From Caldilineae bacterium (lineage in GTDB: Bacteria > Chloroflexota > Anaerolineae > JAAEKA01), in contig JACKBK010000001.1 in assembly GCA_020634555.1 (NCBI GenBank), forward strand, positions 67,317 to 131,316: a stretch of 64,000 nucleotides of DNA, in the 5' to 3' direction. This document shows, one piece after another, positions 1 through 64,000 of the stretch. A program made the translations under genes and the position numbers. The first letter of the stretch is position 1, and the number at the start of each line of letters is the position of its first letter. The notes beneath the pieces are model-generated. The model saw nothing but the letters and a program-made list of their open reading frames with translations, ran no database searches and had not been told where the DNA came from.

Positions 1-313
1 GGCGGGTCGAGATCGGAAACATGCCCTTGACCAGCGCCGGCAACTCGTCGGCGACAAAGGTGAAATAGCCGGGACCGGACACCATGTCGGTGTACCAGCC
101 GCGCTGCACCGCGGGCATGACGACCGCCAGGCCCAGTGGCTGCACGTAGCGCTCGATGGAGGTCTGGCGCGTCCAGACACTCTGGTCATCCAGCAGCCCG
201 TGCAGCAGATAGAGCACCGGATACGACTTGCGCAGCGGCTCCGGCAGGATCACCTGGATCGTCGCGGGGCTGCCCAACGCGTCCGACTGGTAGCTACATT
301 GGATCAGCGCCAT
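1..313 (-). CDS. Esterase-family alpha/beta hydrolase (putative esterase, PF00756-like); C-terminus lies outside the window
   Basis: Minus-strand translation gives MALIQCSYQSDALGSPATIQVILPEPLRKSYPVLYLLHGLLDDQSVWTRQTSIERYVQPLGLAVVMPAVQRGWYTDM...; the PVLYLLHG motif and the following stretch are typical of esterase D / Ag85-like esterases. The ATG at 313-311 overlaps the stop of the upstream acylase gene. Confidence 0.55.
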   Translation of the reverse strand, partial: MALIQCSYQSDALGSPATIQVILPEPLRKSYPVLYLLHGLLDDQSVWTRQTSIERYVQPLGLAVVMPAVQRGWYTDMVSGPGYFTFVADELPALVKGMFPISTR

Positions 314-2798
314 TGGTTCGCATGCCTCGTTGCTTCGGGTATAAGGTCAGGCGCGCGCCGGCGCTGCGTTCCACGGCCGCGCGGCTGAAGGGCATCGGCA
401 CGGTCAGGCCATCGCGCCAGAGCGGGATCAGGTCGTCGTAGTGCTTGCTGGCGACGTGGCCCGACTGCCCGCCCGCCACCATGATCTGGCTGCGGTCCCA
501 GTCGCTCACATCGGCCACGAAGCGCATGGCGTCGATGGCGCCTGCCGGCTTGAAGGGGAACTCTGGCCGCGTGGTAGCCCGCAGCAACGTCTCATTGTCG
601 CCGCCCATGGGATAGGGGCCGCGGTTGAACAGCAGATTGAGCGGCTTGACCGCGCCGGCAATGTGGGCGAACTCGACCCGGTGCAGCCGGCCCCAGGTCC
701 ATTTTGTCATGTCGGCGCCGTAGGTAGCGATCATCTGCTTCAATGTGATGCGCAGCGCGCGGTGCAGAACCTCGGTTTTCGTTTCAGGAATCCCGGTCAT
801 CGGGTCGCGCAGCCAGGTTGTGTCGCGCGGGTTGTCGAGCATCTCCAGCAGCCGCACGGTGGTGCGCCCTTGATACAGGCTGAAGTCACCGAGGCCGGTG
901 ATGTCGATGCCGATATAGCCGTCGGCCTGTTCGCCTAGGTGGCGGTCGAAGATGGTGTGCAGCGCGTTGAGCTGGCAAACGTGGTAGATGCTGGCGGCCA
1001 CGCTGTCAGCATCGATCTTGCAGTCCCAGGCGCGCAACAGGTCCAGCACGGCGGCCTCGCGGGTGTTGGTCGGCTGGATCTTCAGCAAGTGCTGCACAAA
1101 GCGGCGCGCGTGGGCGCTGGCTGTGTCGCGCTGGAAACGGGCGAACTCAGCCGCGCTGAAGGTATCCTGCGACTGCAGCAGCTCGGCGATGCGCGTCGCG
1201 CGCACCGAATCTTCCAGGTCGGCCGACAGGAAGTATGGATAGTCGTGGGCGACCACCACGTTGTTGGCCACTGCGATCCAGCCTTGTTCCGGGTTGAACA
1301 CCTGCGGAATCTCGTCCACCGTCAGGAACCGTTCCCACTCGTACTCGCCTGTCCATCCAGGCGCGGGCGCCATGCCGTGTCCTTTGCCGCGCACGGGCAC
1401 CCGGCCGGCCTGCAGGAAGCCGATGTTGCCCGCGGTGTCTGCATAGACGAAGTTGTGCGGCGGCGTAACCCACTTATCCAGCGCGGCGCGGAAATCGTTC
1501 CAGTCCTTCGCTCGATTGACGCCCAGAAAGGCGCTGACGGGATCGGTGACATCGTGGGCGGTCCAACGCAGCGCCAGCGGCTGCTTCTCGTCCCCCAGCT
1601 TGCTGACGATGGGGCCATGGCGCGTGATCAGCACCTCCTCGACCAGCGGCGCGCTGCGTCCCTTGACCAGGATCACCTCGCGCACGACCTCGGCCTTCTC
1701 CCACTTGCCACGGAACTCAAACTCGCGCGGGTTGGCCGGGTTCACCTTCTCGACGTAGAGGTCCTGGCTGTCCTGCCAGCCGGTGGTCATGCCCCAGGCA
1801 ATGTGATCGTTGTGGCCGATAACGACGCCGGGCACGCCGGGCATGGAAACGCCGGCAACCTGATAGCGCCCGCCGGACAGATGCGCCTGATACCAGAGCG
1901 CCGGCATGGCGACCATCATGTGGGTGTCGTTGGCCAACAACGGCCGGCCGGTGGCCGAGTGCGCGCCATCCACCACCCACTGGTTGCTCGCGCTGGGGTT
2001 GAGGGGGATGACGCCAGAAAGCGGTGAGCGCGCCGCGGCTGGCGGCGGCGTGGCCGGCCCGCCCAGCATCTGCTCGACCAGGCGCAGCGCGTCGCGCAGC
2101 GCATCGGAGCGCCAGCCGTTGGGCTGAGGCGGACTGCCATCGCCCGGCACGGTCACAGGATTGGAGGCGGGATAGGACGGCTCCAGATCGGCAGCCAGAT
2201 CGGCCCCAACCTGGCGCGCCAGGCGCGCCCGCAGCACCTCGCTGGTCATGTTGCCGCTCAGGTTGGTCGCCAGAACCTTGGCCCAGTAGAAGCTGTCCAC
2301 CGGCCGCCAGGGCTGTGGTTCGAAGCCCAGCAGCCGGAACTCAATACCCAGGCTGCCGCGCCTCAGCCGCATATAGGCGTTGACGCCGGCCGAGTAGGCT
2401 TGCAGGACAGCCAGCGACTCGCCGGACAGGGCGGCTGCTTCGTCCTCAGCGGCACGATTGAGGCCCAGGATGCGAAAGGTGCGGTCGATCTCCAGAGCCG
2501 GCTCGCCAAGAATCTCCGCCAACCGGCCGGCGCCGGCCCGCCGCTGCAACTCCATCTGCCACATGCGGTCCTGCGCGTGGACGTAGCCCTGGGCGAAGAA
2601 CAGGTCTTCCTCCGAGGTGGCGTAGATATGCGGCACGCCCCAGTGGTCGCGAACGATCTCCACCGGGCCATGGATGCCGTTCAACTCGACGCGACCCTCG
2701 GTCTCCGGCAGAAAACGGCGTAAAAAGGCAACGACAGCGGCGACTGCGGCCGCGACCAACGCGATCAGCGCAACCAGTGCAACAAGCAGTTTCTTCAT
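294..2798 (-). CDS. Penicillin acylase family protein (Ntn-hydrolase, peptidase S45; penicillin amidase / AHL-acylase-like)
   Basis: 834 aa; N-terminal hydrophobic signal/anchor (MKKLLVALVALIALVAAAVAAV); HWGVPHIYA motif; beta-subunit N-terminal nucleophile region SNQWVVDGAHSATGRPLLANDTH; length and motif order match PGA/PvdQ-type acylases. Confidence 0.85.
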   Translation of the reverse strand: MKKLLVALVALIALVAAAVAAVVAFLRRFLPETEGRVELNGIHGPVEIVRDHWGVPHIYATSEEDLFFAQGYVHAQDRMWQMELQRRAGAGRLAEILGEPALEIDRTFRILGLNRAAEDEAAALSGESLAVLQAYSAGVNAYMRLRRGSLGIEFRLLGFEPQPWRPVDSFYWAKVLATNLSGNMTSEVLRARLARQVGADLAADLEPSYPASNPVTVPGDGSPPQPNGWRSDALRDALRLVEQMLGGPATPPPAAARSPLSGVIPLNPSASNQWVVDGAHSATGRPLLANDTHMMVAMPALWYQAHLSGGRYQVAGVSMPGVPGVVIGHNDHIAWGMTTGWQDSQDLYVEKVNPANPREFEFRGKWEKAEVVREVILVKGRSAPLVEEVLITRHGPIVSKLGDEKQPLALRWTAHDVTDPVSAFLGVNRAKDWNDFRAALDKWVTPPHNFVYADTAGNIGFLQAGRVPVRGKGHGMAPAPGWTGEYEWERFLTVDEIPQVFNPEQGWIAVANNVVVAHDYPYFLSADLEDSVRATRIAELLQSQDTFSAAEFARFQRDTASAHARRFVQHLLKIQPTNTREAAVLDLLRAWDCKIDADSVAASIYHVCQLNALHTIFDRHLGEQADGYIGIDITGLGDFSLYQGRTTVRLLEMLDNPRDTTWLRDPMTGIPETKTEVLHRALRITLKQMIATYGADMTKWTWGRLHRVEFAHIAGAVKPLNLLFNRGPYPMGGDNETLLRATTRPEFPFKPAGAIDAMRFVADVSDWDRSQIMVAGGQSGHVASKHYDDLIPLWRDGLTVPMPFSRAAVERSAGARLTLYPKQRGMRTNGADPM

Positions 2799-2803
2799 GG
2801 GTG

Positions 2804-3232
2804 TTATTCCTCCCAGTCGCCGCCGGTCATGCCCGGCATGGTGACTTCCACCACCTCGCCATGGACATTGATAACGATGCGAAAGCCCAGCATGCCCAGC
2901 CAGGCGCGGGCTTCCTCCGGTATCGGCTGCGAGGCCATCTGGTCCAGGTTCTTGAGCGACGAGTCGAGCATGACCTTGGTAAACAAGTCGTCCTTGCCCA
3001 GCATGCGCATCGTTTCTTCGAGCACCATGTCTTTGTGCGGCTCCATCTGCTCGCGCAGGAAGAGCAACACCTGGCGATCGACCTCGCGCGCGGCGACGTG
3101 GCGGCGAAATCCGTCGTCAACCACCACATAGTGCGCCTCGTTGCCGATGTAGGCAACATCGACGGGCGCGCCGGCTTCGCTGAAAACCAGTCCTGCGAAC
3201 ACGGCAACGTTGGAAGTAGACTCTTCTGTCAT
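2804..3232 (-). CDS. Hypothetical protein (142 aa, acidic C-terminus)
   Basis: ORF with protein-like composition, immediately upstream of and co-directional with the acylase; no recognizable motif and no clear SD sequence. Confidence 0.4.
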   Translation of the reverse strand: MTEESTSNVAVFAGLVFSEAGAPVDVAYIGNEAHYVVVDDGFRRHVAAREVDRQVLLFLREQMEPHKDMVLEETMRMLGKDDLFTKVMLDSSLKNLDQMASQPIPEEARAWLGMLGFRIVINVHGEVVEVTMPGMTGGDWEE

Positions 3233-3356
3233 GGGTTTGTTTCAAATATTTTTGGGACGCTGCTTTGGCGGCAAGGCAGGTGTCAAAGTAACTTGCACGA
3301 TCAACGTCTTTTCTGAGTTGCTCATAGGGTAGCACGGGTAACCCGCGCCGTCAATT

Positions 3357-3440
3357 CCCGTTCGAGAAGTTCGACTTTTCCGAAAAAGTCGAACTTCTGG
3401 CGCGCTGTTGGAGAAACTCGACTTTGCCGAAAAAAGTCGA
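3357..3440. repeat. Two adjacent palindromes of the AAGT(T/C)CGACTTT-N6-AAAGTCGA(A/G)CTT family in a divergent promoter region
   Basis: agaagttcgacttttccgaaaaagtcgaacttct and gaaactcgactttgccgaaaaaagtcgagtttc; the same palindrome family recurs as a tandem array at 12491-12755. Confidence 0.7.
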
Positions 3441-3544
3441 GTTTCGTGCAGCATTGTTTGACAAAACCTGCTGCATCTGGCATTCTTGGGAACGCTTGAG
3501 GCGGCCACGTCGTCCAAAGAGCACACCCTGTTTAAGGAATTATC

Positions 3545-4051
3545 TTGTTAGCAGCCATCATCCTGACTCTGAGCTTGCTGTTAAGCCCCGTTCAGCAACA
3601 ACCCAATCCGCCGTGGTACATGTCGACTCCGCTGCCGGCGCGCGGCGAGGTGACGTTCTACGCGTATGACGTGATGGAGCGCGCCTATCACCGACGGCTG
3701 GAGCTTGCTCAGGTGCCGTATTGCGACAAGCCGGCGTGCGTTGGCTACATTGCAACCTTGCGACCGGGAGACCTGGGGCGTAAGGTCTGGCTCGTGCGTC
3801 CTGGCTTGCCGGCTGAGGGACCGTTCCTGGTGGTCGATTACGCGGCAGCCAGAGATTTTGACCGGCTGAACCAGCGCGGCGTGGTTGCCGAGGTGGACTA
3901 CGAGACGGCCCGCCGCTGGGGCATGTCAGGCCCCCTCTACAACGTGACCATGCTGTCCGAGTCGCCGATGACCGAGCGCATGTACCTGCCCATGGTACCG
4001 ATTGGCAGACCTGCTTCGACCTTGCCTGCACCTGCCACACAGCGGCAGTAG
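3545..4051 (+). CDS. Secreted hypothetical protein (possibly a RlpA/3D-like double-psi beta-barrel domain)
   Basis: N-terminal signal peptide [19 protein letters not shown]; VTFYAY ... [11 protein letters not shown] ... [14 protein letters not shown] loosely resembles DPBB/3D domains; weak. Confidence 0.45.
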
Positions 4052-4101
4052 CGATCTATCTTCATCGACAAATAGCTTTATCTATCGCGGAGGGGAACCG
4101 A

Positions 4102-4812
4102 GTGACCGACGACCTGCAAGCGGAATACCGTCCCACCATTCATGATCTGCCGGAGGGTGAGCGCCCGCGCGAGCGGCTGGAGCACTATGGCGCCGGCGCG
4201 CTGAGCTCGGCTGAGTTGCTGGCCATCATTCTGCGGGTCGGCACGGGCGGTGAAAACGTAGTGCGCGTAGCCGAACGGCTGCTGGCGCGCTTTGAAGGCT
4301 TGCCCGGCCTGGCGCAGGCTACTGTGTCCGAGTTGTGCCAGGAGAAAGGCATCGGCCAGGCCAAGGCGGTGCAGATCAAGGCTGCGCTGGAGTTGGGGCG
4401 CCGGCTACTGGTAACGGCGCCACACGAGAGACCACAGATGCGCTCGCCGGCCGACGCGGCCAACCTGCTGATGGCAGAGATGTCGCTCTTGCCGCAGGAA
4501 CATCTGCGGACCGTACTGCTTGATACGCGCAACCGGGTTCTCAGCATCCCCACCATCTATGTCGGTTCGTTGAACACCGCCCAGGTTCGGGTCGGCGAGA
4601 TGTTTCGTGAGGCGATCCGCGCCAACTGCGCCGGCATGATCGTGGTCCACAACCATCCCAGCGGCGACCCGACACCCAGCCCCGAGGATGTCCAGGTGAC
4701 ACGCATGATCGTCGAGGCGGGCAGCCTGCTCAATATCGACGTTCTGGACCACCTGATCATCGGGCGGCAGCGCTTTGTCAGCCTGAAAGAGCGCGGGCTG
4801 GGCTTCAAGTAG
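4102..4812 (+). CDS. radC: RadC-family JAMM-motif protein (UPF0758)
   Basis: GTG start with GGAGGGG SD; N-terminal helix-hairpin-helix region; [25 protein letters not shown] is the canonical RadC/JAMM HxHPSG motif. Confidence 0.85.
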
Positions 4813-4835
4813 CGTCCCCGGTGGAGGTTGAGTAG

Positions 4836-6581
4836 TTACCACGCGTCTACAAACTGGTCGACGCTCAGGGTGGGATGCGCAAATCCGCTGGGGGCCAGCA
4901 GCGCCGACAGTCGAGTGATGGGCGGCGGGCGCAAGCCAAAACCTTGCAGCGCGTCGTTGTCGCTGAACACTGCGGCCGGCGGACCATCCAGCGTCACCTG
5001 CCCGCGGTCGATGACGACCATCCGCTCGGCGAACTCGGCTGCCAGTCGCAGGTCGTGGGTAATGAACAGAATGGTTCGGCCGCCCGCGTGCAAGCTGCGC
5101 AGCCGGTCCATCAACGTCGCGGTGTAGCGGGCATCGAGGCCGGTGGTCGACTCATCCAGCACCCAGATCGGCGGCTGCATCGCCCACACCGACGCCAGAG
5201 TCACCAGACGCCGCAGCCCGTAGCCAAGCACAGCCGGCGGCGTCCCGGCCACATCGGCCAGACCAAACACGGCCAGCGCCTCATCAACCCGGCGGCTGGC
5301 CTCCTCGCCCGTCACGCCCAGGTTGCGCAGGCCGTAGGCCACCTCCTCGCGTACTGAAGTAGCGAATATCTGGTGATCGGGGTTTTGAAAGACATAGCCG
5401 ATCTCCTTTGCCAGATCGCCGACGCGACGGCCGGCCGCGGGTTTTCCCCGGATGGCAACCTCGCCGTTCTGAGGTCGCAGGAGGCCGTTTAGATGCCGCG
5501 CCAGGGTACTCTTGCCGCCGCCATTGCGTCCCACGACTGCCAGGAATTGGCCGTCCGGTACGAGGAGCGAGAGGTCGTCCAGCGCCCGAGTGCCATCCTC
5601 GTAGCAGAAGGTAACGTTGCGAACGTCGATGGCGGATGGCGTGGCATCTGCCACACCGCCTTGGAGCGTTGCGTGCTCAAAAGATCGGTTGGCAGGTATT
5701 TCTTTCGCAACCGCCGCAGCGGCAACAGGCACAGCTAGCTGCGAAGTCAACCTGGCGGCGGCCTGGCGGGCGGTGAGGAATGTCGCGGAACCGGCGGCAT
5801 CCGGCAAACGCGCGGCCAGCTCGGCCATCTGCGGGACGGCCACACCCAGGCTGTGCAGGCGCTCCACCTTAGCGAAGACGTCCGTAGGCGAGCCGTCCAG
5901 CGCAATTTGCCCATCGGCCAAGATAACGACCCGTTCCGCCCAGCGCGCCACGAACTCGGCGTCCTTCTCCAGCACAATGATGGTCGCGCCGGCAGTTCGG
6001 TGCAGGTCGCCCAGCACGGCCGCGATCTCGCGGCGGGCGCCGGGGTCCAATCCGGCCATCGGCTCGTCCAACAGCAGAACAGGGGGCCGAATCGCCAGCA
6101 GCGTGGCAATGGCAAGCCGCTTCTGCTGTCCACCGGAAAGCTGCCATGGGGCGCGTTCCTCCAACCCGGTCATGCCCACCTGCGCCAACGCCCACGCGAC
6201 ATGCTGGCCGATCTCACGCGGCGCCAGCGCCTGCCCTTCGAGGCCGAACGCGACCTCCTCCGCCACAGTCATGTTGAACAGTTGGCGTTCTGGCTCCTGG
6301 AACACCAGGCCAATGCTGGCGCTGAGGGTGGCCGCGGGGGTTGTCGTGGCGTCGAGGCCGTTGACCAGTACGCTCCCCGCCAGCGCGCCGCCGGTCATCG
6401 CCGGCGCCAGTCCGGCCAGGATCAGTGCCAGGGTAGTCTTGCCGCTGCTGTTCGGCCCCATGATCGCGATCGACTGGCCTGCAGGCACATCAAGCGAAAC
6501 GCCGCGTAGCACCTCAGACGGCCGAGCGCCGGCTGTGATAGGCGGGTAGCTAAAACGGAGGTCGTCCAGGCGGACGGACAT
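4836..6581 (-). CDS. Energy-coupling-factor (ECF) transporter ATPase, fused duplicated A1-A2 ABC domains
   Basis: 581 aa with two complete ABC cassettes (Walker A GPNSSGKTTL and GRNGGGKSTL; signatures LSGGQQKRLAIA and repeat; LLLDEP/WVLDES Walker B); organisation matches YkoD/EcfA1A2-type fusions. Confidence 0.8.
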   Translation of the reverse strand: MSVRLDDLRFSYPPITAGARPSEVLRGVSLDVPAGQSIAIMGPNSSGKTTLALILAGLAPAMTGGALAGSVLVNGLDATTTPAATLSASIGLVFQEPERQLFNMTVAEEVAFGLEGQALAPREIGQHVAWALAQVGMTGLEERAPWQLSGGQQKRLAIATLLAIRPPVLLLDEPMAGLDPGARREIAAVLGDLHRTAGATIIVLEKDAEFVARWAERVVILADGQIALDGSPTDVFAKVERLHSLGVAVPQMAELAARLPDAAGSATFLTARQAAARLTSQLAVPVAAAAVAKEIPANRSFEHATLQGGVADATPSAIDVRNVTFCYEDGTRALDDLSLLVPDGQFLAVVGRNGGGKSTLARHLNGLLRPQNGEVAIRGKPAAGRRVGDLAKEIGYVFQNPDHQIFATSVREEVAYGLRNLGVTGEEASRRVDEALAVFGLADVAGTPPAVLGYGLRRLVTLASVWAMQPPIWVLDESTTGLDARYTATLMDRLRSLHAGGRTILFITHDLRLAAEFAERMVVIDRGQVTLDGPPAAVFSDNDALQGFGLRPPPITRLSALLAPSGFAHPTLSVDQFVDAW

Positions 6582-6667
6582 GGGAGATGAGGAGAAAAAA
6601 GACCAGCGGGAAGCAAGGGAGCGCAGATGACAACCACTTGCGATGGTGGTGTCACTGAGGACGCCTC

Positions 6668-7198
6668 TTACTCACTGATATAGCGGTTCAACGGTGGATA
6701 GGCGCGGCGCACCAGGATCGACAGCGGGATGGCAATGGCTGCGCCGATGACGTTCTGCAAGAGGTTGAAGGGAAGCTCGGTCAGCGCCTGGGTCGGCCCA
6801 CCCCAACCCAAATTGGCGCCGAAGTATTCTCCGGCAAAGTAGACACCTGCCATGGTAAGCGTGCCCGCAACCGCGGCCAGGATCATGCGTGTCACCAGCG
6901 ACCCGGGTCCGCGCAGCACGATGAAGCCGGCCACCAGACCCTGCAACCCATGGGCCATGAAGGTCAGCGGCGCAAAGGAGGCGTAGCCCGCGCTGAGATC
7001 GGCCAGCGCTGCGCCGACTCCGCCAGCCAAGAAGCCAATCCACGGGCCAAAGGTGAAGGCAGCGAAGTAGACTGCGGCATCCGACAGGTTGAAGAAGCCG
7101 GCGCCAATGGGGACGATCAGAAAGCGCGTGACAACGGCCACCAGGGCAATCATCAGAGCGGTAATCGCGATCTCTCGCGGGGTGATTCGTTGGGACAT
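6668..7198 (-). CDS. ECF transporter S (substrate-capture) component, about 177 aa with 5-6 TM helices
   Basis: Small, all-hydrophobic protein directly upstream of and co-oriented with the ECF ATPase; ATG at 7198 preceded by AAGGAG; resembles ECF-S / PF12822-type proteins. Substrate not inferable. Confidence 0.6.
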   Translation of the reverse strand: MSQRITPREIAITALMIALVAVVTRFLIVPIGAGFFNLSDAAVYFAAFTFGPWIGFLAGGVGAALADLSAGYASFAPLTFMAHGLQGLVAGFIVLRGPGSLVTRMILAAVAGTLTMAGVYFAGEYFGANLGWGGPTQALTELPFNLLQNVIGAAIAIPLSILVRRAYPPLNRYISE

Positions 7199-7258
7199 GG
7201 CTGGCTCCTTGCAGCTAACAGGCTGGCCAGCAGCAGATCGGCTTGCTGCTGGCACCGG

Positions 7259-7287
7259 ATTGTACGCCACGGGCATGTTTGCGTCAA
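7259..7287 (-). promoter_or_regulatory. Sigma70-like promoter for the ECF S/A operon (TTGACG-N17-TACAAT on the minus strand)
   Basis: Minus strand reads cTTGACGcaaacatgcccgtggcgTACAATcc about 60 nt upstream of the S-component ATG. Confidence 0.55.
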
Positions 7288-7296
7288 GGCAAGTAG

Positions 7297-7380
7297 AATC
7301 AAAAAACCGCGCTACGGCGCGGTGTTAGGTCCTAAAAAAGAAGATGGGGGTGACAGACCGTCCCAATCTGTCACCCCGCA
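7297..7380 (-). terminator. Two tandem intrinsic-terminator-like hairpins on the minus strand (ccgcgccgtagcgcgg+TTTTTT and ggggtgacagattgggacggtctgtcacccc+aTCTTCTTTTTT)
   Basis: GC stems followed by T-runs when read on the minus strand; located upstream of the ECF promoter with no annotated upstream minus-strand gene; possible sRNA 3' end or riboswitch expression platform. Confidence 0.5.
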
Positions 7381-7490
7381 AGGAGGAAGGAAGGAGCATC
7401 ATTCGTTTTACCGAACGATGACGTAATAATAACGCCTGAACCTTAATGGCGCATTAGAGCAACCTTAGAGTAACCTTACAACGTCCCCAC

Positions 7491-7603
7491 CCTCCTACTC
7501 CTAGTCCTACTCCTAGTCCTACTCCTACTCCTACTCATCCTCGTCCTCTTCGGCTGCTTAAAGAGTAAGAGTAGGAGGACGAGTAGGAGTAGGAGTAGGA
7601 GTG
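7491..7603. repeat. Hexanucleotide (CCTACT)n tandem repeat followed by its inverted complement (AGTAGG)n, forming a stem-loop of about 30 bp
   Basis: cctactcctagtcctactcctagtcctactcctactcctactcatcctcgtcctc ... gagtaggaggacgagtaggagtaggagtaggagt. Confidence 0.8.
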
Positions 7604-7682
7604 CGAGCCACATGCTCGATTGCTGCTAGCCGCGCTCCTGTGTTACAATCTTTGTGATTGGACACACGGACGGAAGAAACCT

Positions 7683-8144
7683 ATGGCTGACCCATTGCTC
7701 GAAACCTGGCAGATCAACGCACGCGTCGTGCTATACGTCCTGGACGCGGTGGACGAAGCAGTCTTCTCGCTGCCCGCAGCCGCCAAGGGACGCAGCGCGC
7801 CGCAGATGTTCGCGCACATCCACGACGTGCGGGTGATGTGGCTGGCCAGCGGCAAGGCGCTGCTTGACGGCATAGCCAAGCTGGGCAAGCAGGACCGCTA
7901 CGACCGGGAGTCGTTGCGCGCCGCGCTTGAAGCATCCGGACAGGACATCGAGACAATGGTCGCCAGCGCGCTGGCGACGGGCAAGCGCGTTCCCGGTTTC
8001 AAGCCACACACGCCGGCCTTTGTCGGCTACCTGATCAGCCACGAGGGCTATCACCTGGGCGAGATAGGAGTCGCGCTGCGCGAGGCTGGCTTTCCGCTCG
8101 ACCGCAAGACAGCCTTCGGCATGTGGGAATGGGGTGTCCGGTGA
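7683..8144 (+). CDS. DinB/YfiT-like (DinB_2 superfamily) protein
   Basis: About 150 aa four-helix-bundle-type sequence with HxxxH/E metal-site-like spacing (HIHDVRVMW ... ISHEGYHLGE); TGA overlaps the downstream GTG (GTGA). Confidence 0.55.
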   Translation: MADPLLETWQINARVVLYVLDAVDEAVFSLPAAAKGRSAPQMFAHIHDVRVMWLASGKALLDGIAKLGKQDRYDRESLRAALEASGQDIETMVASALATGKRVPGFKPHTPAFVGYLISHEGYHLGEIGVALREAGFPLDRKTAFGMWEWGVR

Positions 8145-9247
8145 GCGACTCGGCTGCGCGGCCGCTGGATCGGATCTTGCCCGGCGACTGTTTGGAGGTG
8201 CTGGCCGCGCTGCCGGCGCGGTCGGTGGACCTGATTTTCGCCGACCCGCCCTACAATTTACAACTGCGGCAGGCGCTCTACCGGCCCAATATGACACGAG
8301 TTGACGCGGTGAACGACGCCTGGGACCAGTTCGCCAGCTTCGCCGAATACGACGCCTTCAGCCGCGCCTGGCTGGCCGCTTGCCGCCGGGTTTTGAAGGA
8401 CACAGGCAGCATCTGGGTCATCGGCTCGTACCACAACATCTACCGTGTCGGCGCGATCATGCAGGACCTGGGCTACTGGATTCTCAACGACGTGGTCTGG
8501 ATCAAGACCAATCCGATGCCCAACTTCCGCGGTGTGCGTTTCACCAACGCCCACGAAACGCTGCTGTGGGCCAGCAAAGGGCAAGGCGCCCGCTACACCT
8601 TCAACCACCACGCGATGAAGGCGCTCAACAACGACCTGCAGATGCGCAGCGACTGGCATCTGCCGATCTGCTCCGGCGGCGAACGCATCCGAGACGCCGG
8701 CGGCGAGAAGGCGCACTCTACTCAGAAGCCTGAGGCGTTGCTTTACCGCGTTATCCTGTCCAGCAGCAACCCAGGCGACGTGGTGTTGGACCCCTTCTTC
8801 GGCAGCGGCACAACGGGAGCAGTTGCAAAGAAGCTGCACCGCCGCTGGATCGGCATCGAGCGCGACCCTGGCTACATCCAGGTCGCGCAACAGCGCATCG
8901 ACGCGATCACACCGGAGCCGCTGGACGACGGCGTGTTCGACGTTCGCGACAGACGGCGGTTGCAGCCGCGCATTCCCTTTGCATCCTTGCTGGAGCAGGG
9001 GTTGCTGCAGCCAGGCCAGACGCTATGGTTTCGCCAGGATAAGGCACGGACAGCACACATCAAGCCGGACGGCAAGCTGAGGCTGCGAGACGGATTCGAG
9101 GGTTCCATCCACCAGGCCGGCAGGCATCTGATGAACGGGAGCCCGTGCAACGGCTGGGACCACTGGTATTTCGCCGCAGGCAACAGCGAGATGCGTCCCA
9201 TCGACGACTTGAGACAGGTGATACGCGATTCAGCGCAAGATTCGTAA
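8123..9247 (+). CDS. Beta-class N6-adenine/N4-cytosine DNA methyltransferase, CcrM-like (orphan; no cognate REase seen)
   Basis: Motif IV DLIFADPPYNLQ precedes motif I VLDPFFGSGTTGAV (beta-class order); about 100 aa C-terminal extension as in CcrM. Start may be GTG 8141 (translational coupling with the DinB-like gene) or ATG 8123/8129. Confidence 0.8.
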   Translation: MGMGCPVSDSAARPLDRILPGDCLEVLAALPARSVDLIFADPPYNLQLRQALYRPNMTRVDAVNDAWDQFASFAEYDAFSRAWLAACRRVLKDTGSIWVIGSYHNIYRVGAIMQDLGYWILNDVVWIKTNPMPNFRGVRFTNAHETLLWASKGQGARYTFNHHAMKALNNDLQMRSDWHLPICSGGERIRDAGGEKAHSTQKPEALLYRVILSSSNPGDVVLDPFFGSGTTGAVAKKLHRRWIGIERDPGYIQVAQQRIDAITPEPLDDGVFDVRDRRRLQPRIPFASLLEQGLLQPGQTLWFRQDKARTAHIKPDGKLRLRDGFEGSIHQAGRHLMNGSPCNGWDHWYFAAGNSEMRPIDDLRQVIRDSAQDS

Positions 9248-9252
9248 TGGTC

Positions 9253-9320
9253 GTCATTCCCGCACAGGCGGGAGTCTGGCGCCGTGACGCTGTGGATTCC
9301 CGACCACACGGGAATGACGA
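9253..9320. repeat. REP-like palindromic units (GTCATTCCCGC-N6-GCGGGAGTC and inverted copy GGATTCCCG-N8-CGGGAATGACGA)
   Basis: Each unit is a hairpin of the form ATTCCCG...CGGGAAT; same family as 10795-10950. Confidence 0.7.
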
Positions 9321-9370
9321 GTTACGACGAGCCGTTCGCGATCACCTACGTCACGTTTACGGAGTACGAC

Positions 9371-9631
9371 ATGTCACCGATACCGAAATACGACCCGCCT
9401 CGCGATGCCGTCGAGACTCAGATAGCGACAATCTGGGCGCAAAAGCTCGGGGCGCCGCAGGTTGGCATCCATGATGGCTTCACCGACTTGGGAGGGCATT
9501 CGGTCCAGGCCGCGGAGCTTGTGGCCCAGATTGCTGCCCAGTTTGGCCTGCGCAACGTCAACCAGGAACTGCTGCGGCTGGGAACCGTAGCCGACCAGGC
9601 CGCGTTTATCAAGACACAATTGCCACGTTAA
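9371..9631 (+). CDS. Standalone phosphopantetheine-binding carrier protein (NRPS-type PCP/ArCP, about 87 aa)
   Basis: IATIWAQKLGAPQVGIHDGFTDLGGHSVQAAELVAQI contains the (D)xFFxLGGHS signature of peptidyl carrier domains; GGAG SD 9 nt upstream of ATG 9371. Confidence 0.65.
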   Translation: MSPIPKYDPPRDAVETQIATIWAQKLGAPQVGIHDGFTDLGGHSVQAAELVAQIAAQFGLRNVNQELLRLGTVADQAAFIKTQLPR

Positions 9632-9641
9632 GAGAGGACTT

Positions 9642-10082
9642 ATGGCCAGAGAAATCACGACTTCTATCGACATCGCCGCGCCGGCCAGCGCCGTGTGGGC
9701 GATCCTGACCGACTTCGACAGCTACTCGGAGTGGAACCCGTTCGTGCGCCTGATCCAGGGTGACCTGAAAGAAGACGCCAGGCTGGAGGTGATGCTGGAT
9801 ACGCCGAACCGCAACCCCATGACCTTCAACCCCACGCTGATCAAGCTGACACCGGAGCGCGAGCTGCGCTGGCGGGGCAGGATGTGGAGTCTGCCCGGAC
9901 TCTTCACCGGCGAGCACTTCTTCCAGATCGAACCCGCGGGCGAGAACGCCGTGCATTTCACACACGGCGAGCACTTCTCCGGCGTGGTAGTGCCGTTTGC
10001 ATGGAGCAGAATCGCGGATGACACCCGCGCCGGCTTCGTGAGCATGAACGAGGCGCTCAAGCGCCTGGCTGAGGCAGGCTGA
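9642..10082 (+). CDS. SRPBCC-family protein (polyketide cyclase/dehydrase-like ligand-binding fold)
   Basis: 146 aa; TSIDIAAPASAVWAILTDFDSYSEWNP N-terminus typical of SRPBCC/Bet v1-like proteins. Confidence 0.75.
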   Translation: MAREITTSIDIAAPASAVWAILTDFDSYSEWNPFVRLIQGDLKEDARLEVMLDTPNRNPMTFNPTLIKLTPERELRWRGRMWSLPGLFTGEHFFQIEPAGENAVHFTHGEHFSGVVVPFAWSRIADDTRAGFVSMNEALKRLAEAG

Positions 10083-10087
10083 ACAAG

Positions 10088-10774
10088 TTGGCCGTGACTG
10101 TGAACCAACCTGGCAGCGTTGCACTCATCCCCGCCTACAACGAGGCGGCGCGTATTACACCGGTGATCCGCGGCGTAATGGCGCATCTGCCCGCGCTGGT
10201 GGTGGACGACGGGTCGAAGGACGACACAGCCGCGGTGGCCGAGGCCGCAGGCGCGACCGTCCTTCGCCAGAACCCCAATCAGGGCAAGGGCGCGGCACTG
10301 CGAGCCGGTATGACCTGGGCGTTGGCGCAAGGTTACGGCACCGTTGTCACCCTTGACGCCGATGGACAACACGACCCGGCGGAAATACCGGCGTTTCTGG
10401 CGTGCTATGCTGCGACTACCGCCGACCTCATCATCGGCGCGCGCGATTTCGGGCAGATGCCTGCGGTACGGCGTGCAGCCAACACCATTGGCCGCTGGAG
10501 CTTCTCCTGGGCACTGGGGCAGCCGGTGCAGGACAACCAGTCGGGCTATCGTCTGCTGAGCCGGCGCATGATGGAAGCGATGCTCGGCAGCAGCGAGTCC
10601 GGCTTCGAGTTCGAGGTCGAGATGATCGTCACCTGCGTGCAGCGCGGCTACGCGCTGGACTGGGTGCCCATTCGTACCATCTACGCCGGCGAGACCAGCC
10701 ACATCGACCCATGGACCCACGCCACCAATTGGGTGCGGCTTGTGCGAGAGACACGGCGCAAGATGCGGAGTTGA
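10088..10774 (+). CDS. GT2 family glycosyltransferase, polyprenol-phosphate hexosyltransferase-like (Dpm1/Ppm1/GtrB-like)
   Basis: LIPAYNEAARI ... VVDDGSKDDTAAVA ... TLDADGQHDP (DxD) ... QSGYRLLSRR: canonical GT-A GT2 motifs of Dol-P/polyprenol-P sugar synthases. Confidence 0.8.
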   Translation: MAVTVNQPGSVALIPAYNEAARITPVIRGVMAHLPALVVDDGSKDDTAAVAEAAGATVLRQNPNQGKGAALRAGMTWALAQGYGTVVTLDADGQHDPAEIPAFLACYAATTADLIIGARDFGQMPAVRRAANTIGRWSFSWALGQPVQDNQSGYRLLSRRMMEAMLGSSESGFEFEVEMIVTCVQRGYALDWVPIRTIYAGETSHIDPWTHATNWVRLVRETRRKMRS

Positions 10775-10794
10775 TCCGGGAGGTCGGTGGTGAC

Positions 10795-10950
10795 TGTCAT
10801 TCCCGCGGAGGCGGGAATCCATGCTTCACGACGCACTGGACTCCCGCCTTCGCGGGAGTGACGGCCCGGAGAAATCTGACTTGTCATTCCCGCGAAAGCG
10901 GGGATCCATGCTTCACAAACCAGGATTCTCGCTTTCGCGGCAACGATGAA
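10795..10950. repeat. Cluster of 3-4 REP-like palindromic units (GTCATTCCCGCG-RAG-GCGGGAATCCATGCTTCAC and an inverted copy)
   Basis: gtcattcccgcggaggcgggaatccatgcttcac / ctcccgccttcgcgggagtgac / gtcattcccgcgaaagcggggatccatgcttcac; these translate in spurious ORFs as VIPAxAGI / IPAFAGMT. Confidence 0.75.
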
Positions 10951-10974
10951 TGAATTACAACCGGAAGGACCCTT

Positions 10975-12489
10975 GTGAACGACAAACTGACTGAACTCAA
11001 ATCCCGGCTGCGCGAGGCGTCCGATTTCAATTCGGCAGCCTCGGTGCTGTACTGGGACCAGACCACCTACATGCCGCCGGGCGGCGCGGAGGCACGCGGC
11101 CGCCAGATCGCCGCGCTGCAAAAGCTGGCTCAAGAGCGATTCACCGACCCGGCGATTGGCCGGCTGCTGGACGACCTGCAACCTTACCAGGAAAGTCTGC
11201 CCTACGATGACGACGACGCCAGCCTCCTGCGCGTTACCCGGCGCGACTACGAGCGTCAGACGCGGCTGCCGGCCCAGTTCGTGGGCGAGATGGCCGAGCA
11301 CTCAATCGCCTCCTACCAGACGTGGATCAAGGCCCGGCCTGCCAACGACTTCGCCGCCGTCGCGCCCGTGCTGGAGAAAACGCTGGAACTGAGCCGGCGC
11401 TACGCCGACTACTTCCCCGGCTACGGCCACATCGCCGATCCGCTGATTGACGAGTCGGACCCCGGCATGACGGTTGCCGTTCTGCGACCGCTGTTCAAGG
11501 CGCTGCGCGAGCAGCTTGTGCCGCTGGTGGATGCCATCGCTGCCCAGCCGGTGCCCGACGATTCCTTCATCTACCGCGACTATGTCGAGCAACAGCAGTG
11601 GGATTTCGGCGTGGACATCGTGCGCCATTACGGCTACGACTTCGAGCGCGGCCGCCAGGACAAGACGCACCACCCCTACATGATCCGCTTCTCAGCCGGC
11701 GATGTGCGCATCACCACCCGCTTCAGCAGGAACAACCTGGTCGACGGGCTGTTCTCGACGCTGCACGAGGCCGGGCACGCGATGTACGAGCAGGGCGTTG
11801 CGCAGGAATACGATGCCACTCCGCTGGGACACGGCACATCTTCCGGCGTCCATGAGAGCCAATCGCGCCTGTGGGAGAATGTGGTGGGGCGTAGCCAGCC
11901 GTTCTGGAGCTACTACTACCCGCGACTGCAAGCTGTGTTCCCGGCGCAACTGGGCGACGTGAGCGAGGGTGCGTTCTACCGGGCCATCAATCTGGTGCGG
12001 CCTAGCCTGATTCGCGTCGATGCTGATGAGGTGACGTACAACCTGCACGTCATCATCCGCTTTGAGCTGGAGCTGGCGTTGCTGGAAGGCAAGCTGGCAA
12101 TTGGAGATCTGCCGGACGCGTGGCAGGCCAGCTACCAGGAAAGCCTTGGCATTCAGGCGCCCGACAACCGCGACGGCGTCCTGCAGGATGTCCACTGGTA
12201 CTCAGGGCTGATTGGCGGCGCATTCCAGGGCTACACATTGGGCAACATCATGGGCGCGGCCTTCTGGCAGGCGGCCTTGCGGGCCAACCCGGGTGTCATG
12301 GACGACATCGCCCAGGGCGAGTTTGCTGCGCTGCACGGCTGGCTGCGTGATAACCTGTACCGCTACGGGCGCAAGTTCACCGCTGACGAGCTGATCGAAC
12401 GCGTCACCGGAGCGCCGCTGACCATCGATCCCTACATCGCCTATCTGCGGGGTAAGTTCGGCGAGTTGTACGGCATCAACGGATCATAG
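10975..12489 (+). CDS. Carboxypeptidase Taq (M32 metallocarboxypeptidase)
   Basis: 504 aa; HEAGHAMYEQG zinc motif and overall M32 layout; GTG start with GGAAGGA SD. Confidence 0.9.
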   Translation: MNDKLTELKSRLREASDFNSAASVLYWDQTTYMPPGGAEARGRQIAALQKLAQERFTDPAIGRLLDDLQPYQESLPYDDDDASLLRVTRRDYERQTRLPAQFVGEMAEHSIASYQTWIKARPANDFAAVAPVLEKTLELSRRYADYFPGYGHIADPLIDESDPGMTVAVLRPLFKALREQLVPLVDAIAAQPVPDDSFIYRDYVEQQQWDFGVDIVRHYGYDFERGRQDKTHHPYMIRFSAGDVRITTRFSRNNLVDGLFSTLHEAGHAMYEQGVAQEYDATPLGHGTSSGVHESQSRLWENVVGRSQPFWSYYYPRLQAVFPAQLGDVSEGAFYRAINLVRPSLIRVDADEVTYNLHVIIRFELELALLEGKLAIGDLPDAWQASYQESLGIQAPDNRDGVLQDVHWYSGLIGGAFQGYTLGNIMGAAFWQAALRANPGVMDDIAQGEFAALHGWLRDNLYRYGRKFTADELIERVTGAPLTIDPYIAYLRGKFGELYGINGS

Positions 12490-12490
12490 C

Positions 12491-12755
12491 AGCGACGCTC
12501 GACTTTTTCGGCAAAGACAAGCGTCTGGACTGCGAGAATGCAGATGTCAAGAAGCTCGACTTTTTCGGCAAAGTCGAGCTTCTGAAGTGCGAGGATGCAG
12601 CGGTCAAGAAGTCCGACTTCTTCGCAAAGTCGAGCTTCTGAAGTGCGAGGATGCAGCGGTCAAGAAGTCCGACTTCTTCGCAAAGTCGAGCTTCTGAAGT
12701 GCGAGAATGCAGCGGTCAAGAAGTCCGACTTTGCGGAAAAAGTCGGACTTCGAGT
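12491..12755. repeat. About 4.5 tandem copies of a 56-bp unit, each containing a 13-bp-arm palindrome (GAAGCTCGACTTT-N6-AAAGTCGAGCTTC)
   Basis: Units 2-4 are near-identical: aagtccgacttcttcgcaaagtcgagcttctgaagtgcgaggatgcagcggtcaag; the last palindrome (aagtccgactttgcggaaaaagtcggactt) abuts a TAGAAT -10-like element of the cyclophilin gene. Confidence 0.85.
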
Positions 12756-12790
12756 AGAATAGTACAAATCAACCAAGGAGTGACAAAACT

Positions 12791-13267
12791 ATGCAGTGGA
12801 AGAATCCCCCGGCAATGGTCATTGATCCGGAAAAGAACTACGCGGCCACCATTGAAACCAATCGCGGCACGATCGAGATCGAGTTCTTCGCACAGGATGC
12901 ACCGATAACAGTCAACAACTTTGTGTTCCTGGCCAACGAGCGCTTCTACGACGGCGTGACCTTTCACCGGGTCATCCCCGACTTCGTGATCCAGGGCGGT
13001 GACCCAACCGGCACCGGCCGCGGCGGTCCCGGCTATAAGTTTGCAGACGAGCTGCGCAGCAATCCGCATCGCCACCAAACCGGCACCCTTTCGATGGCCA
13101 ACGCCGGCGCCAACACCAACGGCAGCCAGTTCTTCATCACCCACTCGCCACAGCCACACCTGGACGGTCGCCACACGGTCTTCGGCCAGGTCACCAGTGG
13201 CATGGACGTTGTGAACGCAATCCAGCAAGGGGACGTGATGACCGCGGTTGTGATCACCGAAAGCTGA
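12791..13267 (+). CDS. Peptidyl-prolyl cis-trans isomerase, cyclophilin type
   Basis: [30 protein letters not shown] ... [20 protein letters not shown]: canonical cyclophilin motifs; AAGGAG SD. Confidence 0.9.
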
Positions 13268-13312
13268 TCGTTCCGCGCATCGTGTGCATATGCACGGCGG
13301 ATGAGACATGAA

Positions 13313-13353
13313 ACACGCCAGCGGCGGCAGCATCGCTGGCGTGTTTTTGTTTG
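13313..13353 (+). terminator. Rho-independent terminator after the cyclophilin gene
   Basis: acacgccagcg-gcggcagcat-cgctggcgtgt followed by TTTTTGTTT. Confidence 0.7.
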
Positions 13354-13390
13354 GGTGTGTTCAGGACGACTCGCTCAGCAGCGGGTTGTT

Positions 13391-13903
13391 TCAGCCCATC
13401 GCCTGTTGCACGAGCTTCAGGGCTGCCTCGCCGGGCTGCGGGCCTTGATAGCTACCGACTACTGTGCCAGCGCCGTCGATGACCACCAGCGCGGCCATCT
13501 TCTCGGCGTTCTTCACGCCGAACGCCTTGTAGAGGGAACCGTTCCAGTCAGGCAGCAGGAACACATAGTCGGCCGGATCGTAGCCGGCGGGAATCTGGCT
13601 GGCGGCCTGGTCATAGGCCTTCTCCAGCATCGGCTTGACGGCTCCCTGCAAGAGTCGAGGCACGATGGTCAGATCGAGCACGCTGGCCAGGGTAAGCTCG
13701 GTAGCGCTGGGAAACACCGGCCGCACAGCTGTGTTGACATCCACGGCAGCCTGGTAGTTATCGCGCCCATGGAAGATCAGTCCCAGTACCGTGCCGCGGC
13801 AGTCGCTCTGGCTGACCTGGCGGCCTGACTTCGTAGCGGTGACTTTGAACGGCGGGGCAGGCTGGCCTGCGGTATAAAAGACGTGGTTCGTAGGATCGGT
13901 CAT
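13391..13903 (-). CDS. Redoxin/thioredoxin-fold protein (AhpC/TSA-like; canonical peroxidatic Cys not evident)
   Basis: FKVTATKSGRQVSQSDCRGTVLGLIF ... YVFLLPDWNGSLYKAFGV ... ALVVIDGAGTVV matches the thioredoxin-like fold; start taken at MTDPTNH. Confidence 0.5.
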   Translation of the reverse strand: MTDPTNHVFYTAGQPAPPFKVTATKSGRQVSQSDCRGTVLGLIFHGRDNYQAAVDVNTAVRPVFPSATELTLASVLDLTIVPRLLQGAVKPMLEKAYDQAASQIPAGYDPADYVFLLPDWNGSLYKAFGVKNAEKMAALVVIDGAGTVVGSYQGPQPGEAALKLVQQAMG

Positions 13904-13986
13904 AATGGTTTTGCTCTTAAATGGGGTGTGGTGTGTAGCGTGAAACTTGCTGTCGGCTTTGAGGGCCATCTTTCACGCTTTTCGTT

Positions 13987-14886
13987 TCATGCTTCAATCG
14001 CGGCAACTTCGTACCCTGCCAGCGCTTCAAGCGCCTTGACCAGCGCGTGGTTGCCGTCGCCGCTGAGGCCACGGGCTTCCAGCGTGCGGTAGAGTTGGAA
14101 CACCAGCGCGGTGCCGGGCACAGGCGCGCCCACGGAGTCGGCGGCCTCCAGCACCAGCCGGAGATCCTTCTGCTGCAAGGCGATGGTGAACCCCGGCCGC
14201 CAATCCCGTTCAAGTATCTGCGGGCCGCGGTTGCTGAGCATCCAACTGCCGGCCGCGCCACCGCTGACCGCCTCCAGGCACTTCTCCAGATCGACGCCGC
14301 CGGCCTGCGCCAACATCAGCCCCTCGGCCATGGCAAGACAGTTGCCGACGACGATCACCTGGTTGACCAGCTTGACCGTCTGGCCAGCGCCGCTGGGGCC
14401 AACGTGGGTGATGCGTTTCCCCATGGTTTGTAGCACAGGCCGCGCCCGCTGCACGTCCTCGGCCGCGCCGCCGACCATAATACTGAGCGTGCCGCGCGCT
14501 GCGCCCTCACTGCCGCCGCTGATTGGCGCGTCCAGCATCGCCACATTTTTCTCAGCCAACGCTGATGCGATACGTCGCGTCGCGGCCGGGCTGATGGTGC
14601 TCATGTCGATCACCAGGCTACCAGGCTGCGCGCCGTGGATCACTCCATCCTCGCCGAGGATCACAGCTTCCACGTCTGGTGTGTCACTGACGCAGGTGAT
14701 GATGATGTCACTGGCCGCGGCCAGCGCGGCCGGTGTGGCCGTGACGGATGCGCCGGCGCCTGCCAGCTCCTCTGCTCGTTCCTGCGTGCGGTTCCACACA
14801 GCCAGCGAAAAGCCGGCTTTGAGGATATTGGCAGCCATGCCACGGCCCATGATTCCTAGGCCGATGAAGCCGATACGTTCTGTCAT
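13987..14886 (-). CDS. NAD(P)-dependent oxidoreductase of the 3-hydroxyisobutyrate dehydrogenase / 2-hydroxy-3-oxopropionate reductase family
   Basis: IGFIGLGIMGRGMAANILKAG Rossmann motif; conserved catalytic-region motifs of the HIBADH family; GGAGG SD before ATG 14886. Confidence 0.8.
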   Translation of the reverse strand: MTERIGFIGLGIMGRGMAANILKAGFSLAVWNRTQERAEELAGAGASVTATPAALAAASDIIITCVSDTPDVEAVILGEDGVIHGAQPGSLVIDMSTISPAATRRIASALAEKNVAMLDAPISGGSEGAARGTLSIMVGGAAEDVQRARPVLQTMGKRITHVGPSGAGQTVKLVNQVIVVGNCLAMAEGLMLAQAGGVDLEKCLEAVSGGAAGSWMLSNRGPQILERDWRPGFTIALQQKDLRLVLEAADSVGAPVPGTALVFQLYRTLEARGLSGDGNHALVKALEALAGYEVAAIEA

Positions 14887-15069
14887 GAGAGCCTCCGTTC
14901 GTCGATTCTGAGGCATAGTTTACCTGATCAGGCGAGTTATCAAAAACCGGCAAACATCAACGTCGCACACTTTCTCAGCGTTGCTGAAAGAAAGGGCCGG
15001 TTTGCGGTGGCGTGGCGTATGCCGTACAATTGGCTCAAAGTGTGCATACAGAAGAAAAGATTTTTCACC

Positions 15070-16527
15070 ATGGCTCCAAGCACGATTCTGATTGTTGATG
15101 ACACGCCCGCGATACACGTGATGATCGCGGCATTGCTTCGAGACGATGCATACCAGCTTGAACATGCCTATTCCGGTGAAGAGGCGCTCACCAAGGTGCT
15201 GGCTGTTTCGCCGGATCTGGTGCTGCTGGACATCATGATGCCAGACATCGACGGGTTCGAGGTCTGTCGCCGTTTGCGCAGCCTGCCCGAAGTCAGTGAA
15301 GTACCAATCATCATGCTGACGGCGCTGGCTAACCGGTCGTCGCGTCTGCGCGGGCTTGCTGCCGGCGCAGATGATTTCGTTTCCAAACCCTTCGATCAGG
15401 CCGAGCTACAGGTACGCATCAAGACCATCACTCGCCTGGATCGCTATCGACGCTTGCTGGCAGAACGGGCGCGCTTTGACAGGTTGGTGGAGCTGGCGCC
15501 GGACGGAATCCTGATCATCGACGGCGACGGTGTGGTACGGCTTGCCAACCCTGCCATCATCCGTCTTCTGGGGCTGGAAGACGAGGATGCTGCCGTGGGC
15601 CAGCGATTTAGCGAGTTTGTTGCTTCCACAGAACGCGCCAGTTGGATGAGTTTTTTCTCGCGCGCCAAGCAATCGACCGGCGGCAGGCACATCAGCGAAT
15701 CGACGTTACAGCGAGCCGACGGCGGACAGACCCCGGTTGAGATCACTGCCGGCGCGTTCGAGTGGAACCACACCGATGTTGTTCAGGTGCTGGTGCGCGA
15801 CATCACGCGCCGCAAGCTGGCCGCGGAGGCGTTGGAGCGGCGCAATCGCGAGCTGAGAAGTCTGACAGCCCGATTGGCCGAGGTTCAGGAAGCGGAACAG
15901 CAGAATCTGGCACGAGAGCTGCACGACCGTGTTGGCCAGAGCCTGACCGCTATCAGTCTGAACCTTACCATCATTGACCAGTCGCTGGATAGCGGCCCAC
16001 CGTCGATGATCCGCAGCCGCCTGGATGATTCGTTGCAGTTGCTGGAGGAGACCGCCAGGCAGGTGCGCACCGTCATGACGGAACTGCGGCCACCAATGCT
16101 GGACGACTATGGATTGCTGCCGGCGCTGCGCTGGCAATTGGAGCAGTTCTCTGTCCGCACCGGCATCAACGTCCGCCTTGAGGGAGATGAACCGGTTCCA
16201 CGGCTGCCGCGCGTCGTGGAATTGACGCAGTTTCGCATCTGCCAGGAGGCGTTGAACAACGTTGCAAAGCACGCGGGCGCAGGCGAAGTAACAGTGATGC
16301 TCCTTACCGATCAGCATGAGTCAGTGCTGGTCATTGAAGACAATGGCCGCGGATTTAATGTAGAGGAGCTGTCGGGCGCGACCAGTGAAGGACACTGGGG
16401 GCTGCTGACAATGCAGGAGCGCGCTTGGGCAGTAAGGGGCAGCGTGAATGTGTTCTCGGCTCCCGGCCAAGGCACGCGCGTCGTATCCGAAGTGCCACTG
16501 CAAGCCGGCCAGCGCCCAGCTCCCTGA
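15070..16527 (+). CDS. Hybrid sensor: N-terminal receiver (REC) domain - PAS - HisKA_3/HATPase histidine kinase
   Basis: ILIVDDTPAIHVMIAA ... LVLLDIMMPDIDGFEV (REC); PAS-like middle; H-box ELHDRVGQSLTAISL; ATPase motifs NNVAKHAGA ... DNGRGF ... GLLTMQERA. Confidence 0.8.
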   Translation: MAPSTILIVDDTPAIHVMIAALLRDDAYQLEHAYSGEEALTKVLAVSPDLVLLDIMMPDIDGFEVCRRLRSLPEVSEVPIIMLTALANRSSRLRGLAAGADDFVSKPFDQAELQVRIKTITRLDRYRRLLAERARFDRLVELAPDGILIIDGDGVVRLANPAIIRLLGLEDEDAAVGQRFSEFVASTERASWMSFFSRAKQSTGGRHISESTLQRADGGQTPVEITAGAFEWNHTDVVQVLVRDITRRKLAAEALERRNRELRSLTARLAEVQEAEQQNLARELHDRVGQSLTAISLNLTIIDQSLDSGPPSMIRSRLDDSLQLLEETARQVRTVMTELRPPMLDDYGLLPALRWQLEQFSVRTGINVRLEGDEPVPRLPRVVELTQFRICQEALNNVAKHAGAGEVTVMLLTDQHESVLVIEDNGRGFNVEELSGATSEGHWGLLTMQERAWAVRGSVNVFSAPGQGTRVVSEVPLQAGQRPAP

Positions 16528-16632
16528 CATCCTGGCCGGCTGCTGAAACAATCCCGGAGAGTCATTGGCCAACGCGAGCACGTTGACGGCAAACATCGCT
16601 GCGCCAGTTTGCAGCACGGAGAATCAACAAGG

Positions 16633-16871
16633 ACCCCGGCAATATGAAGGTTAAGAAAATAATCCGGTAATAGGTTGGCGAGGACCGCCCGACCGTGAAC
16701 GGATCGGGCTACCAAGTGAAAGGCCCTCCGGGCCTGGGCTTCGCAGCCCTGTGAGGGGTTCCACTTTGCTGCTTGCGCTCCGGAGCGGGTAGCCGGGAGG
16801 TTTTGCACAGCATCCCGGCGGGCGTGTCGGGCCTATTACCGATTTAAATTCTTAAGGTTCATATTGCCGGG
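16633..16871. other. About 240-bp structured element bounded by about 45-bp imperfect terminal inverted repeats (candidate MITE or structured ncRNA) in a convergent intergenic region
   Basis: Left end ccccggcaatatgaaggttaagaaaataatccggtaatagg, right end cctattaccgatttaaattcttaaggttcatattgccgggg; AT-rich TIRs flank a GC-rich core with multiple internal hairpins. Confidence 0.5.
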
Positions 16872-16906
16872 GCCTTTGTCATCTGAAAAAACGAACTCAT
16901 CGATCG

Positions 16907-18814
16907 TCAGGGTTGGATGACCGAGATCAGCGTGCCGGTGCTGTCGCCATCAGGGTCGTGGTTGTCGGCAGGCACGTACCCATGGGTGCCGCTTACCAAG
17001 TCGACAACCGTGTAGCTGGCAATAGCTACGTTTTGCTTGAAGCTGGGGCTTGTAATCTGACATTGTCCCAAACCATTGGTGGTGCAACTGCCGGCGAAAC
17101 TGTGTTCGCTCCACAGTCCTTCGACAGCAACGTTGGCGACTGGTTGTTCGTGCTCGCCGTGAACAGTGACCGTCAGCGTTGCCGTCCACGCATTACGGCC
17201 CACCCATTGCGCCGTGGCATCGATGTCACCGACGTGAACCGAGTTCACTTGCTGTTCCAACGTGACGGAGGCGATGTTGGAAAACGCAGAGTCTCCCCAC
17301 TCATTGAAGGCCTGGACCTTGTAGAAATACGTCCCGCTGCCCAGGCCAAAGTCGATGTATCCCGTAACGCTAGCAGGCAATACAGCGAGTGTCGTCCAGT
17401 TGGTCTCGTCTACCGACCGCCACAGATAATGGCCGGTTTCGTCGTCGGCATTGTCAGTCCATGTGAGTTCAACGTCAGGGCTGGGAGGTGTGGCAACTGC
17501 TGCCAGGTCCGATGGCGCCGCGGGAGGCATCGGAATCAGAGCCGCGGCTGCCGCCAGATCGAGTTCACCTCCCGTCACCGTCAGACCTGCCAGATCGGTG
17601 ACAGGTCGTGTGGTAGAAAGCAACGAGCTGCGAAGTTCATCCATTGTCAATGCGGGCCGCATAGCGAGCAGTAGGGCCGCTGCGCCGGAAACGTAGGGCG
17701 CGGCCATTGATGTGCCGCTGCTGGTGCCGTAGTTTTGGTACGGGACAGTGCTGGTGATCGCGACCCCGGGCGCGTGCAGATCGACGCTGGCCGGCCCCCA
17801 ATTGGAAAAGCCTGCCGGCTGGTCAGCACTGTTGGCAGCAGCTACGCTAATGATGTTATCGAGGTTAAACGCCGCAGGGTAGAAGGGCGTCTCGTCGATA
17901 TTCTGTCCCATATTGCCGGCGGCCGCAACAAACAGATGGTCAGATGACCCCGCCCTGCGGATGGCGTTGCGCAGAGCGTTGGACCGCTCACCGTTTCCCC
18001 AACTGTTGTTGGAGATTCGGGCTTGGCGGTTGACGGCATACTCGAGCGCCCTGATAGCGTCCGATATGAAACCGCCGTTCGGCCCCATGAAGCGCAGGAT
18101 CATCAACTGGCAATTCCAGATAACCCCGGTAACGCCAATCGAGTTGTTTCCTTTAGCGCAGATCGTCCCTGAGACATGCGTGCCGTGCGCGCCTCCATCC
18201 ATGGGATTGTTATCGTTTTCGAAGAAATCCCAACCGTGGACATCGTCGATGTAGCCGTTGCCGTCGTCGTCAATGCCGTTGTCGGGTATTTCGCCGGGAT
18301 TGGTCCAGATATTATCGGCCAGGTCAGGGTGGGCGTAGTCGGCACCAGTATCGATGACTGCGACAACGACATCGTTGCTCCCCGTCCCTTGCGCCCAAGC
18401 GTCTGGTGCGTTGATCTTGTCCAGGCCCCACAATTGACCGTACAGCGGGTCATTGACCGGTGGAGGCGGGGCCTCCTGCGTGTTAACGACGTAATCTGGT
18501 TCGGCGTACTCGACAAATGGCGAGTCGGACAGCGTGGAAATAGCCTCCTTAACCGAGCTCTGGCCGCTCAGCCTCACATGCACCAGGTTAGGCACGAGCG
18601 TGTACTCATAATCGACCGCGCCGCCTACTGCATCCAGGAGACGCGACTCGGTTACTTTGTCGGTGTGTGGGCGAAAGCTTACCAGCAAAGCATCCGGGGC
18701 ATATGAGATCACGTTGGTTTGGTTGGCCATGGCTGATAGGGGAGTTGCATTGGCAGCAACTCCTGACAGCAAGGCAAATACTGTGAGAATAGAGGACAGG
18801 ACGTGGGGTTTCAT
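16907..18814 (-). CDS. Secreted subtilisin-like serine protease (peptidase S8) with N-terminal propeptide and C-terminal Fn3/beta-sandwich domains
   Basis: Signal peptide MKPHVLSSILTVFALLSGVAANA; catalytic triad motifs VAVIDTGADYAHPDL, HGTHVSGTI, GTSMAAPYVSGAAALL. Confidence 0.85.
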   Translation of the reverse strand: MKPHVLSSILTVFALLSGVAANATPLSAMANQTNVISYAPDALLVSFRPHTDKVTESRLLDAVGGAVDYEYTLVPNLVHVRLSGQSSVKEAISTLSDSPFVEYAEPDYVVNTQEAPPPPVNDPLYGQLWGLDKINAPDAWAQGTGSNDVVVAVIDTGADYAHPDLADNIWTNPGEIPDNGIDDDGNGYIDDVHGWDFFENDNNPMDGGAHGTHVSGTICAKGNNSIGVTGVIWNCQLMILRFMGPNGGFISDAIRALEYAVNRQARISNNSWGNGERSNALRNAIRRAGSSDHLFVAAAGNMGQNIDETPFYPAAFNLDNIISVAAANSADQPAGFSNWGPASVDLHAPGVAITSTVPYQNYGTSSGTSMAAPYVSGAAALLLAMRPALTMDELRSSLLSTTRPVTDLAGLTVTGGELDLAAAAALIPMPPAAPSDLAAVATPPSPDVELTWTDNADDETGHYLWRSVDETNWTTLAVLPASVTGYIDFGLGSGTYFYKVQAFNEWGDSAFSNIASVTLEQQVNSVHVGDIDATAQWVGRNAWTATLTVTVHGEHEQPVANVAVEGLWSEHSFAGSCTTNGLGQCQITSPSFKQNVAIASYTVVDLVSGTHGYVPADNHDPDGDSTGTLISVIQP

Positions 18815-19087
18815 GGGTGGCACCTTTTTGCAACTTGTTTGATACCAATCGAGGTGGGGTTCCATCTCGATTCAACAACAAACTCTCTGTCATCATATTA
18901 CTCAAGGTGTAAGGACATCTCAATAGGAAATAGGTATTAATTTGATTACAATCATGAGGGGAAATCACGATAGACAGATACCGGTTTCGGCGACTCCCGT
19001 CCCGCAACAACGCTCTCATTCATGGTTGTACCGGCAGCGCTTGTGGGTTTAGAGTGAAAGCAGAGGAAGTAGCTGATTGCAGACTCG

Positions 19088-19116
19088 TTTGCCCTTCGGC
19101 CAACTATGTCATACAA
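19088..19116 (+). promoter_or_regulatory. Sigma70-like promoter (TTGCCC-N17-TACAAT) upstream of the LuxR response regulator
   Basis: ttgcccttcggccaactatgtcatacaat about 50 nt upstream of ATG 19167. Confidence 0.5.
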
Positions 19117-19166
19117 TGGCACGCGATGATGGGACGCATTATGGGTTCTGCAACGGAGAAACAATC

Positions 19167-19817
19167 ATGATCCGAGTATACTTGGTTGATGATCACGCCG
19201 TGCTGCGCGACGGTCTGCGCTTTTTGCTGGAAGCGCAAGAGGACATCACCGTGATCGGTGATACCGGCACAGGCAGAGAAGCGTTGACTGAGGTGCAAAA
19301 ACTCAAGCCGGATGTCGTCATCATGGATGTTGCCATGCCTGACCTGAACGGCATCGAAGCTACCGCTCAGATACTCGACACCAATCAGGAAACCCGCGTG
19401 ATCATCCTGTCGATGCAGGGCACGGCCGAGCACGTCTTTCGTGCGTTGCAGGCTGGCGCACAAGGCTATCTGCTCAAGGAATCTGCCGGCAGGGTTTTGG
19501 TGGACGCGGTGCGTTCCGTGCATTCTGGCGGCCGTTACCTGAGCACCGGCATCACTGAAACGCTGGTGGAGGATTACCTTGTTCAACGGACGACCGCTCC
19601 GGCGCACAGCCCGCTGGAACGTCTCAGCCGGCGTGAACGCGAGGTGTTGCAGCTTGTTGTTGAAGGCCGTTCAAGCGCCGAAATCGGCGAGATGCTGGCC
19701 TTGTCGCCTAAGACCATCGATACATACCGCAGCCGGCTGATGCAGAAGCTGGAGATCGGCGATGTGCCCTCTCTGGTCAAGTTCGCAATCCAGCACGGAA
19801 TCATCTCCCTGGAGTAG
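19167..19817 (+). CDS. NarL/FixJ-family response regulator (REC + LuxR-type HTH)
   Basis: MIRVYLVDDHAVLRDGL ... PDVVIMDVAMPDLNG (phospho-acceptor Asp context) ... LSRREREVLQLVVEGRSSAEIGEMLALSPKTIDTYRSRLMQKL (LuxR HTH). Confidence 0.85.
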   Translation: MIRVYLVDDHAVLRDGLRFLLEAQEDITVIGDTGTGREALTEVQKLKPDVVIMDVAMPDLNGIEATAQILDTNQETRVIILSMQGTAEHVFRALQAGAQGYLLKESAGRVLVDAVRSVHSGGRYLSTGITETLVEDYLVQRTTAPAHSPLERLSRREREVLQLVVEGRSSAEIGEMLALSPKTIDTYRSRLMQKLEIGDVPSLVKFAIQHGIISLE

Positions 19818-20028
19818 GCTGGAACCTCCCGATTGACGCCCACCGCGCGCGCCCGGCTCGTGCCGCAGAGGCTGCCAGATGCTCGTCCTCTTAATCTCCT
19901 GACCGAAACTGTCAAGGCTACCTGACTGACGGGGAAAACCACAACTGATAGAATGGGGGTGTTGACATGTGTCGCTGACATGAAGCGACGGCTTGTTCCG
20001 TTGATGGCACATGGTCCAAGAGTCTTCG

Positions 20029-20679
20029 ATGATCAATGTACTGCTTGCCAACGGCAACGGCCTTCAAGGAAACGGTCTGGTCACCAGATTGAACGCTGAA
20101 CCCGATATTCGGGTGATCGGCGAGATCGGGCTGGATCGGCGCGGAATTGAGGAGTTCACGCAGTCGAGTCCCGACGTTGTAGTGATTCGTTCTGTTGGTT
20201 CCGTGGTCAGCGGCATCGAATCGACGTTACGCCTGCGCACGATTCTGCCCAGCATCAAGGTGGTCATCACGTCGCCCATCACCAGTCCCGGGCATCTGAT
20301 GCTTGCGCTGGAAGCTGGTGTCCAGGGCTACGTCGCTGGCAATGCAGGCCAACAGGCACTCATCGGCGCGATCCGGGCGGTAGCTGCTGGCGCCAACTAT
20401 CTGAGCAAGGATGCCGCTGACATGCTGGTGGCTGACTATTTCCATCGACAGCGGAATCTCCAGATGAAGGATCCGTTTAAGCGTTTGAGCAAACGCGAGT
20501 GGGAAGTGCTGAAGATGTTGGTGGAGGGCGAATCGGCATCAAATATCGCTGAAATACTGGCACTGTCCCCCAAGACAGTAGATACCTATCGCCGGCGGTT
20601 GATGCGCAAGTTAGGTGTAACCAACGTTCCGGCGCTGGTCAAGCTGGCGCTGCAACACGGGTTGACATCAGTGACATAG
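20029..20679 (+). CDS. Atypical LuxR-family regulator with degenerate (pseudo-)receiver domain
   Basis: C-terminal LuxR HTH (LSKREWEVLKMLVEGESASNIAEILALSPKTVDTYRRRLMRKL) is intact, but the acidic pocket DD is NG (INVLLANGNGLQ) and the phospho-acceptor position is R/S (PDVVVIRSVGS). Confidence 0.7.
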   Translation: MINVLLANGNGLQGNGLVTRLNAEPDIRVIGEIGLDRRGIEEFTQSSPDVVVIRSVGSVVSGIESTLRLRTILPSIKVVITSPITSPGHLMLALEAGVQGYVAGNAGQQALIGAIRAVAAGANYLSKDAADMLVADYFHRQRNLQMKDPFKRLSKREWEVLKMLVEGESASNIAEILALSPKTVDTYRRRLMRKLGVTNVPALVKLALQHGLTSVT

Positions 20680-20770
20680 GTCTTAGCTTACAGTCGTGCG
20701 GTCTTGTCTCAGAAGAGACTGGCCACTCTATTGGTTAATCACTGTTCAAGAAAACCTAAGGAGAAACAGT

Positions 20771-22159
20771 ATGTTCAAAAGTTCACTCAGCCCACTTTCC
20801 CTGGCAAGGGTAGTGATGGCGATCATGTTGGTTATGGCCATCTTTGCAACTGCCGCCTACGCTGAACCTGCGGCTCCAACATCCGGAGAAGCCTCTGTCC
20901 CGGAGCAATGTGCCAATGGTGGCAACGGTGAAAGCCCCTATTGTATTGGATCGAGCCCTATCGGCTGGATCAATGCCAACGTGAATAGCGGCAAGGGCAA
21001 CTACGCCGAGGATCAATTCGTTCCGGCTCGACTTTTCATAGACGGACTTGTCAGCGGCTACCGCTACTGCTTTGGCTTTGGCTATGATATCTCGCAGGAT
21101 AATCCTGGCCGGCCAGCTGTCGATTACGTTGGTCAGTATAATTTTACGCTCCCCAATGCAAATCCCGCAGCCTACACCGTCCATGATCCTTCTCCCGTCG
21201 CAGGTGTCGTGCCCGCGCCGGACTCGTCCTGGCCAATACCGGTTGACCCGGGTCTGAGCACACAGCGCGTAGGTACCATAGACGGCAATTCTTTCACCGG
21301 ACCAGACCCTGTACCCGGTAACTTGTACATGTGGGGAGGCACAATCACGTCGGTGGGATTCGACGACGGCGAGCCGTATTCCAACCCCAACTCGTTGAGT
21401 GGCGCTACCGGTATTCCTTATGACTCTGGCGCTGTCGGCGAGCAACAATCCACCGAATTCTGCTTCACAGCCAGCAGCACTGAGGCGGTACTGGCTGTGG
21501 GCTTACACCTATCAAAGCTGTCGTATTGGAATGCGCCGGCGTATCCGTCGGGTTCGCCGTTCCATATCTCCAACGGCACGCGCGGTGGCAAGTATTCTCA
21601 CGGGAGAACCAGCGAGACCGATTTATACTGCCTCGACTGTGACGGTGGCGCAGGGACACATGTGAACATTGGGCGCAAGGAAGCACAGTTGTCGGTGGAT
21701 GCAGTCACTGTTCCAGCCGCCGTCACCCTGGCTGACTTCTCGGCCACATGCAGCGGATCAACTCCGGTGATCACCTGGGAAACGGTCAGCGAGCTGACCA
21801 ACCAGGGCTTCAACCTCTACCGCGGCGTGGATTCGGCCAACCCGGACACACAGCTCAACTCGACGCTGATCCCGTCACAGGGACCAGGTAGTGCCCAGGG
21901 TTTCATGTACACCTGGACTGACACCACCGCCCAGCCGGAGACCGAATACTTCTACTGGCTGGAGGACGTGGACTTCAACGGCGGTACCAACATGCATGGG
22001 CCGATCTCGGTCATGTGCTCGGCGCCGACCGCAGTCACCTTGAGTGATCTGAATGCGGACAGCCCGACAGTATCTACGCTCAGCGGTTGGATGATTGCGC
22101 TGGCGCTTGCTGCTCTGCTGGTGGGCCTCATTGCTGTGCGACGAATGCGAACGAACTAG
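20771..22159 (+). CDS. Secreted protein A: signal peptide, Cys-containing N-terminal region, conserved C-terminal beta-domain, TM helix, RRMRTN tail
   Basis: AAGGAG SD; MFKSSLSPLSLARVVMAIMLVMAIFATAAYA signal; C-terminus ...APTAVTLSDLNADSPTVSTLSGWMIALALAALLVGLIAVRRMRTN; paralog of 22602-23882. Confidence 0.6.
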   Translation: MFKSSLSPLSLARVVMAIMLVMAIFATAAYAEPAAPTSGEASVPEQCANGGNGESPYCIGSSPIGWINANVNSGKGNYAEDQFVPARLFIDGLVSGYRYCFGFGYDISQDNPGRPAVDYVGQYNFTLPNANPAAYTVHDPSPVAGVVPAPDSSWPIPVDPGLSTQRVGTIDGNSFTGPDPVPGNLYMWGGTITSVGFDDGEPYSNPNSLSGATGIPYDSGAVGEQQSTEFCFTASSTEAVLAVGLHLSKLSYWNAPAYPSGSPFHISNGTRGGKYSHGRTSETDLYCLDCDGGAGTHVNIGRKEAQLSVDAVTVPAAVTLADFSATCSGSTPVITWETVSELTNQGFNLYRGVDSANPDTQLNSTLIPSQGPGSAQGFMYTWTDTTAQPETEYFYWLEDVDFNGGTNMHGPISVMCSAPTAVTLSDLNADSPTVSTLSGWMIALALAALLVGLIAVRRMRTN

Positions 22160-22232
22160 CAGGTCGCACTCGTCACAATGTGCAAAGCGGTAAGTTGTTC
22201 CTGAACCGCTTTCACTACGGTTTGTTCCTCCC

Positions 22233-22268
22233 AATCGCCGGATCCGACGGATCCGGCGATTGTTTTAT
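22233..22268 (+). terminator. Rho-independent terminator after protein A
   Basis: atcgccggatcc-gac-ggatccggcgat followed by TGTTTTAT. Confidence 0.7.
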
Positions 22269-22601
22269 CGGCGGCGAGTGATAAAAAATGGCATTATAGA
22301 TGCTGCAATATTTGACTTATAGAAGTACGTAACTCTTGACAGATGGAGTCCAGTTTTCCCGGCAGACAAGGGGAAGTAGGGAGGTTATACTTGATACAGA
22401 AAGTACATAGTTCCGAATCTGGGTTGGGTAGGCTTTCTACGCGGTCTCTGGTAGCAGGGCCGTCAACATGATTTCTCTGCACCGGGGGTTCTGGATTTGA
22501 GCCATACCGCCCTGACTATTCGGCACTTACTGTCGGTTGGATCATTTTAGAGCGGAGGTTGCCCATATAGTTCGTGCCTGAAACACGAGAAGGAGGGTTC
22601 C

Positions 22602-23882
22602 ATGTCCATGAAGAGACTGGGTTCACGGCGAGCCGCAAGGCTGGCAACCATATTGGCCTCGACTTTGATACTCGTACTTGCACTTGCCGGTGTCGCAATC
22701 GCCTTGACGGCCGGCAATGTCGATGGTGTCTGGGGCGATCCCCCAGGTACCAATCCCCAGGAGTTCCGCTGGTGCTATGCACCCGACATCACCGACGGTC
22801 CAGCAGGCGACCCGACAAGCTGCAGCACATCCAGCGCGGGTATTCAAAACGAACCAACCAGCACACTCACCGATGAAAACCAGGTTCGCTACGGAGACCC
22901 GGCGGTTGGTTTCGGCAGCGCAAACCGCAGCGGATTTGGCTTCAATGGCAACAACGATGTTGGCTCGATTCCCGCTGATACGCCGTTCTTTCTGGGGCGC
23001 TTCACTCACTACAACCGGCCTATTTACGCATCTCCTATCCTGACAGACATCAGCCTGGATGTGACCGTGTCAGGACTTTTATGCGACGACGACAGCGTGC
23101 CGACAGAAGGCTCTACCCAGACTTTCACCTACGACATCACGCTGGACGAAACCAACAACAATCCCAACAACTGGCCGAACAACACCTGTCCCTACGGTAT
23201 GACCGTGCCGTATAACAACCCCTATGGCGGCTGTGATGACCGGGTAACCATCAGCCAGGTACCAGACACAGAGTTCACCTGTCCCGAGGGTGTGCGCACG
23301 GTGCAAATTCTCGGCTTTATCCCCGGCGACGACTGCGAGCTTGCCTATACTCCTCCGACCTCTTCCGCCTTTGTGACTGCCGAAAGCTCGCAGAACGAAG
23401 CTTGCCTCTGGGCACGCATCTCCGATCCCACGAACCCGCTGGCGATCACGCTAGCCTCCTTCGAAGCCACCGGTCTGGCTGACCGGATTGTGGTTTCCTG
23501 GGAGACGGTCAGTGAGTTGCAGAATGCAGGCTTCAACTTGTATCGCAGCCAGAACTCCTACGAAGTAGGGGAACGTATCAACACAGAGTTGATTCCTTCG
23601 CAGGCGCCCGGCAGCGCACAGGGAGCCGCTTACCTGGTTGAGGATCTCGATGTAACTCCCGGTCAGACCTATTGGTACACCCTGGAAGACGTCGAGTTCA
23701 GCGGTTCGACGGCATTGCATGGCCCCGTCTCGGCGAAGGTATTGGCGCCGACGGCGGTCACGCTCAATGACCTCAGCGCGGATAGCCCGGCCACCTCCGC
23801 GATCAGCGGTTGGATGGTTTTGCTGGCTGTGGGTGTAATGCTGGCCGGCTTTGTTGCCTTCCGGCGGATGCGCACCAACTGA
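22602..23882 (+). CDS. Secreted protein B (paralog of A): signal peptide, FTHYN-containing N-terminal region, same C-terminal domain + TM + RRMRTN tail
   Basis: GAAGGAGGG SD; MSMKRLGSRRAARLATILASTLILVLALAGVAIA signal; C-terminus ...APTAVTLNDLSADSPATSAISGWMVLLAVGVMLAGFVAFRRMRTN. Confidence 0.6.
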   Translation: MSMKRLGSRRAARLATILASTLILVLALAGVAIALTAGNVDGVWGDPPGTNPQEFRWCYAPDITDGPAGDPTSCSTSSAGIQNEPTSTLTDENQVRYGDPAVGFGSANRSGFGFNGNNDVGSIPADTPFFLGRFTHYNRPIYASPILTDISLDVTVSGLLCDDDSVPTEGSTQTFTYDITLDETNNNPNNWPNNTCPYGMTVPYNNPYGGCDDRVTISQVPDTEFTCPEGVRTVQILGFIPGDDCELAYTPPTSSAFVTAESSQNEACLWARISDPTNPLAITLASFEATGLADRIVVSWETVSELQNAGFNLYRSQNSYEVGERINTELIPSQAPGSAQGAAYLVEDLDVTPGQTYWYTLEDVEFSGSTALHGPVSAKVLAPTAVTLNDLSADSPATSAISGWMVLLAVGVMLAGFVAFRRMRTN

Positions 23883-23911
23883 CCCTCGGACCAACAAACA
23901 GACCAATCGAG

Positions 23912-23946
23912 CGCCGGACTCTGCGGAGTCCGGCGTTTCTTGTTTC
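23912..23946 (+). terminator. Rho-independent terminator after protein B
   Basis: cgccggactc-tgcg-gagtccggcg followed by TTTCTTGTTTCC. Confidence 0.7.
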
Positions 23947-23973
23947 CCCTTTTGGTAATTTTCGCAACTAAAT

Positions 23974-24002
23974 TTGACAAAACTATTGTGCATGTATATA
24001 CT
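23974..24002 (+). promoter_or_regulatory. Sigma70 promoter of the suf operon (TTGACA-N17-TATACT)
   Basis: Exact TTGACA at 23974-23979 and TATACT at 23997-24002; implies a TSS near 24009 and supports sufR start at ATG 24049. Confidence 0.65.
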
Positions 24003-24048
24003 AAGTGGCGTTGGTCTGAACGACGATTTACTGAAAGAGCAATCGGCA

Positions 24049-24732
24049 ATGGCGACTCTGGGCATTCAAAACAATTCGACCCCCGCGGGACAGATTCTCG
24101 AATATCTCCTACGCAACACAACCGCCAGCATCAAAGATCTGGAAGACGCGCTGGGTGTGACCGCGACTGCGGTGCGCCAGCAGTTGGCCAGCCTGTTGGC
24201 TGAGGGGTTGATCATAATGACCAGAGAACGCCGGGGAGTCGGCCGGCCGCGCAACGTCTATACACTCACTAACCGGTCGCAGAGCCTGTTCGCCTGCTAC
24301 TCTGACGAGCTGGCGCTGGATCTGATCCACGAGTTGCTGGAGACCGAGGGCACGGCCAAGCTGCGCTACCTGCTCAGCCGCGTCGGCGACAAGTTGGCCG
24401 GGCAATACAGCCGCCAGATCAAAAGTGAGGCGGTGGGCGACCGGATCATCGAGTTGTCAGTTCTGCTGGACCGACGCGGCATCCGCGCCGATGTCGAGAA
24501 CGCCGACGGGGTTATCATCCTGCACGAATACAACTGCCCGTACCACGACCTTTCCTCCGTCCACCGCGATGTATGTGAGATGGAGCGCGAGACCTTTTCC
24601 CAGGTCCTGGGAGCGGACGTGACGCTGGGCAACTGCATCCACGACGGCCACAACAGTTGCCAGTTTGTGGTTGGGACAACTTCCGCCACTGGCGACGTTC
24701 GTCGCACAGCCAGCTACCAACTTACCAAGTAA
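24049..24732 (+). CDS. sufR: SufR-like winged-helix transcriptional regulator with C-terminal Cys-rich (Fe-S sensing) region
   Basis: N-terminal wHTH (IKDLEDALGVTATAVRQQLASLLAEGLII); C-terminal YNCPYHDL ... DVCEMERE ... GNCIHDGHNSCQF cysteine cluster; position immediately upstream of sufCBD. Confidence 0.6.
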   Translation: MATLGIQNNSTPAGQILEYLLRNTTASIKDLEDALGVTATAVRQQLASLLAEGLIIMTRERRGVGRPRNVYTLTNRSQSLFACYSDELALDLIHELLETEGTAKLRYLLSRVGDKLAGQYSRQIKSEAVGDRIIELSVLLDRRGIRADVENADGVIILHEYNCPYHDLSSVHRDVCEMERETFSQVLGADVTLGNCIHDGHNSCQFVVGTTSATGDVRRTASYQLTK

Positions 24733-24780
24733 CCAAGCTACCGAGCTACCAGAAAAAACATCTCAAGGAGAACTATTTTT

Positions 24781-25608
24781 ATGACCAGCGAGCTAGTCAT
24801 TCAGAACCTTCACGTCACCGTCAACGATGGTGAGAAGGAAGTGTTGAAGGGCGTCAATCTCACCATCCGCCAGGACGAGATCCACGCCTTGATGGGCCCC
24901 AACGGCTCTGGCAAGAGCACATTGGCCTATGCAATCATGGGCCACCCGCACTACACCGTTACCGAGGGCGATATTTTGCTGGACGGCGAGAGCGTCCTGG
25001 AGATGGAACCCAACGAGCGGGCGCGCAAGGGGCTGTTCCTGGCGTTCCAGTACCCGGTTGCCGTGCCAGGCGTCAGCATGGCTAACTTTCTGCGAACGGC
25101 AGTCAGCAACGTGCGCGGCTACACTGACCAGCAGCCGACATCCGAGGATGGACGGCCGGGCGTCATCGGCTCCAACCTGATGCCGATGCGCGATTTTCGC
25201 CGCGAGCTGCTGGACAAGATGGACGAGTACCACGTAGACCGCGACTTTGCCAAGCGCTACCTGAACGAAGGGTTCAGCGGCGGCGAGAAGAAGCGGGTCG
25301 AGATCTTGCAGATGGCCATGCTTCAGCCCAAGATCGCCATCATGGATGAGACGGACAGCGGGTTGGACATCGACGCGCTCCGTGTTGTCTCGGACGGTGT
25401 CAACAAGCTGGCCGGGACCGGCTTGGGTATCCTGCTTATCACCCACTACCAGCGCATTCTGGAGTACGTGAAGCCAGACTATGTCCACGTCTTCTACAAC
25501 GGCCGCATCGTGAGGAGCGGCGGCGCCGAGGTGGCGCATGAGCTGGAAGCGCGGGGCTACCAGTCGGTGCGCGAGGAGTTCGGCGAGCCGGAACTGGTTA
25601 CGGCATAA
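24781..25608 (+). CDS. sufC: Fe-S cluster assembly ATPase SufC
   Basis: LVIQNLHVTVNDGEKEVLKGVNLTIRQDEIHALMGPNGSGKSTL...; SufC-specific layout with an ABC signature and no transmembrane partner. Confidence 0.9.
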   Translation: MTSELVIQNLHVTVNDGEKEVLKGVNLTIRQDEIHALMGPNGSGKSTLAYAIMGHPHYTVTEGDILLDGESVLEMEPNERARKGLFLAFQYPVAVPGVSMANFLRTAVSNVRGYTDQQPTSEDGRPGVIGSNLMPMRDFRRELLDKMDEYHVDRDFAKRYLNEGFSGGEKKRVEILQMAMLQPKIAIMDETDSGLDIDALRVVSDGVNKLAGTGLGILLITHYQRILEYVKPDYVHVFYNGRIVRSGGAEVAHELEARGYQSVREEFGEPELVTA

Positions 25609-25751
25609 ATACTGTTTGGTATGTAGTAAGGTGGTAGATTGGCAAGTTTGTAAATTGGTCAATCGCCGATTATCAGGAAGACTTGCTTCACCTGAAATCT
25701 CACCAGTCTACCAATTCACCAAGCCACCAATCTACCCATTTGGAGGACCCA

Positions 25752-27167
25752 ATGGCAACAACAAGTGACCGCGAAGCGCTGGCTGGCGTAAAAGACGAAT
25801 ACCGCTATGGCTTCAGCATGCCGGAAGAGTACGTCTTCAAGTCGCGCAAGGGACTCGATCACGAGATCGTCGACCAGATTTCAGACCTGAAGAACGAGCC
25901 GGACTGGATGCGGGAATTCCGCCACCGTTCGCTGGACATCTTCCTTTCGAAGCCAATGCCGACCTGGGGCGCTGACCTGAGCGAGATCCAGTTCGACGAC
26001 ATCTATTATTACCTCAAACCGACCGAGAAGGCCGGCACGACCTGGGATGACATGCCGGATAGCATGAGAAACACCTTCGAGCGACTGGGCATCCCCGAAG
26101 CCGAGCGCAACTTTCTGGCAGGTGTGGGCGCGCAGTACGAGTCCGAGGTGGTCTACCACTCGCTGCAAGAGCAGTGGACCAAGCTGGGCGTCATCTTCCT
26201 GGACACCGACAGCGGCCTGCGCGAACACGAAGACATCTTCCGCGAGTATTTCGGCACGATCATTCCCCCGTCAGACAACAAGTTCGCCGCATTGAACTCG
26301 GCCGTCTGGTCGGGCGGCAGCTTCGTCTATGTGCCGGCTGGCGTGACGGTGAACATCCCGCTGCAAGCTTACTTCCGCATCAACGCCCAGAACATGGGCC
26401 AGTTCGAGCGGACGCTGATCATCGTCGAAGAGGGCGCCAACGTCCACTATGTCGAAGGCTGCACCGCGCCGATCTACGCCAGCGACTCGCTGCACAGCGC
26501 CGTCGTTGAGATCATCGTCAAGAAGAACGGCCGCTGTCGCTACTCGACCATCCAGAACTGGTCCAGCAACGTCTACAACCTGGTGACTAAACGCGCCACT
26601 GCGGCCGAAGGCGCCACCATGGAGTGGGTTGACGCCAACCTGGGATCCAAGGTGACGATGAAGTACCCGGCGGTCTACATGATGGGGCCGCGAGCGCACG
26701 GCGAGATCCTGTCCATCGCCTTCGCCGGCGAGGGACAAACGCTGGATGCGGGCGGCAAGGTCGTGCATGGCGCGCCCGACACCTCCTCCAAGATCATCTC
26801 CAAGTCGATCAGCAAGAACGGCGGGCGAGCCAGCTATCGCGGCCTGCTGAAGGTCGCCAAGGGCGCCACCGGCTCCAAGTCGACGGTGGTCTGCGACGCG
26901 CTGCTGCTGGATGACCGCAGCCGCTCCGACACCTACCCGTACATCGAGATCGACGAGCAGGATGTGCAGGTCGGCCACGAGGCCAGCGTCAGCAAGGTCA
27001 ACGAAGAGCAGATCTTCTATCTGATGAGCCGCGGCCTGGATGAAGAAGCAGCGGCCACCATGATTGTCAGCGGCTTTATCGAGCCGATGGTCAAGGAACT
27101 GCCCATGGAATACGCGGTCGAGATGAACCGTCTGATCCAGCTTCAAATGGAGGGCAGCATTGGGTAA
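25752..27167 (+). CDS. sufB: Fe-S cluster assembly protein SufB
   Basis: 471 aa; conserved SufB core ([13 protein letters not shown] ... [18 protein letters not shown] ... [24 protein letters not shown]); GGAGGA SD. Confidence 0.9.
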
Positions 27168-27311
27168 GGGAAACAAGTAGACAAGGAAACTGGTAAACAA
27201 CTAGACAAGTAGGCTGGAAAGCCGGGATACAACGGAACCAGAAGCAACTTGTATACCCTTGTCTACCTGTTTACCTGTCTACTTCCTCTCCTGCCCATTT
27301 GAGAGACAGAT

Positions 27312-28643
27312 ATGACTACACAAGTATTGACAAAAAGCGAAATTGGTTTGAACGGCGATGCCGTGGCGACGCTGTCGCAACAAAAACAGGAACCGACCTG
27401 GTTCACAGATCTGCGCCATCGTGCCTGGCGGTTCTTTGAGGAGATTCCGTGGCCGACTGGCAACGAAGAGGAGTGGCGGCGCACACGCCTGACCGGGCTG
27501 GACATCGCCGACTACAAACTAGCCAGCGGGACTCCAGAAGCAAGCAGCGATGCCGCCGACCTGGTCCCCTACTTGCGTGACGAACTTGACTCGATCAATG
27601 CTGCCGCCGCGTTGGTAACTGAGGACGGCACGGTGCGCTATCGCGGGGTTGACGCCGGTCTCGCGGCCAAAGGCGTGATCTTCACGGATCTCGACACCGC
27701 TATTCGCCAGCACCCGGAGCTGATTCAGACCTACTTCATGACCAATAATGTCGCGGTTGACGCCAACAAGTTCACCGCGCTGCACGCCGCGTTTGTTACC
27801 GGCGGCGCGGTGCTTTACGTGCCGCGCAACGTGCAGGTTGAGTTGCCGTTCCACGGCGTGACCGCGGTCAGCGGCGGCGTGGCGGACTTTGCCCACACGT
27901 TGATCATCGCCGAGGAGAACAGCCAGGTTACCTACGTGGACGACCTGATCAGCCAGGACAGCAACGCAACCTTCCACAGCGGCGTGGTGGAGATCTTCGC
28001 CGGCCCCGGCGCTGTTGTGCGCTACATGCACGGCCAGGACTGGAACACCAACACCTGGCACTTCAGCACCCAACAGGCGCAGATGCTGCGCGACGCCCAG
28101 CTTACCTGGATTCTCAGCTCCTGGGGCAGTCGGCTGAGCAAGATCAACCTGGAGATGCAATTGCTGGAGCGCGGCGGCCACGGCGAACTGTTGGGCCTCT
28201 ACTTCCCCAGCGGCCGCCAGCACATCGATCATCACACCATGCAAAACCACTTCGCCGACAATTGCACCAGCGACCTGCTCTTCAAGGGCGCGCTGCGCGA
28301 CCGGGCGAGATCGGTCTATTCCGGCAGCATCAAGGTCTGGCCAGCAGCGCAGAAGACTGACGCCTATCAGAAGAACAACAATCTGGTGCTGGATCGGCGT
28401 GCGCGCGCCGATAGCATACCTGGGTTGGAGATCGAAGCCGACGACGTGCGCTGCACCCATGGCGCCACCGTCAGCAAGATCGAGCCCGAGTACCTGTTCT
28501 ACCTCATGGCGCGCAGCCTGACCAAGTTCCAGGCCGAGCAGATGATTGTCACCGGCTTCTTCGAGGAAGTGCTCAACCGCGTCCCGGTCGAAGGCGTGCG
28601 CAACAAACTTGAACAGGTGATCGCTCGTAAGATCCACATGTAG
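27312..28643 (+). CDS. sufD: Fe-S cluster assembly protein SufD
   Basis: 443 aa; paralogous to SufB in the C-terminal beta-helix region; follows sufB. Confidence 0.85.
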   Translation: MTTQVLTKSEIGLNGDAVATLSQQKQEPTWFTDLRHRAWRFFEEIPWPTGNEEEWRRTRLTGLDIADYKLASGTPEASSDAADLVPYLRDELDSINAAAALVTEDGTVRYRGVDAGLAAKGVIFTDLDTAIRQHPELIQTYFMTNNVAVDANKFTALHAAFVTGGAVLYVPRNVQVELPFHGVTAVSGGVADFAHTLIIAEENSQVTYVDDLISQDSNATFHSGVVEIFAGPGAVVRYMHGQDWNTNTWHFSTQQAQMLRDAQLTWILSSWGSRLSKINLEMQLLERGGHGELLGLYFPSGRQHIDHHTMQNHFADNCTSDLLFKGALRDRARSVYSGSIKVWPAAQKTDAYQKNNNLVLDRRARADSIPGLEIEADDVRCTHGATVSKIEPEYLFYLMARSLTKFQAEQMIVTGFFEEVLNRVPVEGVRNKLEQVIARKIHM

Positions 28644-28777
28644 ATCAGTGACCAGTAAGTAGTTATCAGTTATCAGAAAGAATCGCCAGAAGTGTATTGG
28701 TCAATGAAGCAGTGCAGTCCGCTGGTTACTGATAACTAATAACTGATCACTGGCCACGTCCCGAGAAGGAGTATTGT

Positions 28778-29623
28778 ATGAAAGGCTATGTCCATCCCGA
28801 GGTGCTGGTGACGACCAGTTGGGTCGCCGAACATTTGAAGGATCCATCGGTACGTGTCGTCGAGTCCAACGAGGATATTCTGCTGTACGACCTGGGCCAC
28901 ATCCCCGGCGCTGTGCAGATTGACTGGCAGAAGGACCTCAACGACGCCGTGCGCCGCGACTATCTGACGCGCGAGGAATTCGAGGCGCTGCTTTCGGCCA
29001 ACGGCATCGGCAACGATACCACGGTCGTCTTCTACGGCGACAAGAACAACTGGTGGGCCTGCTATGCCTTCTGGGTGTTTCACTTGTTCGGACACGACAA
29101 CGCCAAAGTGATGGACGGCGGACGCGCCAAGTGGGAGGCCGAAGGGCGGCCCATGGTCAAGGACACACCTGACTATCCGGCAACTCCGTACCACGCCCAG
29201 GCGCGCGCCGACTACAAGATTCGTGCCTACCGCGATCAGGTGTTGTCTCACGTGCAGGCGAGCCAGCCGCTGGTCGATGTGCGCTCCCCCGGAGAGTACC
29301 GCGGCGAGTTGCTGCACATGCCCAACTATCCTCAGGAAGGCGCGATACGCGGCGGCCATATCCCAGGCGCAAAGAACATCCCTTGGGCGCGGGCCGCCAA
29401 CGCCGACGGCACCTTCAAACCGGCTGACGAGCTGCGCGCGATCTACGAGGAGGAGCAAGGCCTGCGACCTGACGACAGCGTTGTGGCCTACTGCCGCATC
29501 GGCGAGCGCTCCAGTCACACGTGGTTCGTGCTGACCTACCTGCTGGGCTATCCCAACGTGCGCAACTACGACGGCAGTTGGACCGAGTGGGGCAATCTGG
29601 TGGGAGTACCCATCGAACGCTAG
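28778..29623 (+). CDS. Two-domain rhodanese: thiosulfate/3-mercaptopyruvate sulfurtransferase (CysA/SseA-like)
   Basis: Active-site loop [14 protein letters not shown] in the second rhodanese domain; inactive N-terminal rhodanese domain; last gene of the suf operon. Confidence 0.85.
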
Positions 29624-29655
29624 AATTGACCACAGCGTCGAATTCAGTATAACAG

Positions 29656-29700
29656 GAGGCGAGGCATCTCATCCGAGACGTGCCTCGCCTCTCTTGATTC
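29656..29700 (+). terminator. Rho-independent terminator after the rhodanese gene
   Basis: ggaggcgaggca-N13-tgcctcgcctc followed by TCTTGATT. Confidence 0.6.
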
Positions 29701-29718
29701 CACGTTGCGAGGAGTGAA

Positions 29719-30513
29719 ATGAAAACCTACACCTTTCACGTAAACATTCCCGGCACGGGTCGCGTCTGGCGCAAGCTCGAGATGATGGAAGAACATACCC
29801 TGGAGGATCTGCACTGGGCGATTCAGCAGGCCTTCGACTTCGATGGCGACCACCTCTATTCGTTCTTCATGAGCGGCAAAGCCTGGGATCGTTCCACCGA
29901 ATACAGCCTCCCCGATGATGCGGTTGGCTGGGCCGACGAGGACGATGAGGATGATGACTTCGACATCGATATTGGATTCGGCGCCGGCAGTGATGAGGCC
30001 GACGAGGACGAAGAGTTCGATCCTGAGATCGACGAGGCGACGGTGGAAGCCATCCGCGGGTCGTTGGGCGATACGCCGCCGCCCGAGTCCTTTGAAGAGA
30101 TGCTCAATCTGATAAGCAGCAACGACGAGTTGCGCGGGCAGATGGTCAAGTTGATGGCCAAGCAGACGGGCATCCCTGAATTCATGGCTGACATGTTGTT
30201 CAAGAACGCCAATGCACTGATGGGCATGATGGGTGAAGGGGAACTGGAAGAGATGTTGGCCGAGGACGATGTGCAGGGTGATGTGCGCGAGACCACAATC
30301 GCCTCTCTCAACTTGCAGCCCGACCAGCGTTTTCTGTATCTGTTCGACTACGGCGATGAATGGCGCTTCAATGTGAGGCTGGACAGGATCGGCGCTGAAG
30401 AAGAAGCTGGCGTCGAATACCCGCGCATCGTCGAAGCGATCGGCGACCCACCGCCGCAATACCCCGAGTGGGAAGACGAAGACGACGATAACGACGCGGC
30501 GTGGGACGATTGA
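29719..30513 (+). CDS. pRiA4b ORF-3-like family protein (PF07929-like) split by an extremely acidic low-complexity insertion of about 170 aa
   Basis: N-terminus YTFHVNIPGTGRVWRKLEMMEEHTLEDLHWAIQQAFDFDGDHLYSFF and C-terminal FLYLFDYGDEWRFNVRLDRI match the family's two conserved blocks; between them DEDDEDDDFDIDIGFGAGSDEADEDEEFDPEIDE... Confidence 0.55.
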   Translation: MKTYTFHVNIPGTGRVWRKLEMMEEHTLEDLHWAIQQAFDFDGDHLYSFFMSGKAWDRSTEYSLPDDAVGWADEDDEDDDFDIDIGFGAGSDEADEDEEFDPEIDEATVEAIRGSLGDTPPPESFEEMLNLISSNDELRGQMVKLMAKQTGIPEFMADMLFKNANALMGMMGEGELEEMLAEDDVQGDVRETTIASLNLQPDQRFLYLFDYGDEWRFNVRLDRIGAEEEAGVEYPRIVEAIGDPPPQYPEWEDEDDDNDAAWDD

Positions 30514-31292
30514 GGACAAATGGCTGGCGCGCCGGGTTCCTCATCCTGCTGCTGCTCCTCGTCCAGCTACCCGGCAGCGCCCGCGCCCAGGAAAACCTGC
30601 CGCCGCGGCTGTTCCTGCCGCTGATCGCCGCTTCGTCACGTTGCCAGGCGAATACAGGCGAAAACTACACCGCCATCACCGTCGAGCCGCCGCCTACTGA
30701 CCGGCCAGCCGCCGAGCACGCCGACTTGAATCTTGCGTTACGCAGCTACACTCCGACCGACGGCTTCCTTGGATTGGTGGATTACACCGGCGCAACTGAC
30801 CCGTTGGCGCCGCAGCTTTACGGGTTGTTCAGCGACGAACGAACAGGGCAATTCACAAGGCTACACCGGGTCTACGACTGGAATTGGGCCTGCAACTGCC
30901 GCGGCGGCCCGCTTGCCTACCCACCGGTGACGCTGGCTGAGCTGGCAACTGCGCCCGGCGAGTTGATCCGGGTCCCCAACTCCGGCTACACCATCGGCGG
31001 CGGCTACGAGGTTCTTGTTCTCTACGCAACACCGGAACGCATCACCCTGAAATACACGCGCAACGACAACGTGGTCCACGGGTTTACCCTGCATCTGGAA
31101 GGCGTCTGTATCGATCCGCACCTGCTGGCGCTTTACCAGGCATCAAACGCCGCGGGCCGTGGCAATTTGCCTGCCCTGCGCGCTGGACAAGCAGTGGGGC
31201 GCGCCGAAGACGACACCATCGGCGTCGCGATCCGCGACTCGGGCACGTTTCTCGACCCTCGCTCGCGCAAGGATTGGTGGCGTGGACGATGA
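30501..31292 (+). CDS. Secreted hypothetical protein
   Basis: GTG/TTG start overlapping the upstream stop; signal peptide WRAGFLILLLLLVQLPGSARAQ; no recognizable motif. Confidence 0.45.
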   Translation: MGRLRTNGWRAGFLILLLLLVQLPGSARAQENLPPRLFLPLIAASSRCQANTGENYTAITVEPPPTDRPAAEHADLNLALRSYTPTDGFLGLVDYTGATDPLAPQLYGLFSDERTGQFTRLHRVYDWNWACNCRGGPLAYPPVTLAELATAPGELIRVPNSGYTIGGGYEVLVLYATPERITLKYTRNDNVVHGFTLHLEGVCIDPHLLALYQASNAAGRGNLPALRAGQAVGRAEDDTIGVAIRDSGTFLDPRSRKDWWRGR

Positions 31293-31386
31293 CTGAAAGA
31301 GCAGTGAACCTGTATAGGTGCTTGACCATTCAGAACATGTGCGATAAGATTCTCCCCAGACGTTATCGAGACTGCGATAGACAACA

Positions 31387-31668
31387 ATGGAGCTAACGAT
31401 GAATGGACTAACCACCCTCACACTGGTAACTGGCAGCACTGTGACAATACCTGTGCCCGCAGAACTGCTGTATCGACAAGTTGAAGTGACCATCGTGCCT
31501 GTTGAAGAGAGTGGAGATTGGCGAGACTTACCACCAAACGGAACGGCGGTAGCTGCGCTATTGCAGGAGTTGGCAACGGCTGGCGGCGTTCAGAGCATTG
31601 AGGATCCAGTTGTCTGGCAACGCGAACAGCGGCGCGACAGGCCACTTCCGGGGCGTGAACGTCAATGA
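31387..31668 (+). CDS. Type II antitoxin (VapB-like) partner of the downstream PIN toxin
   Basis: Small ORF whose TGA overlaps vapC ATG (ATGA); likely true start ATG 31399 (GGAG SD); low GC like vapC. Confidence 0.5.
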   Translation: MELTMNGLTTLTLVTGSTVTIPVPAELLYRQVEVTIVPVEESGDWRDLPPNGTAVAALLQELATAGGVQSIEDPVVWQREQRRDRPLPGRERQ

Positions 31669-32060
31669 TTCTGCTTGACTCCAATATCATTATCTATGCA
31701 ACTCAACCAGAGCATTCATTTCTCTTGGAGATGATGCGAGACCGTTATGTGTTTGTTTCCACGATCACCAAAGTGGAAGTATTGGGGTATCACAAGCTGA
31801 CGACCACAGAACGTAGTTCATTGGAGAATTTTTTCCGCAACACGTTTCAGTTACCAGTTACGGCTCCGATCATCGACCGCGCGATCCATATTCGCCAGAA
31901 GCGCAAGATTGGACTTGCCGATTCCTTGATTGCTGCAACCGCGCTGGTCCACTCTGTTTTATTGGTCACGCGAAATACAGTTGACTTCATTTGGATACCG
32001 GATCTTCAAGTGCTGAACCCATTCCAAGATCAAATCCCCAACGATGAAGCCAGTGCTTAG
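31665..32060 (+). CDS. vapC: PIN-domain ribonuclease toxin VapC
   Basis: MILLDSNIIIYA (Asp at position 5) ... ADSLIAATALVHSVLLVTRNTVDF: canonical PIN acidic residues; about 42% GC versus about 65% background. Confidence 0.8.
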   Translation: MILLDSNIIIYATQPEHSFLLEMMRDRYVFVSTITKVEVLGYHKLTTTERSSLENFFRNTFQLPVTAPIIDRAIHIRQKRKIGLADSLIAATALVHSVLLVTRNTVDFIWIPDLQVLNPFQDQIPNDEASA

Positions 32061-32565
32061 GATTCTTTCCTCTCCGTTCACGATTCGTCCCTTGCGACCC
32101 GGAGATTGGCTGTCTGTCCGTCGCATCTACGCGGAGGGACTTGCCACCGGTCAGGCAACGTTCGAGACCGAACCGCCGGATTGGGAACAATGGAATCGGG
32201 ATCACCGCGCTGACTGCCGCCTGATCGCAGAGGTCGATGGGGCGGTCGCGGGCTGGGCAGCGTTAACGCCGGTGTCGGGCCGTTGTGTCTACGCTGGGGT
32301 GGCAGAGGTCAGCATCTACGTGGCCGAGGCGGTTAGAGGACGCGGCGTGGGACGAGCGTTGTTGCAAGCTCTGGTGGCCGCGGCAGAAGAGACCGGCATC
32401 TGGACGTTGCAGGCAGGTATTTTTCCGGAGAACGCAGCCAGCGTCGCGCTGCACGAACGATGTAGCTTTCGAGTCGTCGGCGTCCGCCAGCGCCTGGGGC
32501 AAATGAACGGCGTCTGGCGCGATGTGCTGCTGATGGAGCGCCGCAGTCAAACAGTGGGAATGTGA
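32044..32565 (+). CDS. GNAT N-acetyltransferase, phosphinothricin-acetyltransferase (PAT/Bar)-like
   Basis: IRPLRPGDWLSVRRIYAEGLATGQATFETEPPDWEQW ... RGRGVGRALLQALVAAAEETGIW ... ASVALHERCSF; typical PAT family signature. Confidence 0.8.
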   Translation: MKPVLRILSSPFTIRPLRPGDWLSVRRIYAEGLATGQATFETEPPDWEQWNRDHRADCRLIAEVDGAVAGWAALTPVSGRCVYAGVAEVSIYVAEAVRGRGVGRALLQALVAAAEETGIWTLQAGIFPENAASVALHERCSFRVVGVRQRLGQMNGVWRDVLLMERRSQTVGM

Positions 32566-33134
32566 CGAACGGCCTCCTGTACCGGCTCAAAGAATATCAA
32601 CCGGGTGGAACCGTATTGCCGCTCGTCGTAGCGTACGAGGTTTTGTAGCAGCAAGTCAGGATCGTCTTCCTTGGGGTGAATTTGCACTACGGTCTGCCCT
32701 TCAGCGGTCAGCAGCTCTGGCCGGCGGTCAATCTGCAGCAGGGCTTTCTGCCATAGCTCCTGATACTGGGGCGGAGCAACGTAGATCAGGTCGAAGTGGC
32801 CGACATCCGCCCTGCGCAGGTAATCGAACGCGTCGCCGCGCACGACATGGGAGCGATCATTGACGCCGGTATAGCTCAAGTTCTGGCCCAGCACCCGGAT
32901 CGCCTGGTTGCTGCGCTCCACGAACACCACCTCGGCCGCACCCCGGCTGAGAGCTTCAATGCCTACCGCGCCGGTACCGCCGAACAGATCCAGCCAGCGC
33001 GTGCCAACCACCATCTCCTGCGACACCAGGATGCTGAACAGCGCCGTCTTGACCCGGTCGGTGATCGGCCGTGTCGCGTCGCCCGGCACGCTTTGCAAGG
33101 TACGACCTTTGGCAGTTCCGGCGATCACGCGCAT
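32547..33134 (-). CDS. rsmD: 16S rRNA (guanine966-N2)-methyltransferase RsmD
   Basis: MRVIAGTAKGRTL ... DLFGGTGAVGIEALSRGA ... LIYVAPPQY (DPPY-like) — the RsmD hallmark. Confidence 0.85.
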   Translation of the reverse strand: MRVIAGTAKGRTLQSVPGDATRPITDRVKTALFSILVSQEMVVGTRWLDLFGGTGAVGIEALSRGAAEVVFVERSNQAIRVLGQNLSYTGVNDRSHVVRGDAFDYLRRADVGHFDLIYVAPPQYQELWQKALLQIDRRPELLTAEGQTVVQIHPKEDDPDLLLQNLVRYDERQYGSTRLIFFEPVQEAVRHIPTV

Positions 33135-33201
33135 CGTCGCGTCCCTGATCCGATCTGACTCTCCGCTGTTTTCCTTCTTTCCATTTTTACCCTTCTTTCC
33201 C

Positions 33202-33735
33202 TCACTCGAAGCGCCCGAAACGAACCAGCCCGGCCAGCCTTTCCGGCTCCCACAATCGCCGGTCAGCTACGAACCAGCCCAACAGCCCCGCGCCGATCAC
33301 CTCAAACGTCACCAGCAACGGTTCGTCGCGAATGATCTTGAGATAGGCATCCAGAATTGCGGCTGGCGAACCGACGTGCTTCCAGTGATGAAAGCGGCGG
33401 CCGCGCAGCGGCCAGAGCAGCGTCTGCGAGAAACTCCACATCCGGTCGGCCAGCAGATGGCCGGAGAAGGCCAGCAGGTAGGGCAGCGTGCGACGCAACT
33501 GGCCCGTGGCCGCTGCAGCCAGCCAGACTCCGCCGTGCAACAACGCAGTGTGGCCAAACAGCAGCGCAGCTTCGGAGTCGGTCATCACAAAGGTCGCCAA
33601 CGGCTTGTCAATGGCGTCAGGCAGGACAGCGCAGAGCGCCATCAGGCGATAGTCAGTATCCTCGAAAAGCCCGGCGCCGCGTTGTAGCAGGTTCAGCGCA
33701 GCCCAGGTGAATTCAATGTGTCCGGTAGGAAGCAT
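33202..33735 (-). CDS. Membrane-bound metal-dependent hydrolase (YdjM/DUF457-like)
   Basis: Hydrophobic 177 aa with conserved His/Asp positions (HIEFTWA ... LPDAIDKP ... FGHTALLHG) typical of LexA-regulon YdjM-type proteins; weak. Confidence 0.45.
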   Translation of the reverse strand: MLPTGHIEFTWAALNLLQRGAGLFEDTDYRLMALCAVLPDAIDKPLATFVMTDSEAALLFGHTALLHGGVWLAAAATGQLRRTLPYLLAFSGHLLADRMWSFSQTLLWPLRGRRFHHWKHVGSPAAILDAYLKIIRDEPLLVTFEVIGAGLLGWFVADRRLWEPERLAGLVRFGRFE

Positions 33736-34146
33736 TATCTCGCGATGATTGCACGGCGCTTTGCCGGATCGACAGATGCGATTCCATCAGCGCCTATTAC
33801 GAACAGGTTTCGTTCTCAGACGGGCCGACGTATTATAGCGGTCAGAGCAGGTTCCAGCAATTGCTGTCGCGCTTTACCCTTAGCCAAAGAGGTGGAAGTC
33901 ACCGACCTAAGGACAGAGCGTTGCTTAACTGCCCATAGCGAGCCTACAAGATCGTCTTCCCTCGTTTCCCATCCTTCCCATTCCCACTCTTTCCACACCC
34001 TCCCCACCACCTCTCCACAGCTTCTCCATAGGCAACTGCTATACTGCATGGTAGATAAGCAAAACGCCTGCTGCGATGCAGGCGACATCAATAGATCAAA
34101 GCGTTCCGGTCGAAGATCGGGCGCAGCCACCAGGAGAGGTAACACC

Positions 34147-34635
34147 ATGAACAAGAACTGGAAACGTGTAGGAATGACAGCAGCGGTGCTGGCGATGTCG
34201 GCACTGATGGTCTTCGCCGGAGCGGCGTTCGCCCAAGGCAACGGTCCCGGCATCAGCGCAGGGCAGGCGGCTGGTCAGGTGAACCAGTATGGCAGCGGCA
34301 CCGGCACTGGTACCCCGATCTACGGGCAGGCGAACCAATACGGCAGCAGCGCAGGACAGACTGCTGGGCAGTTGAACCAATACGGCAACGGCAGCGGCAC
34401 CGGCACACCGGTCTACGGACAGGCGAACCAATACGGCAACGGCAGCGTTGGCGCCGGCTACGGCAACGGAACCTGTGACGGCACCTGCACCGGCACACCC
34501 GGCCAGAGCGGCAGTGGCCCGAACTGGAGCGACGCCGACGGCGACGGCACGTGCGACAACTACGGCACCATGCAGCAGCAGAACATGCGTGGCAGCCAGG
34601 GCGGCGGCATGATGAACGGACGCGGCAACCGCTAA
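34147..34635 (+). CDS. Secreted Gly/Gln/Asn-rich low-complexity repeat protein
   Basis: GGAGAGG SD; signal peptide MNKNWKRVGMTAAVLAMSALMVFAGAAFA; repeats GQ(A/V)NQYG(S/N)G(S/T)GTGTP(I/V)YGQANQYG ...; Cys-containing GTCDGTCTGTPG ... DGDGTCDNYG. Confidence 0.5.
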   Translation: MNKNWKRVGMTAAVLAMSALMVFAGAAFAQGNGPGISAGQAAGQVNQYGSGTGTGTPIYGQANQYGSSAGQTAGQLNQYGNGSGTGTPVYGQANQYGNGSVGAGYGNGTCDGTCTGTPGQSGSGPNWSDADGDGTCDNYGTMQQQNMRGSQGGGMMNGRGNR

Positions 34636-34662
34636 GAACTCAGGAAGTCCTCCTTCACCAAA

Positions 34663-34692
34663 GAGGCCGGGCATTTGCCCGGCTTCTTTGAT
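34663..34692. terminator. Bidirectional intrinsic terminator between convergent genes
   Basis: gccgggca-tt-tgcccggc flanked by T-rich runs on both strands. Confidence 0.6.
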
Positions 34693-34743
34693 TCGGCAGC
34701 GGCTGATCAGACGGCTTCGATGCGATGTAATCTGCGTCCCGCG

Positions 34744-36240
34744 TCACATCGCCGCCTGGTGGCTGTCGATCTTGCTCTTGTGGGTGTTGGCGTTGTAGGT
34801 GACCACCTTGCCGGCGTAGCGTTCCTTCACCGCGCGCAGCGGGCCGACGTTGTCCACCAACCGCCCGCCGGCGCGCTTGGCCGGCCCTTCCCAGTAATAG
34901 CCAAACTGCTGGTTCATCCAGCGCCAGCGCAGCAGCCCGTAGTACGGTTTCAACAGCCAGTGTCCCTGGCTGCGCCCGACGTAGAGGATGTCGTTTATCT
35001 CACACATCGCGCTGGCCTCAGACTCGCTGACCCAGGGCGTGTTGCCGCGGTTCAGGTCGAACTCAGCCCAGCCCTCCTGGTTGTCGGGCGGCACGTAGCC
35101 GCGCGACAGCGCGTCCGGCCAGAGCGGCGTTCCCGGATACGGCATGTAGACGCAGACCGAGCAGCGCGCGTTGGCGTTGATCCGGCACAGCCGGTCGATC
35201 AGTTCCAGCGTGATACGCCGTTCCTCCGGTCCTTCCTCCGGCAGCCCGACGATGAAGCTCAGGTTGGCCTCGATGTGCGGCGCATGCTCGGCCAGATTGC
35301 GCACACCTATCTCGATCCACTCGGCTTTCTGGTCCTTGGCAATGGAGTCCAGGACGGCCTGGCTGCCGCTTTCCGCGCCGATGTTGACCCACTGGCAGCC
35401 GGTCTCCACCATCCACCGGATAAACTCCGGCTTGAGCAACTGCACCCGTACCTGCCCACTCCAGGGCATATTCACTTTTTCTACCAGCCGCTGCATCGGC
35501 TTGATGCGGCCGAAGAGATAGTCGTCGGCGTAGTCCACCGCGTTGATGCCGTGGTGCTTCTTGAGCCAGTTGATCTGGTCGACGATGAACTGGTCGCTGT
35601 GCTGGCGCCAGGTGCGCTTCATGACGATCTCGTTGTAGCAGAACGCGCAACGGAACGGACAGCCGCGGCTGATATAGACCGGGATAGCGCGGTCGTACGG
35701 CCCGGATTGCAGCAAATACGCCTCGACATCAGCCAGCAAATCCCAGCGCGGCGAGAAGTCGTCCAGGTTCTGGATGAAGGGCCGCTCCATGTTGACCACC
35801 GGCTGGCCGGCCGCGTCCTTCCAGGCCAGCCCGCGCACCGCTGCCCAGTTGCGCCCGTTGCCCAGCTCGCGGGTGAACTCCTGCGCCGTCACCTCGCCCT
35901 CGTTGATGACGACGAAATCGATGAAGCACTCGCGCAACACCTCCTCCGGCATGATGGTCGCGTGGACGCCGCCCCAGACGGTGGTGATGCCCAACTCATG
36001 GACTCGTTTGGTGGCGTCGATGGTGGCTTTGAGCTGCGGACCGGTGATGGTGCTGAAGCCGACCCACAGCGGCCGCTCACGCTCGACGGCGCGCACAAAC
36101 TCGTCCACCTTGTCCTCTTCCTCGTGCCAGATCTGGACAGAATAGCCCTCCTGCATCAGCGCGTCGGCCACGTACATGATGCCGAAGGGCGGATACATGT
36201 CGCGCTCGTTGCGGAAGTTAACCATCATGATGTCGGTCAT
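34744..36240 (-). CDS. B12-binding domain-containing radical SAM protein (class B rSAM, methyltransferase-like)
   Basis: N-terminal cobalamin-binding-like domain; CxxxCxxC cluster motif ISRGCPFRCAFCYNE; about 500 aa as for class B rSAM enzymes; GAGGTGA SD before ATG 36240. Confidence 0.85.
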   Translation of the reverse strand: MTDIMMVNFRNERDMYPPFGIMYVADALMQEGYSVQIWHEEEDKVDEFVRAVERERPLWVGFSTITGPQLKATIDATKRVHELGITTVWGGVHATIMPEEVLRECFIDFVVINEGEVTAQEFTRELGNGRNWAAVRGLAWKDAAGQPVVNMERPFIQNLDDFSPRWDLLADVEAYLLQSGPYDRAIPVYISRGCPFRCAFCYNEIVMKRTWRQHSDQFIVDQINWLKKHHGINAVDYADDYLFGRIKPMQRLVEKVNMPWSGQVRVQLLKPEFIRWMVETGCQWVNIGAESGSQAVLDSIAKDQKAEWIEIGVRNLAEHAPHIEANLSFIVGLPEEGPEERRITLELIDRLCRINANARCSVCVYMPYPGTPLWPDALSRGYVPPDNQEGWAEFDLNRGNTPWVSESEASAMCEINDILYVGRSQGHWLLKPYYGLLRWRWMNQQFGYYWEGPAKRAGGRLVDNVGPLRAVKERYAGKVVTYNANTHKSKIDSHQAAM

Positions 36241-36334
36241 CGTGTCACCTCGGGGTGTCGTCCAGGTAGATAGGTAGACAGGTAGACGAGTAAGCAAGTA
36301 GACAGGTAGTCAAGTGGACAGGTGGCAGGTGCAG

Positions 36335-37867
36335 CTACGGTCTTGGCACGTAGATGGTTTGTGGTCGCACGACCAGCCCGTTGAGCGTCGCGGGCGCGTC
36401 TTGTGGTGAAAGCTGGCGCAACGGGACGTAGTTGGCGTCGATCAAGGCCATCAGCGCCGGTTCGGTTTCGAAGTACGGGCTTTCGTCCGAGATGATCCCG
36501 GCATACTCGCGGTTCTGGATGCGGGCGATGAGATCAGCCGGCAGCGGATCGCGGCCGCGCCAGCGGGCATGCCACAGGGCCTGGATCTGTGCCGAAGGCT
36601 GCTTGCCGGCTTTGAGCGCATAGAATGGGTGCATCATCACCAGCACCTCGCCCGGCATCGCTGCCAGGTCAGCAATAAACCGGTCGCCGGCCTGCCGCAT
36701 CTCGGTAGTCGGCCTGTAGTGCTGCACCGGCGCGGGCCGGATCAATCGCCCGACAGGGCTGGCCAGTGTCAGGCAAAACTGGAGAAGAACGGCCAACTCC
36801 AGCGCCGGTTTGGCCCAATGGCGGGCAGGTTGCCGCTCCAGCTCACGCCACACCAGCGCCGGCGTCAGACAGAGCAGGGAATAAGCCTGCATCAACTGGT
36901 TGCGGGCGCCGCCTACCGAAGTCCGCCCGGCCACACTGGCCACAATCGCCGCGGCGATGAACAACAACCACGGCTGTTCGCGCAGCAAATACCTGCGGCA
37001 ACGGATCAGCAGCAGCGCGGCTAGGATCACAAACATTCCGGCCAGCACGCCTATGTCGCCAAACACTTCGGCGCCCAGCGTGTACAGCGCCCGCTGCCAC
37101 TCGGTCGGACTGGCGAACGCGATGCCGAAAACGTAGGTGGTGAACCAGCCCTGGCTGGCAGCGTTCAGAGCCGCGGTCGGCACGGCTACCAACAACACAA
37201 ATGCGCCCGTGAACACCAGCCCGCGCCGGCCCTCCAGCGCCAACAGATACCCTGCCGCGATCACGCCGAAATAAAGCCCGTTCTGCTTGGCCAGATAGGC
37301 CAGCGCCAACAGCAGCGCGGCTGCAAGCTGCCCCGCTGCCGACCTGCGCCAGTAGATCACCGCTGCCAGACCGGCCACTGTCAGCGCAACGAACAGGGCA
37401 TCGACCCGGGCCAGATCATACCAACCGCCCACGATCCGATAGCCCGCCAGGTACAGCGCCCCGCCAACCAGGGCGATCAGTTTGCTGCGACTCTCGCGCC
37501 AGCCGATGAGTGCGATCAGGCTTGCGGTGGCCAGGGTTGCGATCAGCGAAAGCAACCGCAGCGGCGCCAGCGATGGACCGGTGATCGCCAACAGCGCCCC
37601 GCCGATCCAGGAATATAAGGGCATGTAAACGTGCGGCGCAAACTCAGCCGAAGGTGCGACATAGATCGGCAACCCGTTGGCCACTCGCCACGCCTGCATC
37701 AGCATACCGTCCTCGACAAAGTCGATGTCGAAGGGATAGGCGATGCGTTCGATGGCGGTAATCAAGGCAGCGGCTGCCAACGCCACGGCAACCACCACCA
37801 TTATCCATCGGATAGCTGCCGCTGGTGCAGACGTTGTCCGAACAACCCGACGCGGGAGTGATGCCAT
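36335..37867 (-). CDS. GT-C fold glycosyltransferase, GT39/PMT_2-like (ArnT/PMT superfamily) integral membrane protein
   Basis: About 10 N-terminal TM helices with an acidic first-loop motif (DIDFVEDG) and a C-terminal soluble domain; start uncertain (ATG 37867 or 37966). Confidence 0.6.
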   Translation of the reverse strand: MASLPRRVVRTTSAPAAAIRWIMVVVAVALAAAALITAIERIAYPFDIDFVEDGMLMQAWRVANGLPIYVAPSAEFAPHVYMPLYSWIGGALLAITGPSLAPLRLLSLIATLATASLIALIGWRESRSKLIALVGGALYLAGYRIVGGWYDLARVDALFVALTVAGLAAVIYWRRSAAGQLAAALLLALAYLAKQNGLYFGVIAAGYLLALEGRRGLVFTGAFVLLVAVPTAALNAASQGWFTTYVFGIAFASPTEWQRALYTLGAEVFGDIGVLAGMFVILAALLLIRCRRYLLREQPWLLFIAAAIVASVAGRTSVGGARNQLMQAYSLLCLTPALVWRELERQPARHWAKPALELAVLLQFCLTLASPVGRLIRPAPVQHYRPTTEMRQAGDRFIADLAAMPGEVLVMMHPFYALKAGKQPSAQIQALWHARWRGRDPLPADLIARIQNREYAGIISDESPYFETEPALMALIDANYVPLRQLSPQDAPATLNGLVVRPQTIYVPRP

Positions 37868-38051
37868 GATAGTCAATAACCCGCCAGAGGGCAAGCGTCG
37901 CGCTCCGTCGGCAATTAGAGCGATAGACTTCGGAAGTCGCCGAAGCAAGGAGGAAGCATCTCCCACCGCGTTAGGCTGGTTGTTACGTAGAACCGGCGAC
38001 TTCCGAAGTCTATGGCTGAAAAGTTACTTGTGGGTCGTGCTTCAGTGCTAC

Positions 38052-38891
38052 CTACGAACTGGCCGGTGCGATCATCACCCGAAACCCGGTGCCCTGGGCG
38101 TGGTAGACGCGGCTGGGAATGGTGATACTGCACGCGCTGCGGCAGTTGCAGGCGGTGTGCTGCGGGCTGTAGCCCCACGAACCGCCCTTCACCACATGGT
38201 ACGCCGGCACATCCGGGTTGTACAAACTCGTCGTCCACTCCCAGACGTTGCCGGCCATATCATAACAGCCAAAGGGCGAAACGTTCTGTGGGATTGCGCC
38301 CACTGGCAGCGGTGAACCGATACGCCAGTACCAGCCGCTGCGGGCCAACTCGACTTCTGGCCTGACAAGCAGGTTGCGTTGGTAGTAGTCCAGGCCCAGC
38401 GTATGCGTCGCCTTCAGATCAGCCAGTTCCGGCCGAGGCAATGCTTCCCCCCAGGGAAAAGTGCGTCCATCCACGCCCCTCGCCGCTTTCTCCCACTGAT
38501 ATTCATCGGGCAGCGTGCAGCGCAGTCCAAGCTGTGCCGACAGCCAGCGACAGTACGCGAACGCATCCTCCTGCGTCACATCCACAATCGGATAGTTGGC
38601 CATTTCGGGCGGATAGGTATCGCACGGGGCAAATCGCCGCAGCCATCCCCTCGGCGCAGCCACAATCCGCCACCATGCGCCGATCCATTCGTAGCCCGTG
38701 TCGTCCAGAAACACCTTCCACTCGCGGTACGTCACGGGATGGCGCGCCAGCCAGAACTCGTCCAGCGTCACCACCTGCCGCGGCCGGGGCGGCGGTGCCA
38801 TTTCGAGTCGCTCGTAGGTCACCTCAGGGCCGTAGATGAACGGACCGGCGGGGACGTGGACGAAACTCTCAGGAACAGTGGACCGGTTCAC
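38052..38891 (-). CDS. Formylglycine-generating-enzyme (FGE)/SUMF1-sulfatase-modifying-factor domain protein
   Basis: FVHVPAGPFIYG ... VTLDEFWLARHPVTYREW ... YRLPTEAEWE-like stretch (TLPDEYQWEKAARG) ... GNVWEWTTS ... KGGSW; GTG 38891 overlaps the flippase stop (GTGA). Confidence 0.75.
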   Translation of the reverse strand: MNRSTVPESFVHVPAGPFIYGPEVTYERLEMAPPPRPRQVVTLDEFWLARHPVTYREWKVFLDDTGYEWIGAWWRIVAAPRGWLRRFAPCDTYPPEMANYPIVDVTQEDAFAYCRWLSAQLGLRCTLPDEYQWEKAARGVDGRTFPWGEALPRPELADLKATHTLGLDYYQRNLLVRPEVELARSGWYWRIGSPLPVGAIPQNVSPFGCYDMAGNVWEWTTSLYNPDVPAYHVVKGGSWGYSPQHTACNCRSACSITIPSRVYHAQGTGFRVMIAPASS

Positions 38892-40165
38892 ATCGCCCGC
38901 CAAATCAAGCTTAGTCGGAACTCCGGCCGCAGGCGCACTGCCAACACAATCGCCTGCACCAGAACGGCGATGCTCAACGCCAGCGCCGTGCCGGTCGCGC
39001 CATAGCCCGGAGCCAGCGCCAGCGTCCCGGCCAGAAATACCAGCAGGGCAACAAAAATCGCGCTGAACTTGACTGCGCCGCGGCCCGACACGGTGGCGAC
39101 AACGTTGGCGGCCCAGACGATGACCGCCGGCGGCATAGCCAGGCTGATCCAGCGCAGGACCGGCGCAGCCGCGGCGAAATCCTTGCCGAACACCAGCGGC
39201 GCTGCCAGACCGGCCAGAAGCCAAACAGCCACGGTAGCCGCAACGGTGATCAGCAGGCCGGCGCGCATAAAGCTGCCCAGCCGGCGCTGCATCTCGTCCA
39301 TGCACCCCTGGGCGCGCAACGCCGTCAACGCCGGAATCAGGCTCTGTGCGAACTGGCTGACCGTGACGTAGACCATCAGATACATGCCGATGGCCAGGCT
39401 GATGAAGCCGACCTGTGCACTGTTGCCGGTGAGCGCCTCTACCAGCACCGGTCCGGAGCGGTAGAGCGCCACCGCGGCCAGATTGGCCAGAAAGAAGCCG
39501 AGGCCGGCCAGCAGAAAAGGTTTAAAGTAGCGCCATTCGACGCGCAGCTCGCGGCCCAGCCAGTCGTCGCGTGCCCACCACAGCCCCAGCCCCGCGAAGA
39601 GCAGCTCCATCAGCACCAGAGCCAGCAGCGCGCCGGTGAACCCCAACAGCGGGTAGAGCGCCAGCAGCGCAGCCAGCGTCACCCACTGCCGCCATGCCTG
39701 CTCCGTCATCCACGCGCCGACGCGGTTCTGCGCCAGCGCGTATTGGAACGGCACCCACGATGCCACCCGCAACACCACCATCAGCCCGGCCATCAGCGCC
39801 CACAGGGGAATCATCCAGCTCGCCAGCAGCATGGATGCGGCGGCCGTCGCGACAAAGCAGAGCATCGACGCCGCCAGCGAAAATGCCAGCGTGCGCATGT
39901 AGAGCTTCCTGGCCTCGTCGGGCGCCATGGTAGGCACAAAACGGCCAAACACATCCAGTGTGCCCAGGTCGGCCAAAATCGCGCCGAGAAATGTCAGCGA
40001 CAACACGAACGAAAAACGCCCGTAGTCCTCGACGCCCAGCAGCCGCGGCAGGATCACCACCGCAGCCAGCGAGCCGGCGATCTGGGCTACCTTGTGCGCC
40101 GAGATCACCGACGTGTTCGAGACCAGCCGGCGGTGCGGCGTGTTGGCAGGAGCGGAATCACTCAT
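38888..40165 (-). CDS. MOP-superfamily flippase / polysaccharide biosynthesis protein (Wzx/MurJ-like)
   Basis: 425 aa, about 12-14 TM helices, N-terminal VSNTSVISAHKVAQIAGSLAAVVILPRLLG typical of the PF01943/PF13440 polysaccharide-biosynthesis family. Confidence 0.65.
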   Translation of the reverse strand: MSDSAPANTPHRRLVSNTSVISAHKVAQIAGSLAAVVILPRLLGVEDYGRFSFVLSLTFLGAILADLGTLDVFGRFVPTMAPDEARKLYMRTLAFSLAASMLCFVATAAASMLLASWMIPLWALMAGLMVVLRVASWVPFQYALAQNRVGAWMTEQAWRQWVTLAALLALYPLLGFTGALLALVLMELLFAGLGLWWARDDWLGRELRVEWRYFKPFLLAGLGFFLANLAAVALYRSGPVLVEALTGNSAQVGFISLAIGMYLMVYVTVSQFAQSLIPALTALRAQGCMDEMQRRLGSFMRAGLLITVAATVAVWLLAGLAAPLVFGKDFAAAAPVLRWISLAMPPAVIVWAANVVATVSGRGAVKFSAIFVALLVFLAGTLALAPGYGATGTALALSIAVLVQAIVLAVRLRPEFRLSLIWRAM

Positions 40166-40181
40166 TGCGAGCAGCAGAAAG

Positions 40182-43100
40182 TTAGTTTTGGACGGTCACA
40201 GACACAGTCGTACTTGTCTCGGCCCCGCTGACGCCGCGGACGGTCAGCAGCAGGCTGTAGACGCCGGTGGGCAGGCCGGTGGTGTTCCATGTGCCCAGCG
40301 CATCGAAACTGGGGGTGAAATAAACCGGCTGGTCGGGGCGGACCGGCAGGAATCCCTCCGGTCCGGAGTATTGCAACGTGTAGCTGGCGAAATCAGGCCC
40401 GGCCGCCACGCCAGAGATGCTGACCAGACCGCTTATCAGATTGCCATCGGCCGGCTGCGTGATCACTGCGATCAGGTTGGGCAGCGGCGGAGTTGCCGTC
40501 GGCGGCTCGACAAGGACGGTTGGCGTTGTGGTTGGCTCGGCCACCGGCGTCGCGGTGCTGGTCGGTGAAGGCAGCCAGGTCGCAGTCGGCGTCGCCGACG
40601 GCAGCACGACCGGCGTCGCGGTCGGCGTCGGTGTTGCGGTGTCCAGGGCTGTGGCAGTAGGTGAAGCCGTCGGTCGCGCGACAGTGACGCGCGCCGGCAT
40701 GGACTCGTAGCGCCGCCCAGAACGATCCACTGCTACCACCCGCAGCAGATGCGGGCCATCCACCGGCAGCCGCGCGGTGTCCCACCACGCCAGGTCGCCG
40801 TTCTCCACCGGGTTGTAGACCGGCCCTGCCACGATGCCCCAGGCGCCAGGACTGAACGACTCGCCATACTCCACCAGGTAATGGTCAAAATCAGGAGCCG
40901 TCGCGCTGCCGACGATACGCACCAGCCCCGCCAGGATCTGGCCATCGTACGGTTGGTAGATCGCGACGTTGGCGCTGGCCGCAGTGGCAACCGGAGTCAC
41001 GCCGGGCGCGGCGCCTGGCGGCAACTGGTCAGCCGCAAAGACCTCCATCCTGCGCTGATCTGATGGGCAGGACGCGTCAGCCGCCGCGCCGGTGGTCGTA
41101 CAGATTTCCACCTGCTGAATGCCGTCGGGAACGGCGAAATCGAGCTTGGGCTGCTCAGCCAGCGCGGCGCGCATGAAGCGGTTCCAGATCGGCCCGGCGC
41201 CGGCAATGCCCGACAACCGCGGGTTCATCGGCGTCCCGTCCGCGTTGCCCACCCAGACGCCCGTCACCAACTGCGGCGTGTAGCCAATCGTCCAAATATC
41301 GCGCACGTCGTTGGTTGTCCCGGTCTTGACGGCTGCGGGCCGGTCCAGCACCAGCGACGAGTTCGCGCCAAAGGTTGGCGACCGAGCCTCGTTGTCCTTG
41401 AGAATGTGGGTCAGCAGGTAAGCGTGCTGCGCCAGCGCGGCCCGCTGCTGCCGGGGCTGCTGGATCAGCGAGTCGGGTGTGACCGGCGCATCCCGGCAGG
41501 CTGCCGGCAGATCAGATGTCTCTAACCGTTCCAACACGTTGCCCTGCGCATCGAGCACACACAGAATCGTCGTTGGCGCTGCCAAAACGCCGCCGTTAGC
41601 CAGCGCGCCGTAGGCGCTGGTCATCTCCAGCAGCGTCACCTCACCGCCGCCCAGCGTCAGCGACAGTCCGTAGAGCGGGTGGCCCGGCTGCGTCAGCGTC
41701 GCCATGCCGAAGCGGTCGGTGACTTGCAGCAACGCATCCACACCCACGCTTCGCAGCGCTTTGACGGCCGGCACGTTGTAGGAGTTGGCCAACGCTGTGC
41801 GCACGCTGACGCGCCCGTGCTCCTTGCCGTCGTAGTTGGTCGGCACATAGGGTGGCCGGCCCGGCCCGTCGTCGAACTCGGTGCGCACGTCGTCGATCAG
41901 GGTCGCCGGCGTCCACCAGTCCTCGGCCCGCTCGAAGGTCGCCAGGTAGGTGAAAGGCTTGATCGTCGAGCCGGGCTGGCGGGGTGAGATAGCCACATTG
42001 ACCTGCCCGCTGATCTCGGCGTCGAAGAAGTCAGCCGACCCGACCAACGCCTTGATCTCGCCGGTGCGCGGGTCGATAGCCACCAGCGCGCCGTTGCTGA
42101 CGTTCTGGCCGCTCAGTTCGGCCACCCCCTGGCTGACCAGTTGCTCGGCCTGCTGCTGCATGGCGCTGTCGAGGCTGGTGTAGACCTGCAAACCGCCGTT
42201 GTAAAGCAACCCCGGGCCGTAGAGTTGCTCAAGCTGGCTGCGCACGTAGGTGACAAAATGCGGTGCTCGACTCAGCTGTACGTCGTCCAGTCCTTGTCCG
42301 TGATAGGTCAACGGCTCGGCCCAGGCCGCGTCAGCTTCAGCCGCGCTGATGGCCCCGTTCTCCACCATCAGCCGCAGGACATCAGCCTGGCGGTCCTTGG
42401 CGGCCTCCGGGTTTTGCAGCGGATCGTAGGTGGCAGGCGCTTGCGGCAAACCGGCCAGCAGAGCCGCCTCGGCCAGCGTTAGCTCGGCGGCCGGCTTGTT
42501 GAAGTAGAGACGCGCCGCCGATCCCGCGCCGTAGGCCAGGTTGCCGTAGTTGATCTGGTTGAGGTATAGCTCCAGAATCGTGTCCTTGTCGTATCGACGG
42601 GTGATCTCCGCTGCCAGCACGGCTTCCTTGATCTTGCGGCTGACGGTGCGTTCCGGCGACAGGAAAACCAGCTTGACGAGTTGCTGGCTGATGGTGCTGG
42701 TGCCGACCACCGGGCCGCTGTTCTGCACGGCGCGGAAGATGGCGCGCGCCAGCCCGGCCGGATCGACGCCGGGGTGGTTGTAGAAGTTGGCGTCCTCGGT
42801 GGCGATGGTGGCGGCGACGAGGTAAGGCGAGATGTCGTCCAGCGCGACGTGCCGTCGCAGCCCTGCCGCAGGGTCGTTGGGCGCCAGCGGCGCTTGCAAC
42901 AGCGCACCGTTGCGGTCGAGGATGCGGGTGTTCTCGCCCTGGCTGGCACGCGTGATCAACTCACTGGCCGGCGGCAACACTGTAGCGATGCCCGCGTAGC
43001 CCAGCGCAAACAGGGCCAGGCCAAGCAGCGCGACAATAAGGAACAAAAACACGCCCATCAGCACACCGTTGGCGCAGCCGCTGCCGCTGGCCTGCCGGCG

Positions 43101-43217
43101 CGAACGCGGTGTCTGGACGCTGCCAGCCGGCTGTCCATAGCCCGGTGGGGGCGGAGGCAGCGGGCGTCGCGGCTGCCTCGGTGGTTGCGGCTTTGGGGAA
43201 GAAGGTTGATTGCTCAT
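40182..43217 (-). CDS. Class A penicillin-binding protein (PBP1A-type bifunctional transglycosylase/transpeptidase) with Pro-rich N-terminal tail and C-terminal Thr/Pro linker plus two repeated beta-domains
   Basis: GT51 motifs (EDANFYNHPGVD; QQLVKLVFL ... RKIKEAVLAAEITRRYDKDTILELYLNQINYG); TPase STIKPFTYLA, SYN, KTGTTND; C-terminal repeated about 90-aa domain (GLVRIVGSATAPDFDHYLVEYG / GLVSISGVAAGPDFASYTLQYSG). Confidence 0.9.
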   Translation of the reverse strand: MSNQPSSPKPQPPRQPRRPLPPPPPGYGQPAGSVQTPRSRRQASGSGCANGVLMGVFLFLIVALLGLALFALGYAGIATVLPPASELITRASQGENTRILDRNGALLQAPLAPNDPAAGLRRHVALDDISPYLVAATIATEDANFYNHPGVDPAGLARAIFRAVQNSGPVVGTSTISQQLVKLVFLSPERTVSRKIKEAVLAAEITRRYDKDTILELYLNQINYGNLAYGAGSAARLYFNKPAAELTLAEAALLAGLPQAPATYDPLQNPEAAKDRQADVLRLMVENGAISAAEADAAWAEPLTYHGQGLDDVQLSRAPHFVTYVRSQLEQLYGPGLLYNGGLQVYTSLDSAMQQQAEQLVSQGVAELSGQNVSNGALVAIDPRTGEIKALVGSADFFDAEISGQVNVAISPRQPGSTIKPFTYLATFERAEDWWTPATLIDDVRTEFDDGPGRPPYVPTNYDGKEHGRVSVRTALANSYNVPAVKALRSVGVDALLQVTDRFGMATLTQPGHPLYGLSLTLGGGEVTLLEMTSAYGALANGGVLAAPTTILCVLDAQGNVLERLETSDLPAACRDAPVTPDSLIQQPRQQRAALAQHAYLLTHILKDNEARSPTFGANSSLVLDRPAAVKTGTTNDVRDIWTIGYTPQLVTGVWVGNADGTPMNPRLSGIAGAGPIWNRFMRAALAEQPKLDFAVPDGIQQVEICTTTGAAADASCPSDQRRMEVFAADQLPPGAAPGVTPVATAASANVAIYQPYDGQILAGLVRIVGSATAPDFDHYLVEYGESFSPGAWGIVAGPVYNPVENGDLAWWDTARLPVDGPHLLRVVAVDRSGRRYESMPARVTVARPTASPTATALDTATPTPTATPVVLPSATPTATWLPSPTSTATPVAEPTTTPTVLVEPPTATPPLPNLIAVITQPADGNLISGLVSISGVAAGPDFASYTLQYSGPEGFLPVRPDQPVYFTPSFDALGTWNTTGLPTGVYSLLLTVRGVSGAETSTTVSVTVQN

Positions 43218-43340
43218 GACGGGTGTTAGACGAACAAAAGAGCAGAATTGTTCAAACCGCTTGTCTGAGGCGGCCACTTGGTCTATAATGCGCTCAGTGC
43301 CATCAACGCCGCAGGTGCGGCTGTCACAAAGGAGTGTTAC

Positions 43341-44144
43341 ATGGACCTCAGCGCCCTGATTTCGTTCGTTATCGTACTCGCAATTTTGTTGTTCCTGGTC
43401 TCTACCGCGATCAAGATCGTTCCGGAGTACGAGCGAGCCGTTATCTTCCGTTTGGGCCGCTTGTTGACTGTCAAAGGGCCGGGACTGATCTTCCTGATCC
43501 CCTTTGTGGACCGGGCCGTGCGCGTCGACTTGCGGGTGATCACCATGGATGTGCCTTCACAGGAAGCCATCTCCCGCGACAACGTTACCGTCAAGGTCAA
43601 CGCAGTGGTCTACTTCCGGGTTGTGGAGCCGTCATCAGCGGTCGTCAACGTCGAGGATTACCGGCGTGCGACCTGGAACATCGCTCAGACAACCTTGCGC
43701 AACGTGCTGGGTCAAAGCGAGTTGGACGAGCTGTTGGCGCACCGCGAGCGCATCAACCAGAAGCTGCAGCAGATCATCGACGAAGCCACGGAGCCATGGG
43801 GGATCAAGGTCGGCATCGTTGAGGTCAAGGACGTGGAACTGCCTGAAACCATGAAGCGTTCCATGGCCAAACAAGCTGAGGCTGAGCGCGAGAAGCGAGC
43901 CAAGATCATCGGCGCCTCCGGCGAGTACGAAGCAGCGCAGCAACTGCGTGAGGCCGCCCACACGCTCGCCCACGAGCCGGTTGCCGTGCAACTGCGCTAC
44001 CTCTCGACTCTGGTAGAGATCGCCTCCGAGAAGAACTCGACCATCATCTTCCCGATTCCCGTCGAGTTTGTGCGCGCCTTTGGCACCCTGATGGAAAACA
44101 TGACCGGCAGCAGCCAATCCGACGAGGCTGACCCCGCCGGCTAA
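43341..44144 (+). CDS. SPFH/Band-7 (stomatin-like) membrane protein
   Basis: N-terminal TM then [17 protein letters not shown] ... [19 protein letters not shown] ... ; AAAGGAG SD. Confidence 0.85.
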
Positions 44145-44164
44145 TTCTGTTCTCCAAGCGCCTC

Positions 44165-44530
44165 ATGCCACCACTTCACCCCCAGCCCGCTGCTGACTTC
44201 CTGGCCGTCTGGCACGACGCCCTGCGAGCCGCTGGCTGGGAAGCGATCACCAGCGAGGCTTTGGGCGAGGTCGCGGCCCGGCTGGAGCAGGGTGATGCGG
44301 TCTGGACGCTGGTTGTCGACCGCGCTGCTCGCTTTCGGTTCATAGCCTCGCGGCCGTTAGCCGACGACGCCTGGTCGGGTGTGGAGATCGATGACCGCGC
44401 CTATACCGGCCATCACGAGTACCGGCATACCGTCACTGTCACCGGGCAGATCGCGCCCGACACGACGTGCGATACGTTGCTGGCGGATCTGGCCTACGTG
44501 GCCGAAGCGCCGCCGGTAAACACCGAATAA
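44165..44530 (+). CDS. Hypothetical protein (121 aa)
   Basis: ORF between SPFH and comEA; no motif recognized. Confidence 0.35.
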   Translation: MPPLHPQPAADFLAVWHDALRAAGWEAITSEALGEVAARLEQGDAVWTLVVDRAARFRFIASRPLADDAWSGVEIDDRAYTGHHEYRHTVTVTGQIAPDTTCDTLLADLAYVAEAPPVNTE

Positions 44531-44552
44531 AAGCTGCACCGGGAGGGAAACC

Positions 44553-45116
44553 ATGGCAGACACAACAGATCCACGGCCGCCGGGCCGCGGCAAGCTGGTG
44601 GCGTTGACCGTTCTCGTGACAACGCTGTTCTGGACGGTCATCTGGGGTGGATTCGCCCTGGCGCGCGGCCGGCCACAGCCAACAGCCTTCGCAGTCCAGC
44701 CGCCGCCCGCCACCGCGACGCCTGCACCCACACCCACGCCTGTCCCAGTGGCCGAAGACACGCCGACGGTGGTCGTCTCAACACCAACGTCCACTGCTAC
44801 CACAACCACACGCGCCGGTGTTGTTGCCCTGGATACACCAGACACTGTCTTGCCAACAGGCGAGGCGCCAGCGACCGCTGCTTCTCCAATCACCAGCACG
44901 CTGCCCGTTCCGGACGCGGGCCTCCTCATCAACATCAACACGGCCAATGCTGTCGAGCTGGAAACATTGCCAGGAATCGGCCCCAAAACCGCGGAGGCCA
45001 TCATCGCTCACCGCGCCGAGCACGGGCCGTTTGCCACAATCGACGCGCTCACCGATGTCAAAGGGGTCGGGCCGGCTACGCTGGAGAAGCTGCGTGCGTT
45101 GATCACAACCGACTAG
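44553..45116 (+). CDS. comEA: ComEA-family helix-hairpin-helix DNA-binding protein (membrane-anchored, Pro/Thr-rich linker)
   Basis: C-terminal INTANAVELETLPGIGPKTAEAIIAHRAEHGPFATIDALTDVKGVGPATLEKL tandem HhH; GGGAGGG SD. Confidence 0.8.
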   Translation: MADTTDPRPPGRGKLVALTVLVTTLFWTVIWGGFALARGRPQPTAFAVQPPPATATPAPTPTPVPVAEDTPTVVVSTPTSTATTTTRAGVVALDTPDTVLPTGEAPATAASPITSTLPVPDAGLLININTANAVELETLPGIGPKTAEAIIAHRAEHGPFATIDALTDVKGVGPATLEKLRALITTD

Positions 45117-46029
45117 CGCCATGGGTGCCATCCATCCGCCGCGCGATGCCGGCTCCCAAATGCGCGCCGACAAGAATAATCAGCACCGTCAGGAAGAACC
45201 AAAACATCAGCACAATGATGGTGGTCAGCGGGCCGTACAGGATCTCGTAACGCGAAAAGCCGCTGCCGAGGTACCATGAATAACCGGCGTTGACCACCTG
45301 AGAGGCCAGCGCGGCCAGAATAGCCGGAACCACTGCCGCACGCCAGGGAACAGTGCGATTCGGTATCCAGCGGTATAGCCCGCTGTAGGCAACAACCGTG
45401 ACCAAAATCGACACCACCTGTAGCGTCCTCATCTGGCCGATCTCGGGGTCGATGCCCAGAAAGCCATACAACGTGGGCAGCGCGGCCAGAACGCCCGAGA
45501 CCGTAGACAGGAAGAGCGCCAGCAGCAGCGCCGCAAACAACAGCAGGATCAACAGCAGGCCAATCAGACGGGCTTTGAACGGATTCGGACGGCGCTCCTC
45601 CGTCCAGGCCAGATCGATGTTAAACGTCAGAGTCGTGAACGCGCCCGATGCTGACCACAACAACGCCACCAGACCGATCAAACCAACAGAGCCGCGCTGG
45701 GAATAGATACTGGCAAAAGTATCCAGCACCAACGACTCGATGCCCATATTGTTGGGCAAGAACCGCGCCGTCAACGTGAAGACCAGACTGCGCGCCGTCG
45801 CGGCATCCACCAGATAGCTCAGGGAAACAACCAGCACCATCAACATGGGAAACAGGGAGAACATCGCGTAGTAGGCAACCGCGGCTGAGGCCTGAGTGCC
45901 CCGCGCCAAAGCAAACTGGTCGAGCGCGCCGCGCAGCGTGCCCAACCACCCCAAAGTCATGCCATCCACGCGCTCGAACGCAGCTTCGAGCCGCTGCGCG
46001 GCGCGCTGGACTATGGTCTCATCCGTCAT
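45103..46029 (-). CDS. YihY/BrkB-family inner-membrane protein
   Basis: ASAAVAYYAMFSLFPMLMVLV ... six TM helices; family signature at the N-terminal third. Confidence 0.75.
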   Translation of the reverse strand: MTDETIVQRAAQRLEAAFERVDGMTLGWLGTLRGALDQFALARGTQASAAVAYYAMFSLFPMLMVLVVSLSYLVDAATARSLVFTLTARFLPNNMGIESLVLDTFASIYSQRGSVGLIGLVALLWSASGAFTTLTFNIDLAWTEERRPNPFKARLIGLLLILLLFAALLLALFLSTVSGVLAALPTLYGFLGIDPEIGQMRTLQVVSILVTVVAYSGLYRWIPNRTVPWRAAVVPAILAALASQVVNAGYSWYLGSGFSRYEILYGPLTTIIVLMFWFFLTVLIILVGAHLGAGIARRMDGTHGASRL

Positions 46030-46032
46030 GGA

Positions 46033-47415
46033 TCAATACACGAAGATGAAGATCAGGTCGTTGACGTTGGTCTGTGTCGGCCCGGTGAGCAGCAGATCGT
46101 TGGTCGCCAGCAGAAACGGATAGGCATCGTTGGCAGCCAGATGATCCGCAGCGCTCAACCCGGCTGTCACGCCGCGCGCGACCGTCCCGGCGTCGACCAG
46201 GCCGCCGGCAGCGTTGGTGGGGCCATCGCTGCCGTCGGTGGCCAGCGACACAACGACGATCCGGTCGCCGTGTGGGATGTCCTGTAGCTGCAATGCTGCC
46301 GCCAGCGCCAGTTCCTGATTGCGGCCGCCCATGCCGCGGCCCTTCAGCGTTACCGTCGTCTCGCCGCCCAGAATCAAGCAGGCGGGCGGAGTGGCTGGCC
46401 GGCTGTGAGTCGCAACTTCCCGCCCCAACGCAACAGCCAGCCGGGCAACCTCGCGCGCCTCGCCCTCAGCGAAAGTAGTCAGCACCTGCGCGTCGAAGCC
46501 GCCGCGGCGGGCGGCTTCGGCAGCGGCCTCGGCTGCCAGAGCATTGTCGGCCACCACCATCACCTGCCCCGTGGCGAAAATCGGGTCGTCAGCCTTAGGA
46601 GTATCGGGGAGTTCGCCTGCCAGCCCTGCCTGGAGCCGTTCGATGACAGGCCGCGGCAGGGTAGTTTGCAGGCTGTGGCGCTCGACCACCCGCCAGGCAT
46701 CGGCCCAGGTGGAGCTGTCAGGCACGGCCGGCCCGGAGGCGATGACATCCAGCGGGCTGCCCACGACATCGGACAGCACCAGGGTGACGAGAGTGGCCGG
46801 CGCGGCCAGCCGCGCCAATTGGCCGCCCTTCAGTTGCTCCAGATGCTTGCGCAGCGTGTTGATCTGGTCGATGGTCGCGCCGCAGCGCAGGAGAGCCTCG
46901 GTGGTCACCTGCAGGTCGGCCAGGCTGAGGCCGGCCGCGGGATAGGTCAGCAGGGCGGAACCGCCGCCCGAAACCAGGCAAAAGACCAGATCGTCGTGCG
47001 CGGCCTGCGCGGCTTGTGCGGCGATCTTCTGTGAGGCCGCGGCGCCTGCCTCGGTGGGCACGGGATGGCCAGCCTCCACCACAGCGATGCTGGGCGGCAG
47101 ATCCTGGGCGCCGGCCGTGTGTCCGATCTTGGTCAGGACGATTCCTTGCGGGACTCGGTCACACAGCAGGCCGCACAGCGCGCTTGTCATGGGCAACGCC
47201 GCCTTGCCGATGCCGAAGACGTGGATACGTCGAAACGCGTTCAGATCGTAGACCCGATCGCCCACGCTCAGTTGGCCATCTTTGCAGACCACCACCTGCT
47301 GAACGGCAACTTGCGGATCGACAGCATCCAGCGCGGCATCGAGGATCGGCAGAATACGCCGGCGCTGCTGCGGATTAGGTGTCAAAATAACGGGGTCAAA
47401 ATGGGTTGAAGTCAT
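46033..47415 (-). CDS. Glycerate kinase (MOFRL family; DUF4147 + MOFRL domains)
   Basis: VFGIGKAALPM ... LVSGGGSALL ... GGETTVTLKGRGMGGRNQELALAAAL ... SLATDGSDGPT: conserved MOFRL glycerate 2-kinase motifs. Confidence 0.8.
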   Translation of the reverse strand: MTSTHFDPVILTPNPQQRRRILPILDAALDAVDPQVAVQQVVVCKDGQLSVGDRVYDLNAFRRIHVFGIGKAALPMTSALCGLLCDRVPQGIVLTKIGHTAGAQDLPPSIAVVEAGHPVPTEAGAAASQKIAAQAAQAAHDDLVFCLVSGGGSALLTYPAAGLSLADLQVTTEALLRCGATIDQINTLRKHLEQLKGGQLARLAAPATLVTLVLSDVVGSPLDVIASGPAVPDSSTWADAWRVVERHSLQTTLPRPVIERLQAGLAGELPDTPKADDPIFATGQVMVVADNALAAEAAAEAARRGGFDAQVLTTFAEGEAREVARLAVALGREVATHSRPATPPACLILGGETTVTLKGRGMGGRNQELALAAALQLQDIPHGDRIVVVSLATDGSDGPTNAAGGLVDAGTVARGVTAGLSAADHLAANDAYPFLLATNDLLLTGPTQTNVNDLIFIFVY

Positions 47416-47416
47416 T

Positions 47417-48238
47417 TTAGCGTACCACCAGTACTGGCCGGTCAACCAGCGTGATCACCTTGTGAGTGATGTCCTCCAGCAGCCAGCGCTGCCAGCCCTG
47501 ATCCCGGTGCGCGCCCACCACTACCAGATCGTAGTCGCCCTCTTGTGCCTCTTCGAGGATCTCATCGATCACCGTACCGTGGCGCACCTTGACCATGGGC
47601 CGTATCTGTGTTGCCGACAGCAAGCTCAGATCGCGTTCCAGAAACTCCCCTTCCGGCGCATGTACCTCGATCAACTGATCGGCGTCGGCCCTGAGTTGGT
47701 CATCGTTGACTCCGGAAGCGGCTGTGATCTGCGACATAACGTGGAGCACGGTCACGCTTTCCTCGCCACTGATGCGCTCCCCAACCCTGAGGGTAAAGCG
47801 GGTCAACACATCTGGCTGCAAGGCGCCGCTATCGCACAACAGGATGCGGTGGATCGGCCTGATCTTGCCCTTGGCGATGATGACAGAACAGGGCGCATTT
47901 TCTACCACATACACTGAGGTAGATCCGAGCATACGAGTGACGAGGCTATGGCTCTCGCGCTCGCCGACGATGACCAGTTCATAGTTTCCCTCTGTCGCCT
48001 CGGCGACAATCTCCTCAGCCGGACTGCCGACGCGCACCTTAAGCTTGAAAGACAGTTGGAAATCGGCGAAGCTGCTCACTGCTTCTTCCAAAATCACCTG
48101 GCCGCGAGCCTGATCTTCCGGTCGTTTGACAACGGTTAGAAACGTCGGCGCATCCATCGAAGGTTGCAATATCTGCAAGCCAAATCGAAGTGCTGCATTG
48201 GAATGAGTAGAGCCGCCGGTGGTCATCAAGATTTTCAT
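47417..48238 (-). CDS. Universal stress protein with tandem UspA domains
   Basis: Two USP repeats (MKILMTTGGSTHS ... ELVIVGERESH ... / ... YDLVVVGAHRDQGWQRWLLEDITHKVI). Confidence 0.8.
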   Translation of the reverse strand: MKILMTTGGSTHSNAALRFGLQILQPSMDAPTFLTVVKRPEDQARGQVILEEAVSSFADFQLSFKLKVRVGSPAEEIVAEATEGNYELVIVGERESHSLVTRMLGSTSVYVVENAPCSVIIAKGKIRPIHRILLCDSGALQPDVLTRFTLRVGERISGEESVTVLHVMSQITAASGVNDDQLRADADQLIEVHAPEGEFLERDLSLLSATQIRPMVKVRHGTVIDEILEEAQEGDYDLVVVGAHRDQGWQRWLLEDITHKVITLVDRPVLVVR

Positions 48239-48251
48239 AGTCCAGTACCTG

Positions 48252-49499
48252 CTATACCAACAACAAGATGATAGGAATGGCAAATATCGCGATCATGAAA
48301 AAGGCCAGGTTACGGCTGTTTTGCGTGATCCATGAGACCGAAACGAGCATTGCGTGTTCGTATCTCCGGTAGAAGGTCAACAAGATTATCCCGGACACCA
48401 ATGCAATGGTGAACATCTCCACCAGCACTACTGTGAACGCGGCGTGATTGCTGAGCAAGACAGCGGCAAGCAAGGTGTCGATAAAGGTCGTTATGTTGGC
48501 GCCCATGATGTATGGGATCACGTTCTCGCGGCGCACAAAGCCGCGGTTGCTCAGCGGAACAAGAATGCTGAGCGACACGCTGACCGACATGGAGATCATG
48601 GTGACACCGGCGCCGAGCAAGAACATCACCCATGGCCGGTACACCATGCGCGACACACGTCCAACCTGGCTTTCCTTGATGCTCATCTGCGGCAGACAGC
48701 GGTCGAACAGGCTGAAACTGCCCATGATGACCACCATGCCTACGATGAACAGACTCCACTCGGGCAGAAACGACCGGAAGAACGCGGTGACGGGACCAAA
48801 CAACACATCAACTACAGAGGTGAGGGCAGCACCCGACCCAAACTGTATCCCATCCAATACCCCGGATTGGAGCAGTGGCACCCCCAGAACCAGCCCGGCC
48901 AAATGGGTGGTCCCGGCAACCAACAGAGCAAGAAGCCCCATGCTAAGACCAGAGGACCGGTCGCGGCCGCGTATCACGTAGATGAAGCCGATGAACAGGA
49001 CGATGAAGCTCGCGCCGAGGCGGCTGCCCGTGATCATCGTGAAGGTTTCCATCTGCGTGATCACCCCGGCGTCGAAAAAGGCCAGTGCGGCGGCAGCTAC
49101 CGGCGAGCCGCTCAATATCAAATATGCGAACAGCCAGCCAAAGCCCAGTGCGTTGGCCGGCGTGTTGACGTCGAAGACGTCGCGTACCAGCGGCGCCAAC
49201 GCGCGCGCGCCCTCCTTCATCAGATTGATGGCCAGGATAAACAGGAAGAGGCTGACGATGAACAACCCGACCTTGTCCCAGCGAACGCGGCGCAGCACAT
49301 GCGACAGACCTGTGTTGTCGGCAAGCACCTCGGGTTCTGGTGCGCCAGCTTCCAGGCTTTCCGGCGGATCAACAGGCAGGGAAGAGGGGTCTTCGGTCAC
49401 GTTAGAATCAGCGTCTGAAACCAGAGAGATTGCGGTTACGAGCAATCGATGAAGAAGAGAAGGCAACCCAGCGTACAAATTCCGTTGCCCTACGAGCAA
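48252..49499 (-). CDS. Na+/phosphate cotransporter family (NptA-like, PF02690) membrane protein
   Basis: Duplicated hydrophobic repeats with GSxxG/LxxGxxxT-type motifs (ITGSRLGASF ... IMGANITTFIDTLLAA); 5' boundary uncertain. Confidence 0.55.
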   Translation of the reverse strand: MLVGQRNLYAGLPSLLHRLLVTAISLVSDADSNVTEDPSSLPVDPPESLEAGAPEPEVLADNTGLSHVLRRVRWDKVGLFIVSLFLFILAINLMKEGARALAPLVRDVFDVNTPANALGFGWLFAYLILSGSPVAAAALAFFDAGVITQMETFTMITGSRLGASFIVLFIGFIYVIRGRDRSSGLSMGLLALLVAGTTHLAGLVLGVPLLQSGVLDGIQFGSGAALTSVVDVLFGPVTAFFRSFLPEWSLFIVGMVVIMGSFSLFDRCLPQMSIKESQVGRVSRMVYRPWVMFLLGAGVTMISMSVSVSLSILVPLSNRGFVRRENVIPYIMGANITTFIDTLLAAVLLSNHAAFTVVLVEMFTIALVSGIILLTFYRRYEHAMLVSVSWITQNSRNLAFFMIAIFAIPIILLLV

Positions 49500-49577
49500 C
49501 GGAACGATTCTACACGCGCGGACTGGTTTCGTGCAAGCAGCATGAACCGCGCATGTGGAAGACGGCGCGGCGCGGCA

Positions 49578-51347
49578 TCATCCGTTCCGATCCGCACTAT
49601 CCTCCACATTTGCGGTTTTGCCTGTACGCGCGCGGGCTGCGACCAAGTCCGCCATCAGGCGATCCAGCTTGGAGTCCTCGCCCAGAACGATCAACGTATC
49701 ACCCAGTTCGACCGGCCTGCCCGGCGGCGGATTGAAGCGCGCCTGGTAGCGTACCTGGCCGTTCTCCGTGAACGTTTCGATGATACCGATGACGTTCAGG
49801 TCGAAGCGATTGCGCACCCGCAGATCCACCAATGTCTTGCCGGCCCACTCTCGCGGTACCGGAATGCGGCGCACGCTATAGCCAGGCAGCACCTGGCGAG
49901 CGTCGTAAGTCTCCCGCTGTGTCCGGTAGATGTTGTTGTCATGCACCAGCAGGATACTGACCAGCAACACCACAAGTCCGGGTATCATAAACTGCGAGCC
50001 AAACGCCTCGACAGTGAACAACACCGCCGCCAGCGGCACGTTGACCAGCGCGCCCAGGCTGGCCGTCATGGCCGGCACCACCAGGATCGACGCCGGAATA
50101 CCGGTGATGGGAGCCAGCACAGCCGCCACCATCGTGCCAAAGTAGATGGAAGGAATCAGCAAGCCCGCGGAGCCGCCAGAGGTGATCGTCGCCAGTGTCG
50201 CAACCAGCTTGGCAACCAGCGCAACGATGGCCACCCCCGCGGTCAACTGTCCCAGCGTGGCGGCTTCAATAGCGCTGTCTCCCGTTCCCAGCACCAGTGC
50301 GAGATCCCTGCCCGTCAGTTGCACAGCGATGAGTGCCGCGACCCCGGTCAGCAGCGCGCCCGTGAGATGGCGCACCCAGACATTGCCAATCCAGGTGTGA
50401 AACCAGTGCTCACTGAGGGCGCGCAGGCGGGTAAACAAGATACTGATCACCGAGATGATCACCGCCATGCCTATCAACACCCCGTAGTAACGCACCGTAA
50501 ACACCGGCCGGGTCGTGATGGTAATCCGGAAGAGCAGCGGGTGACCGGTGACAAGATTCGTCATGAAATAGGCCACCAACGCGGCGATCAGCGCAAAGAG
50601 CAGCTTCTCGATGATCGGCCGGCGGCGATACATGACCTCGATGGCGAAAAATGCTGCTGCAAAAGGCGTTCCCAGCAGTGTGGCTACCGCAGCAGCCACG
50701 CCGGCCAGTTGGGCTGTCTGCAAGTCATCGGGGTCGTCGATCCGCCACCATTTGCGCAGGCGATCAAGATAGCCCGCTTCAGCCGGCAGATGGAACTGGG
50801 GACGCGGCTTGAATACACCTGCCGCCAGGCTCTCACCCACCAGCGTCACGCTGGCCTCCAGACCGCCGCTGCCGCCGCTGCCCAGCGTAAACAGAGTTGC
50901 CAGAAACTTGCGCGCTGCCAGACTGAAGGTCGGCAGATCCCAGCGGGCGTCCACACCCACCTTGCCCAGCAACACCTGCTCCATAACCGGCTCAGACGCG
51001 AAATAGAGGGCGATGGCTCGCTCCAGGCCGTCGCCCTCTACATCGTTGAGCGGATGAACGATCCCCTCGCGGTCGCGGTAGTGAATGGTGCGATAATGAA
51101 AGAGCACCACCACGGTGGTGCCCAGCGCGCCCAGCGTCAATGGCACCAGAACCAGCGCCAGAACCGGCAAGCGCTCGACGCCCGCAATAATTGTGTCAAA
51201 GAGCCAGTGAACCGAGGTCTTCAGAGTGAAGGTAACCGCCCACACCACCAGACCGATCACCGCGACCTGCACTACCAGCCGCCGCTCGTGGGCGTTGAAG
51301 TTGCGCGTGAACGCGCTGATCGGTCTGCTGAGGCGGGACGCAGTCAC
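49578..51347 (-). CDS. ClC-family chloride channel / H+-Cl- antiporter with C-terminal TrkA-C (RCK_C) domain
   Basis: ClC selectivity-region motifs (GSGGSGG, GGSAGLLIPSIYFG, GTPFAAAFFAIEV) and C-terminal VDLRVRNRFDLNVIGIIE ... GDTLIVLG RCK_C-type domain. Confidence 0.7.
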   Translation of the reverse strand: MTASRLSRPISAFTRNFNAHERRLVVQVAVIGLVVWAVTFTLKTSVHWLFDTIIAGVERLPVLALVLVPLTLGALGTTVVVLFHYRTIHYRDREGIVHPLNDVEGDGLERAIALYFASEPVMEQVLLGKVGVDARWDLPTFSLAARKFLATLFTLGSGGSGGLEASVTLVGESLAAGVFKPRPQFHLPAEAGYLDRLRKWWRIDDPDDLQTAQLAGVAAAVATLLGTPFAAAFFAIEVMYRRRPIIEKLLFALIAALVAYFMTNLVTGHPLLFRITITTRPVFTVRYYGVLIGMAVIISVISILFTRLRALSEHWFHTWIGNVWVRHLTGALLTGVAALIAVQLTGRDLALVLGTGDSAIEAATLGQLTAGVAIVALVAKLVATLATITSGGSAGLLIPSIYFGTMVAAVLAPITGIPASILVVPAMTASLGALVNVPLAAVLFTVEAFGSQFMIPGLVVLLVSILLVHDNNIYRTQRETYDARQVLPGYSVRRIPVPREWAGKTLVDLRVRNRFDLNVIGIIETFTENGQVRYQARFNPPPGRPVELGDTLIVLGEDSKLDRLMADLVAARARTGKTANVEDSADRNG

Positions 51348-51373
51348 CCATTGCCTCCGACGCGGAACAGCGT

Positions 51374-53209
51374 CTACGCCGCGAGCAGCGCTTCCAGACG
51401 GTCCAACAGGCCGGACAACACCTGATAGGTTTCTTCGACCGGCTGAGGAGAGGACAGATCAACGCCGGCCAGCTTGAGCGAGTCAAGCGCGTACATCGAG
51501 CTGCCGGCGCGCAGGAACTTGCGGTAATCCTCGGCCGCGCCGGGCGTCCCTGACAGAATCCGTCGCGCCAGCGCGTTGGCGCCTGAAATGCCTGTGGCGT
51601 ACTGGAAAACGTAGTAGTCGGTGTAGAGGTGCGGGAAGGTGGCCCACTGGATGCCGACACGTTGGCGGTCGAGATATATCTCGTCGCCGTAGCCCTCGGC
51701 GAAGAGATCGGCAAACGTATCGATCAACTCGTCTGCCGTGACCCCTTCACCCCGTTCGATGCGTTGGTGCATCTCCAGTTCGAAGCGCGCCAGCGTCGGC
51801 ATGACCAGGAAGTAGCGATAGAAGTTGCTCATGGCCTCTTCGATGATCGCAATCTGAAGATCGCGCGGCAGGTCGATGTTCAACAGATAGCCTCGCATCA
51901 TGGCCTGATGGAAGTTGGACGCTACCTCGGCCGCGAAGATGGTGTAATCGCTGTAAAGAGGTGGCTGGTTCTGCCAGACATGGTACGAGTGCATGGAATG
52001 GCCAAGCTCGTGGGCAAGAGTCCCCAGGTCGCCCGAGTCGTCGGTGTAGCTCATCATGATGAACGGGAACGTGCCAGGCGAACCGGACGAGAACGCGCCG
52101 TTGCCCTTGCCCTTGTTGGGGTAGACGTCGATCCAACGGTCCTGCAGACAGCCCTGGCGCATCACCTGCACGTAGTCCTCGCCCAGCGGAGCCAATGCGT
52201 CACAGATCCAGTCCACTGCTTGCTCGAAGGGAATACGCGGTGGATCCTGCACCAGTGGCGCCCAGATGTCGTAGGGATGCAACACCTCGACGCCCAGCGC
52301 CTTGCGCCGCAATCGCCAGTAGCGATGCCACGTTGGGAGGTTCTTGCGAAAAGTGTCGATCAGATTGGTGAAGACCGCTGTCGGGATGTTGTCCTCGAAC
52401 AGCGCTGCTTCCAGGGTCGACTCGTAGCGTCGAGCGCGCATGTTGAACACCGACTTGCGGACGGAGGTGGCAAGATTGCTGGTCAGCGTGTTCTTGTAAG
52501 CCAAATAATTGTCGGCATAGCTCTCCCAGGCTGTCCGGCGCGCCTCACGGTCGGCGCCGTGCATAATACCCACAATGGTGCTCTGTGAGACGGGCAGCTC
52601 GTTGCCGTCACTGGTCAGCGCGGGCTGGAACTGGAGATCGCTGTCGGTCAGCGCGGAAAAAGTGTTGTAGAGACCACTGAACGGATCCGCTGCCAGACCC
52701 AGCAGTTCCTCCACCTCCGCCGAGCGTACATGTTGCTGCTGACGGAACAGGTTGTCTACGTAGTGGTCCAGCACGGCCAGGCGCGGCTCCGCCGCGATCC
52801 AGCCGTCCAGAGTCTCGCGGCCAATAGCCAATAGCTCCGGGTTGAGGAATGAGACAGCCGCCATGACGCGGCCGGCCAGTCCCTGTACCTTGCCCATACG
52901 CGCGCCGGCCGCCTGGTCGGTAGTGTCCACCGCGTAGTCCATGCCGGCGTAGACGTACAAAACGCCCAGGCGCTGCCGCGCGCTCTGGATTGCGTCTACG
53001 GCATCGGCCAGCGTTGCCGGGCCGTCGGCCAGCCGGCCGGAAAACGCGCTGACGCCTGCCAGCGCGTCGCCGAGACTCGCCAGTTCTGCCTCCCAGTCCG
53101 CATCAGTCGCGAAGACGCTTTCACGGTTCCACTTGTACTGAGCTGCGATCTGGTCACGGGTTCTAAGTTGATTGCTTGCCACAGGGGGATATCCTTCCAG
53201 GTTAGTCAT
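51374..53209 (-). CDS. pepF: Oligoendopeptidase F (M3B metallopeptidase)
   Basis: 611 aa; HELGHSMHSY zinc motif and downstream Glu; M3B-length and conserved C-terminal helices. Confidence 0.85.
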   Translation of the reverse strand: MTNLEGYPPVASNQLRTRDQIAAQYKWNRESVFATDADWEAELASLGDALAGVSAFSGRLADGPATLADAVDAIQSARQRLGVLYVYAGMDYAVDTTDQAAGARMGKVQGLAGRVMAAVSFLNPELLAIGRETLDGWIAAEPRLAVLDHYVDNLFRQQQHVRSAEVEELLGLAADPFSGLYNTFSALTDSDLQFQPALTSDGNELPVSQSTIVGIMHGADREARRTAWESYADNYLAYKNTLTSNLATSVRKSVFNMRARRYESTLEAALFEDNIPTAVFTNLIDTFRKNLPTWHRYWRLRRKALGVEVLHPYDIWAPLVQDPPRIPFEQAVDWICDALAPLGEDYVQVMRQGCLQDRWIDVYPNKGKGNGAFSSGSPGTFPFIMMSYTDDSGDLGTLAHELGHSMHSYHVWQNQPPLYSDYTIFAAEVASNFHQAMMRGYLLNIDLPRDLQIAIIEEAMSNFYRYFLVMPTLARFELEMHQRIERGEGVTADELIDTFADLFAEGYGDEIYLDRQRVGIQWATFPHLYTDYYVFQYATGISGANALARRILSGTPGAAEDYRKFLRAGSSMYALDSLKLAGVDLSSPQPVEETYQVLSGLLDRLEALLAA

Positions 53210-54111
53210 TCAAGTGCGCCGGCCACCAGGCCAGCCAATCGGTCGGCGATCTCCTGCACGATGGCGTCCGGGACACCGTCCACAGCCTGCGCTTGCAGCC
53301 GCAAGTCGATCTGGTCGTTGACGTAGTCCACCGCCAGGAATTTGTCGTCCAGTGTCAGTGCGATCTCAGTGGAGAAAAGGTGCAGGTTACAGACATCGCT
53401 GATGCGGACAGCCATGTCATAAAGCGCGCCCAAGCCATAGCGCACCACATCTTCCTTGGTAACAGGGTGGTAGACGTGGGTTTCCGGCGGCCACCAACTG
53501 ACAAAAACCTCCCCAACGCAGTAGATGACGCGGAACCAGGCCGGCCGGCCTTCCAGCAGTTTCGGCTCGACATGCGCCTGCACCAGATATTTGTCTTCAG
53601 GGAAAAGCTGGCGTGCTTGCTGCACCTGATCGCGATTGGTCGCCTCCAGCACCACCCCCTGACCGCCGCCGCCCAGCGCCGGCTTGATCGCAAAGCTGTC
53701 GCCCAAGGGTGCCAGATCGAGATCAGGAAGCTGTGGCTGCTCGGAAAAGGGCGCCAGGATAATGGTGTAGGGCGTGTGCAGGCCGGCGCTGATCAACTCA
53801 AGATGCATGGTGGCCTTGTCAGCGCTATACGATTCCTGCTCGTGGGGATTGACTCGAAACGCCCCGTTGTCACGTGCCCAGCGCACCAGGCTCAGGAACC
53901 TCGAGTCGGTGTCGGCTGCCCGGTTCATGAAAGATCGAAAGACAAGCTGGCCAGCAGCTAGTGCTTCCGAAACAGTTTCGAGATTGTCAGGTGTGATCTC
54001 AAGAACAGACAGGCTGCGGGCCTCGCAAGCCTGTCTGAAAAAGCCGATGAAGCCGGCATCGTGATGCCAGTTCCATGCTACGGCTACGTCGAATTCTGTC
54101 ATATTCACCAA
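53206..54111 (-). CDS. ATP-grasp fold protein (RimK/GshB-like ligase of unknown substrate)
   Basis: DKATMHLELISAGLHTPYTI ... FAIKPALGGGGQGVVL ... YLVQAHVEP ... FRVIYCVGEV ... AVDYVNDQIDLRL: ATP-grasp motif order; stop overlaps pepF start by 4 nt. Confidence 0.55.
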   Translation of the reverse strand: MVNMTEFDVAVAWNWHHDAGFIGFFRQACEARSLSVLEITPDNLETVSEALAAGQLVFRSFMNRAADTDSRFLSLVRWARDNGAFRVNPHEQESYSADKATMHLELISAGLHTPYTIILAPFSEQPQLPDLDLAPLGDSFAIKPALGGGGQGVVLEATNRDQVQQARQLFPEDKYLVQAHVEPKLLEGRPAWFRVIYCVGEVFVSWWPPETHVYHPVTKEDVVRYGLGALYDMAVRISDVCNLHLFSTEIALTLDDKFLAVDYVNDQIDLRLQAQAVDGVPDAIVQEIADRLAGLVAGALE

Positions 54112-54232
54112 CCCGGCAGCGCGTCAAAAGGCGGCATCTTCTGCCTGCGCGCGGCTTGCTGTTGTTTGTCTTCTGAATCAAAGTCCGCCTGGAACGTCAG
54201 TTGCTGTTCCAGACGGACTTACGGACTACAAC

Positions 54233-54430
54233 TTAGGCTTGCTTCTTCAGCACCGGGAGTCCGTTCTTGCTCTCCGAAACCTGGTAGCCCTCGGGCACCT
54301 CATCCAGCGCGCCTTCCTTGGCTTCCTTGCCGAAGTAATAGATCTGCTGTTCCCGGCCACCCTTGAGGATTGTCTTCTTACCATGCAAGACATAGGTAGA
54401 TCCCTTGGAGTTTGTGTAGGTGTAAGGCAT
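54233..54430 (-). CDS. Small conserved hypothetical protein (65 aa)
   Basis: Strong AAGGAG SD; MPYTYTNSKGSTYVLHGKKTILKGGREQQIYYFGKEAKEGALDEVPEGYQVSESKNGLPVLKK; followed by a hairpin. Confidence 0.4.
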   Translation of the reverse strand: MPYTYTNSKGSTYVLHGKKTILKGGREQQIYYFGKEAKEGALDEVPEGYQVSESKNGLPVLKKQA

Positions 54431-54625
54431 TGTCAGTCTCCTTGCTGTTGGTTTCTGGTGACCCCCGCACTTGCATCGATGCAACAGGGGTTGCCGGTTA
54501 TCTAGTTCGACAACGAACTGTCCGCGCAATTATGCCACAAGATCGCCGGACAGGAAAACTGATGAACGGTAGGCATAGATGACAGTCACTTTCCGCAACT
54601 GGCAGTCATCTACGCAATGGTGGTT

Positions 54626-56005
54626 TCAGGACGCGCCGCCCAAAACAACGTCCAGCGCTTGGTTCAGTGTGCGCACACCGATCACCTGTATGCCGTCCGG
54701 AGCGGCAATCGCCTTGCTTCTGCCCTTTGGCGCCAGGCAGCGCGTAAAACCCAACTTGGCTGCCTCGTTGAGCCGCCGCTGTAGTTGGCTGACGCTGCGC
54801 AGCTCGCCGCTCAGGCCAACCTCGCCCACCACAGCCAGGTCGGCCGGCACAGGAATGTTCTTCAGGCTGCTGGCAATGGCCGCGGCGACAGCCAGATCAG
54901 CCGCCGGCTCGCTGATGCGCAGCCCACCGACCACGTTGACAAACAGGTCCTGGTCGCTGAGGCGATACCCCATGCGCTTGCTCAAGACCGCGGTCAGCAA
55001 CAGCAGCCGATTGAAGTCAACGCCGTTAGCGGTGCGCCGCGGCTGGGGGAAGCTGGTGGTGGAGGCCAGCGCCTGCACCTCGACCAGCAGCGGGCGGGTG
55101 CCTTCCATGGTCACAGCAATGGAAGACCCGGCCGCGTTGGGTAGCCGCTCGGCCAGGAACGCCTCCGACGGGTTCGCAACCTCACGTAACCCTGCCTCCA
55201 CCATCTCGAAGACGCCCACCTCGTCGGTGGAACCAAAGCGATTCTTGACGCTGCGCAACAGGCGGTAGGTTTGGAAGCGCTCGCCCTCCAGATAGAGCAC
55301 CGTGTCTACCATGTGCTCCAGGACGCGCGGCCCGGCGATGGATCCCTCCTTGGTGACGTGGCCCACCAGGAACATAGGCATCCCCTGTCCCTTGGCCAGC
55401 CGCAACAACTGCGCAGCGCACTCGCGCACCTGGCTGACGCTGCCGGCCGCTGACTGCGAGGCGTCGGAGAAGATCGCCTGGATCGAGTCGACCACCATCA
55501 GCGCCGGCGAAAGCTGTCCGGCGTGATGCAGGATGTTCTCCAGGTGTATCTCGGCGTGAACGTAGAGATTCGCCTCCTCGATACCCAGCCGGCCGGCCCG
55601 AATCTTCAGTTGGCGTGCGCTCTCCTCGGCACTGACATACATCGTATTGCCCTGAGTGCGCGCCATATCAGCCGCCAGTTGCAACAGCAACGTGCTCTTG
55701 CCGATGCCCGGATCGCCGCTTACCAGGACAACGGAACCGGGCACGATGCCGCCGCCCAGCACGCGGCTCAACTCGCTGCCTTTGACAGGTATTCTGTCCA
55801 GCCCGTCGGACGAGATGTCAGGCAGGGGCTGCGGCGCGCCTCCGGCCTCCAGTGGCATGACGGAGCGCGCTCCGCTGGACGGCGGCTTGACGATCTGGCG
55901 TTCTACCAGTGTGTTCCAATCGCCGCAGTCGGGACATTTCCCCATCCACTTGGGCTGGGCACTCCCGCAAGTTTCACAAACGTAGCGAACTCTGATCTTT
56001 GCCAT
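54626..56005 (-). CDS. radA: DNA repair protein RadA/Sms
   Basis: N-terminal zinc ribbon CETCGSAQPKWMGKCPDCGDWN; RecA-like ATPase GDPGIGKSTLLLQ; KNRFG motif; C-terminal Lon-protease-like domain. Confidence 0.9.
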   Translation of the reverse strand: MAKIRVRYVCETCGSAQPKWMGKCPDCGDWNTLVERQIVKPPSSGARSVMPLEAGGAPQPLPDISSDGLDRIPVKGSELSRVLGGGIVPGSVVLVSGDPGIGKSTLLLQLAADMARTQGNTMYVSAEESARQLKIRAGRLGIEEANLYVHAEIHLENILHHAGQLSPALMVVDSIQAIFSDASQSAAGSVSQVRECAAQLLRLAKGQGMPMFLVGHVTKEGSIAGPRVLEHMVDTVLYLEGERFQTYRLLRSVKNRFGSTDEVGVFEMVEAGLREVANPSEAFLAERLPNAAGSSIAVTMEGTRPLLVEVQALASTTSFPQPRRTANGVDFNRLLLLTAVLSKRMGYRLSDQDLFVNVVGGLRISEPAADLAVAAAIASSLKNIPVPADLAVVGEVGLSGELRSVSQLQRRLNEAAKLGFTRCLAPKGRSKAIAAPDGIQVIGVRTLNQALDVVLGGAS

Positions 56006-56144
56006 GATATTGCCGGTTTCAATCGCCAGGAACGGTCGAGGTCTCGTTGCAGCACTAGAACAATTGTACTTATCACCAGGGGATGCGTCAAACAAAAACC
56101 GGGCACCTGTGTGCCCGGCTGTTGGAGCGAAATCTCGTGCGGTA

Positions 56145-58376
56145 TTAACTCCCCGGCTGGTGGCAGGAAAGGCACATTTCGTTGGAATAGCCCTCGTGGT
56201 TGCTGGGGAACGGCTTGACGCTGCCGGTGTAGTGGCAGGTCAAGCACTGGTTTTCCTGGCCCGTGATGTCGTGTGGTATCTCAGGAGCGCTGGCGGCGGC
56301 GGCACCATCGTCGCCCGAACTTGTGTCACCTGAGCTTGTGTCGCCCGATGCCACCGGCAGGTGACATTGCAAACACATGTCGCTGGTTCGGCCAGTGTGG
56401 TCAGCGGGGAAGGGCTTGACGCCGTTTTCGCCGTGGCACAGCACACAGTCATCGCGGCCTTCCAGTGGATGCGGCACGCCAGGTATGCCGGTCGATTCCT
56501 GGGCGGCCGTCGTGGCGGTTGGTTCCGGTGTTGCTTCCTGAACTGCAGTTGCCACTGGTGTTGCAGAGGCCGGCGCCTCGGTCGCGGCCGGCGCTGCATC
56601 AGAAGCCGGCTGATGGCACATCTGGCACTGGTCAACCGTGCGCCCCTCGTGGTCGGCCGGATATGGCTTGATGCCGCCGGTCGCGTGGCAGGCCAGGCAG
56701 TTGTCACGGCCATCCAGGGAGTGCGGGATAGCTGGCGGTCCGCCGGCCGGCGCCGGTGTCTCAGTCGCGCCAGCTTCGACACTCTTGGGGGTCGGCTCGA
56801 CTGCATCGCCCGGCTCGGCCACCCCGGCCGAAGGCTCGATGGTGCCCGTCACCTGATGGCATTGGGTACACATGGTCACGTCGAAGCTCTCGTGACCGTC
56901 CGGGAACGGATGGACACCCTCTGGACCGTGGCAGATCTTACAGTCGGTGTTGGGACCGATGGGGTGGGGAATTACTTCCGGTGTACCGGATCCGGGCACC
57001 TTGGGCGGCGCAACCAGATTGCTGATGCTGGGGGCGTTCAAACCAACGAACTTCCATTCGGTGGCGTGACAGGCCGCGTTGGAACAAAAGCTGGAGTTGT
57101 CCGTTCCACCGGGGTTGCTCACATCATGGCATTCGGCACAGGATTCATCGAACACATAGCGATGTTGAGCCAGCCAGTTTGAGTTCTTGTGCGACTCAGG
57201 CTCGTTCGATGTATCGAGGTTGATGACCGGCGGCTGCTGGCCGGGTTTCACGATTTCAGGAATCGAGTGGCAGACGTTGCACTCCAGGCGAATAGTCTCA
57301 CCGGTCTCGGTAGTGTGCTTACCGTCGTGGCAGCGGAAACAACCGGGGAAGTCCTTGTGGCCGACGTTGTTGGGGTGCGTCTGCCAGCCCACGGACATGT
57401 CAGGAAAGACCGTCTCGTCAAACATGGTCTTGATCTGGTCGATAGCCTTAGCGACCTTGTCCTGATTGGCTGCATAGTACGCCGGGTAGTTCTGGCTATA
57501 GAACTCATCCAGCCGATCGACGGCGTCATGAGCCTCTTCTACGGTGGCATAAGGCGCACTTAGCAGACCCGCTCCCTTGGCCTTGATGTAAGGCATGTCC
57601 TTGTCGATCTGGCCGGTGTTCAGCGCGACATCCATCGAGTCGTTGGGTGATCGGAAGTTGTGCGAGATTCGATTGTGGCAGTCGATGCAGTCCATACGCT
57701 TCAACTCAGCAGCGTTGACCTCACCGAAATCAGGCGGCAAACCAGCCTCGGAATCAAAATACTCGGTGACCGTTCCATCTTTGGCGACCGACTTGACGTA
57801 CGGAATAGTCTGCTTGAGTGGATCGTCCGTGTAGAAATAAACCTCACTGTCGATGTGCCAGTGAATGCCCTTGCCCAGACCCTGCTCCTCCTTGCCGCCG
57901 CCTGTTTTGAAGGTCATGTAGTAGCGTTCTTCGCTGTTGGTCTCGTCCGTCAGGAAGCGGCTGAACTGCTCAAACGTGTCAAAGGAGAACTTGTCCGGGT
58001 TGTGGCATTTCTCGCACGTATCACGCGCCGGTTTCAGATTCTTCACGTAGATCGGGGGATCATAGGTGTTGAACAACGCGTTGGTGACATGAGTGATCTC
58101 TTTGGCTTTGGCAGGCACTGCTTGGCGAAAGCTATCCTGACCAAGATGACAGTCAACACAGGCGACGCGCGCGTGGGGAGACACCTGATAGGCCGTATAT
58201 TCCGGCGGCATGGTATGGCAGGTCGTGCCGCAGAACTCCGGGCTGTTGGTATACTCCCAGGCAGTCGCACTGGCAACTACTGCGAAGCCGATAACAAACG
58301 CAAAAACGGCCAGACCCAGCACCCAGGCCAGCCAGCGTGGTATAGAGCGGAACCAACTGAAAAAACGATTTATCAT
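56145..58376 (-). CDS. Membrane-anchored multiheme cytochrome c: NapC/NirT/CymA-type quinol-dehydrogenase N-terminus fused to a long multiheme extension (about 16 CxxCH motifs) with repeated diheme modules
   Basis: N-terminal TM plus EFCGTTCH ... ACVDCHLG (NapC/NirT family); heme sites CEKCH, CIDCH, CFRCH, CNVCH, CAECH, CKICH, CTQCH, CLACH, CQMCH, CVLCH, CLQCH, CLTCH, CLSCH; four C-terminal repeats of IPHxLxGRxxCLxCHxxGGxKPxPxxHEGxxxxxCxxCHQP separated by P/T/A/E-rich linkers. Confidence 0.85.
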   Translation of the reverse strand: MINRFFSWFRSIPRWLAWVLGLAVFAFVIGFAVVASATAWEYTNSPEFCGTTCHTMPPEYTAYQVSPHARVACVDCHLGQDSFRQAVPAKAKEITHVTNALFNTYDPPIYVKNLKPARDTCEKCHNPDKFSFDTFEQFSRFLTDETNSEERYYMTFKTGGGKEEQGLGKGIHWHIDSEVYFYTDDPLKQTIPYVKSVAKDGTVTEYFDSEAGLPPDFGEVNAAELKRMDCIDCHNRISHNFRSPNDSMDVALNTGQIDKDMPYIKAKGAGLLSAPYATVEEAHDAVDRLDEFYSQNYPAYYAANQDKVAKAIDQIKTMFDETVFPDMSVGWQTHPNNVGHKDFPGCFRCHDGKHTTETGETIRLECNVCHSIPEIVKPGQQPPVINLDTSNEPESHKNSNWLAQHRYVFDESCAECHDVSNPGGTDNSSFCSNAACHATEWKFVGLNAPSISNLVAPPKVPGSGTPEVIPHPIGPNTDCKICHGPEGVHPFPDGHESFDVTMCTQCHQVTGTIEPSAGVAEPGDAVEPTPKSVEAGATETPAPAGGPPAIPHSLDGRDNCLACHATGGIKPYPADHEGRTVDQCQMCHQPASDAAPAATEAPASATPVATAVQEATPEPTATTAAQESTGIPGVPHPLEGRDDCVLCHGENGVKPFPADHTGRTSDMCLQCHLPVASGDTSSGDTSSGDDGAAAASAPEIPHDITGQENQCLTCHYTGSVKPFPSNHEGYSNEMCLSCHQPGS

Positions 58377-58491
58377 GAAGAGCGTCCTAACAAAGCAGTG
58401 CGGAGAATATCACAATTGGCAGGCAATATATCATTCTTAATACCCTCTGTCAAATGGAATCACGCACATTTTCACCGATCCAATCGCCGTC

Positions 58492-59157
58492 TCACTCCTG
58501 TCCAGACAAAAAGACACCGATGTGGTTCTTGACAGCGTAGGTTGCTAGTTCAATACGGTTTGCCAAGTTCAGCTTGCCAAGCAGCCCGCTGACGTGGTTG
58601 CTGACGGTCCGTTCGCTTATCATCAACGCATCGGCGATCTCGCGGTTGCTTTTTCCCTGTGAGACCAGCTCCAACACCTCTATCTCACGGCGTGAGAGAT
58701 TTTGAAAAGCGCTGCCGCGCGCCCGCTGCTCGGTGAGACGAAACTGCTGCAAGACACGTTGAGTCACCCTGGGGTCAAGCAAGGCTTCGCCCCGCCGCGC
58801 CGCCTCGACAGCTCTCACGAGCTCCTGGCTTCCCACCTGTTTGAGCACATATCCCGAAGCCCCCGCCATGATCGCCTCCTTGATCAGCGCATCATCGGCG
58901 TACGAGGTCAGGATCACGACTTGGGTATCGTGACTCGTTGCACAGATCTGGCGACACACCTCAACACCGCTCATGTCAGGCAGGCGAATGTCCAGCAACA
59001 CCAGGTCGGGCCGCAGTTGCTTGCAAAGAACAACAGCCGCGTGGCCGCTCCCTGCCTCACCGACCACCAGGACATCCGGGAGTTCCTCGAGTAGCGTCGC
59101 TAAACCGAGTCGAACGACCTCATGATCATCGACCAACAGAACGCGCAGCTTCTTCAT
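58492..59157 (-). CDS. NarL/FixJ-family response regulator (REC + LuxR HTH)
   Basis: MKKLRVLLVDDHEVVRLGL ... PDLVLLDIRLPDMSG ... LSRREIEVLELVSQGKSNREIADALMISERTVSNHV; ATG overlaps the kinase stop (ATGA). Confidence 0.85.
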   Translation of the reverse strand: MKKLRVLLVDDHEVVRLGLATLLEELPDVLVVGEAGSGHAAVVLCKQLRPDLVLLDIRLPDMSGVEVCRQICATSHDTQVVILTSYADDALIKEAIMAGASGYVLKQVGSQELVRAVEAARRGEALLDPRVTQRVLQQFRLTEQRARGSAFQNLSRREIEVLELVSQGKSNREIADALMISERTVSNHVSGLLGKLNLANRIELATYAVKNHIGVFLSGQE

Positions 59158-60572
59158 GCCATGTCCTCCCATGGAACAGCAATCTGTACGATGGTGCCGC
59201 GCGGCTCGCGTGGCTCGATGAGCAGACTGCCACCCAATATGCGCGCTCTGTCGCGCATATTTCGCAACCCGAAGCCAGTCTGGTAGTCGCGATGAGAAAA
59301 GCCAACCCCATCGTCGGCAACCGCCAGCTTCAAGTGGCCGTTGTGCTGCCTGGCTGTAATCCAGACGTGGCGCGCCTGGGCGTGCCGGGCAACGTTGTTC
59401 AACGCTTCATTCATGATGGCAACCACATGCGCGGTGCGGGCAGGTGAAAGCGACTCGCTGTCATCCAACGTCACAGCAACACTTACCTCGGCCAGGGATT
59501 GCAGATAGGGATCATTCGCCAGTCTATGCAGCTCAACCTCCAGGTCCGAGGCAGTCGCGGCTGGTTCCAGTTCAATGATAAACTGGCGTAGGTCGCGGAC
59601 CGCTTGCTGCAACGCCACGACGACTCGGTCGACACGCGGCGCCAGGGGATCCTCCTCCTGCATACGTTTGCGGACCGACTCGGCGATCAGTCCCGCGGAG
59701 TAGACCGTCTGAATTGCACCGTCGTGAAGCTCGCGGCTGATGCGCTGCCGCTCTGCCGTCAGGATCTGTGCCAGTTCCATATCCTCGATTCGCCGATCGA
59801 CTTCCACATCGAACACGAGCAAACCGCGCACGATGGCAATCAGCAGCACGAGCCCGGCTGTTGACCTGAGCACCTCGACGGGAATACCAAGCATCGCAAC
59901 GATCAATTGCGCATTGAGCGTATTGGCCGGAAAGAAAACCGCCGCCGGGCCCAGAAGACCGGTCAGTACAGCATAGACAAACAGGCTTATGCTGGCAACC
60001 TCGAAGTTGCGGCCGATGCGTTGATAGCCGGGAACCTGCACAGGCAAATGTGCCTGACGCCACAACGCCAGCGCAGCGACCAGCGCACCGGTGAATCCCA
60101 ATAGATACCTTGCCCAAATATTGGCATATAGAACCAACTGTTTTGGTGGCCAGAGTGAAACCTGGCTCTCCCAAAGAAACACAGTCGTCCAGCCCAACAA
60201 CAGCAGTCCTGGAACGGCAATGGTCCATCGCAGTCTGGGGACAAGGGAACTCAATAACACGACACCAAACTGAAACAGGCAGAAGAAAGAAAACGCCAGC
60301 AAAAAAACCTGAGCCATCAACAAGACATCAACCCACGCCGGACTCAGGTAGGCCGCCTGAAGCGGGATGAAGATGATACCCCATTCGTGAAGGCCGTGAA
60401 TCAATCCGAAGGCGCCTAGCCAGCCAAGACTGCGCGCCAGATCAAGCCGGCTGTGCCTGCGAGACTGCCAGAAGATGGCCAATCCGAGCACGAAGAACAC
60501 CTGGCCGTAAATGAACAACACGATGGTTCGATTTAGCTCGAACCAGTTGCGCATGAGCTCCATTGCAGGCAA
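59154..60572 (-). CDS. Membrane sensor histidine kinase (HisKA_3 + HATPase_c), partner of the downstream LuxR regulator
   Basis: Seven predicted TM helices, H-box ELHDGAIQTVYSAGL, ATPase NEALNNVARHAQA ... DDGVGF ... GFGLRNMRDRARILGG. Confidence 0.85.
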   Translation of the reverse strand: MPAMELMRNWFELNRTIVLFIYGQVFFVLGLAIFWQSRRHSRLDLARSLGWLGAFGLIHGLHEWGIIFIPLQAAYLSPAWVDVLLMAQVFLLAFSFFCLFQFGVVLLSSLVPRLRWTIAVPGLLLLGWTTVFLWESQVSLWPPKQLVLYANIWARYLLGFTGALVAALALWRQAHLPVQVPGYQRIGRNFEVASISLFVYAVLTGLLGPAAVFFPANTLNAQLIVAMLGIPVEVLRSTAGLVLLIAIVRGLLVFDVEVDRRIEDMELAQILTAERQRISRELHDGAIQTVYSAGLIAESVRKRMQEEDPLAPRVDRVVVALQQAVRDLRQFIIELEPAATASDLEVELHRLANDPYLQSLAEVSVAVTLDDSESLSPARTAHVVAIMNEALNNVARHAQARHVWITARQHNGHLKLAVADDGVGFSHRDYQTGFGLRNMRDRARILGGSLLIEPREPRGTIVQIAVPWEDMA

Positions 60573-60799
60573 ATTATATGTTCAGTTGAGCGAATGTGCC
60601 AAGCACCTGGTGAATTTGCGTTGATCACCTAGAAAAAACAGGCTGACCTTGCCTTGTGGCGCGCACACATATCCTGTAGACTTGAGTTAGCCGTTGTCTA
60701 TCATCCGGCACGGATCGCGAACTTGTCCCGTGTTTCGCTTCAAGTTAGAACACATAGTCAGCCAGCTCGCAACTGGTCGATCGGGAGGTCATGATAAAA

Positions 60800-61285
60800 A
60801 TGAACCAGCAACGCCAGCCAGATGAAATGCCCCAGACACAAGCGCCTGACCCGGGGCGACGCCAGTTTATCACATACCTTCTGGGTTTCTCTGTAGTCGC
60901 GACCGTTGTAGGCGTTGCTACGCCGATCGCGGGCTACCTTTGGCCGCCCATACGATCTTCTAGTGACACAGGGGGCCGAGTTCCTGTGGGCACGACCACC
61001 GAAATTCCCGTCGGTCATGGCGAGGTAGTTGCTGTGGACGACAAGCCGGTGGTCGTTGTAAACACCGAACAAGGTGGCATCAAGGCATATTCGGCGATCT
61101 GCACCCATCTTGGTTGCATCTCGAAATGGGATCCACAACGCCAGGTGATTCTCTGTCCATGCCACGACGGACGGTTCAACCCGGTAAACGGCGCGGTCAT
61201 ATCCGGCCCGCCGCCTACTCCGCTGCCTGCATATCAAGTGTCTGTTGAAGGCGACACGATTTTTGTGAGCGACTCGCAGGCTTGA
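60800..61285 (+). CDS. Rieske [2Fe-2S] subunit of a cytochrome bc/b6f-type complex (Tat signal)
   Basis: RRQFITYLLG twin-Arg motif; cluster boxes CTHLGC and CPCHDGRF; GGGAGG SD 11 nt upstream. Confidence 0.85.
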   Translation: MNQQRQPDEMPQTQAPDPGRRQFITYLLGFSVVATVVGVATPIAGYLWPPIRSSSDTGGRVPVGTTTEIPVGHGEVVAVDDKPVVVVNTEQGGIKAYSAICTHLGCISKWDPQRQVILCPCHDGRFNPVNGAVISGPPPTPLPAYQVSVEGDTIFVSDSQA

Positions 61286-61310
61286 TCTGCTGCCCTCAGG
61301 GAGACAGACT

Positions 61311-62408
61311 ATGGAAGCACAAGACAGCCGCTCTCGTCGCATCTGGAACTGGTTCGAGGTGCGCTATCGCGTAGGTACGGTTGCCAACGCGATGGTGCAT
61401 GTGAAGATTCCCAGATCAGCGCGTACATTCTATTTCGGCGGCATCACGATGTTCTTCTTCATGGTACAGGTTATCACCGGTGTGCTGCTGGTAATCTACT
61501 ACCAGCCTACACCCGATGCAGCCTACGGCAGCATCCTGTTTATCATGAACGAAGTGAGCTTCGGCTGGCTGATTCGCAGCGTCCATTCCTGGAGCGCGAA
61601 TCTCATGATCCTGTTCTGCGTGCTCCATCTGCTACGAGTATTTTTCCAGGGTGCATATAAACGTCCGCGCGAGGTTACCTGGGGTGTAGGCTTTGCCTTG
61701 CTGGCGCTAACGCTGCTGTTCGGTTTCACCGGCTATTTGCTGCCGTGGGATCAACGAGCCTACTGGGCAACAACAGTCGGCACCGAGATCGCTGGCGCCC
61801 TGCCGATTGTGGGCAGCGCGCTGGACCTGTTGTTGCGCGGTGGAAGTGACATCACCGCACGCACGCTAAGCCGCTTCTTCGGCGTCCACGTGTTGGTTCT
61901 GCCACTTTCAGTATTACTTTTCCTGGTGTTACACCTGACGATGGTGCATCAACAGGGCCTTGCCGACCCAAAACGCGAGAACGTCAACGACGAGACTCTG
62001 CCTCCCGGCGACTTCAATCCTGGCAGTCCGGAGAGCAAGCGTCAGTTGCTTCCCTTCTTTCCCAATTACATTCTGGACGAAATCATCGCCTGGTACATCA
62101 TGCTGGCGGCGCTCATCGTCCTTGCCTCTCTGTTTCCTGCCGGATTAGAGGAGGCCGCCAACCCACTGAGCACACCGGCGCACACCAAACCAGAATGGTA
62201 TTTCCTGTTTCTCTATCAAGGGCTGAAGGTAATCCCGCGGATCGTAGGCGTGACGTTGCCGATCGTGGCGGCGGTAGTGCTGCTGTTCCTGCCGTTTTTG
62301 GACCGAAACCCATACATCGCCGCCCGAAGGCGGCCGATCGCCATCGGACTCGGCGTCATCAGCCTTGTCGGCATTATCTCATTTACCATCTGGGGCCGGT
62401 TCAGCTAG
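61311..62408 (+). CDS. Cytochrome b subunit (b6-like, with subunit-IV-equivalent region fused) of the bc complex
   Basis: 365 aa; heme-ligand His pairs in helices B and D (SVHSWSANLMILFCVLHLLRVFF; FGVHVLVLPL ... HLTMVHQQG); PEWY-region replaced by PEWYFLFLYQ; GGGAGA SD. Confidence 0.9.
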   Translation: MEAQDSRSRRIWNWFEVRYRVGTVANAMVHVKIPRSARTFYFGGITMFFFMVQVITGVLLVIYYQPTPDAAYGSILFIMNEVSFGWLIRSVHSWSANLMILFCVLHLLRVFFQGAYKRPREVTWGVGFALLALTLLFGFTGYLLPWDQRAYWATTVGTEIAGALPIVGSALDLLLRGGSDITARTLSRFFGVHVLVLPLSVLLFLVLHLTMVHQQGLADPKRENVNDETLPPGDFNPGSPESKRQLLPFFPNYILDEIIAWYIMLAALIVLASLFPAGLEEAANPLSTPAHTKPEWYFLFLYQGLKVIPRIVGVTLPIVAAVVLLFLPFLDRNPYIAARRRPIAIGLGVISLVGIISFTIWGRFS

Positions 62409-62432
62409 CGCCTGGACGAGAGGATCTTTGCA

Positions 62433-64000
62433 ATGGACGAACAAACCAACTTGCGCCGCCTTGCTCCTCTGTTTATGATAGTAGCGATAGCGCTGCTGAT
62501 TCCGGTGATCGTCAGCGCGCAGGAACAACCGCCGAACATTCCACACCCGGTGGAAGGTCGGGACGCCTGCCTTGTTTGCCACGCTGAAGGCATTGCCGGT
62601 GCGCCTCAGGTACCTGCCAACCACGAAGGACGAACCAACGACATGTGTCGGGCGTGCCACCAGGTCGCCGCAACCGACCAGGGCACGCCGGCAATCAGCG
62701 AGTCGCCAACCGTTGAGACCGCTCAGCCGCCAGCAGCGGAGGCGACCACACCGGCAACACCTGAAACTGGGGAAACTCCGGAGACTGAAGCCAGTCCGCT
62801 GCCGATTCCGCATCCGCTGGAAGGGCACGAGAACTGTATCGAGTGTCATGTCGCGACCGGCGCCACGACGCCCGGCGGTCCGCCGGCAATTCCTCACTCG
62901 CTGGTCGGACGGGACGACTGCCTGGCGTGTCACAAGGATGGGCTGGCCGGCGCCCCACAGATTCCGGCTGACCATGCGGGTCGCACGAACGATATGTGTC
63001 AGGGGTGTCACCAGCCAAGCCAGCCTGTTGTGGCACCAACAGCGACGCGACCGAGTGAGCCTGTCCCAACACCGCTGGTATACCCCAAGTCATCAAATGC
63101 CAACACATGCGTCGATTGCCATGCTACCCTCTCAGGCAATGATCCGGAAATCACCGAGCAGTGGCATCGCAGCGTCCATGCTGAGCGCGGTGTGACCTGT
63201 GCTGACTGTCACGGCGGAGATCCGTCAGCAACGACTGTCGATGCCGCGATGTCACCTGCGGCGGGCTACATCGGTGCGCCTGCCAAGGAAGAAATCCCTG
63301 CACTCTGTGCGAGTTGTCACGCCGACGTCACCCAGATGCGCCAGTACGACCTGCCGACCGATCAATACGCCCAGTATAAAGAAAGTATCCATGGAATGCT
63401 GTTAGCTGAAGGTGATGCCAACGTTGCAACATGCTATGATTGCCACGGCGGACACCAGATTCTGAAAGCCAACGATCCCGCCTCCACCGTTTATCCGGTC
63501 AACGTCCCGGCGATGTGCGCGAGTTGCCACGCAGACGAGACGTTGATGGGGCCATACCATATTCCCACCGATCAATACGCTCTGTATCGCGAGAGTGTCC
63601 ACGGCCATGCACTGCTGGACGAACAGGACTTCCGGGCGCCAAACTGTGCAACCTGCCACGGTACTCACGGCGCTGCACCGCCTGGATTTGAGGAAGTCGC
63701 CAACGTATGCGGCAGTTGCCATTCGGCGACTCAAGACTACTTCCTGAAAAGTCCGCATGCTGAAGCCCAAGGCGAGGACGCTCCTAAGTGCGTGACTTGC
63801 CATGGGCGCTACGATGTCAGCCAGCCGAGTGAAGCCATGTACGAAGGTACAGAACCCAGGCACTGCGGGTCATGTCACGCCTCCGACAGCCCGGAAGGCC
63901 AGGTGGCGCAGACATTCTACAGTGCAATCAACACTGCAGCTCAGTCGTACGACGAAGCGGAGACCGCAATTCAGGCAGCGAAGGGTGTTGGTATGCTTGT
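62433..64000 (+). CDS. Multiheme cytochrome c (at least 12 CxxCH in the visible part), 3' end truncated by the window edge; shares diheme repeat modules with the 56145-58376 protein
   Basis: Signal/anchor MDEQTNLRRLAPLFMIVAIALLIPVIVSA; three N-terminal IPHPxEGRDxCLxCHxxGxAGAPQxPAxHxGRTNDMCxxCHQ repeats; then CVDCH, CADCHGG, CASCHAD, CYDCHGG, CASCHAD, CATCHG, CGSCH, CVTCHG, CGSCH; GAGAGG SD. Not in the supplied ORF track because no stop occurs within the window. Confidence 0.8.
   Translation, partial: MDEQTNLRRLAPLFMIVAIALLIPVIVSAQEQPPNIPHPVEGRDACLVCHAEGIAGAPQVPANHEGRTNDMCRACHQVAATDQGTPAISESPTVETAQPPAAEATTPATPETGETPETEASPLPIPHPLEGHENCIECHVATGATTPGGPPAIPHSLVGRDDCLACHKDGLAGAPQIPADHAGRTNDMCQGCHQPSQPVVAPTATRPSEPVPTPLVYPKSSNANTCVDCHATLSGNDPEITEQWHRSVHAERGVTCADCHGGDPSATTVDAAMSPAAGYIGAPAKEEIPALCASCHADVTQMRQYDLPTDQYAQYKESIHGMLLAEGDANVATCYDCHGGHQILKANDPASTVYPVNVPAMCASCHADETLMGPYHIPTDQYALYRESVHGHALLDEQDFRAPNCATCHGTHGAAPPGFEEVANVCGSCHSATQDYFLKSPHAEAQGEDAPKCVTCHGRYDVSQPSEAMYEGTEPRHCGSCHASDSPEGQVAQTFYSAINTAAQSYDEAETAIQAAKGVGML

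Follow-up and report, generated by a model that had tools for sequence, protein, structure and literature searches.

A candidate C-terminal surface-anchoring cassette of Anaerolineae-type Chloroflexota, carried by two putatively exported proteins

In the archaeal surface proteins that combine PGF-pre-PGF with PGF-CTERM, a folded domain is regularly found just N-terminal of a tail made of a helix and basic residues, and the cargo is varied. PGF-CTERM belongs to the Euryarchaeota; its motif is PGF and its enzyme is ArtA. The haloarchaeal S-layer glycoprotein was long taken to be helix-anchored, until processing through ArtA/PGF-CTERM was shown. A different kind of C-terminal address is the CTD of type IX secretion (T9SS), a β-sandwich of about 100 aa with which many otherwise unrelated secreted proteins end and which acts as their shared tag. 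It has neither a helix nor an Arg tail, and it works in diderm Bacteroidota, where PorU removes it.

The window considered here is a 64,000-nucleotide stretch of DNA from a Caldilineae bacterium. It contains two genes, A and B (Table 1), which the original prediction had described as secreted paralogues with divergent N-terminal regions and a shared C-terminal domain, possibly ending in a new sorting tag. The last 150 aa of the two proteins indeed form a gapless alignment with 55% identity (E 2e-49), and outside this region the two do not align. Both proteins begin with a putative Sec signal peptide, recognised by eye from the sequence (MFKSSLSPLSLARVVMAIMLVMAIFATAAYA↓EP in A and MSMKRLGSRRAARLATILASTLILVLALAGVAIA↓LT in B; arrows mark the cleavage sites), and each gene is followed by a terminator-like hairpin of its own, as had been proposed. 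The sequence elements named at the outset were all found, namely the Cys-rich stretch of A (CANGGNGESPYC, in the ORF translation), GRFTHYN in B, and the ADSP..SGW element, hydrophobic stretch and terminal RRMRTN of both. The ATG of A is also the start of an identical database protein (P0346, 462 aa), and the exact B protein is present in GCA_020433985.1. For the N-terminal part of A, the sole other relative in a 5.8-billion-sequence database is P0226, with 82% identity; A has no match in Pfam or NCBIfam. The two LuxR-type regulators and the S8 protease that were said to flank the locus are both there. The regulator pair is kept upstream of cassette genes in two related loci (L001 and L037), in which orthologues of the hybrid sensor kinase also adjoin cassette genes; the protease is not kept in the syntenic loci.

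Table 1. Features of genes A and B and of their surroundings, in window coordinates.
Feature	Position	Strand	Description
Hybrid sensor kinase	15007..16527	+	REC-PAS-HisKA_3-HATPase (Pfam); syntenic with cassette genes
S8 subtilase	16907..18865		Pfam
Two NarL/LuxR-type response regulators	19077..20679	+	Response_reg + GerE (Pfam); directly upstream of A
Gene A	20771..22159	+	462 aa: putative signal peptide, near-orphan N-terminal domain, putative C-terminal anchor cassette
A, putative signal peptide	20771..20863	+	aa 1-31, ...AAYA↓EP; basic n-region, hydrophobic core, AYA cleavage-type site
A, predicted FN3-like β-sandwich	21713..22015	+	aa 315-415; gapless alignment to B domain
A, tail signature PTAVTLSDLNA	22025..22057	+	aa 419-429; putative vestigial FN3 A strand
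A, spacer DSPTVSTLSG	22058..22087	+	aa 430-439
A, hydrophobic helix WMIALALAALLVGLIAV	22088..22138	+	aa 440-456; hydropathy scan; B equivalent modelled as helix
A, basic C-terminus RRMRTN	22139..22156	+	aa 457-462; read from ORF
Terminator-like hairpin 3' of A	22232..22272	+	hairpin 22232-22262 with 14 bp stem and 9 G-C pairs, then TTTTAT
Gene B	22602..23882	+	426 aa: putative signal peptide, choice-of-anchor K domain, putative C-terminal anchor cassette
B, putative signal peptide	22602..22703	+	aa 1-34, ...VAIA↓LT; read from sequence
B, choice-of-anchor K / THxN-type domain	22716..23426	+	aa 39-275; includes GRFTHYN
B, predicted FN3-like β-sandwich	23436..23738	+	aa 279-379; AlphaFold2 and Foldseek
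B, tail signature PTAVTLNDLSA	23748..23780	+	aa 383-393
B, spacer DSPATSAISG	23781..23810	+	aa 394-403; coil, pLDDT down to about 63
B, hydrophobic helix WMVLLAVGVMLAGFVAF	23811..23861	+	aa 404-420; hydropathy scan and model
B, basic C-terminus RRMRTN	23862..23879	+	aa 421-426; read from ORF
Terminator-like hairpin 3' of B	23909..23948	+	hairpin 23909-23938 with 13 bp stem and 8 G-C pairs, then T-rich tail

The shared 150 aa were originally taken as a single conserved domain. They are conserved, but about 100 of them are modelled as an ordinary FN3-like fold. In the AlphaFold2 model of the last 150 aa of B, a β-sandwich of six or seven strands (pLDDT 95-98) is followed by coil and then by a helix at residues 128-149. 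The best Foldseek matches to the B domain in the PDB are FN3 domains (1x5z, 2ic2 and 3mpc), with TM-scores of up to 0.74 on the target and sequence identities of 13-20%. At the level of sequence, no Pfam family, fn3 (PF00041) included, matches A or B at E ≤ 1, and no sequence relative is present in the PDB at E < 0.6; the whole cassette is covered by no model in the Pfam and NCBIfam copies searched. The corresponding domain of A has a profile match of 195 bits, and its fold is predicted from the model of B.

The order of elements in the cassette is FN3-like β-sandwich, P-T-A-V-T-L-x-x-hydrophobic-x-A, Ala/Pro-rich spacer, Ala/Gly-rich helix, Arg cluster, C-terminus. The motif first suggested, ADSP-x5-SGW followed by RRMRTN, turned out to be local wording limited to the subgroup of A, B, P0226, P0263 and P0089, and the family-wide signature is the PTAVTL element, in which P, T, A and V are each at least 90% conserved (92-sequence alignment). 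Among 249 clear tails, the spacer between the PTAV motif and the helix measures 9-28 aa (median 15) and is rich in Ala, Pro, Gly and Ser; the median helix is 18 aa long, and a median of 7 residues (range 0-33) follow it, with at least two R/K among the first five in 233 of the 249. The best 19-aa window reaches a Kyte-Doolittle value of at least 1.6 in 87% of tails.

Judged from its sequence, the signature is what is left of the first (A) strand of another FN3 copy. In the FN3-like domain itself, this strand reads P-L-A-V-T-L-A-S-F-x-A, and its Pro lies 21 residues ahead of the B-strand Trp. The tail of protein A has the same spacing, with W440 exactly 21 residues past P419, and so has that of B; the Trp of SGW thus occupies the B-strand Trp position. 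In tandem-domain proteins, the position of the signature is that of the A strand of the next FN3 copy. The tail nevertheless differs from real A strands: Thr is found in 92% where the latter have Leu (76-87%), and Phe is changed to Leu or Val. The homology region begins about 100 aa ahead of the signature, with the FN3 domain, and the tail is nearly always tied to the whole domain; it stands without it in P0275 and P0330.

A restriction of the tail to these two paralogues, which would have made it a private feature, is not what was found. With a threshold of E ≤ 1e-30, a profile search returned 1107 clusters (50% identity), and a genome scan gave 156 relatives; at least 82 tail-bearing ORFs were counted in 26 assemblies. 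One MAG has at least 17, and nine MAGs have at least four each, all per-MAG counts being lower bounds. The 121 close homologues all come from Anaerolineae/Caldilineae MAGs or metagenomes, and the 77 loci examined are all from Chloroflexota (Anaerolineae/Caldilineae type) except for one contig that is probably mis-binned. The genes often form tandem arrays. Among the locus ORFs listed, with stop-to-stop lengths of 56-3480 aa, the cassette is always at the extreme C-terminus, and the proteins that it terminates range from 128 to 2855 aa and have N-terminal domains that are not related to one another. In 77 of the cassette proteins, 47 Pfam families occur, among them SdrD_B, SpaA, FG-GAP, alpha-amylase, cohesin, DUF11 and S8. 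In this sense the tail is the genuine, conserved C-terminal module of anchor type that had been suspected.

The cassette is also interchangeable with known sorting signals. B matches the choice-of-anchor K model NF038131 over residues 80-241 (57 bits, cutoff 30), and homologues of its N-terminal domain end variously in the cassette, in PEP-CTERM, in an IPTL-like tail, or without any tail. P0298, one of these homologues, carries a PEP-CTERM recognised by TIGR02595 (17.5 bits, cutoff 16) and provides a positive control; IPTL-like tails are found on the choice-of-anchor K homologues P0323, P0326 and P0331. Since such homologues carry PEP-CTERM or IPTL-like tails, the cassette takes the position of known sorting signals in the homologues of B. 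Classification of B itself as a THxN family PEP-CTERM protein (NF038125) was rejected; the score of 60.4 bits is below the cutoff of 85, and the match ends at residue 275, ahead of the cassette.

On balance, and with somewhat more confidence than doubt, we regard A and B as two examples of the cargo that a lineage-wide C-terminal cassette of Anaerolineae-type Chloroflexota fixes to the cell surface. The cassette probably tethers its cargo there as a membrane anchor, with the FN3 domain as its stalk. The N-terminal signal peptide would route the protein through Sec; the Ala/Gly-rich hydrophobic segment would then halt transfer, with the Arg cluster kept in the cytoplasm according to the positive-inside rule, and the end state would be a type I single-pass membrane protein. 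The FN3-like stalk and the flexible Ala/Pro-rich spacer would keep the variable N-terminal cargo off the membrane. PTAVTL-x2-hydrophobic-x-A would be all that is kept of a degenerate extra FN3 copy, namely its A strand; the helix would have replaced the rest, and the element would since have gained constraints of its own. The architecture, distribution, fold and interchangeability of the cassette are established by the data above; this topology, and lasting anchorage by the helix rather than cleavage, are inferred. Against a dedicated enzyme stand the spacer of varying length between signature and helix, which has no counterpart in any curated tripartite signal, and the negative search for an enzyme in the window and near the related loci (below).

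Several observations count against a helix anchor, among them the precedent of the haloarchaeal S-layer glycoprotein and the presence in the cassette of most of Haft's attributes of a sorting signal (below). PEP-CTERM and IPTL-like tails, which the cassette replaces in homologues, are cleaved signals. Set against polytopic membrane proteins from the same MAGs, the tail helix is unusually rich in Ala and Gly and low in Ile and Phe (32% vs 15.6% for Ala, 3% vs 8% for Ile, 1% vs 6.5% for Phe), and 35% of tails have a helix of 16 residues or fewer; such helices fit cleaved sorting signals better than lasting anchors. In the alignment of A with B, the 15-aa block that includes the PTAVTL signature is the most conserved, at 87% aa identity as against only 47% at third codon positions. 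Together with the tail-specific Thr, this strongest purifying selection despite synonymous saturation suggests a constraint on the motif in its own right.

These same points favour a true sorting signal, a possible but distinctly less probable reading. Once exported through Sec, the protein would be retained for a time by helix and Arg cluster, until a putative enzyme of the Anaerolineae, be it sortase-like, CPBP/rhomboid-like or of another kind, cleaved the tail. The cut would fall either in the Ala/Gly-rich helix or at or after PTAVTL, and cargo and FN3 domain would end up on wall, lipid, S-layer or sheath, as with LPXTG, PEP-CTERM, PGF-CTERM and MYXO-CTERM. The two tails that lack the FN3 domain fit such a signal, as does RRMRTN, which is identical in the two paralogues although synonymous sites are saturated; the near-constant tie to the domain elsewhere does not. 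As criteria we used the eight attributes of sorting signals set out by Haft (bioRxiv 10.1101/2023.06.07.544157, sec. 5). They include a strongly hydrophobic segment of helix length and, at the end, two to five clustered basic residues (attributes 4-5), an N-terminal signal peptide in most members and many pairs that share only the signal region (6-7), and homologues elsewhere that have another signal or none (8) (bioRxiv 10.1101/2023.06.07.544157). The cassette has attributes 1, 2, 4, 5, 7 and 8. With respect to the seventh, 6496 of 6903 protein pairs (94%) have no N-terminal similarity outside the cassette, the shared region being 150 aa rather than about 30. Attribute 6 may be present in most members: 90 of 134 pass a crude hydropathy rule for signal peptides, many of the failures being mis-called starts or fragments, and A and B clearly pass by eye. 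Attribute 3 may be present in part: the conserved P, T, A and V do not abut the helix, as the motif does in known systems, but are separated from it by a variable low-complexity spacer, and their homology to the FN3 A strand accounts for the signature by descent.

The prediction that the tail matches no known sorting tag is borne out, since none of the curated sorting-signal HMMs attains its cutoff on it, which also weighs against a sorting signal. The tails of A and B have no match to TIGR01167 (cutoff 15.9 bits) and no LPXTG motif; one homologue's tail reaches 14.9 bits with this model, through the helix part only. The 'LAPTA' of B was rejected as an LAxTG motif because the first position is Q, V, S or T across the family. 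PEP-CTERM/exosortase, with P-E-P abutting the helix, is likewise without a match in A and B (TIGR02595, cutoff 16 bits). IPTL-CTERM (IPTLxxWG; TIGR04174) gives 8.3-11.5 bits against a cutoff of 20.5, covering only the helix part of the profile and with the Trp out of register. The models of the myxosortase substrates, MYXO-CTERM and JDVT-CTERM, give 7-14 bits against cutoffs of 20 and 27, and the tail lacks the invariant Cys. For GlyGly-CTERM/rhombosortase there is no match at E ≤ 10 and no GG motif. The search for an enzyme also speaks against this reading. As had been noted, the window has no candidate: when 32 of its ORFs, with all polytopic membrane proteins among them, were compared with Pfam, neither a sortase or exosortase nor a rhomboid or CPBP-type gene was found. 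Nor was a processing enzyme found near the 77 related loci, where no neighbour family occurs in more than 7 of the 77; in 47 polytopic neighbours 40 families were found, the first 25 of which include no enzyme family.

Were the tail a sorting signal after all, it would serve a new, Anaerolineae-specific sorting system as its recognition signal, a 'PTAVTL-CTERM'. The signature would derive from a vestigial FN3 strand and lie one spacer away from the membrane, and the enzyme that cleaves it would attach surface proteins, dozens in each cell, to wall, lipid or sheath of these filamentous monoderm bacteria.

It is unlikely that the PTAVTL remnant serves as a β-strand donor, pairing with the FN3 domain of a neighbour or capping its own, so that a surface lattice or sheath results while the helix stays an anchor. 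An A strand without a domain of its own is nonetheless at least 90% conserved, the same FN3 domain is found in many paralogues per genome, and AlphaFold2 gives a pLDDT of 91 for block 101-110 of the B tail, which includes P107-V110, and 75 for block 111-120, with no secondary structure assigned to the segment in the monomer model. The Leu-to-Thr and Phe-to-Leu/Val changes, however, weaken core-type packing, and the proposal is purely inferential. That the tail is merely an anchor private to a small paralogue family, or a chance similarity, can be dismissed as wholly improbable: the exact ADSP..SGW..RRMRTN wording is indeed confined to five proteins, but the E-value between A and B and the presence of the same cassette on hundreds of unrelated proteins from at least 26 assemblies already refute it.

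Among the known systems closest to the cassette are the tripartite signals (LPXTG/sortase, PEP-CTERM/exosortase, PGF-CTERM/archaeosortase, GlyGly-CTERM/rhombosortase, MYXO-CTERM/myxosortase and IPTL-CTERM). As in these, a conserved motif, a hydrophobic helix, an Arg cluster and few further residues stand at the extreme C-terminus of proteins with putative signal peptides; there are many copies per genome on unrelated cargo, the distribution is lineage-restricted, and homologues in other lineages carry other signals. The motif PTAVTL, however, matches none of theirs, does not abut the helix and derives, it appears, from an FN3 strand, and the tail is nearly always behind a full FN3-like domain; to our knowledge, it has no cognate enzyme. 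PGF-pre-PGF with PGF-CTERM shares the placement of a conserved folded domain ahead of a short tail, and differs in lineage, motif and known enzyme; no NCBIfam model matches the cassette. With the THxN/choice-of-anchor K proteins (NF038125, NF038131), B shares the choice-of-anchor K domain, but the THxN subfamily is defined by PEP-CTERM, in place of which B has the FN3/PTAVTL/helix cassette. The type IX CTD is likewise a C-terminal β-sandwich on unrelated cargo, although no Pfam or NCBIfam T9SS model matches A or B. Finally, the type I receptors PTPRD, insulin receptor and Ihog, whose FN3 domains are the best Foldseek matches, have the same order of ectodomain, FN3, short linker, one helix and basic residues inside; they are eukaryotic and have large cytoplasmic domains, whereas the putative cytoplasmic part of the cassette has a median of 7 residues.

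The products of two neighbouring genes in the window, A and B, share their final 150 residues, of which 55% are identical in a gap-free alignment (E 2e-49); beyond these, no similarity was found between them. The common C-terminus claimed in the original prediction is thus real, and much of what had been read around it also holds. Both N-termini look like Sec signal peptides when read by eye, and each gene has its own terminator-like hairpin. Upstream of the pair stand a gene for a hybrid sensor kinase, two for response regulators of the NarL/LuxR type and one for an S8 protease. An exact copy of B is present in GCA_020433985.1, and protein P0346 (locus tag H6649_00365) is identical to A.

Coordinates of genes, sequence elements and C-terminal endings in the window and in related loci (L-numbers)
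Feature	Sequence	Position	Strand	Remark
Gene A	window	20771-22159	+	ORF, 462 aa
N-terminal domain of A	window	20864-21706		aa 32-312
Hairpin after A	window	22232-22262		strong, T-rich tail
Gene B	window	22602-23882	+	ORF, 426 aa
Hairpin after B	window	23909-23938		strong, T-rich tail
S8 subtilase	window	16907-18865		upstream of A
Conserved gene order	window	15007-20679 and 23974-29623		common to L001, L037, L058
MYLPMV ORF	window	3545-4051	+	MYLPMV ~20 aa from end
Class A penicillin-binding protein	window	40182-43277	-	1031 aa
Multihaem cytochrome c	window	56145-58376	-	743 aa
Second interval, cytochrome c region	window	61311-62408	+	
Second ending	L005	7366-10920		
Second ending	L022	13731-16622		
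Second ending	L028	10716-13340		
Second ending	L033	17600-19369		
Second ending	L042	10675-13542		
Second ending	L043	2218-3585		
Second ending	L073	7693-8766		
Second ending	L074	1948-5397		
Second ending	L077	3-3416 and 6767-10342		

The 150 residues had been taken for one conserved domain. In the AlphaFold2 model (mean pLDDT 89; 92-sequence alignment), residues 7-103 form a β-sandwich (pLDDT 95-98), residues 104-127 a coil with pLDDT dropping from 91 to 63, and residues 128-149 a helix. Since Foldseek matches the model to FN3 domains in the PDB (PTPRD, 1x5z; Ihog, 2ic2; the C. thermocellum Fn3-like 3mpc), about 100 residues are better described as a divergent FN3-like domain; what stands is a conserved tail proper of the last ~44 residues. 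The shared region matches nothing in Pfam or NCBIfam, even at E<=1, and a search of the PDB found no sequence relative. The FN3-like domain, a P-T-A-V-T-L motif, a spacer, a hydrophobic helix and an Arg cluster are together termed the cassette here; its part from the motif to the C-terminus is the tail.

The original prediction had allowed for a feature private to the two paralogs; the cassette is widespread. A search with the last 150 residues of B returned 121 proteins, all from Anaerolineae/Caldilineae metagenome-assembled genomes (MAGs) or metagenomes, with the tail pattern ...YWYWLEDVDLxGxTTLHGPVSxTxQAPTAVTLxxLxA, spacer, hydrophobic stretch, RRRR. Scanning one genome per GTDB species gave 156 relatives. 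With one exception, the 77 related loci all belong to Chloroflexota (Anaerolineales, Caldilineales, Ardenticatenales, Thermoflexales). They contain 112 ORFs that have the domain at their very C-terminus; measured from stop to stop, these are 56 to 3480 aa long, and they frequently stand in tandem gene arrays. At least 82 ORFs from 26 assemblies have the full helix and basic tail, with a maximum of 17 in one MAG. Searched with a profile, 1.84 billion cluster representatives yielded 1107 matches at E<=1e-30, 17582 at E<=1e-10 and 61337 at E<=1e-3. The weak matches were not counted as members, because generic FN3-like repeat proteins that end differently are among them (e.g. P0189, P0164).

The exception, L072 (JBEOKH010000303.1), is a contig labelled as a Thauera sp. 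MAG. The domain score and last 60 residues of its module ORF are the same as on Caldilineales and unclassified MAG contigs (L070, L071), so that it is probably a binning contaminant.

Tail anatomy was measured on 249 clear, non-redundant tails. P-T-A-V is followed by T/R, L/V, two variable positions, L/V/F/M, a further variable position and A. The spacer is rich in Ala, Pro, Gly and Ser, and the distance from motif to helix is 9-28 residues (median 15). At the median, 18 residues make up the hydrophobic segment (Ala 32%, Leu 24%, Gly 12%, Val 11%), with Trp no more than three residues from its start in 46% of tails. At least two R/K are found among the five residues next after the helix in 233 of the 249, and the stretch from helix to C-terminus measures 7 residues at the median. 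The signature proposed originally, ADSP-x5-SGW plus RRMRTN, proved too narrow: it is seen only in A, B and their close relatives P0226, P0263 and P0089, and other orthologs of B end in ...FGAFALRQKR..

The origin of the motif can be traced to the domain that precedes it. The first strand of the FN3-like domain reads P-L-A-V-T-L-A-S-F-x-A (positions 74-97% conserved, the variable Ser 52%), with its Pro exactly 21 residues ahead of the invariant B-strand Trp. The tail repeats this strand as P-T-A-V-T-L-x-x-hydrophobic-x-A, and the Trp of "SGW" in both A and B again lies exactly 21 residues past the tail Pro; in tandem-domain proteins, the motif occupies the position of the A strand of the following copy. 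Strand repeat, spacing and position in tandem proteins together indicate that the tail is what is left of one more FN3 copy, cut short after A strand, A-B loop and B-strand Trp, with a membrane helix in place of the rest. To judge from its sequence, the motif is nevertheless more than a decaying remnant, since Thr is found in 92% of tails where real A strands have Leu (76-87%), and the 15-residue PTAVTL block is the best conserved part of A versus B (87% amino acid identity, with third codon positions at 47%). As an explanation for the tail that A and B have in common, recent gene conversion is ruled out by third codon positions that are only 27-67% identical along the whole module.

The cassette is an interchangeable ending on varied cargo. 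When the 134 full-length members (128-2855 aa) are compared two by two, 94% of the pairs have no similarity outside it, and 77 members contain 47 Pfam families of the kind usual in surface proteins, including SdrD_B, SpaA, CarboxypepD_reg, GEVED, FG-GAP, alpha-amylase, Laminin_G_3, Big_5, cohesin, DUF11 and S8. The N-terminal domain of B belongs to NCBIfam choice-of-anchor K (57 bits, cutoff 30); against the THxN PEP-CTERM subfamily, B remains under the cutoff (60 bits versus 85) because it has no PEP-CTERM. Choice-of-anchor K homologs end in the full cassette, in the FN3 domain alone, in the FN3 domain followed by a brief ending of the ...YLPLVxR type, or without a tail of any sort. P0298 has a bona fide PEP-CTERM (TIGR02595, 17.5 bits, cutoff 16), while P0323, P0326 and P0331 have IPTL-like tails. 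The latter three end in VPTMTQWG-helix-RRR and look like IPTL/XrtH-type cargo; P0326 scores 30.8 bits with the NCBIfam "midcut-by-XrtH" model, under its cutoff of 45. P0275 and P0330 have a tail but no FN3 domain. Here, the tail directly follows the choice-of-anchor K domain (in P0275, ...SSLAVSLSSLGASTLSPLW-helix-RKRRA), as if the sequence between the A-strand repeats on either side of the FN3 domain had been deleted. A search of the loci for tails lacking the FN3 domain found none.

A second C-terminal ending, ...(R/K)x(V/I/L)(Y/F)(L/M)P(L/M/I)(V/L/I/M)x(R/K), recurs on large secreted proteins of the same MAGs (e.g. YRQVYLPLVWR, MRKLFLPMLRVR, HRRFLPLILRR). It has no helix, sometimes stands directly behind the same FN3-like domain, and occurs in 10 of 688 ORFs versus 0.26 expected from internal positions. 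No NCBIfam model matches it, and it may be a separate C-terminal tag.

How the cassette works can be approached from two sides. We somewhat favour a type I anchor that stays in place and has the FN3 domain as its stalk; a cleaved sorting signal with a putative enzyme of its own is clearly less probable. Several of Haft's eight attributes of tripartite sorting signals (bioRxiv 10.1101/2023.06.07.544157) are seen in the cassette: a position near the C-terminus (attribute 1), several copies per genome (2), a hydrophobic segment of helix length (4), a terminal basic cluster (5), the signal region as the only part common to pairs (7), and homologs without the signal or with another one, here those of choice-of-anchor K (8). 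A signal peptide in most members (6) is probable, with 90 of 134 passing a crude test. For attribute 3, P, T, A and V are each at least 90% conserved but lie 9-28 residues ahead of the helix. The helix itself also speaks for sorting: compared with polytopic helices of the same MAGs, it is rich in Ala (32% versus 15.6%) and poor in Ile (3% versus 8%) and Phe (1% versus 6.5%), and it has no more than 16 residues in 35% of tails. Against cleavage, a low-complexity spacer of varying length parts the signature from the helix, an arrangement found in no curated signal; the signature has a simple evolutionary account as a truncated FN3 repeat; and the tail nearly always comes with a complete FN3 domain, as would be expected of a stalk next to the membrane. 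The sub-threshold scores with every curated sorting HMM likewise count against it.

The genomic surroundings also point away from a dedicated enzyme. In line with the original remark that the window has no candidate enzyme, its annotation includes no sortase, exosortase, rhomboid or CPBP gene. When gene-like ORFs of the 77 loci were clustered, no family occurred in more than 7 loci; the most recurrent placeable neighbours (SufC-type ABC ATPase, LuxR-type regulator) reflect synteny with the window. Pfam searches of 47 polytopic neighbours gave only transporters and respiratory subunits among the first 25 of 40 families. This absence weighs little, because a sorting enzyme that serves many substrates is usually encoded at a distance from them. 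It is improbable that the remnant strand serves, on top of anchoring, as a strand donor or lattice part. The S8 protease is dismissed as processing enzyme, being absent from the syntenic loci L001, L037 and L058.

These three loci, from other Anaerolineae-type MAGs, also lack protein A. They keep the order sensor kinase, two LuxR-type response regulators, module protein(s), MarR/HTH regulator, SufC-SufB-SufD and rhodanese, and the conserved response regulators may control the module genes. The N-terminal domain of A, which includes the Cys-rich CANGGNGESPYC, is a near-orphan: 5.8 billion sequences contain the identical protein and one 82% ortholog, and Pfam and NCBIfam gave no match. AlphaFold2 reached pLDDT 31 for full-length A, from a 3-sequence alignment. 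Elsewhere in the window, a class A penicillin-binding protein (transglycosylase plus transpeptidase) has ~360 residues past its transpeptidase domain without Pfam assignment. A multihaem cytochrome c (NapC/NirT N-terminus, c7/c3 domains), with a cytochrome b gene and a two-component pair nearby, is unconnected to the cassette.

Activated sludge, sediments and soils are rich in Anaerolineae-type Chloroflexota, most of them uncultured; to our knowledge, the surface protein display of these bacteria is essentially undescribed. The cassette marks a large share of this surface proteome, including adhesin-like repeats, amylases, proteases and cohesin- or FG-GAP-type proteins. Pfam and NCBIfam miss it, and with a model of the cassette, thousands of MAG proteins could at once be better annotated and their localisation better predicted. 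Cleavage of the tail would mean a new sorting system, with an enzyme still to be sought; if there is none, a monoderm lineage displays surface proteins by helix anchor and FN3 stalk where other lineages use sortase-type systems. The cassette would also illustrate clearly how a membrane anchor can arise from a domain repeat that was cut short.

No description of the cassette was found in the literature searched; it is uncatalogued, large and lineage-defining. Curated sorting-signal HMMs gave only sub-threshold matches on tails alone, mostly limited to the helix and Arg part of the profile. As the LPXTG, PEP-CTERM, IPTL-, MYXO-, JDVT- and GlyGly-CTERM models each failed, the cassette is placed outside these families. 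VLAPTA is not the LAxTG motif of class E sortases, as its first position is not conserved and it lies far from the helix; nor is "STLSGW" a relative of IPTLxxWG, for which HMM score and register are wrong. By function, it belongs with the tripartite signals that anchor or sort proteins by their C-terminus. Its layout is most like PGF-pre-PGF plus PGF-CTERM, or like the juxtamembrane FN3 domain and helix of type I receptors.

Follow-up and report, generated by a model that had tools for sequence, protein, structure and literature searches.

Gene content and boundaries of the locus

The window, which is the whole 64-kb stretch of DNA that was analysed, contains five co-directional genes and a convergent gene with the following features:

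34147–34635, plus strand: secreted Gly/Gln/Asn/Thr repeat protein, 162 residues, convergent, outside the unit (93-nt repeat)
34659–34692, no strand assigned: strong hairpin between the convergent radical SAM (rSAM) and repeat-protein genes (14-bp stem; terminator scan)
34744–36240, minus strand: orphan class-B-type (B12-domain) rSAM enzyme, 498 residues, last gene of the block (Pfam)
36263–36331, minus strand: tandem array with an 8-nt unit, YTACYTGY, repeated about 7.6 times within the rSAM leader (TRF period 8, score 59)
36335–37867, minus strand: predicted ArnT-like GT-C membrane glycosyltransferase, 510 residues (sub-threshold PMT_2 match and AF2 fold)
38052–38891, minus strand: cytoplasmic FGE-fold protein, 279 residues (Pfam FGE-sulfatase, E=1e-41, full-length domain)
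38888–40165, minus strand: Wzx-type MOP flippase, 425 residues, polytopic, first gene of the block (Polysacc_synt)
40182–43277, minus strand: PBP1A, 1031 residues, co-directional, outside the conserved unit (Transgly and Transpeptidase; TIGR02074, 524 bits)

Profile matches, together with an AF2 model for GT-C, bear out the five minus-strand reading frames with the domains that the original prediction had assigned to them. The true unit comprises the four genes at 34744–40165, encoding the MOP flippase, FGE-fold protein, GT-C enzyme, and B12-type rSAM enzyme. The DNA similarity detected by blastn to the three closest relatives (loci L004–L006) is limited to positions 34744–40168, the stretch bounded by the stop of rSAM and the start of MOP. 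The earlier inclusion of PBP1A as a member is not borne out, since the similarity ends where MOP begins. The PBP1A gene is absent upstream of MOP in L004–L006 and in every other locus, and its position in L004–L006 is taken by genes for DUF5693, a GT2, and a FAD oxidoreductase.

The MOP stop codon TGA (38890–38888) overlaps the GTG start codon of the FGE-fold gene (38891–38889) inside the motif ATGTGA, as had been predicted, and translation of the two genes is coupled through it. Gaps read from the sequence are 16 bp between PBP1A and MOP and 94 bp between GT-C and rSAM. The gap between the FGE-fold and GT-C genes is 184 bp with the GT-C start at the ATG at 37867, which is backed by orthologues, and 85 bp with the GTG at 37966. 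The 8-nt array is found at the same site in L004 and L005 with a different copy number; elsewhere within the window, its motif occurs only between sufB and sufD.

A bidirectional terminator had been placed at 34663–34692, where the hairpin at 34659–34692 was found. Its folding energies on the two strands are −27.6 and −28.6 kcal/mol (z about −5.3), and none of 200 shuffled sequences was as stable. It is likely to be a bidirectional terminator, and it is located outside the stretch syntenic with the relatives. The repeat protein is present as claimed, with 2.1 repeat copies and 84% matches; its signal-like N-terminus (n-h-AFA/Q) was judged by eye and hydropathy only. Its position at the rSAM end is unique to the present genome. 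The orthologue in the MAG of L005 is on a separate contig beside LysE, His_Phos, and two-component system genes. The homologues of the repeat protein are about 240 residues long, contain an extra central DUF2680-like domain, and are encoded away from the rSAM cluster in this same conserved context. Like PBP1A, the repeat protein is adjacent to the block by chance.

Properties of the encoded proteins

The cytoplasmic rSAM enzyme contains B12-binding (E=6e-20) and Radical_SAM (E=6e-16) domains, an invariant CxxxCxxC motif (C195/C199/C202), and no hydrophobic segments. Its AF2 model (pLDDT 83) matches TsrM, AprD4, MgmA, OxsB, CysS, and TokK with TM scores of 0.57–0.66. It shares with these enzymes the N-terminal Rossmann B12-type domain, the rSAM barrel, and the CxxxCxxC motif, but is only 14–20% identical to them in sequence, and it has a conserved C-terminal region, about 100 residues long, that has no equivalent in the solved class B enzymes. 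As AprD4 demonstrates, the fold alone does not guarantee the use of cobalamin. The closest solved enzyme by sequence is the protein glutamine C-methyltransferase MgmA/QCMT. Since the solved neighbours include methylases of proteins, peptides, and small molecules (MgmA, TsrM, CysS, and TokK), sugar chemistry is not indicated by homology. Precedents for B12-domain rSAM enzymes acting on sugars are AprD4, a structural match, and HpnJ, an NCBIfam match.

Orthologues of the rSAM enzyme were found in 80 genome loci (59–94% identical, nearly all labelled Chloroflexota) and form a single 50%-identity cluster. The next relatives are 37–40% identical and unnamed. In the NCBIfam search, the best matches scored about 120 bits against cutoffs of 251–578, and none reached its cutoff; HpnJ was second best (120.8 bits), and the RiPP rSAM ApyD scored 111 bits. 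Close homology to a characterised pathway was not found. The orthologues of the FGE-fold protein are 56–87% identical; in the FGE-anchored search, the orthogroup was at least 57% identical, against at most 36% for the next FGE-like proteins. The rSAM and FGE-fold genes form tight orphan orthogroups present in Anaerolineae only.

The FGE-fold protein has neither a hydrophobic segment nor a signal peptide. The positions of the FGE cysteine pair are not occupied by cysteines, whereas H232, H245, and R251-S-A-(C)-S are invariant, and the iron-binding DinB domain of EgtB/OvoA is absent. The absence of the cysteine pair and of DinB excludes a true FGE or an EgtB/OvoA enzyme. The cysteine or thiol oxidation expected of the protein is not backed, because it is cytoplasmic and lacks both features. 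Its nearest PDB sequence matches are ToxD, EgtB, and CalU17.

The GT-C enzyme scored 22.5 bits against the PMT_2 cutoff of 26.1, and PMT_2 is recorded for most of its homologues. In the AF2 model (pLDDT 88.9), the fold is confirmed as that of an ArnT-like GT-C: Foldseek ranked ArnT (5f15, TM score 0.58) first, followed by AglB, AftA, ALG12, AftD, and Pmt4. The acidic loop-1 motif YPxDxDFVEDG is conserved after the first transmembrane helix. The MOP protein exceeds the Polysacc_synt cutoff (47.6 versus 28.2 bits) and has multiple hydrophobic segments. We thus observe the identities and folds of the gene products and their division between the cytoplasm and the membrane.

Conserved neighbourhood in Anaerolineae

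The four genes of the block are linked in function, not just adjacent, and they keep together throughout an entire class of Chloroflexota. The linkage was recovered from three independent anchors, rSAM, GT-C, and FGE, and it persists across orders despite rearrangement; at least seven gene orders hold the same gene set. Among the 67 rSAM loci with at least 1.5 kb of upstream sequence, 47 contain an FGE orthologue, which is upstream on the same strand in 46 and within 500 bp in 23, and the gene is missing from the flank in the remaining 20. Of the 33 rSAM loci flanked on each side by 8 kb or more, 31 contain one or more glycan or export genes (DUF5693 in 24, GT-C-like in 18, GT2 in 15, ABC-2 in 13, and MOP in 12). 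The FGE anchor showed rSAM immediately downstream in six of ten metagenome orthologue loci; in L093, L095, and L097, the 0.9–1.7 kb available downstream contains none, and the sequence of L096 does not extend far enough to tell. Anchored on GT-C, locus L086 contains NTP_transf_5, DUF5693, FGE, and rSAM together with a GT2 and a FAD oxidoreductase.

The recurrent companions of rSAM and FGE are DUF5693, a membrane GT2, a PRK07208 FAD oxidoreductase, MOP or ABC-2 exporters, GT-C-like proteins, and NTP_transf_5. MOP orthologues (31–88% identity) are upstream of FGE/rSAM in 18 loci. The GT-C gene is positioned between FGE and rSAM in L004–L006 only; it is nearby or within the cluster in L020, L029, L030, L047, L070, L086, and L088, and its orthologue stands alone in L087. 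The cluster GT2 of the relatives matches GT2 families and has C-terminal transmembrane helices. The 64-kb window contains no cluster GT2, FAD oxidoreductase, or DUF5693 gene, which leaves the pathway locally incomplete. The GT2 gene predicted at 10088–10774 exists, but it does not belong to the GT2 family of the cluster. An initiating phosphoglycosyltransferase, nucleotide-sugar genes, and a polymerase were not recognised in the clusters.

Proposed pathway and alternative explanations

The neighbourhood is rich in GT2, GT-C-like, MOP, ABC-2, and DUF5693 genes, which makes a surface-glycoconjugate pathway, as originally proposed, a reasonable reading for the four-gene block; the proposal fails for PBP1A and the repeat protein as members. 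The likely role of the block is to synthesise or decorate a surface glycoconjugate. We give an even chance to the joint reading that it represents a reduced version of a larger Anaerolineae-specific cluster and serves as a module for the tailoring, flipping, and transfer of a lipid-linked sugar. We infer the chemical steps, carrier, acceptor, and use of cobalamin as follows. A polyprenyl-phosphate carrier would be loaded with a sugar at the cytoplasmic face, in the relatives by the membrane-anchored GT2 of the cluster; in the present genome, this gene would lie outside the 64-kb window. The soluble rSAM enzyme may then tailor the lipid-linked, or nucleotide-activated, sugar in the cytoplasm by radical C-methylation or by a rearrangement or deoxygenation of the HpnJ or AprD4 type. 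Its partner would be the FGE-fold protein, and in relatives perhaps also the PRK07208 FAD oxidoreductase or a PhyH dioxygenase. The carrier would be flipped by the MOP protein, and the ArnT-like GT-C would move the modified sugar onto an extracytoplasmic acceptor, which may be a wall polymer, a protein, or a peptide.

A less probable alternative is that the rSAM and FGE-fold proteins modify a lasso-type peptide, which the GT-C, flippase, and ABC-2 proteins glycosylate and export, and that the window holds a remnant of such a system. Outside Caldilineales, lasso-peptide and HPr-kinase-like genes are interspersed among rSAM/FGE, an arrangement that agrees equally well with a function centred on a peptide. 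Lasso genes (PqqD, Transglut_core3, and Asn_synthase) with HPr-kinase-like and NTP_transf_5 genes accompany rSAM/FGE/GT-C in 20–23 genome loci, and lasso-type genes likewise occur at L086, L088, L092, L094, and L098. In L030 and L088, GT-C separates the lasso gene B2 from gene C, an S9 prolyl oligopeptidase is recurrent upstream of FGE, and the similarity of the rSAM enzyme to MgmA/QCMT and ApyD points in the same direction. Some known lasso clusters with a kinase and a nucleotidyltransferase produce phospho-glycosylated peptides (PMC9266682). However, lasso, PqqD, and kinase genes are absent from the 64-kb window and from the Caldilineales-type loci L001, L004–L011, L014, L020, and L089, where the rSAM is 74–94% identical. 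The conservation of the rSAM and FGE-fold proteins is also unusually high for RiPP tailoring enzymes. No conserved precursor-peptide reading frame was found, as the conserved small frames are all shadows of known genes, and the spacer between FGE and GT-C is not conserved in blastn comparison with L004–L006 and thus hides no peptide gene.

Methylation or cross-linking of a membrane lipid, or of the polyprenol itself, by the rSAM enzyme is an unlikely alternative; the enzyme would then act like HpnP, HpnR, Tes, or GrsA, and its neighbours would handle a glycolipid head group. The partners are all membrane-associated, and there are partial NCBIfam matches to HpnJ, a ladderane-lipid B12 rSAM (85 bits), and HpnR (74 bits). 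These scores are far under the family cutoffs, though, the structural neighbours of the rSAM are non-lipid enzymes, and all the loci lack genes for lipid or isoprenoid synthesis.

The five-gene envelope operon of the original prediction, with PBP1A as a member and the repeat protein as a glycosylation substrate, is very improbable and largely refuted by synteny. In its favour are the shared direction and close spacing of the genes, the secretion of the repeat protein and its high content of Ser, Thr, and Gly, and the long Pro/Thr-rich C-terminal linker of PBP1A, a type of segment that is glycosylated by PMT-type enzymes. Nevertheless, PBP1A and the repeat protein are non-syntenic even where the rSAM is 92–94% identical, and because the orthologues of the repeat protein reside on separate contigs, where they share a conserved setting of another kind, its location does not support a role as substrate. 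That the genes are unrelated and merely adjacent is the least credible explanation: the spacers on either side of GT-C could house separate promoters and most relatives lack GT-C between FGE and rSAM, but the synteny from three anchors and in at least seven gene orders contradicts it.

Comparison with known systems

The genes hpnI, hpnK, and hpnJ convert BHT into a cyclitol ether (PMC5462960). In that system, the GT2 HpnI adds a sugar to a membrane lipid, and a B12-domain rSAM remodels the lipid-linked sugar (PMC5462960). The rSAM enzyme described here is not an HpnJ orthologue, since its score is far below the HpnJ cutoff of 577.6 bits. Hopanoid genes are absent near the block, and its GT-C, MOP, and FGE-fold proteins have no counterpart in the hopanoid pathway. 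The FGE-fold protein shares the FGE-sulfatase fold with FGE/SUMF1, EgtB/OvoA, ToxD, and CalU17, but differs from them in lacking the catalytic cysteine pair, DinB, and a signal peptide, and in being partnered with an rSAM gene. The non-Caldilineales relatives share PqqD, B2, C, HPr-kinase-like, and NTP_transf_5 genes with the paeninodin and pseudomycoidin clusters, whereas the present window has none of them. Conversely, known lasso clusters lack GT-C, MOP, DUF5693, FGE-fold, and B12-type rSAM genes.

Three-component extracytoplasmic glycosylation is carried out by GtrA/GtrB/GtrC, ArnC/ArnEF/ArnT, CsbB/GtcA/YfhO, and Ppm1/Pmt. The cluster has in common with these systems a GT-C with an ArnT-like fold and a flippase, and in the relatives also a membrane-anchored GT2, of which the window has no copy. 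As its flippase, the cluster uses a Wzx-type MOP protein rather than GtrA or a small multidrug-resistance-like protein, and it adds putative cytoplasmic tailoring enzymes (a B12-type rSAM enzyme, an FGE-fold protein, and a FAD oxidoreductase or PhyH) along with DUF5693 and NTP_transf_5.

Gene layout and junctions

The five co-directional minus-strand genes of the original prediction are present with the identities it described, and the gene for the repeat protein is convergent with them. The G+C content of the window is about 62%.

Genes of the block and its neighbours in the window
40182–43277, minus strand: PBP1A with Transgly and Transpeptidase domains (TIGR02074, 524 bits)
38888–40165, minus strand: Wzx-type MOP flippase (Polysacc_synt)
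38052–38891, minus strand: FGE-sulfatase-fold protein
36335–37867, minus strand: polytopic GT-C protein (PMT_2 match below threshold)
34744–36240, minus strand: B12-binding-domain radical SAM (rSAM) protein, 498 aa
34147–34635, plus strand: repeat protein, 162 aa

The stop codon of the MOP gene and the GTG start of the FGE-fold gene share the sequence ATGTGA, as read from the nucleotides. The other spacers are 16 bp between PBP1A and MOP, 184 bp between FGE-fold and GT-C when the orthologue-supported ATG of GT-C is used, and 94 bp between GT-C and rSAM. A hairpin with a 14-bp stem (34659–34692) is located between the convergent rSAM and repeat-protein genes, with folding energies of −27.6 and −28.6 kcal/mol on the two strands and a z-score of about −5.3. 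A promoter-like hexamer pair at 37894–37866 overlaps the ATG of GT-C; the scan yielded two such sites against 1.5 expected, and the pair was therefore taken as chance. Neither Rfam nor tRNA scanning gave a match anywhere in the window, and there was no cobalamin riboswitch.

The conserved unit comprises four genes

The real unit is made of four genes, not five. The window proteins were placed by tblastn on loci that encode orthologues of the rSAM protein, and the FGE-fold counts refer to the 67 loci in which the sequence upstream of rSAM is 1.5 kb or longer. An FGE-fold orthologue (56–87% identity) was present in 47 of the 67, upstream and on the same strand in 46 and within 500 bp in 23, and MOP orthologues were located upstream of rSAM in 18 loci. 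GT-C is positioned between FGE-fold and rSAM only in L004–L006, the three closest relatives, and lies nearby on the opposite strand in five other loci (L020, L029, L030, L047, and L070).

Searches anchored on GT-C and on the FGE-fold protein agreed with this linkage. With GT-C as the anchor, locus L086 has NTP_transf_5, DUF5693, FGE-fold, and rSAM genes on one side and an FAD oxidoreductase on the other; the GT-C gene of L088 is inside a lasso operon, and that of L087 is alone. With the FGE-fold protein as the anchor, ten metagenomic sequences were at least 57% identical, after which identity dropped to 36% or less. The rSAM gene follows directly downstream in six of these ten; three (L093, L095, and L097) have no rSAM gene within their 0.9–1.7 kb of downstream sequence, and one contig is too short to score.

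The PBP1A and repeat-protein genes had no linked position in any locus mapped by tblastn. Nucleotide similarity between the window and L004–L006 is limited to 34744–40168, and upstream of MOP in these relatives PBP1A is replaced by DUF5693, GT2, and PRK07208-type FAD oxidoreductase genes. The placement of PBP1A in a five-gene operon is thus withdrawn, as it is not beside MOP in any locus and synteny stops at 40168. The C-terminus of PBP1A (40182–41200, minus strand) extends about 330 residues past the transpeptidase domain and contains long Pro/Thr/Ala-rich linkers and two further domains without a Pfam match.

The repeat protein belongs to a separate secreted family

By eye and hydropathy, the N-terminus of the repeat protein resembles a signal peptide, and the protein contains about two copies of a 31-residue unit. 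Its approximately 20 homologues are mostly about 240 aa long and contain a central helical domain, weakly matching DUF2680, which is missing from the window copy. The window copy represents a shortened form within a secreted family of Caldilineales (P0122–P0139; loci L084 and L085); in this copy, the DUF2680-like domain has been lost, the GQANQYG...TP(I/V)YG unit duplicated, and the C-terminal CDGTC...DADGDGTCDNYG motif retained. In L084 and L085, the gene adjoins LysE, His_Phos, and a response regulator/histidine kinase pair. L084 and L005 are from the same metagenome-assembled genome (MAG), in which the repeat-protein gene and the rSAM block are on different contigs. Therefore, the position of the repeat protein beside the block is specific to the window genome and provides no evidence that the protein is a substrate, the role that it had been assigned; its orthologues are found elsewhere, beside a two-component system.

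The rSAM protein

The rSAM protein is identical to P0001, a 498-residue protein of a "Caldilineae bacterium" MAG. It contains an N-terminal B12-binding Rossmann domain (PF02310, E=6e-20) and a radical SAM domain (PF04055, E=6e-16), and the cysteines of its CxxxCxxC motif (C195, C199, and C202) are invariant in an alignment of 16 orthologues. The predicted model (pLDDT 83) superposes on the class B enzymes TsrM, MgmA/QCMT (9CCB is QCMT; PMC12931638), OxsB, CysS, and TokK and also on AprD4, with TM-scores of 0.57–0.66 and identities of 14–20%. No NCBIfam model scored close to its cutoff, the best being MJ_1487 (122 bits, cutoff 251), HpnJ (121, 578), and BchE (117, 481). AprD4, which is among the best structural matches, has the same fold as class B rSAM enzymes and does not use cobalamin. 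We infer that the protein is of the class B type by motif and fold, and cobalamin binding and methyl transfer are predicted activities.

The rSAM protein has orthologues (59–94% identity) at 80 genome loci. Almost all of these carry a Chloroflexota label (Caldilineales, Ardenticatenaceae, Promineifilaceae, and "Anaerolineales"). All orthologues fall under one representative when the library is clustered at 50% identity, and the closest full-length relatives beyond this group share only 37–40% identity and have no informative names.

The leader immediately upstream of the rSAM start codon is filled by a tandem array of an 8-nt motif (YTACYTGY, consensus CTACCTGT; 36263–36331, minus strand). Arrays also occur in L004 (9919–9974), L005 (9943–9966), and L070 (2808–2831), those of L004 and L005 differing in copy number. 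Within the window, the motif recurs only as an inverted pair of arrays at 27170–27285 between sufB and sufD of the Fe-S assembly operon, where five matches were found against 0.01–0.06 expected. The array may be either a regulatory element shared by Fe-S-related genes or a small dispersed repeat. The suf operon (23974–28643, plus strand) encodes an HTH regulator, SufC, SufB, and SufD, followed by a rhodanese gene. Elsewhere, the window encodes a DNA methylase with a RAMA domain (8123–9247, plus strand) and a pair of ORFs (31387–32060, plus strand), the second of which (31665–32060) appears PIN-like by eye.

The FGE-fold protein

The FGE-fold protein, of 279 aa, consists of the FGE domain alone (PF03781, 143.5 bits, spanning 12–275 of 282 aa). 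The catalytic Cu-binding cysteine pair of FGE/SUMF1, located after the GGS(Y/W) motif, is C336 and C341 in the human enzyme. The equivalent positions after KGGSW in the window protein are Y241 and another non-cysteine residue in an alignment of the motifs by hand. Conserved instead are the invariant H232 and H245, the nearly invariant C254, and an RSA(C)S motif. With the cysteine pair missing and no sulfatase domain encoded by the genes called in the inspected loci, the protein was rejected as a true FGE. It was likewise rejected as an EgtB/OvoA-type sulfoxide synthase: it has no N-terminal DinB domain, which provides the three-histidine iron site of EgtB/OvoA, and scored 57 bits against the TIGR03440 cutoff of 360. 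On its sequence, the protein is neither enzyme, and the FGE-type thiol chemistry originally ascribed to it is unsupported. Among solved structures, ToxD, EgtB, and CalU17 are its closest relatives. The protein has no hydrophobic segment and is therefore cytoplasmic. An apparent FGE–rSAM fusion ORF in L079 is an artefact, in which a masked run of N joins the two genes.

The GT-C and MOP proteins

A search of the GT-C profile against PDB sequences gave only noise and no solved GT-C, and a fold search was required. The AlphaFold model, calculated from 22 homologues (pLDDT 88.9), had ArnT as its best Foldseek match (5f15, TM-score 0.58), followed by AglB, AftA, ALG12, AftD, and Pmt4. The first extracytoplasmic loop bears an acidic motif, as in the ArnT/PMT type. 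In this YPxDxDFVEDG sequence after TM1, all 22 homologues share Y44, P45, and E52, and at least 90% of them share D49. The PMT_2 score was 22.5 bits against a cutoff of 26.1; most homologues carry PF13231 and the NCBI name GT39. Judged by its model, the window protein is a true member of the GT-C enzymes, with ArnT as its closest structural neighbour.

The MOP protein matches PF01943 with 47.6 bits against a cutoff of 28.2 and has hydrophobic segments all along its length. The neighbouring PBP1A had suggested a MurJ-like lipid II flippase. This was rejected, as there is no MurJ family match, the Pfam family is Polysacc_synt, the SpoVB match is weak, and the orthologues belong to a glycan cluster.

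The wider cluster in relatives

The ORFs of all loci, called with a GC3−GC2 score and start trimming, were clustered to find recurrent partners of the block genes.

Recurrent partners and the number of loci in which they occur
DUF5693 membrane protein: 44
NTP_transf_5: 36
HPr-kinase-related protein: 29
GT2 with C-terminal TM helices: 23
ABC-2 permease and its ATPase: 23 and 21
Endonuclease/exonuclease/phosphatase (EEP): 21
PRK07208 FAD oxidoreductase: 15
Three GT-C-like families: 8–9 each
Occasional partners: AMP-binding enzyme, PhyH dioxygenase, S9 peptidase, DUF6027

At least seven gene orders hold the same gene set together. Among the 33 loci whose flanks reach 8 kb or more on each side, 31 contain at least one glycan or export gene. 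The general idea of an envelope glycoconjugate pathway holds, since glycan and export genes recur in the clusters of relatives. The 64-kb window contains no DUF5693, cluster GT2, FAD oxidoreductase, or NTP_transf_5. The GT2 at 10088–10774, previously suggested as a donor supplier, is genuine, and it is of another family than the cluster GT2 and 24 kb away. A Gtr/Arn-like arrangement, with GT2 encoded together with flippase and GT-C, is thus absent from the window, and a cluster-type GT2 is present in relatives.

The composition of the cluster varies. L016, L017, and L019 have no FGE-fold gene in their flanks, and a PhyH Fe/2OG dioxygenase and a PRK07208 oxidoreductase are encoded directly upstream of rSAM; this pair may functionally replace the FGE-fold partner. 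The Caldilineales-type loci L001 and L080 contain a DUF2157, DUF4401, and GDYXXLXY membrane-protein trio between FGE-fold and rSAM, and an AMP-binding enzyme is encoded between MOP and FGE-fold in L001, L080, L008, and L089.

Lasso genes (PqqD, Transglut_core3, and Asn_synthase) are interleaved with the cluster in 20–23 loci of non-Caldilineales lineages. The lasso-type set of Promineifilaceae, Ardenticatenaceae, and related MAGs also includes the HPr-kinase-related and EEP genes and is interspersed with rSAM, FGE-fold, DUF5693, and GT-C.

Lasso-interleaved loci
L002, L030, L039, L046, L050, L059, L069, L070, L082, L086, L088, L092, L094, L098

In two of these loci, L030 and L088, GT-C separates the lasso genes B2 and C. 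The B2–C interval of L098 encodes a 187-residue predicted lipoprotein (12396–12959, plus strand) with an LVSCG lipobox, an Ala/Thr/Pro-rich linker, and a C-terminal cupredoxin-like C-x2-H-x2-M motif, which could be a candidate glycosylation target.

Proposed mechanism

A lipid-carrier sugar pathway is the best-supported model, to which we give an even chance. The folds, locations, and linkage of these proteins are established, and each chemical step of the pathway is inferred. A GT2, with its gene in the cluster of relatives and elsewhere in the genome of the window, would charge polyprenyl phosphate. The sugar would be tailored in the cytoplasm by the rSAM protein and its FGE-fold partner, and in relatives also by the FAD oxidoreductase or PhyH dioxygenase. 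The carrier would then be flipped by the MOP protein, and the ArnT-like GT-C would move the sugar to an acceptor on the outside.

The chief alternative is that the enzymes tailor a peptide in connection with the lasso genes (PMC9266682). The lasso components PqqD/RRE, B2 protease, and Asn-synthase-like cyclase are indeed found in relatives, but are wholly missing from the window and from all Caldilineales-type loci. The rSAM and FGE-fold proteins are conserved unusually well for RiPP tailoring enzymes. No precursor gene was found: ORFs upstream of PqqD are not conserved, and clustering of 25–90-aa ORFs around the lasso genes returned only shadows of rSAM, kinase, PqqD, cyclase, and EEP. We therefore regard peptide tailoring as improbable.

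A joint reading extends the lipid-carrier pathway. The orphan rSAM and non-FGE FGE-fold proteins, with GT-C, MOP, DUF5693, GT2, and FAD oxidoreductase, might constitute an Anaerolineae-specific system in which a sugar on a polyprenyl carrier is altered by radical chemistry, through C-methylation or ring rearrangement, to a form not described before. In lasso-interleaved lineages, the sugar would be transferred to a lasso-type peptide or wall component. We consider this full combination unlikely; if true, a new pair of enzymes would operate in a pathway that combines RiPP and lipid-linked-glycan biosynthesis. More generally, the recurrent interleaving, if functional, would tie glycosylation from lipid carriers to the biosynthesis of RiPPs.

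The Anaerolineae, filamentous bacteria, abound in wastewater sludge, sediments, and soils, and to our knowledge their envelope chemistry is almost unknown. The gene set has been retained across the sampled orders, and its rSAM and FGE-fold proteins lack any close relative that has been characterised. Together, these features point to an undescribed modification of a sugar or peptide, and possibly to a type of reaction new to both class B rSAM enzymes and the FGE fold. For the window, the unit is corrected from five genes to four and the proposed substrate is removed.

Literature searches for DUF5693, FGE-sulfatase with B12 rSAM, and lasso with B12 rSAM found no description of the cluster. Precedents for B12-domain rSAM proteins acting on sugars are AprD4 and HpnJ, the latter functioning with HpnI and HpnK in formation of the BHT cyclitol ether (PMC5462960). 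We read the cluster as a putative variant of surface glycosylation by a flippase and a GT-C enzyme, with an orphan rSAM/FGE-fold tailoring pair.

Follow-up and report, generated by a model that had tools for sequence, protein, structure and literature searches.

Introduction

Rieske/cytochrome b complexes in which cytochrome c1 or f is replaced by multiheme partners occur in anammox Planctomycetes. In Geobacter, the ExtMNOPQ (Cbc6) system consists of a Rieske protein, a cytochrome b and a membrane subunit, with 10- and 12-heme cytochromes on either side (PMC5877670), and ImcH is an inner-membrane quinol dehydrogenase serving extracellular respiration (Levar et al. 2014; family survey PMC6295460). 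The soluble extracellular protein PgcA of the diderm Geobacter sulfurreducens, described as "hemes on a string" (PMC11520253, PMC10570954), has three monoheme domains on long Pro/Thr-rich, low-complexity linkers, and its tethered heme domains are able to work by diffusion (PMC11520253). In the monoderm Thermincola, the cell-surface terminal reductase is OcwA (PMC6703420), and Chloroflexota, which lack BAM and LPS, have multilayered envelopes (PMC13319060).

Here we analyse a respiratory gene cluster at the end of a 64,000-nt stretch (the window) of a Caldilineae bacterium. All genes lie where a first-pass annotation had placed them (56145-64000): an anchored multiheme cytochrome and a two-component pair on the minus strand and, divergently, a Rieske/cytochrome b operon with the gene of a second multiheme cytochrome after it. 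The cluster is widespread in Anaerolineae (Chloroflexota) and its arrangement is not rare, its protein families having thousands of members in this class.

An ImcH-family cytochrome with a tail of diheme modules

The 743-aa membrane-anchored cytochrome (56145..58376, minus strand), identified by its heme motifs and by the Pfam profiles NNT and Cytochrome_C7, has a single N-terminal TM helix (about residues 16-34) and 16 heme motifs, namely 14 CxxCH, one CX3CH (C49GTTCH, then xM) and one CX4CH at 431. All 32 cysteines fall within these motifs, and in 5000 shuffled versions of the protein CxxCH occurred 0.06 times on average, with a maximum of 2. A strong terminator-like hairpin (56097..56120, minus; 10-pair stem, T-rich tail) lies directly 3' of the gene, and a sigma-70-like promoter match (58425..58453, minus; TTGACA-17-TATATT, 11/12, with TG) is located in the 115-nt gap that separates it from the response-regulator gene, both being found by consensus scan only.

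The first-pass annotation had described this protein as a NapC/NirT tetraheme module continued by a heme wire. The TM helix and the number of about 16 hemes stand, but the tetraheme module does not, given that likeness to NapC/NirT/NrfH is restricted to the TM helix and roughly hemes 1 and 2 (positions 9-102 of the 174 in the Pfam profile). NrfH (2j7a_C) aligns with residues 11-108 (E 6.6e-8), and the score against the NrfH equivalog is 66.6 for a cut-off of 134.2. With NrfH, NapC and CymA the protein shares the N-terminal TM helix, the CHxM of heme 1, heme 2 and a conserved Lys at the same alignment position, whereas only about 100 residues align, 16 hemes stand against 4 and there is no NrfA partner. 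Both the CHxM of heme 1 and Lys90, which aligns with the Lys of the NrfH "PFKA" stretch, are invariant among the homologs.

Judged by its sequence, the core (residues 1-470; 56967-58376, minus), a predicted eight-heme quinol dehydrogenase, is a member of the ImcH family rather than a plain NapC/NirT tetraheme protein. ImcH (GSU3259) and the 743-aa protein both have a membrane-proximal CX3CH heme and six CxxCH in the same spacing (24/49/106/117/20/38 and 24/48/109/116/20/47, respectively; fingerprint from Table S3 of PMC6295460), and in both the NapC/NirT likeness is limited to the N-terminus. Matches at E values of 1e-65 to 1e-90 include dozens of ~500-aa representatives that have three TM helices, a CX3CH and 5-6 further CxxCH; identity to proteins of the canonical three-TM, seven-heme, ~500-aa ImcH architecture is 35-44%, and by BLASTP a Deltaproteobacteria homolog is 35% identical over 417 aa (E 5e-79). 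For the core, AF2 gave a poor model (pLDDT 60). Unlike Geobacter ImcH, the 743-aa protein has one TM helix instead of three, an architecture also seen in homologs from Intrasporangium and Anaerolinea thermophila, the latter matching its heme spacing near-exactly. It further differs in its additional CX4CH eighth heme, in the genetic linkage to a Rieske/cytochrome b complex and in a 275-residue tail that is absent from the Geobacter protein.

The tail (residues 469-743; 56148-56972, minus) comprises four bis-His diheme c7-like modules (residues 469-507, 550-588, 634-672 and 700-739) with the pattern [IV]PH..CxxCH..PxPxxH..CxxCH, and among homologs the core is constant while the number of modules varies from 1 to 6. 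As previously annotated, the modules stand in tandem and are separated by Pro/Thr/Ala/Glu-rich linkers, here of 42, 45 and 27 residues and rich in P/A/T/E/G/S. This composition suggests that the linkers are disordered and flexible. With 27-45 residues of low-complexity linker between successive modules, hemes along the tail are not expected to stay in fixed contact with one another, and the continuous wire of about 16 hemes that had been proposed is unlikely. Nor did we find it established that monoderm conduits typically have heme domains separated by linkers, as had been stated, the characterised example being PgcA of the diderm Geobacter. The likeness to PgcA lies in heme domains on long low-complexity linkers and in tethered diffusion, instead of a packed heme chain, as the proposed mechanism; in contrast to PgcA, the modules here are diheme and c7-like, vary in copy number and belong to membrane-anchored, putatively quinol-oxidising proteins.

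A Rieske/cytochrome b operon with a 14-heme cytochrome at the gene position of c1

The Rieske [2Fe-2S] subunit (60791..61285, plus strand) has a Tat signal (RRQF), one TM anchor and the motifs CTHLGC and CPCH, and its gene is intact in all six assemblies (6/6). It is followed by a fusion of cytochrome b6 and subunit IV (61311..62408, plus) with 7 TM helices, the pairs His92/His106 (x13) and His193/His208 (x14, b6-type) and PEWY at 294; its sequence lacks a cysteine binding heme ci. Its best NCBIfam match is Geobacter ExtP, at 238.6 bits below the cut-off of 290. All catalytic signatures of the pair are intact, which, together with the ImcH-family core, supports the earlier view of the locus as a quinol-oxidising respiratory module.

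The second cytochrome gene begins at 62433, 24 nt past the cytochrome b stop, and, as first annotated, no terminator-like site was found between them by consensus scan. The window holds the first 522 codons (62433..64000, plus), and the gene was completed past 64000 from a near-identical contig (L001; 31 mismatches in 12,690 nt, 99.8% identical), giving a 613-aa protein with 14 hemes. A signal peptide is followed by diheme modules joined by P/T-rich linkers and then by a compact nine-heme domain; the part beyond the window adds a helical stalk (~100 aa) and a TM anchor at the C-terminus. Where three diheme copies had been reported at its start we count 2.5, that is, two full modules and one half module (5 hemes), compared with four in the 743-aa cytochrome. 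The two genes are alike in the DNA of a module (56685-56752 vs 62866-62933, 78% over 68 nt), and across both proteins the linkers are about 13-50 residues long and P/T/A/E-rich. The C-terminal anchor is present in 119 of 120 homologs, which combine a constant core with 0-8 modules, and orthologs lie after cytochrome b in three other loci (L011, L012 and L029).

No monoheme c1/f gene was detected in the window, where only two ORFs of the 64 kb, those of the two cytochromes, have at least two CxxCH, nor downstream on the near-identical contig, in agreement with the first-pass annotation. In the gene order Rieske-cytochrome b-c1, the position of cytochrome c1 is the slot held here by the 14-heme cytochrome. 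Compared with what is generally known of the anammox complexes, hydroxylamine-oxidoreductase-like and NAD(P) oxidoreductase subunits are absent here. ExtMNOPQ and this cluster have in common a Rieske/cytochrome b6-type core with multiheme cytochromes instead of c1/f, but here cytochrome b is fused to subunit IV, porin, rhodanese and selenoprotein genes are lacking, and the partner cytochrome is anchored C-terminally and bears tethered modules.

The two-component pair and conservation of the locus

Pfam confirms the annotated two-component pair. The NarL/LuxR-type response regulator (58492..59157, minus) has a Response_reg receiver and a GerE helix-turn-helix (also by NCBIfam), and the sensor histidine kinase (59154..60572, minus; the start may be 60554 instead) has HisKA_3 and HATPase_c domains. 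The N-terminal ~260 residues of the kinase form a polytopic membrane region without a match to known sensor domains, which is conserved in two distant loci (L041 and L070). The kinase gene and the Rieske operon diverge from an intergenic region (60573..60790) that has promoter-like matches on both strands. Among 39 fully flanked related loci the kinase is syntenic in 23 and the response regulator in 25, which fits the regulatory link suggested earlier, and the NarL-type system probably controls expression of the cluster. In the same 39 loci, Rieske/cytochrome b is present in 19, the decaheme lipoprotein described below in 15 and the NrfD module in 15; among 80 related loci, Rieske/cytochrome b lies at most 10 kb away in 29.

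Genes beyond the window

An ordinary acceptor pathway with a c1/f partner, which the first-pass annotation had set against an envelope-spanning role, is not what follows. On the near-identical contig, from which alone both are known, the 14-heme cytochrome is followed by a decaheme lipoprotein and then by a cytochrome-FeS-NrfD module, and no NrfA-type (CxxCK) nitrite reductase was found there. The lipoprotein has a lipobox and lacks a CxxCK motif. Its AF2 model (pLDDT 82) predicts two pentaheme halves of NrfA/OcwA-like fold, each half with five invariant non-motif His. From OcwA (Thermincola potens, 6i5b) and the S-layer undecaheme protein of Carboxydothermus ferrireducens (6qvm) it differs as a tandem pentaheme duplication with 10 hemes and by its lipid anchor on a Cys/Pro/Glu-rich stalk, and sequence similarity to either is undetectable. 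Fusions to Big_2 Ig-like domains, which are typical of cell-surface proteins, occur in some relatives. Identity of the lipoprotein across orders is 50-88%, which is unusual for surface electron conduits and speaks against reading it as one.

Discussion

With modest confidence, we favour a reading in which two parallel quinol oxidases feed a heme relay in the wall zone through tethered diffusion and not along a rigid wire. Since the structural best matches of the lipoprotein are nitrite reductases as much as OcwA, it could also be a soluble-acceptor reductase, so that quinol electrons would support respiration within the wall zone ("periplasmic"), with nitrite, hydroxylamine, NO or a sulfur oxyanion as substrate and the tethered modules as local carriers only. 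We regard this as unlikely: the literature ties the ImcH family to extracellular acceptors (PMC6295460), some lipoprotein homologs bear Big_2 domains, and the 21-kb locus contains no molybdo-enzyme, copper-enzyme or nrfA genes. The missing CxxCK argues in the same direction, and with five invariant non-motif His per half all ten hemes may be bis-His ligated, leaving no obvious open site.

Electrons might instead flow inward, or in both directions, the heme strings gathering them from an external donor (Fe(II), a cathode or a syntrophic partner) and the Rieske/cytochrome b complex working backwards, reducing quinone so that NAD(P)H can be made, like the petI bc1 complex of Acidithiobacillus ferrooxidans. 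The sequences fix no direction, and by the A. ferrooxidans precedent Rieske/cytochrome b with multiheme cytochromes fits uphill transfer; moreover, the Chloroflexota isolate Ardenticatena maritima is capable of anodic as well as cathodic electron transfer (PMC5808234). Inward flow nevertheless appears distinctly improbable, given that the ImcH homologs reported to date all come from Fe(III) reducers and have been tied to no process other than quinol oxidation (PMC6295460), that the locus has no Cyc2-type or other known iron-oxidase gene and that no connection to carbon-fixation genes is seen in the region. A further view concerns the ImcH-like gene, which often shares an operon with Rieske/cytochrome b (on one strand, with Rieske/cytochrome b directly downstream, in 21 of 80 loci, gaps 14-662 nt; colinear in L041 and L070). 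Its product could therefore be a structural c-type subunit of a single supercomplex, receiving electrons from the Rieske cluster or the 14-heme subunit, and not an independent quinol dehydrogenase. This seems very improbable to us, as both lineages already encode a c-type partner after cytochrome b (the 14-heme protein and, in L041, a subunit IV that continues into a fusion with seven class-I heme domains), the ImcH-like core retains the NrfH-type membrane-proximal heme 1 (CHxM) and the invariant Lys90, and Geobacter ImcH acts without a Rieske/cytochrome b complex (PMC6295460).

Under the favoured reading of parallel quinol oxidases, the ImcH-family core would oxidise quinol without a Q-cycle and the b6-type Rieske/cytochrome b complex would do so via a Q-cycle, and would therefore conserve energy. 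The 14-heme cytochrome, anchored by its C-terminal helix, would substitute for cytochrome c1/f. The diheme modules would occupy the membrane-distal ends of both cytochromes, and because such long linkers would not allow fixed heme-to-heme tunnelling, these modules are most likely tethered diffusing carriers that extend into the multilayered wall of a monoderm cell, passing electrons to partners there. The best candidate for such a partner is the highly conserved decaheme lipoprotein, after which the cytochrome, FeS protein and NrfD may form a third quinone module. The region would then be the left half of an Anaerolineae respiratory gene island that connects the menaquinol pool to c-type hemes outside the cytoplasmic membrane, and outward electron transfer through the cell wall to an extracellular acceptor is a plausible hypothesis.

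Gene organization and extension of the locus

The gene order that the first-pass annotation had read at 56145-64000 was borne out by ORF listing and by Pfam and NCBIfam scans; the observation itself is thus confirmed, and the interpretation placed on it is supported in part. On the minus strand, a histidine kinase gene (59154-60572, with HisKA_3 and HATPase_c domains) and a NarL/LuxR response regulator gene (58492-59157) lie upstream of the gene for a 743-aa cytochrome (56145-58376), which has a promoter-like site upstream and a strong hairpin downstream. The polytopic N-terminus of the kinase, about 260 residues long, gave no match to a known sensor domain in Pfam or NCBIfam. On the plus strand, the genes for a Rieske protein (60791-61285) and a cytochrome b (61311-62408) are followed after 24 nt by that of a second multiheme cytochrome, which starts at 62433 and runs off the end of the window. 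Throughout the 64 kb, only the ORFs of these two cytochromes contain at least two CxxCH motifs, and Rfam and tRNA scans of the window returned no matches.

At least 23 public contigs from several assemblies of NCBI and ENA, none of them as long as the window, carry the locus (51311-64000) at 99.8% identity, and an identical cytochrome b protein is encoded on at least 23. One near-identical contig, L001 (GCA_020433915.1), shows 31 differences from the window in 12,690 overlapping bases and extends 8.4 kb beyond it. This extension carries a gene for a 736-aa decaheme lipoprotein, convergent with that of the second cytochrome, and then an operon in which a nine-heme cytochrome gene is followed by genes for a 4Fe-4S protein exported by Tat and for a membrane protein of the NrfD type; their closest NCBIfam matches are HmcB/HmcC and HybA/HybB. 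Adjoining the NrfD module there is a gene (L001:19366-20298, minus strand) for a secreted 310-aa protein with a C-terminal transmembrane anchor, for which Pfam and NCBIfam gave no match. Among the called genes of the resulting 21-kb locus none encodes a c1/f subunit, NrfA (CxxCK), a molybdoenzyme or a porin-like protein. Short gene calls for the Rieske protein in some assemblies raised the possibility of a pseudogene, which was rejected because the reading frame is uninterrupted and only the chosen start codon distinguishes the calls.

Elsewhere in the window, within 15007-23882, the G+C content drops to 0.555-0.564 at 18-24 kb, compared with 0.59-0.67 over the first 18 kb; besides genes for a receiver-PAS-HisKA_3 hybrid kinase, a subtilase and two regulators of the LuxR type, this stretch contains a pair of 426-487-aa ORFs (20696-22159 and 22602-23882) without a Pfam match. 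A PIN-domain (VapC-like) toxin gene at 31665-32060, with a third-position G+C (0.53) far below that of its neighbours, may have been acquired horizontally.

The 743-aa protein has an ImcH-family core

The 743-aa protein has one transmembrane helix (residues 16-34) and 16 heme motifs, 14 of them CxxCH, besides a CX3CH at residue 49 and a CX4CH at residue 431. All of its 32 cysteines fall within heme motifs, and the shuffled sequence contains on average 0.06 CxxCH. The CX3CH (C49GTTCH) is located 15 residues past the helix, and the pattern FC-x3-CH-x-M recurs in 86 of 120 close homologs. Surveying the quinol oxidases that serve extracellular electron transfer, Zhong & Shi (2018, PMC6295460) defined ImcH homologs by an atypical CX3CH adjacent to the membrane, followed by six CxxCH. 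The corresponding motifs of the window protein (49, 73, 121, 230, 346, 366 and 413) are spaced at intervals of 24/48/109/116/20/47, against 24/49/106/117/20/38 in GSU3259 (132, 156, 205, 311, 428, 448 and 486), and those of the Anaerolinea thermophila homolog are at 52, 75, 124, 231, 347 and 367 (PMC6295460, Table S3). Both the CX3CH behind the helix and the spacing of the six CxxCH are therefore those of ImcH, with one N-terminal transmembrane helix in place of three; a single helix is also found in the ImcH members of A. thermophila and Intrasporangium (PMC6295460).

With residues 1-471 as the query, an exhaustive phmmer search of 1.84 billion representatives gave 2855 matches at E <=1e-3 and 529 at E <=1e-30. 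Dozens of these matches are built like canonical ImcH, with a length of 480-525 aa, three transmembrane helices, a CX3CH and further motifs near 130/154/203/310/427/447/486, and align to the core with 34-44% identity and E-values of 1e-65 to 1e-90. In BLASTP, one of them, P0392 from a Deltaproteobacteria MAG, is 35% identical to the core over 417 residues (E 5e-79). Judged by sequence comparison, the membership of the core in the ImcH family can be considered settled, the tie to GSU3259 itself being provided by the published motif table.

The NapC/NirT module previously proposed for this protein reflects a similarity that is real and short. The Pfam NNT profile scores above its cut-off, but only over profile positions 9-102 of 174; TIGR03153 (NrfH) reaches 66.6 against a cut-off of 134.2 and TIGR02161 (NapC/NirT) 18 against 310.6, and a full-length NapC/NirT/NrfH tetraheme match (about four hemes in 140-200 aa) was not obtained. 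The sole PDB sequence match, NrfH (2j7a_C), covers residues 11-108, comprising the transmembrane helix, heme 1 with an NrfH-type CHxM, and heme 2. In homolog alignments of 14 and 40 sequences the eight-heme core (residues 1-470) is invariant, including the CX4CH and Lys90. The heme 1 motif reads CHTM in the 743-aa protein; M56 and K90 are invariant in alignment A1, and in alignment A2 K90 is invariant and M56 at least 90% conserved. K90 is aligned with the Lys of the 'PFKA' stretch in NrfH (2j7a_C), a conserved lysine near the quinol site with a functional role.

A Rieske/cytochrome b complex with a probable 14-heme partner

In the Rieske protein, a Tat motif and a membrane anchor accompany the boxes CTHLGC (residue 104) and CPCH (122). 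The cytochrome b has seven transmembrane helices, the pairs His92/His106 and His193/His208, and PEWY at 294, so that the Rieske boxes, the four heme-ligand His of helices B and D and the Qo PEWY of a b6-type complex are all present; the x14 spacing of His193/His208 is typical of b6-type proteins. Its TFYFGG stretch has a Phe in place of the heme-ci Cys of b6. As stated earlier from the sequence, no monoheme c1/f subunit is encoded in the window, nor was one found in the L001 extension of the second-cytochrome locus, and given the additional absence of the heme-ci cysteine a conventional bc1 or b6f complex was rejected. Among named proteins, the closest to the cytochrome b is ExtP from the ext (Cbc6) cluster of Geobacter, with a score of 238.6 against an equivalog cut-off of 290 (ExtQ, 27.2 against 150), which leaves the pair outside the ExtP/ExtO equivalogs. 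The ext cluster, whose role in electron transport is uncharacterised, likewise combines Rieske and cytochrome b with 10- and 12-heme cytochromes (PMC5877670).

Completed from L001, the second cytochrome has 613 aa and 14 CxxCH. A signal peptide precedes the 2.5 tethered modules and a compact nine-heme domain; the protein then continues as a helical segment of about 100 residues, rich in Ala, Glu and Gln, and closes with a transmembrane helix at its C-terminus. Its gene takes the place of c1 in proteobacterial Rieske-cytochrome b-c1 operons, and orthologs follow cytochrome b in three related loci (L011, L012 and L029). The C-terminal anchor is kept in 119 of the 120 closest clusters, with 0-8 modules and 7-25 hemes. 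A PDB sequence search with this protein found nothing significant.

Tethered diheme modules shared by both cytochromes

Behind its ImcH-like core, the 743-aa protein carries four copies (residues 469-507, 550-588, 634-672 and 700-739) of a unit of about 40 residues, [IV]PH-x(4-12)-CxxCH-x(4-14)-PxPxxH-x(4-12)-CxxCH. Since each copy has two extra His for its two hemes, bis-His ligation is possible. Pfam Cytochrome_C7 matches the tail, with its best stretch at 579-672. The second cytochrome does open with the same module, as previously noticed, in 2.5 copies and not three (a full unit, a half unit with one heme, and a full unit), and the modules of the two genes are alike at the DNA level (78% over 68 nt). 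In both membrane-anchored proteins the modules are placed at the end distal to the anchor.

The linkers, rich in P/A/T/E/G/S, have lengths of 42, 45 and 27 residues (743-aa protein) and of about 50, 13 and 32 residues (14-heme protein). Neither their length nor their sequence is conserved across homologs, and the number of modules behind the ImcH-like core varies from one to six among the 120 closest clusters. Because linkers of 27-45 residues are unable to keep the hemes within tunnelling distance, the wire of about 16 hemes proposed by the first-pass annotation was rejected as a rigid structure, and the tail would instead consist of mobile carriers. Heme domains on long, low-complexity, Pro/Thr-rich linkers place the tail in the architectural class of PgcA of Geobacter, the experimental precedent for 'hemes on a string' working by tethered diffusion (2024, PMC11520253).

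A decaheme lipoprotein with a predicted OcwA-like fold

The decaheme lipoprotein consists of a lipobox (LLVAC), a Cys/Pro/Glu-rich stalk and an internally duplicated pentaheme unit. The stalk (residues 20-68, L001:15166-15312), located between the lipobox and the first heme domain, has a repeated CPExxxCPE and seven Cys; it is kept in the family consensus, has low confidence in the AF2 model, and could be a disulfide-stiffened or metal-binding spacer. A PDB sequence search with the lipoprotein gave nothing significant. The predicted structure has the pentaheme core and long-helix bundle of the NrfA/OcwA fold, and its structural relatives are NrfA enzymes, an octaheme nitrite reductase, OcwA of Thermincola potens (6i5b) and the S-layer undecaheme cytochrome of Carboxydothermus ferrireducens (6qvm). 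OcwA, which has the NrfA fold, is the terminal reductase on the cell surface of a monoderm metal reducer; it acts on iron oxides and, at a slow rate, on nitrite and hydroxylamine (PMC6703420). All ten motifs of the lipoprotein are CxxCH, with no CxxCK as in NrfA, and each half has five invariant non-motif His; as these suffice for all-bis-His ligation, the sequence leans toward electron transfer rather than catalysis. An NrfHA nitrite reductase at this locus was rejected, given the lack of NrfA and of a CxxCK motif.

The lipoprotein family comprises more than 5000 clusters and its conservation is unusually high, with 50-88% identity across Anaerolineae, Caldilineales and Ardenticatenaceae as well as Abyssobacteria and Myxococcales MAGs. 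Homologs of about 1260-1290 aa (among P0147-P0167) bear Big_2 and other Ig-like domains, and Big_2 domains are typical of cell-surface proteins. One Big_2-bearing homolog (P0152) is from a Myxococcales MAG, and two of about 1030 aa without Big_2 (P0163 and P0170) are from Candidatus Abyssobacteria; these members indicate a spread of the decaheme proteins beyond Chloroflexota.

Conservation of the neighbourhood

When one genome from each GTDB species was scanned with the 743-aa protein, at least 542 stretches proved to encode relatives, nearly all in Anaerolineae, Caldilineales or unclassified Chloroflexota MAGs, the top match being 60% identical. Within 10 kb, 29 of the best 80 loci carry genes for Rieske/cytochrome b and 32 a gene for the decaheme lipoprotein; the two-component pair is found in 34-39 and the NrfD module in about 20. 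When the count is restricted to the 39 loci that are flanked by 8 kb or more on either side, Rieske/cytochrome b is present in 19, the kinase in 23, the regulator in 25, and the lipoprotein and the NrfD module in 15 each, with any of Rieske, lipoprotein or NrfD in 28. In 21 of the best 80 loci a tail-less ImcH-like gene (about 570 aa) is followed directly, on the same strand, by Rieske and cytochrome b. The ImcH-like/Rieske linkage outlasts changes in gene order and a sequence divergence of 40-60%, which argues for functional coupling.

Two Anaerolineales MAGs (L041:698-20028 and L070:605-20091) have a colinear operon of about 16 genes. It starts with a lipoprotein cytochrome, the cytochrome-FeS-NrfD module and a split CbcL-like pair (a nine-heme cytochrome and an FdnI-like cytochrome b), continues with an eight-heme cytochrome, the ImcH-like protein, Rieske, cytochrome b6 and a subunit IV fused to seven class-I heme domains, and ends with the kinase, the regulator and the decaheme lipoprotein. 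This one block gathers NrfD-type, split CbcL-like, ImcH-like and Rieske/cytochrome b modules, which make three or four kinds of module that interact with quinone. The seven-heme subunit IV fusion was discarded as an ortholog of the 14-heme protein, their similarity being at chance level; the nine-heme domain of the latter matches another cytochrome of the L041 operon, with eight hemes (E 1e-24). The window locus thus represents one version of a respiratory island that is conserved among Anaerolineae and yet plastic.

Two further features of L041 were observed. Three of its proteins (8653-9915, 9893-11635 and 12816-14936), namely the FdnI-like cytochrome b, the ImcH-like cytochrome and the subunit IV-heptaheme fusion, share a short C-terminal segment, '...L(T/S)xxEL..VIxWIxAGAPEK', which may be a PSCyt1-like domain; its presence in all three suggests a common docking or carrier domain, comparable to the diheme module of the window lineage. 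The eight-heme lipoprotein cytochrome (L041:698-1954) has collagen-like GPxGPx repeats directly past its lipobox, which may be another type of spacer for a surface cytochrome.

Proposed electron flow and alternatives

The locus encodes two quinol-oxidising machines along with a regulator, and it is very probable that the ImcH-family cytochrome and Rieske/cytochrome b constitute a quinol-oxidising hub. Electrons would exit menaquinol by two routes, one via the ImcH-like core and the other via a Rieske/cytochrome b Q-cycle to the nine-heme domain, and the diheme modules would then move them outward by tethered diffusion. Chloroflexota have multilayered envelopes without BAM and LPS (PMC13319060), so a porin-cytochrome route is not expected; no outer-membrane beta-barrel gene occurs among the called genes of the 21-kb locus, and a porin-cytochrome (Mtr/Pcc) conduit was rejected for lack of a porin in a monoderm phylum. 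It is reasonable to suppose that flexible carriers threading a porous wall could be an alternative to such a conduit. Taken as a whole, an outward relay from two quinol oxidases is the best explanation and somewhat probable, and the chance that the acceptors are extracellular is even at most, perhaps slightly lower.

The strongest rival holds that the lipoprotein is a reductase of a soluble N- or S-oxide, with respiration taking place in the wall zone; the nitrite reductases among the structural relatives speak for it, and the all-CxxCH motifs and invariant His of the lipoprotein against it. Less probable than this is an inward flow in which Fe(II), a cathode or a partner supplies the electrons and Rieske/cytochrome b operates in reverse. 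Also weaker than the soluble-acceptor reading is the possibility that the ImcH-like protein is a subunit of the Rieske/cytochrome b complex and not a separate quinol oxidase: the direct adjacency of their genes in some loci speaks for it, and the CHxM of heme 1 and the invariant K90 of the core speak against it.

The outward relay could be extended to a wiring common to the Anaerolineae lineage, an extension that we regard as rather unlikely. Diheme beads, variable in copy number and strung on disordered linkers, would be attached to an ImcH-type dehydrogenase and to the c-subunit of a Rieske/cytochrome b complex with a Q-cycle, two quinol oxidases that are unrelated to each other, and would deliver electrons by tethered diffusion to the conserved decaheme lipoprotein with its duplicated OcwA-like fold, the Q-cycle branch being energy-conserving and the number of modules tuned to envelope thickness. 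Such wiring would connect the cytoplasmic membrane through a porin-less, multilayered envelope in a modular fashion. It would also make extracellular respiration directly energy-conserving at quinol oxidation via Rieske/cytochrome b, for which we know of no demonstration in model electroactive bacteria.

Novelty and significance

Anaerolineae are rich in large multiheme cytochromes, with possible extracellular electron transfer (bioRxiv 10.1101/2021.08.23.457424; PMC7399161), A. thermophila has an ImcH homolog (PMC6295460), and the electron exchange of Ardenticatena maritima with electrodes runs through another surface protein, one with seven hemes (PMC5808234). In the literature searched (Anaerolineae/Chloroflexota with ImcH, CbcL, NapC/NirT or Rieske) we found no description of the ImcH-like/Rieske/cytochrome b linkage, of a shared tethered diheme module of variable copy number, or of the conserved duplicated OcwA-fold lipoprotein. 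The parts belong to known families, and what is new is their combination and the tethered-module architecture.

That the cluster is common in nature makes it less surprising and more relevant ecologically. Anaerolineae are among the most abundant uncultured bacteria of sediments, aquifers, activated sludge and anode biofilms, and no electron-export pathway has been defined for them. The locus and its relatives offer a testable parts list, consisting of an ImcH-family dehydrogenase, Rieske/cytochrome b with a multiheme partner, a shared tethered diheme module, an OcwA-fold decaheme lipoprotein and a dedicated two-component regulator, and the diheme module is itself a testable marker for metagenome surveys. 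If the tethered modules work as proposed, the PgcA principle would also hold for respiratory enzymes anchored in the membrane and for a monoderm phylum, and if the Rieske/cytochrome b branch serves the same acceptor, this would bear on the energy yield of extracellular respiration.
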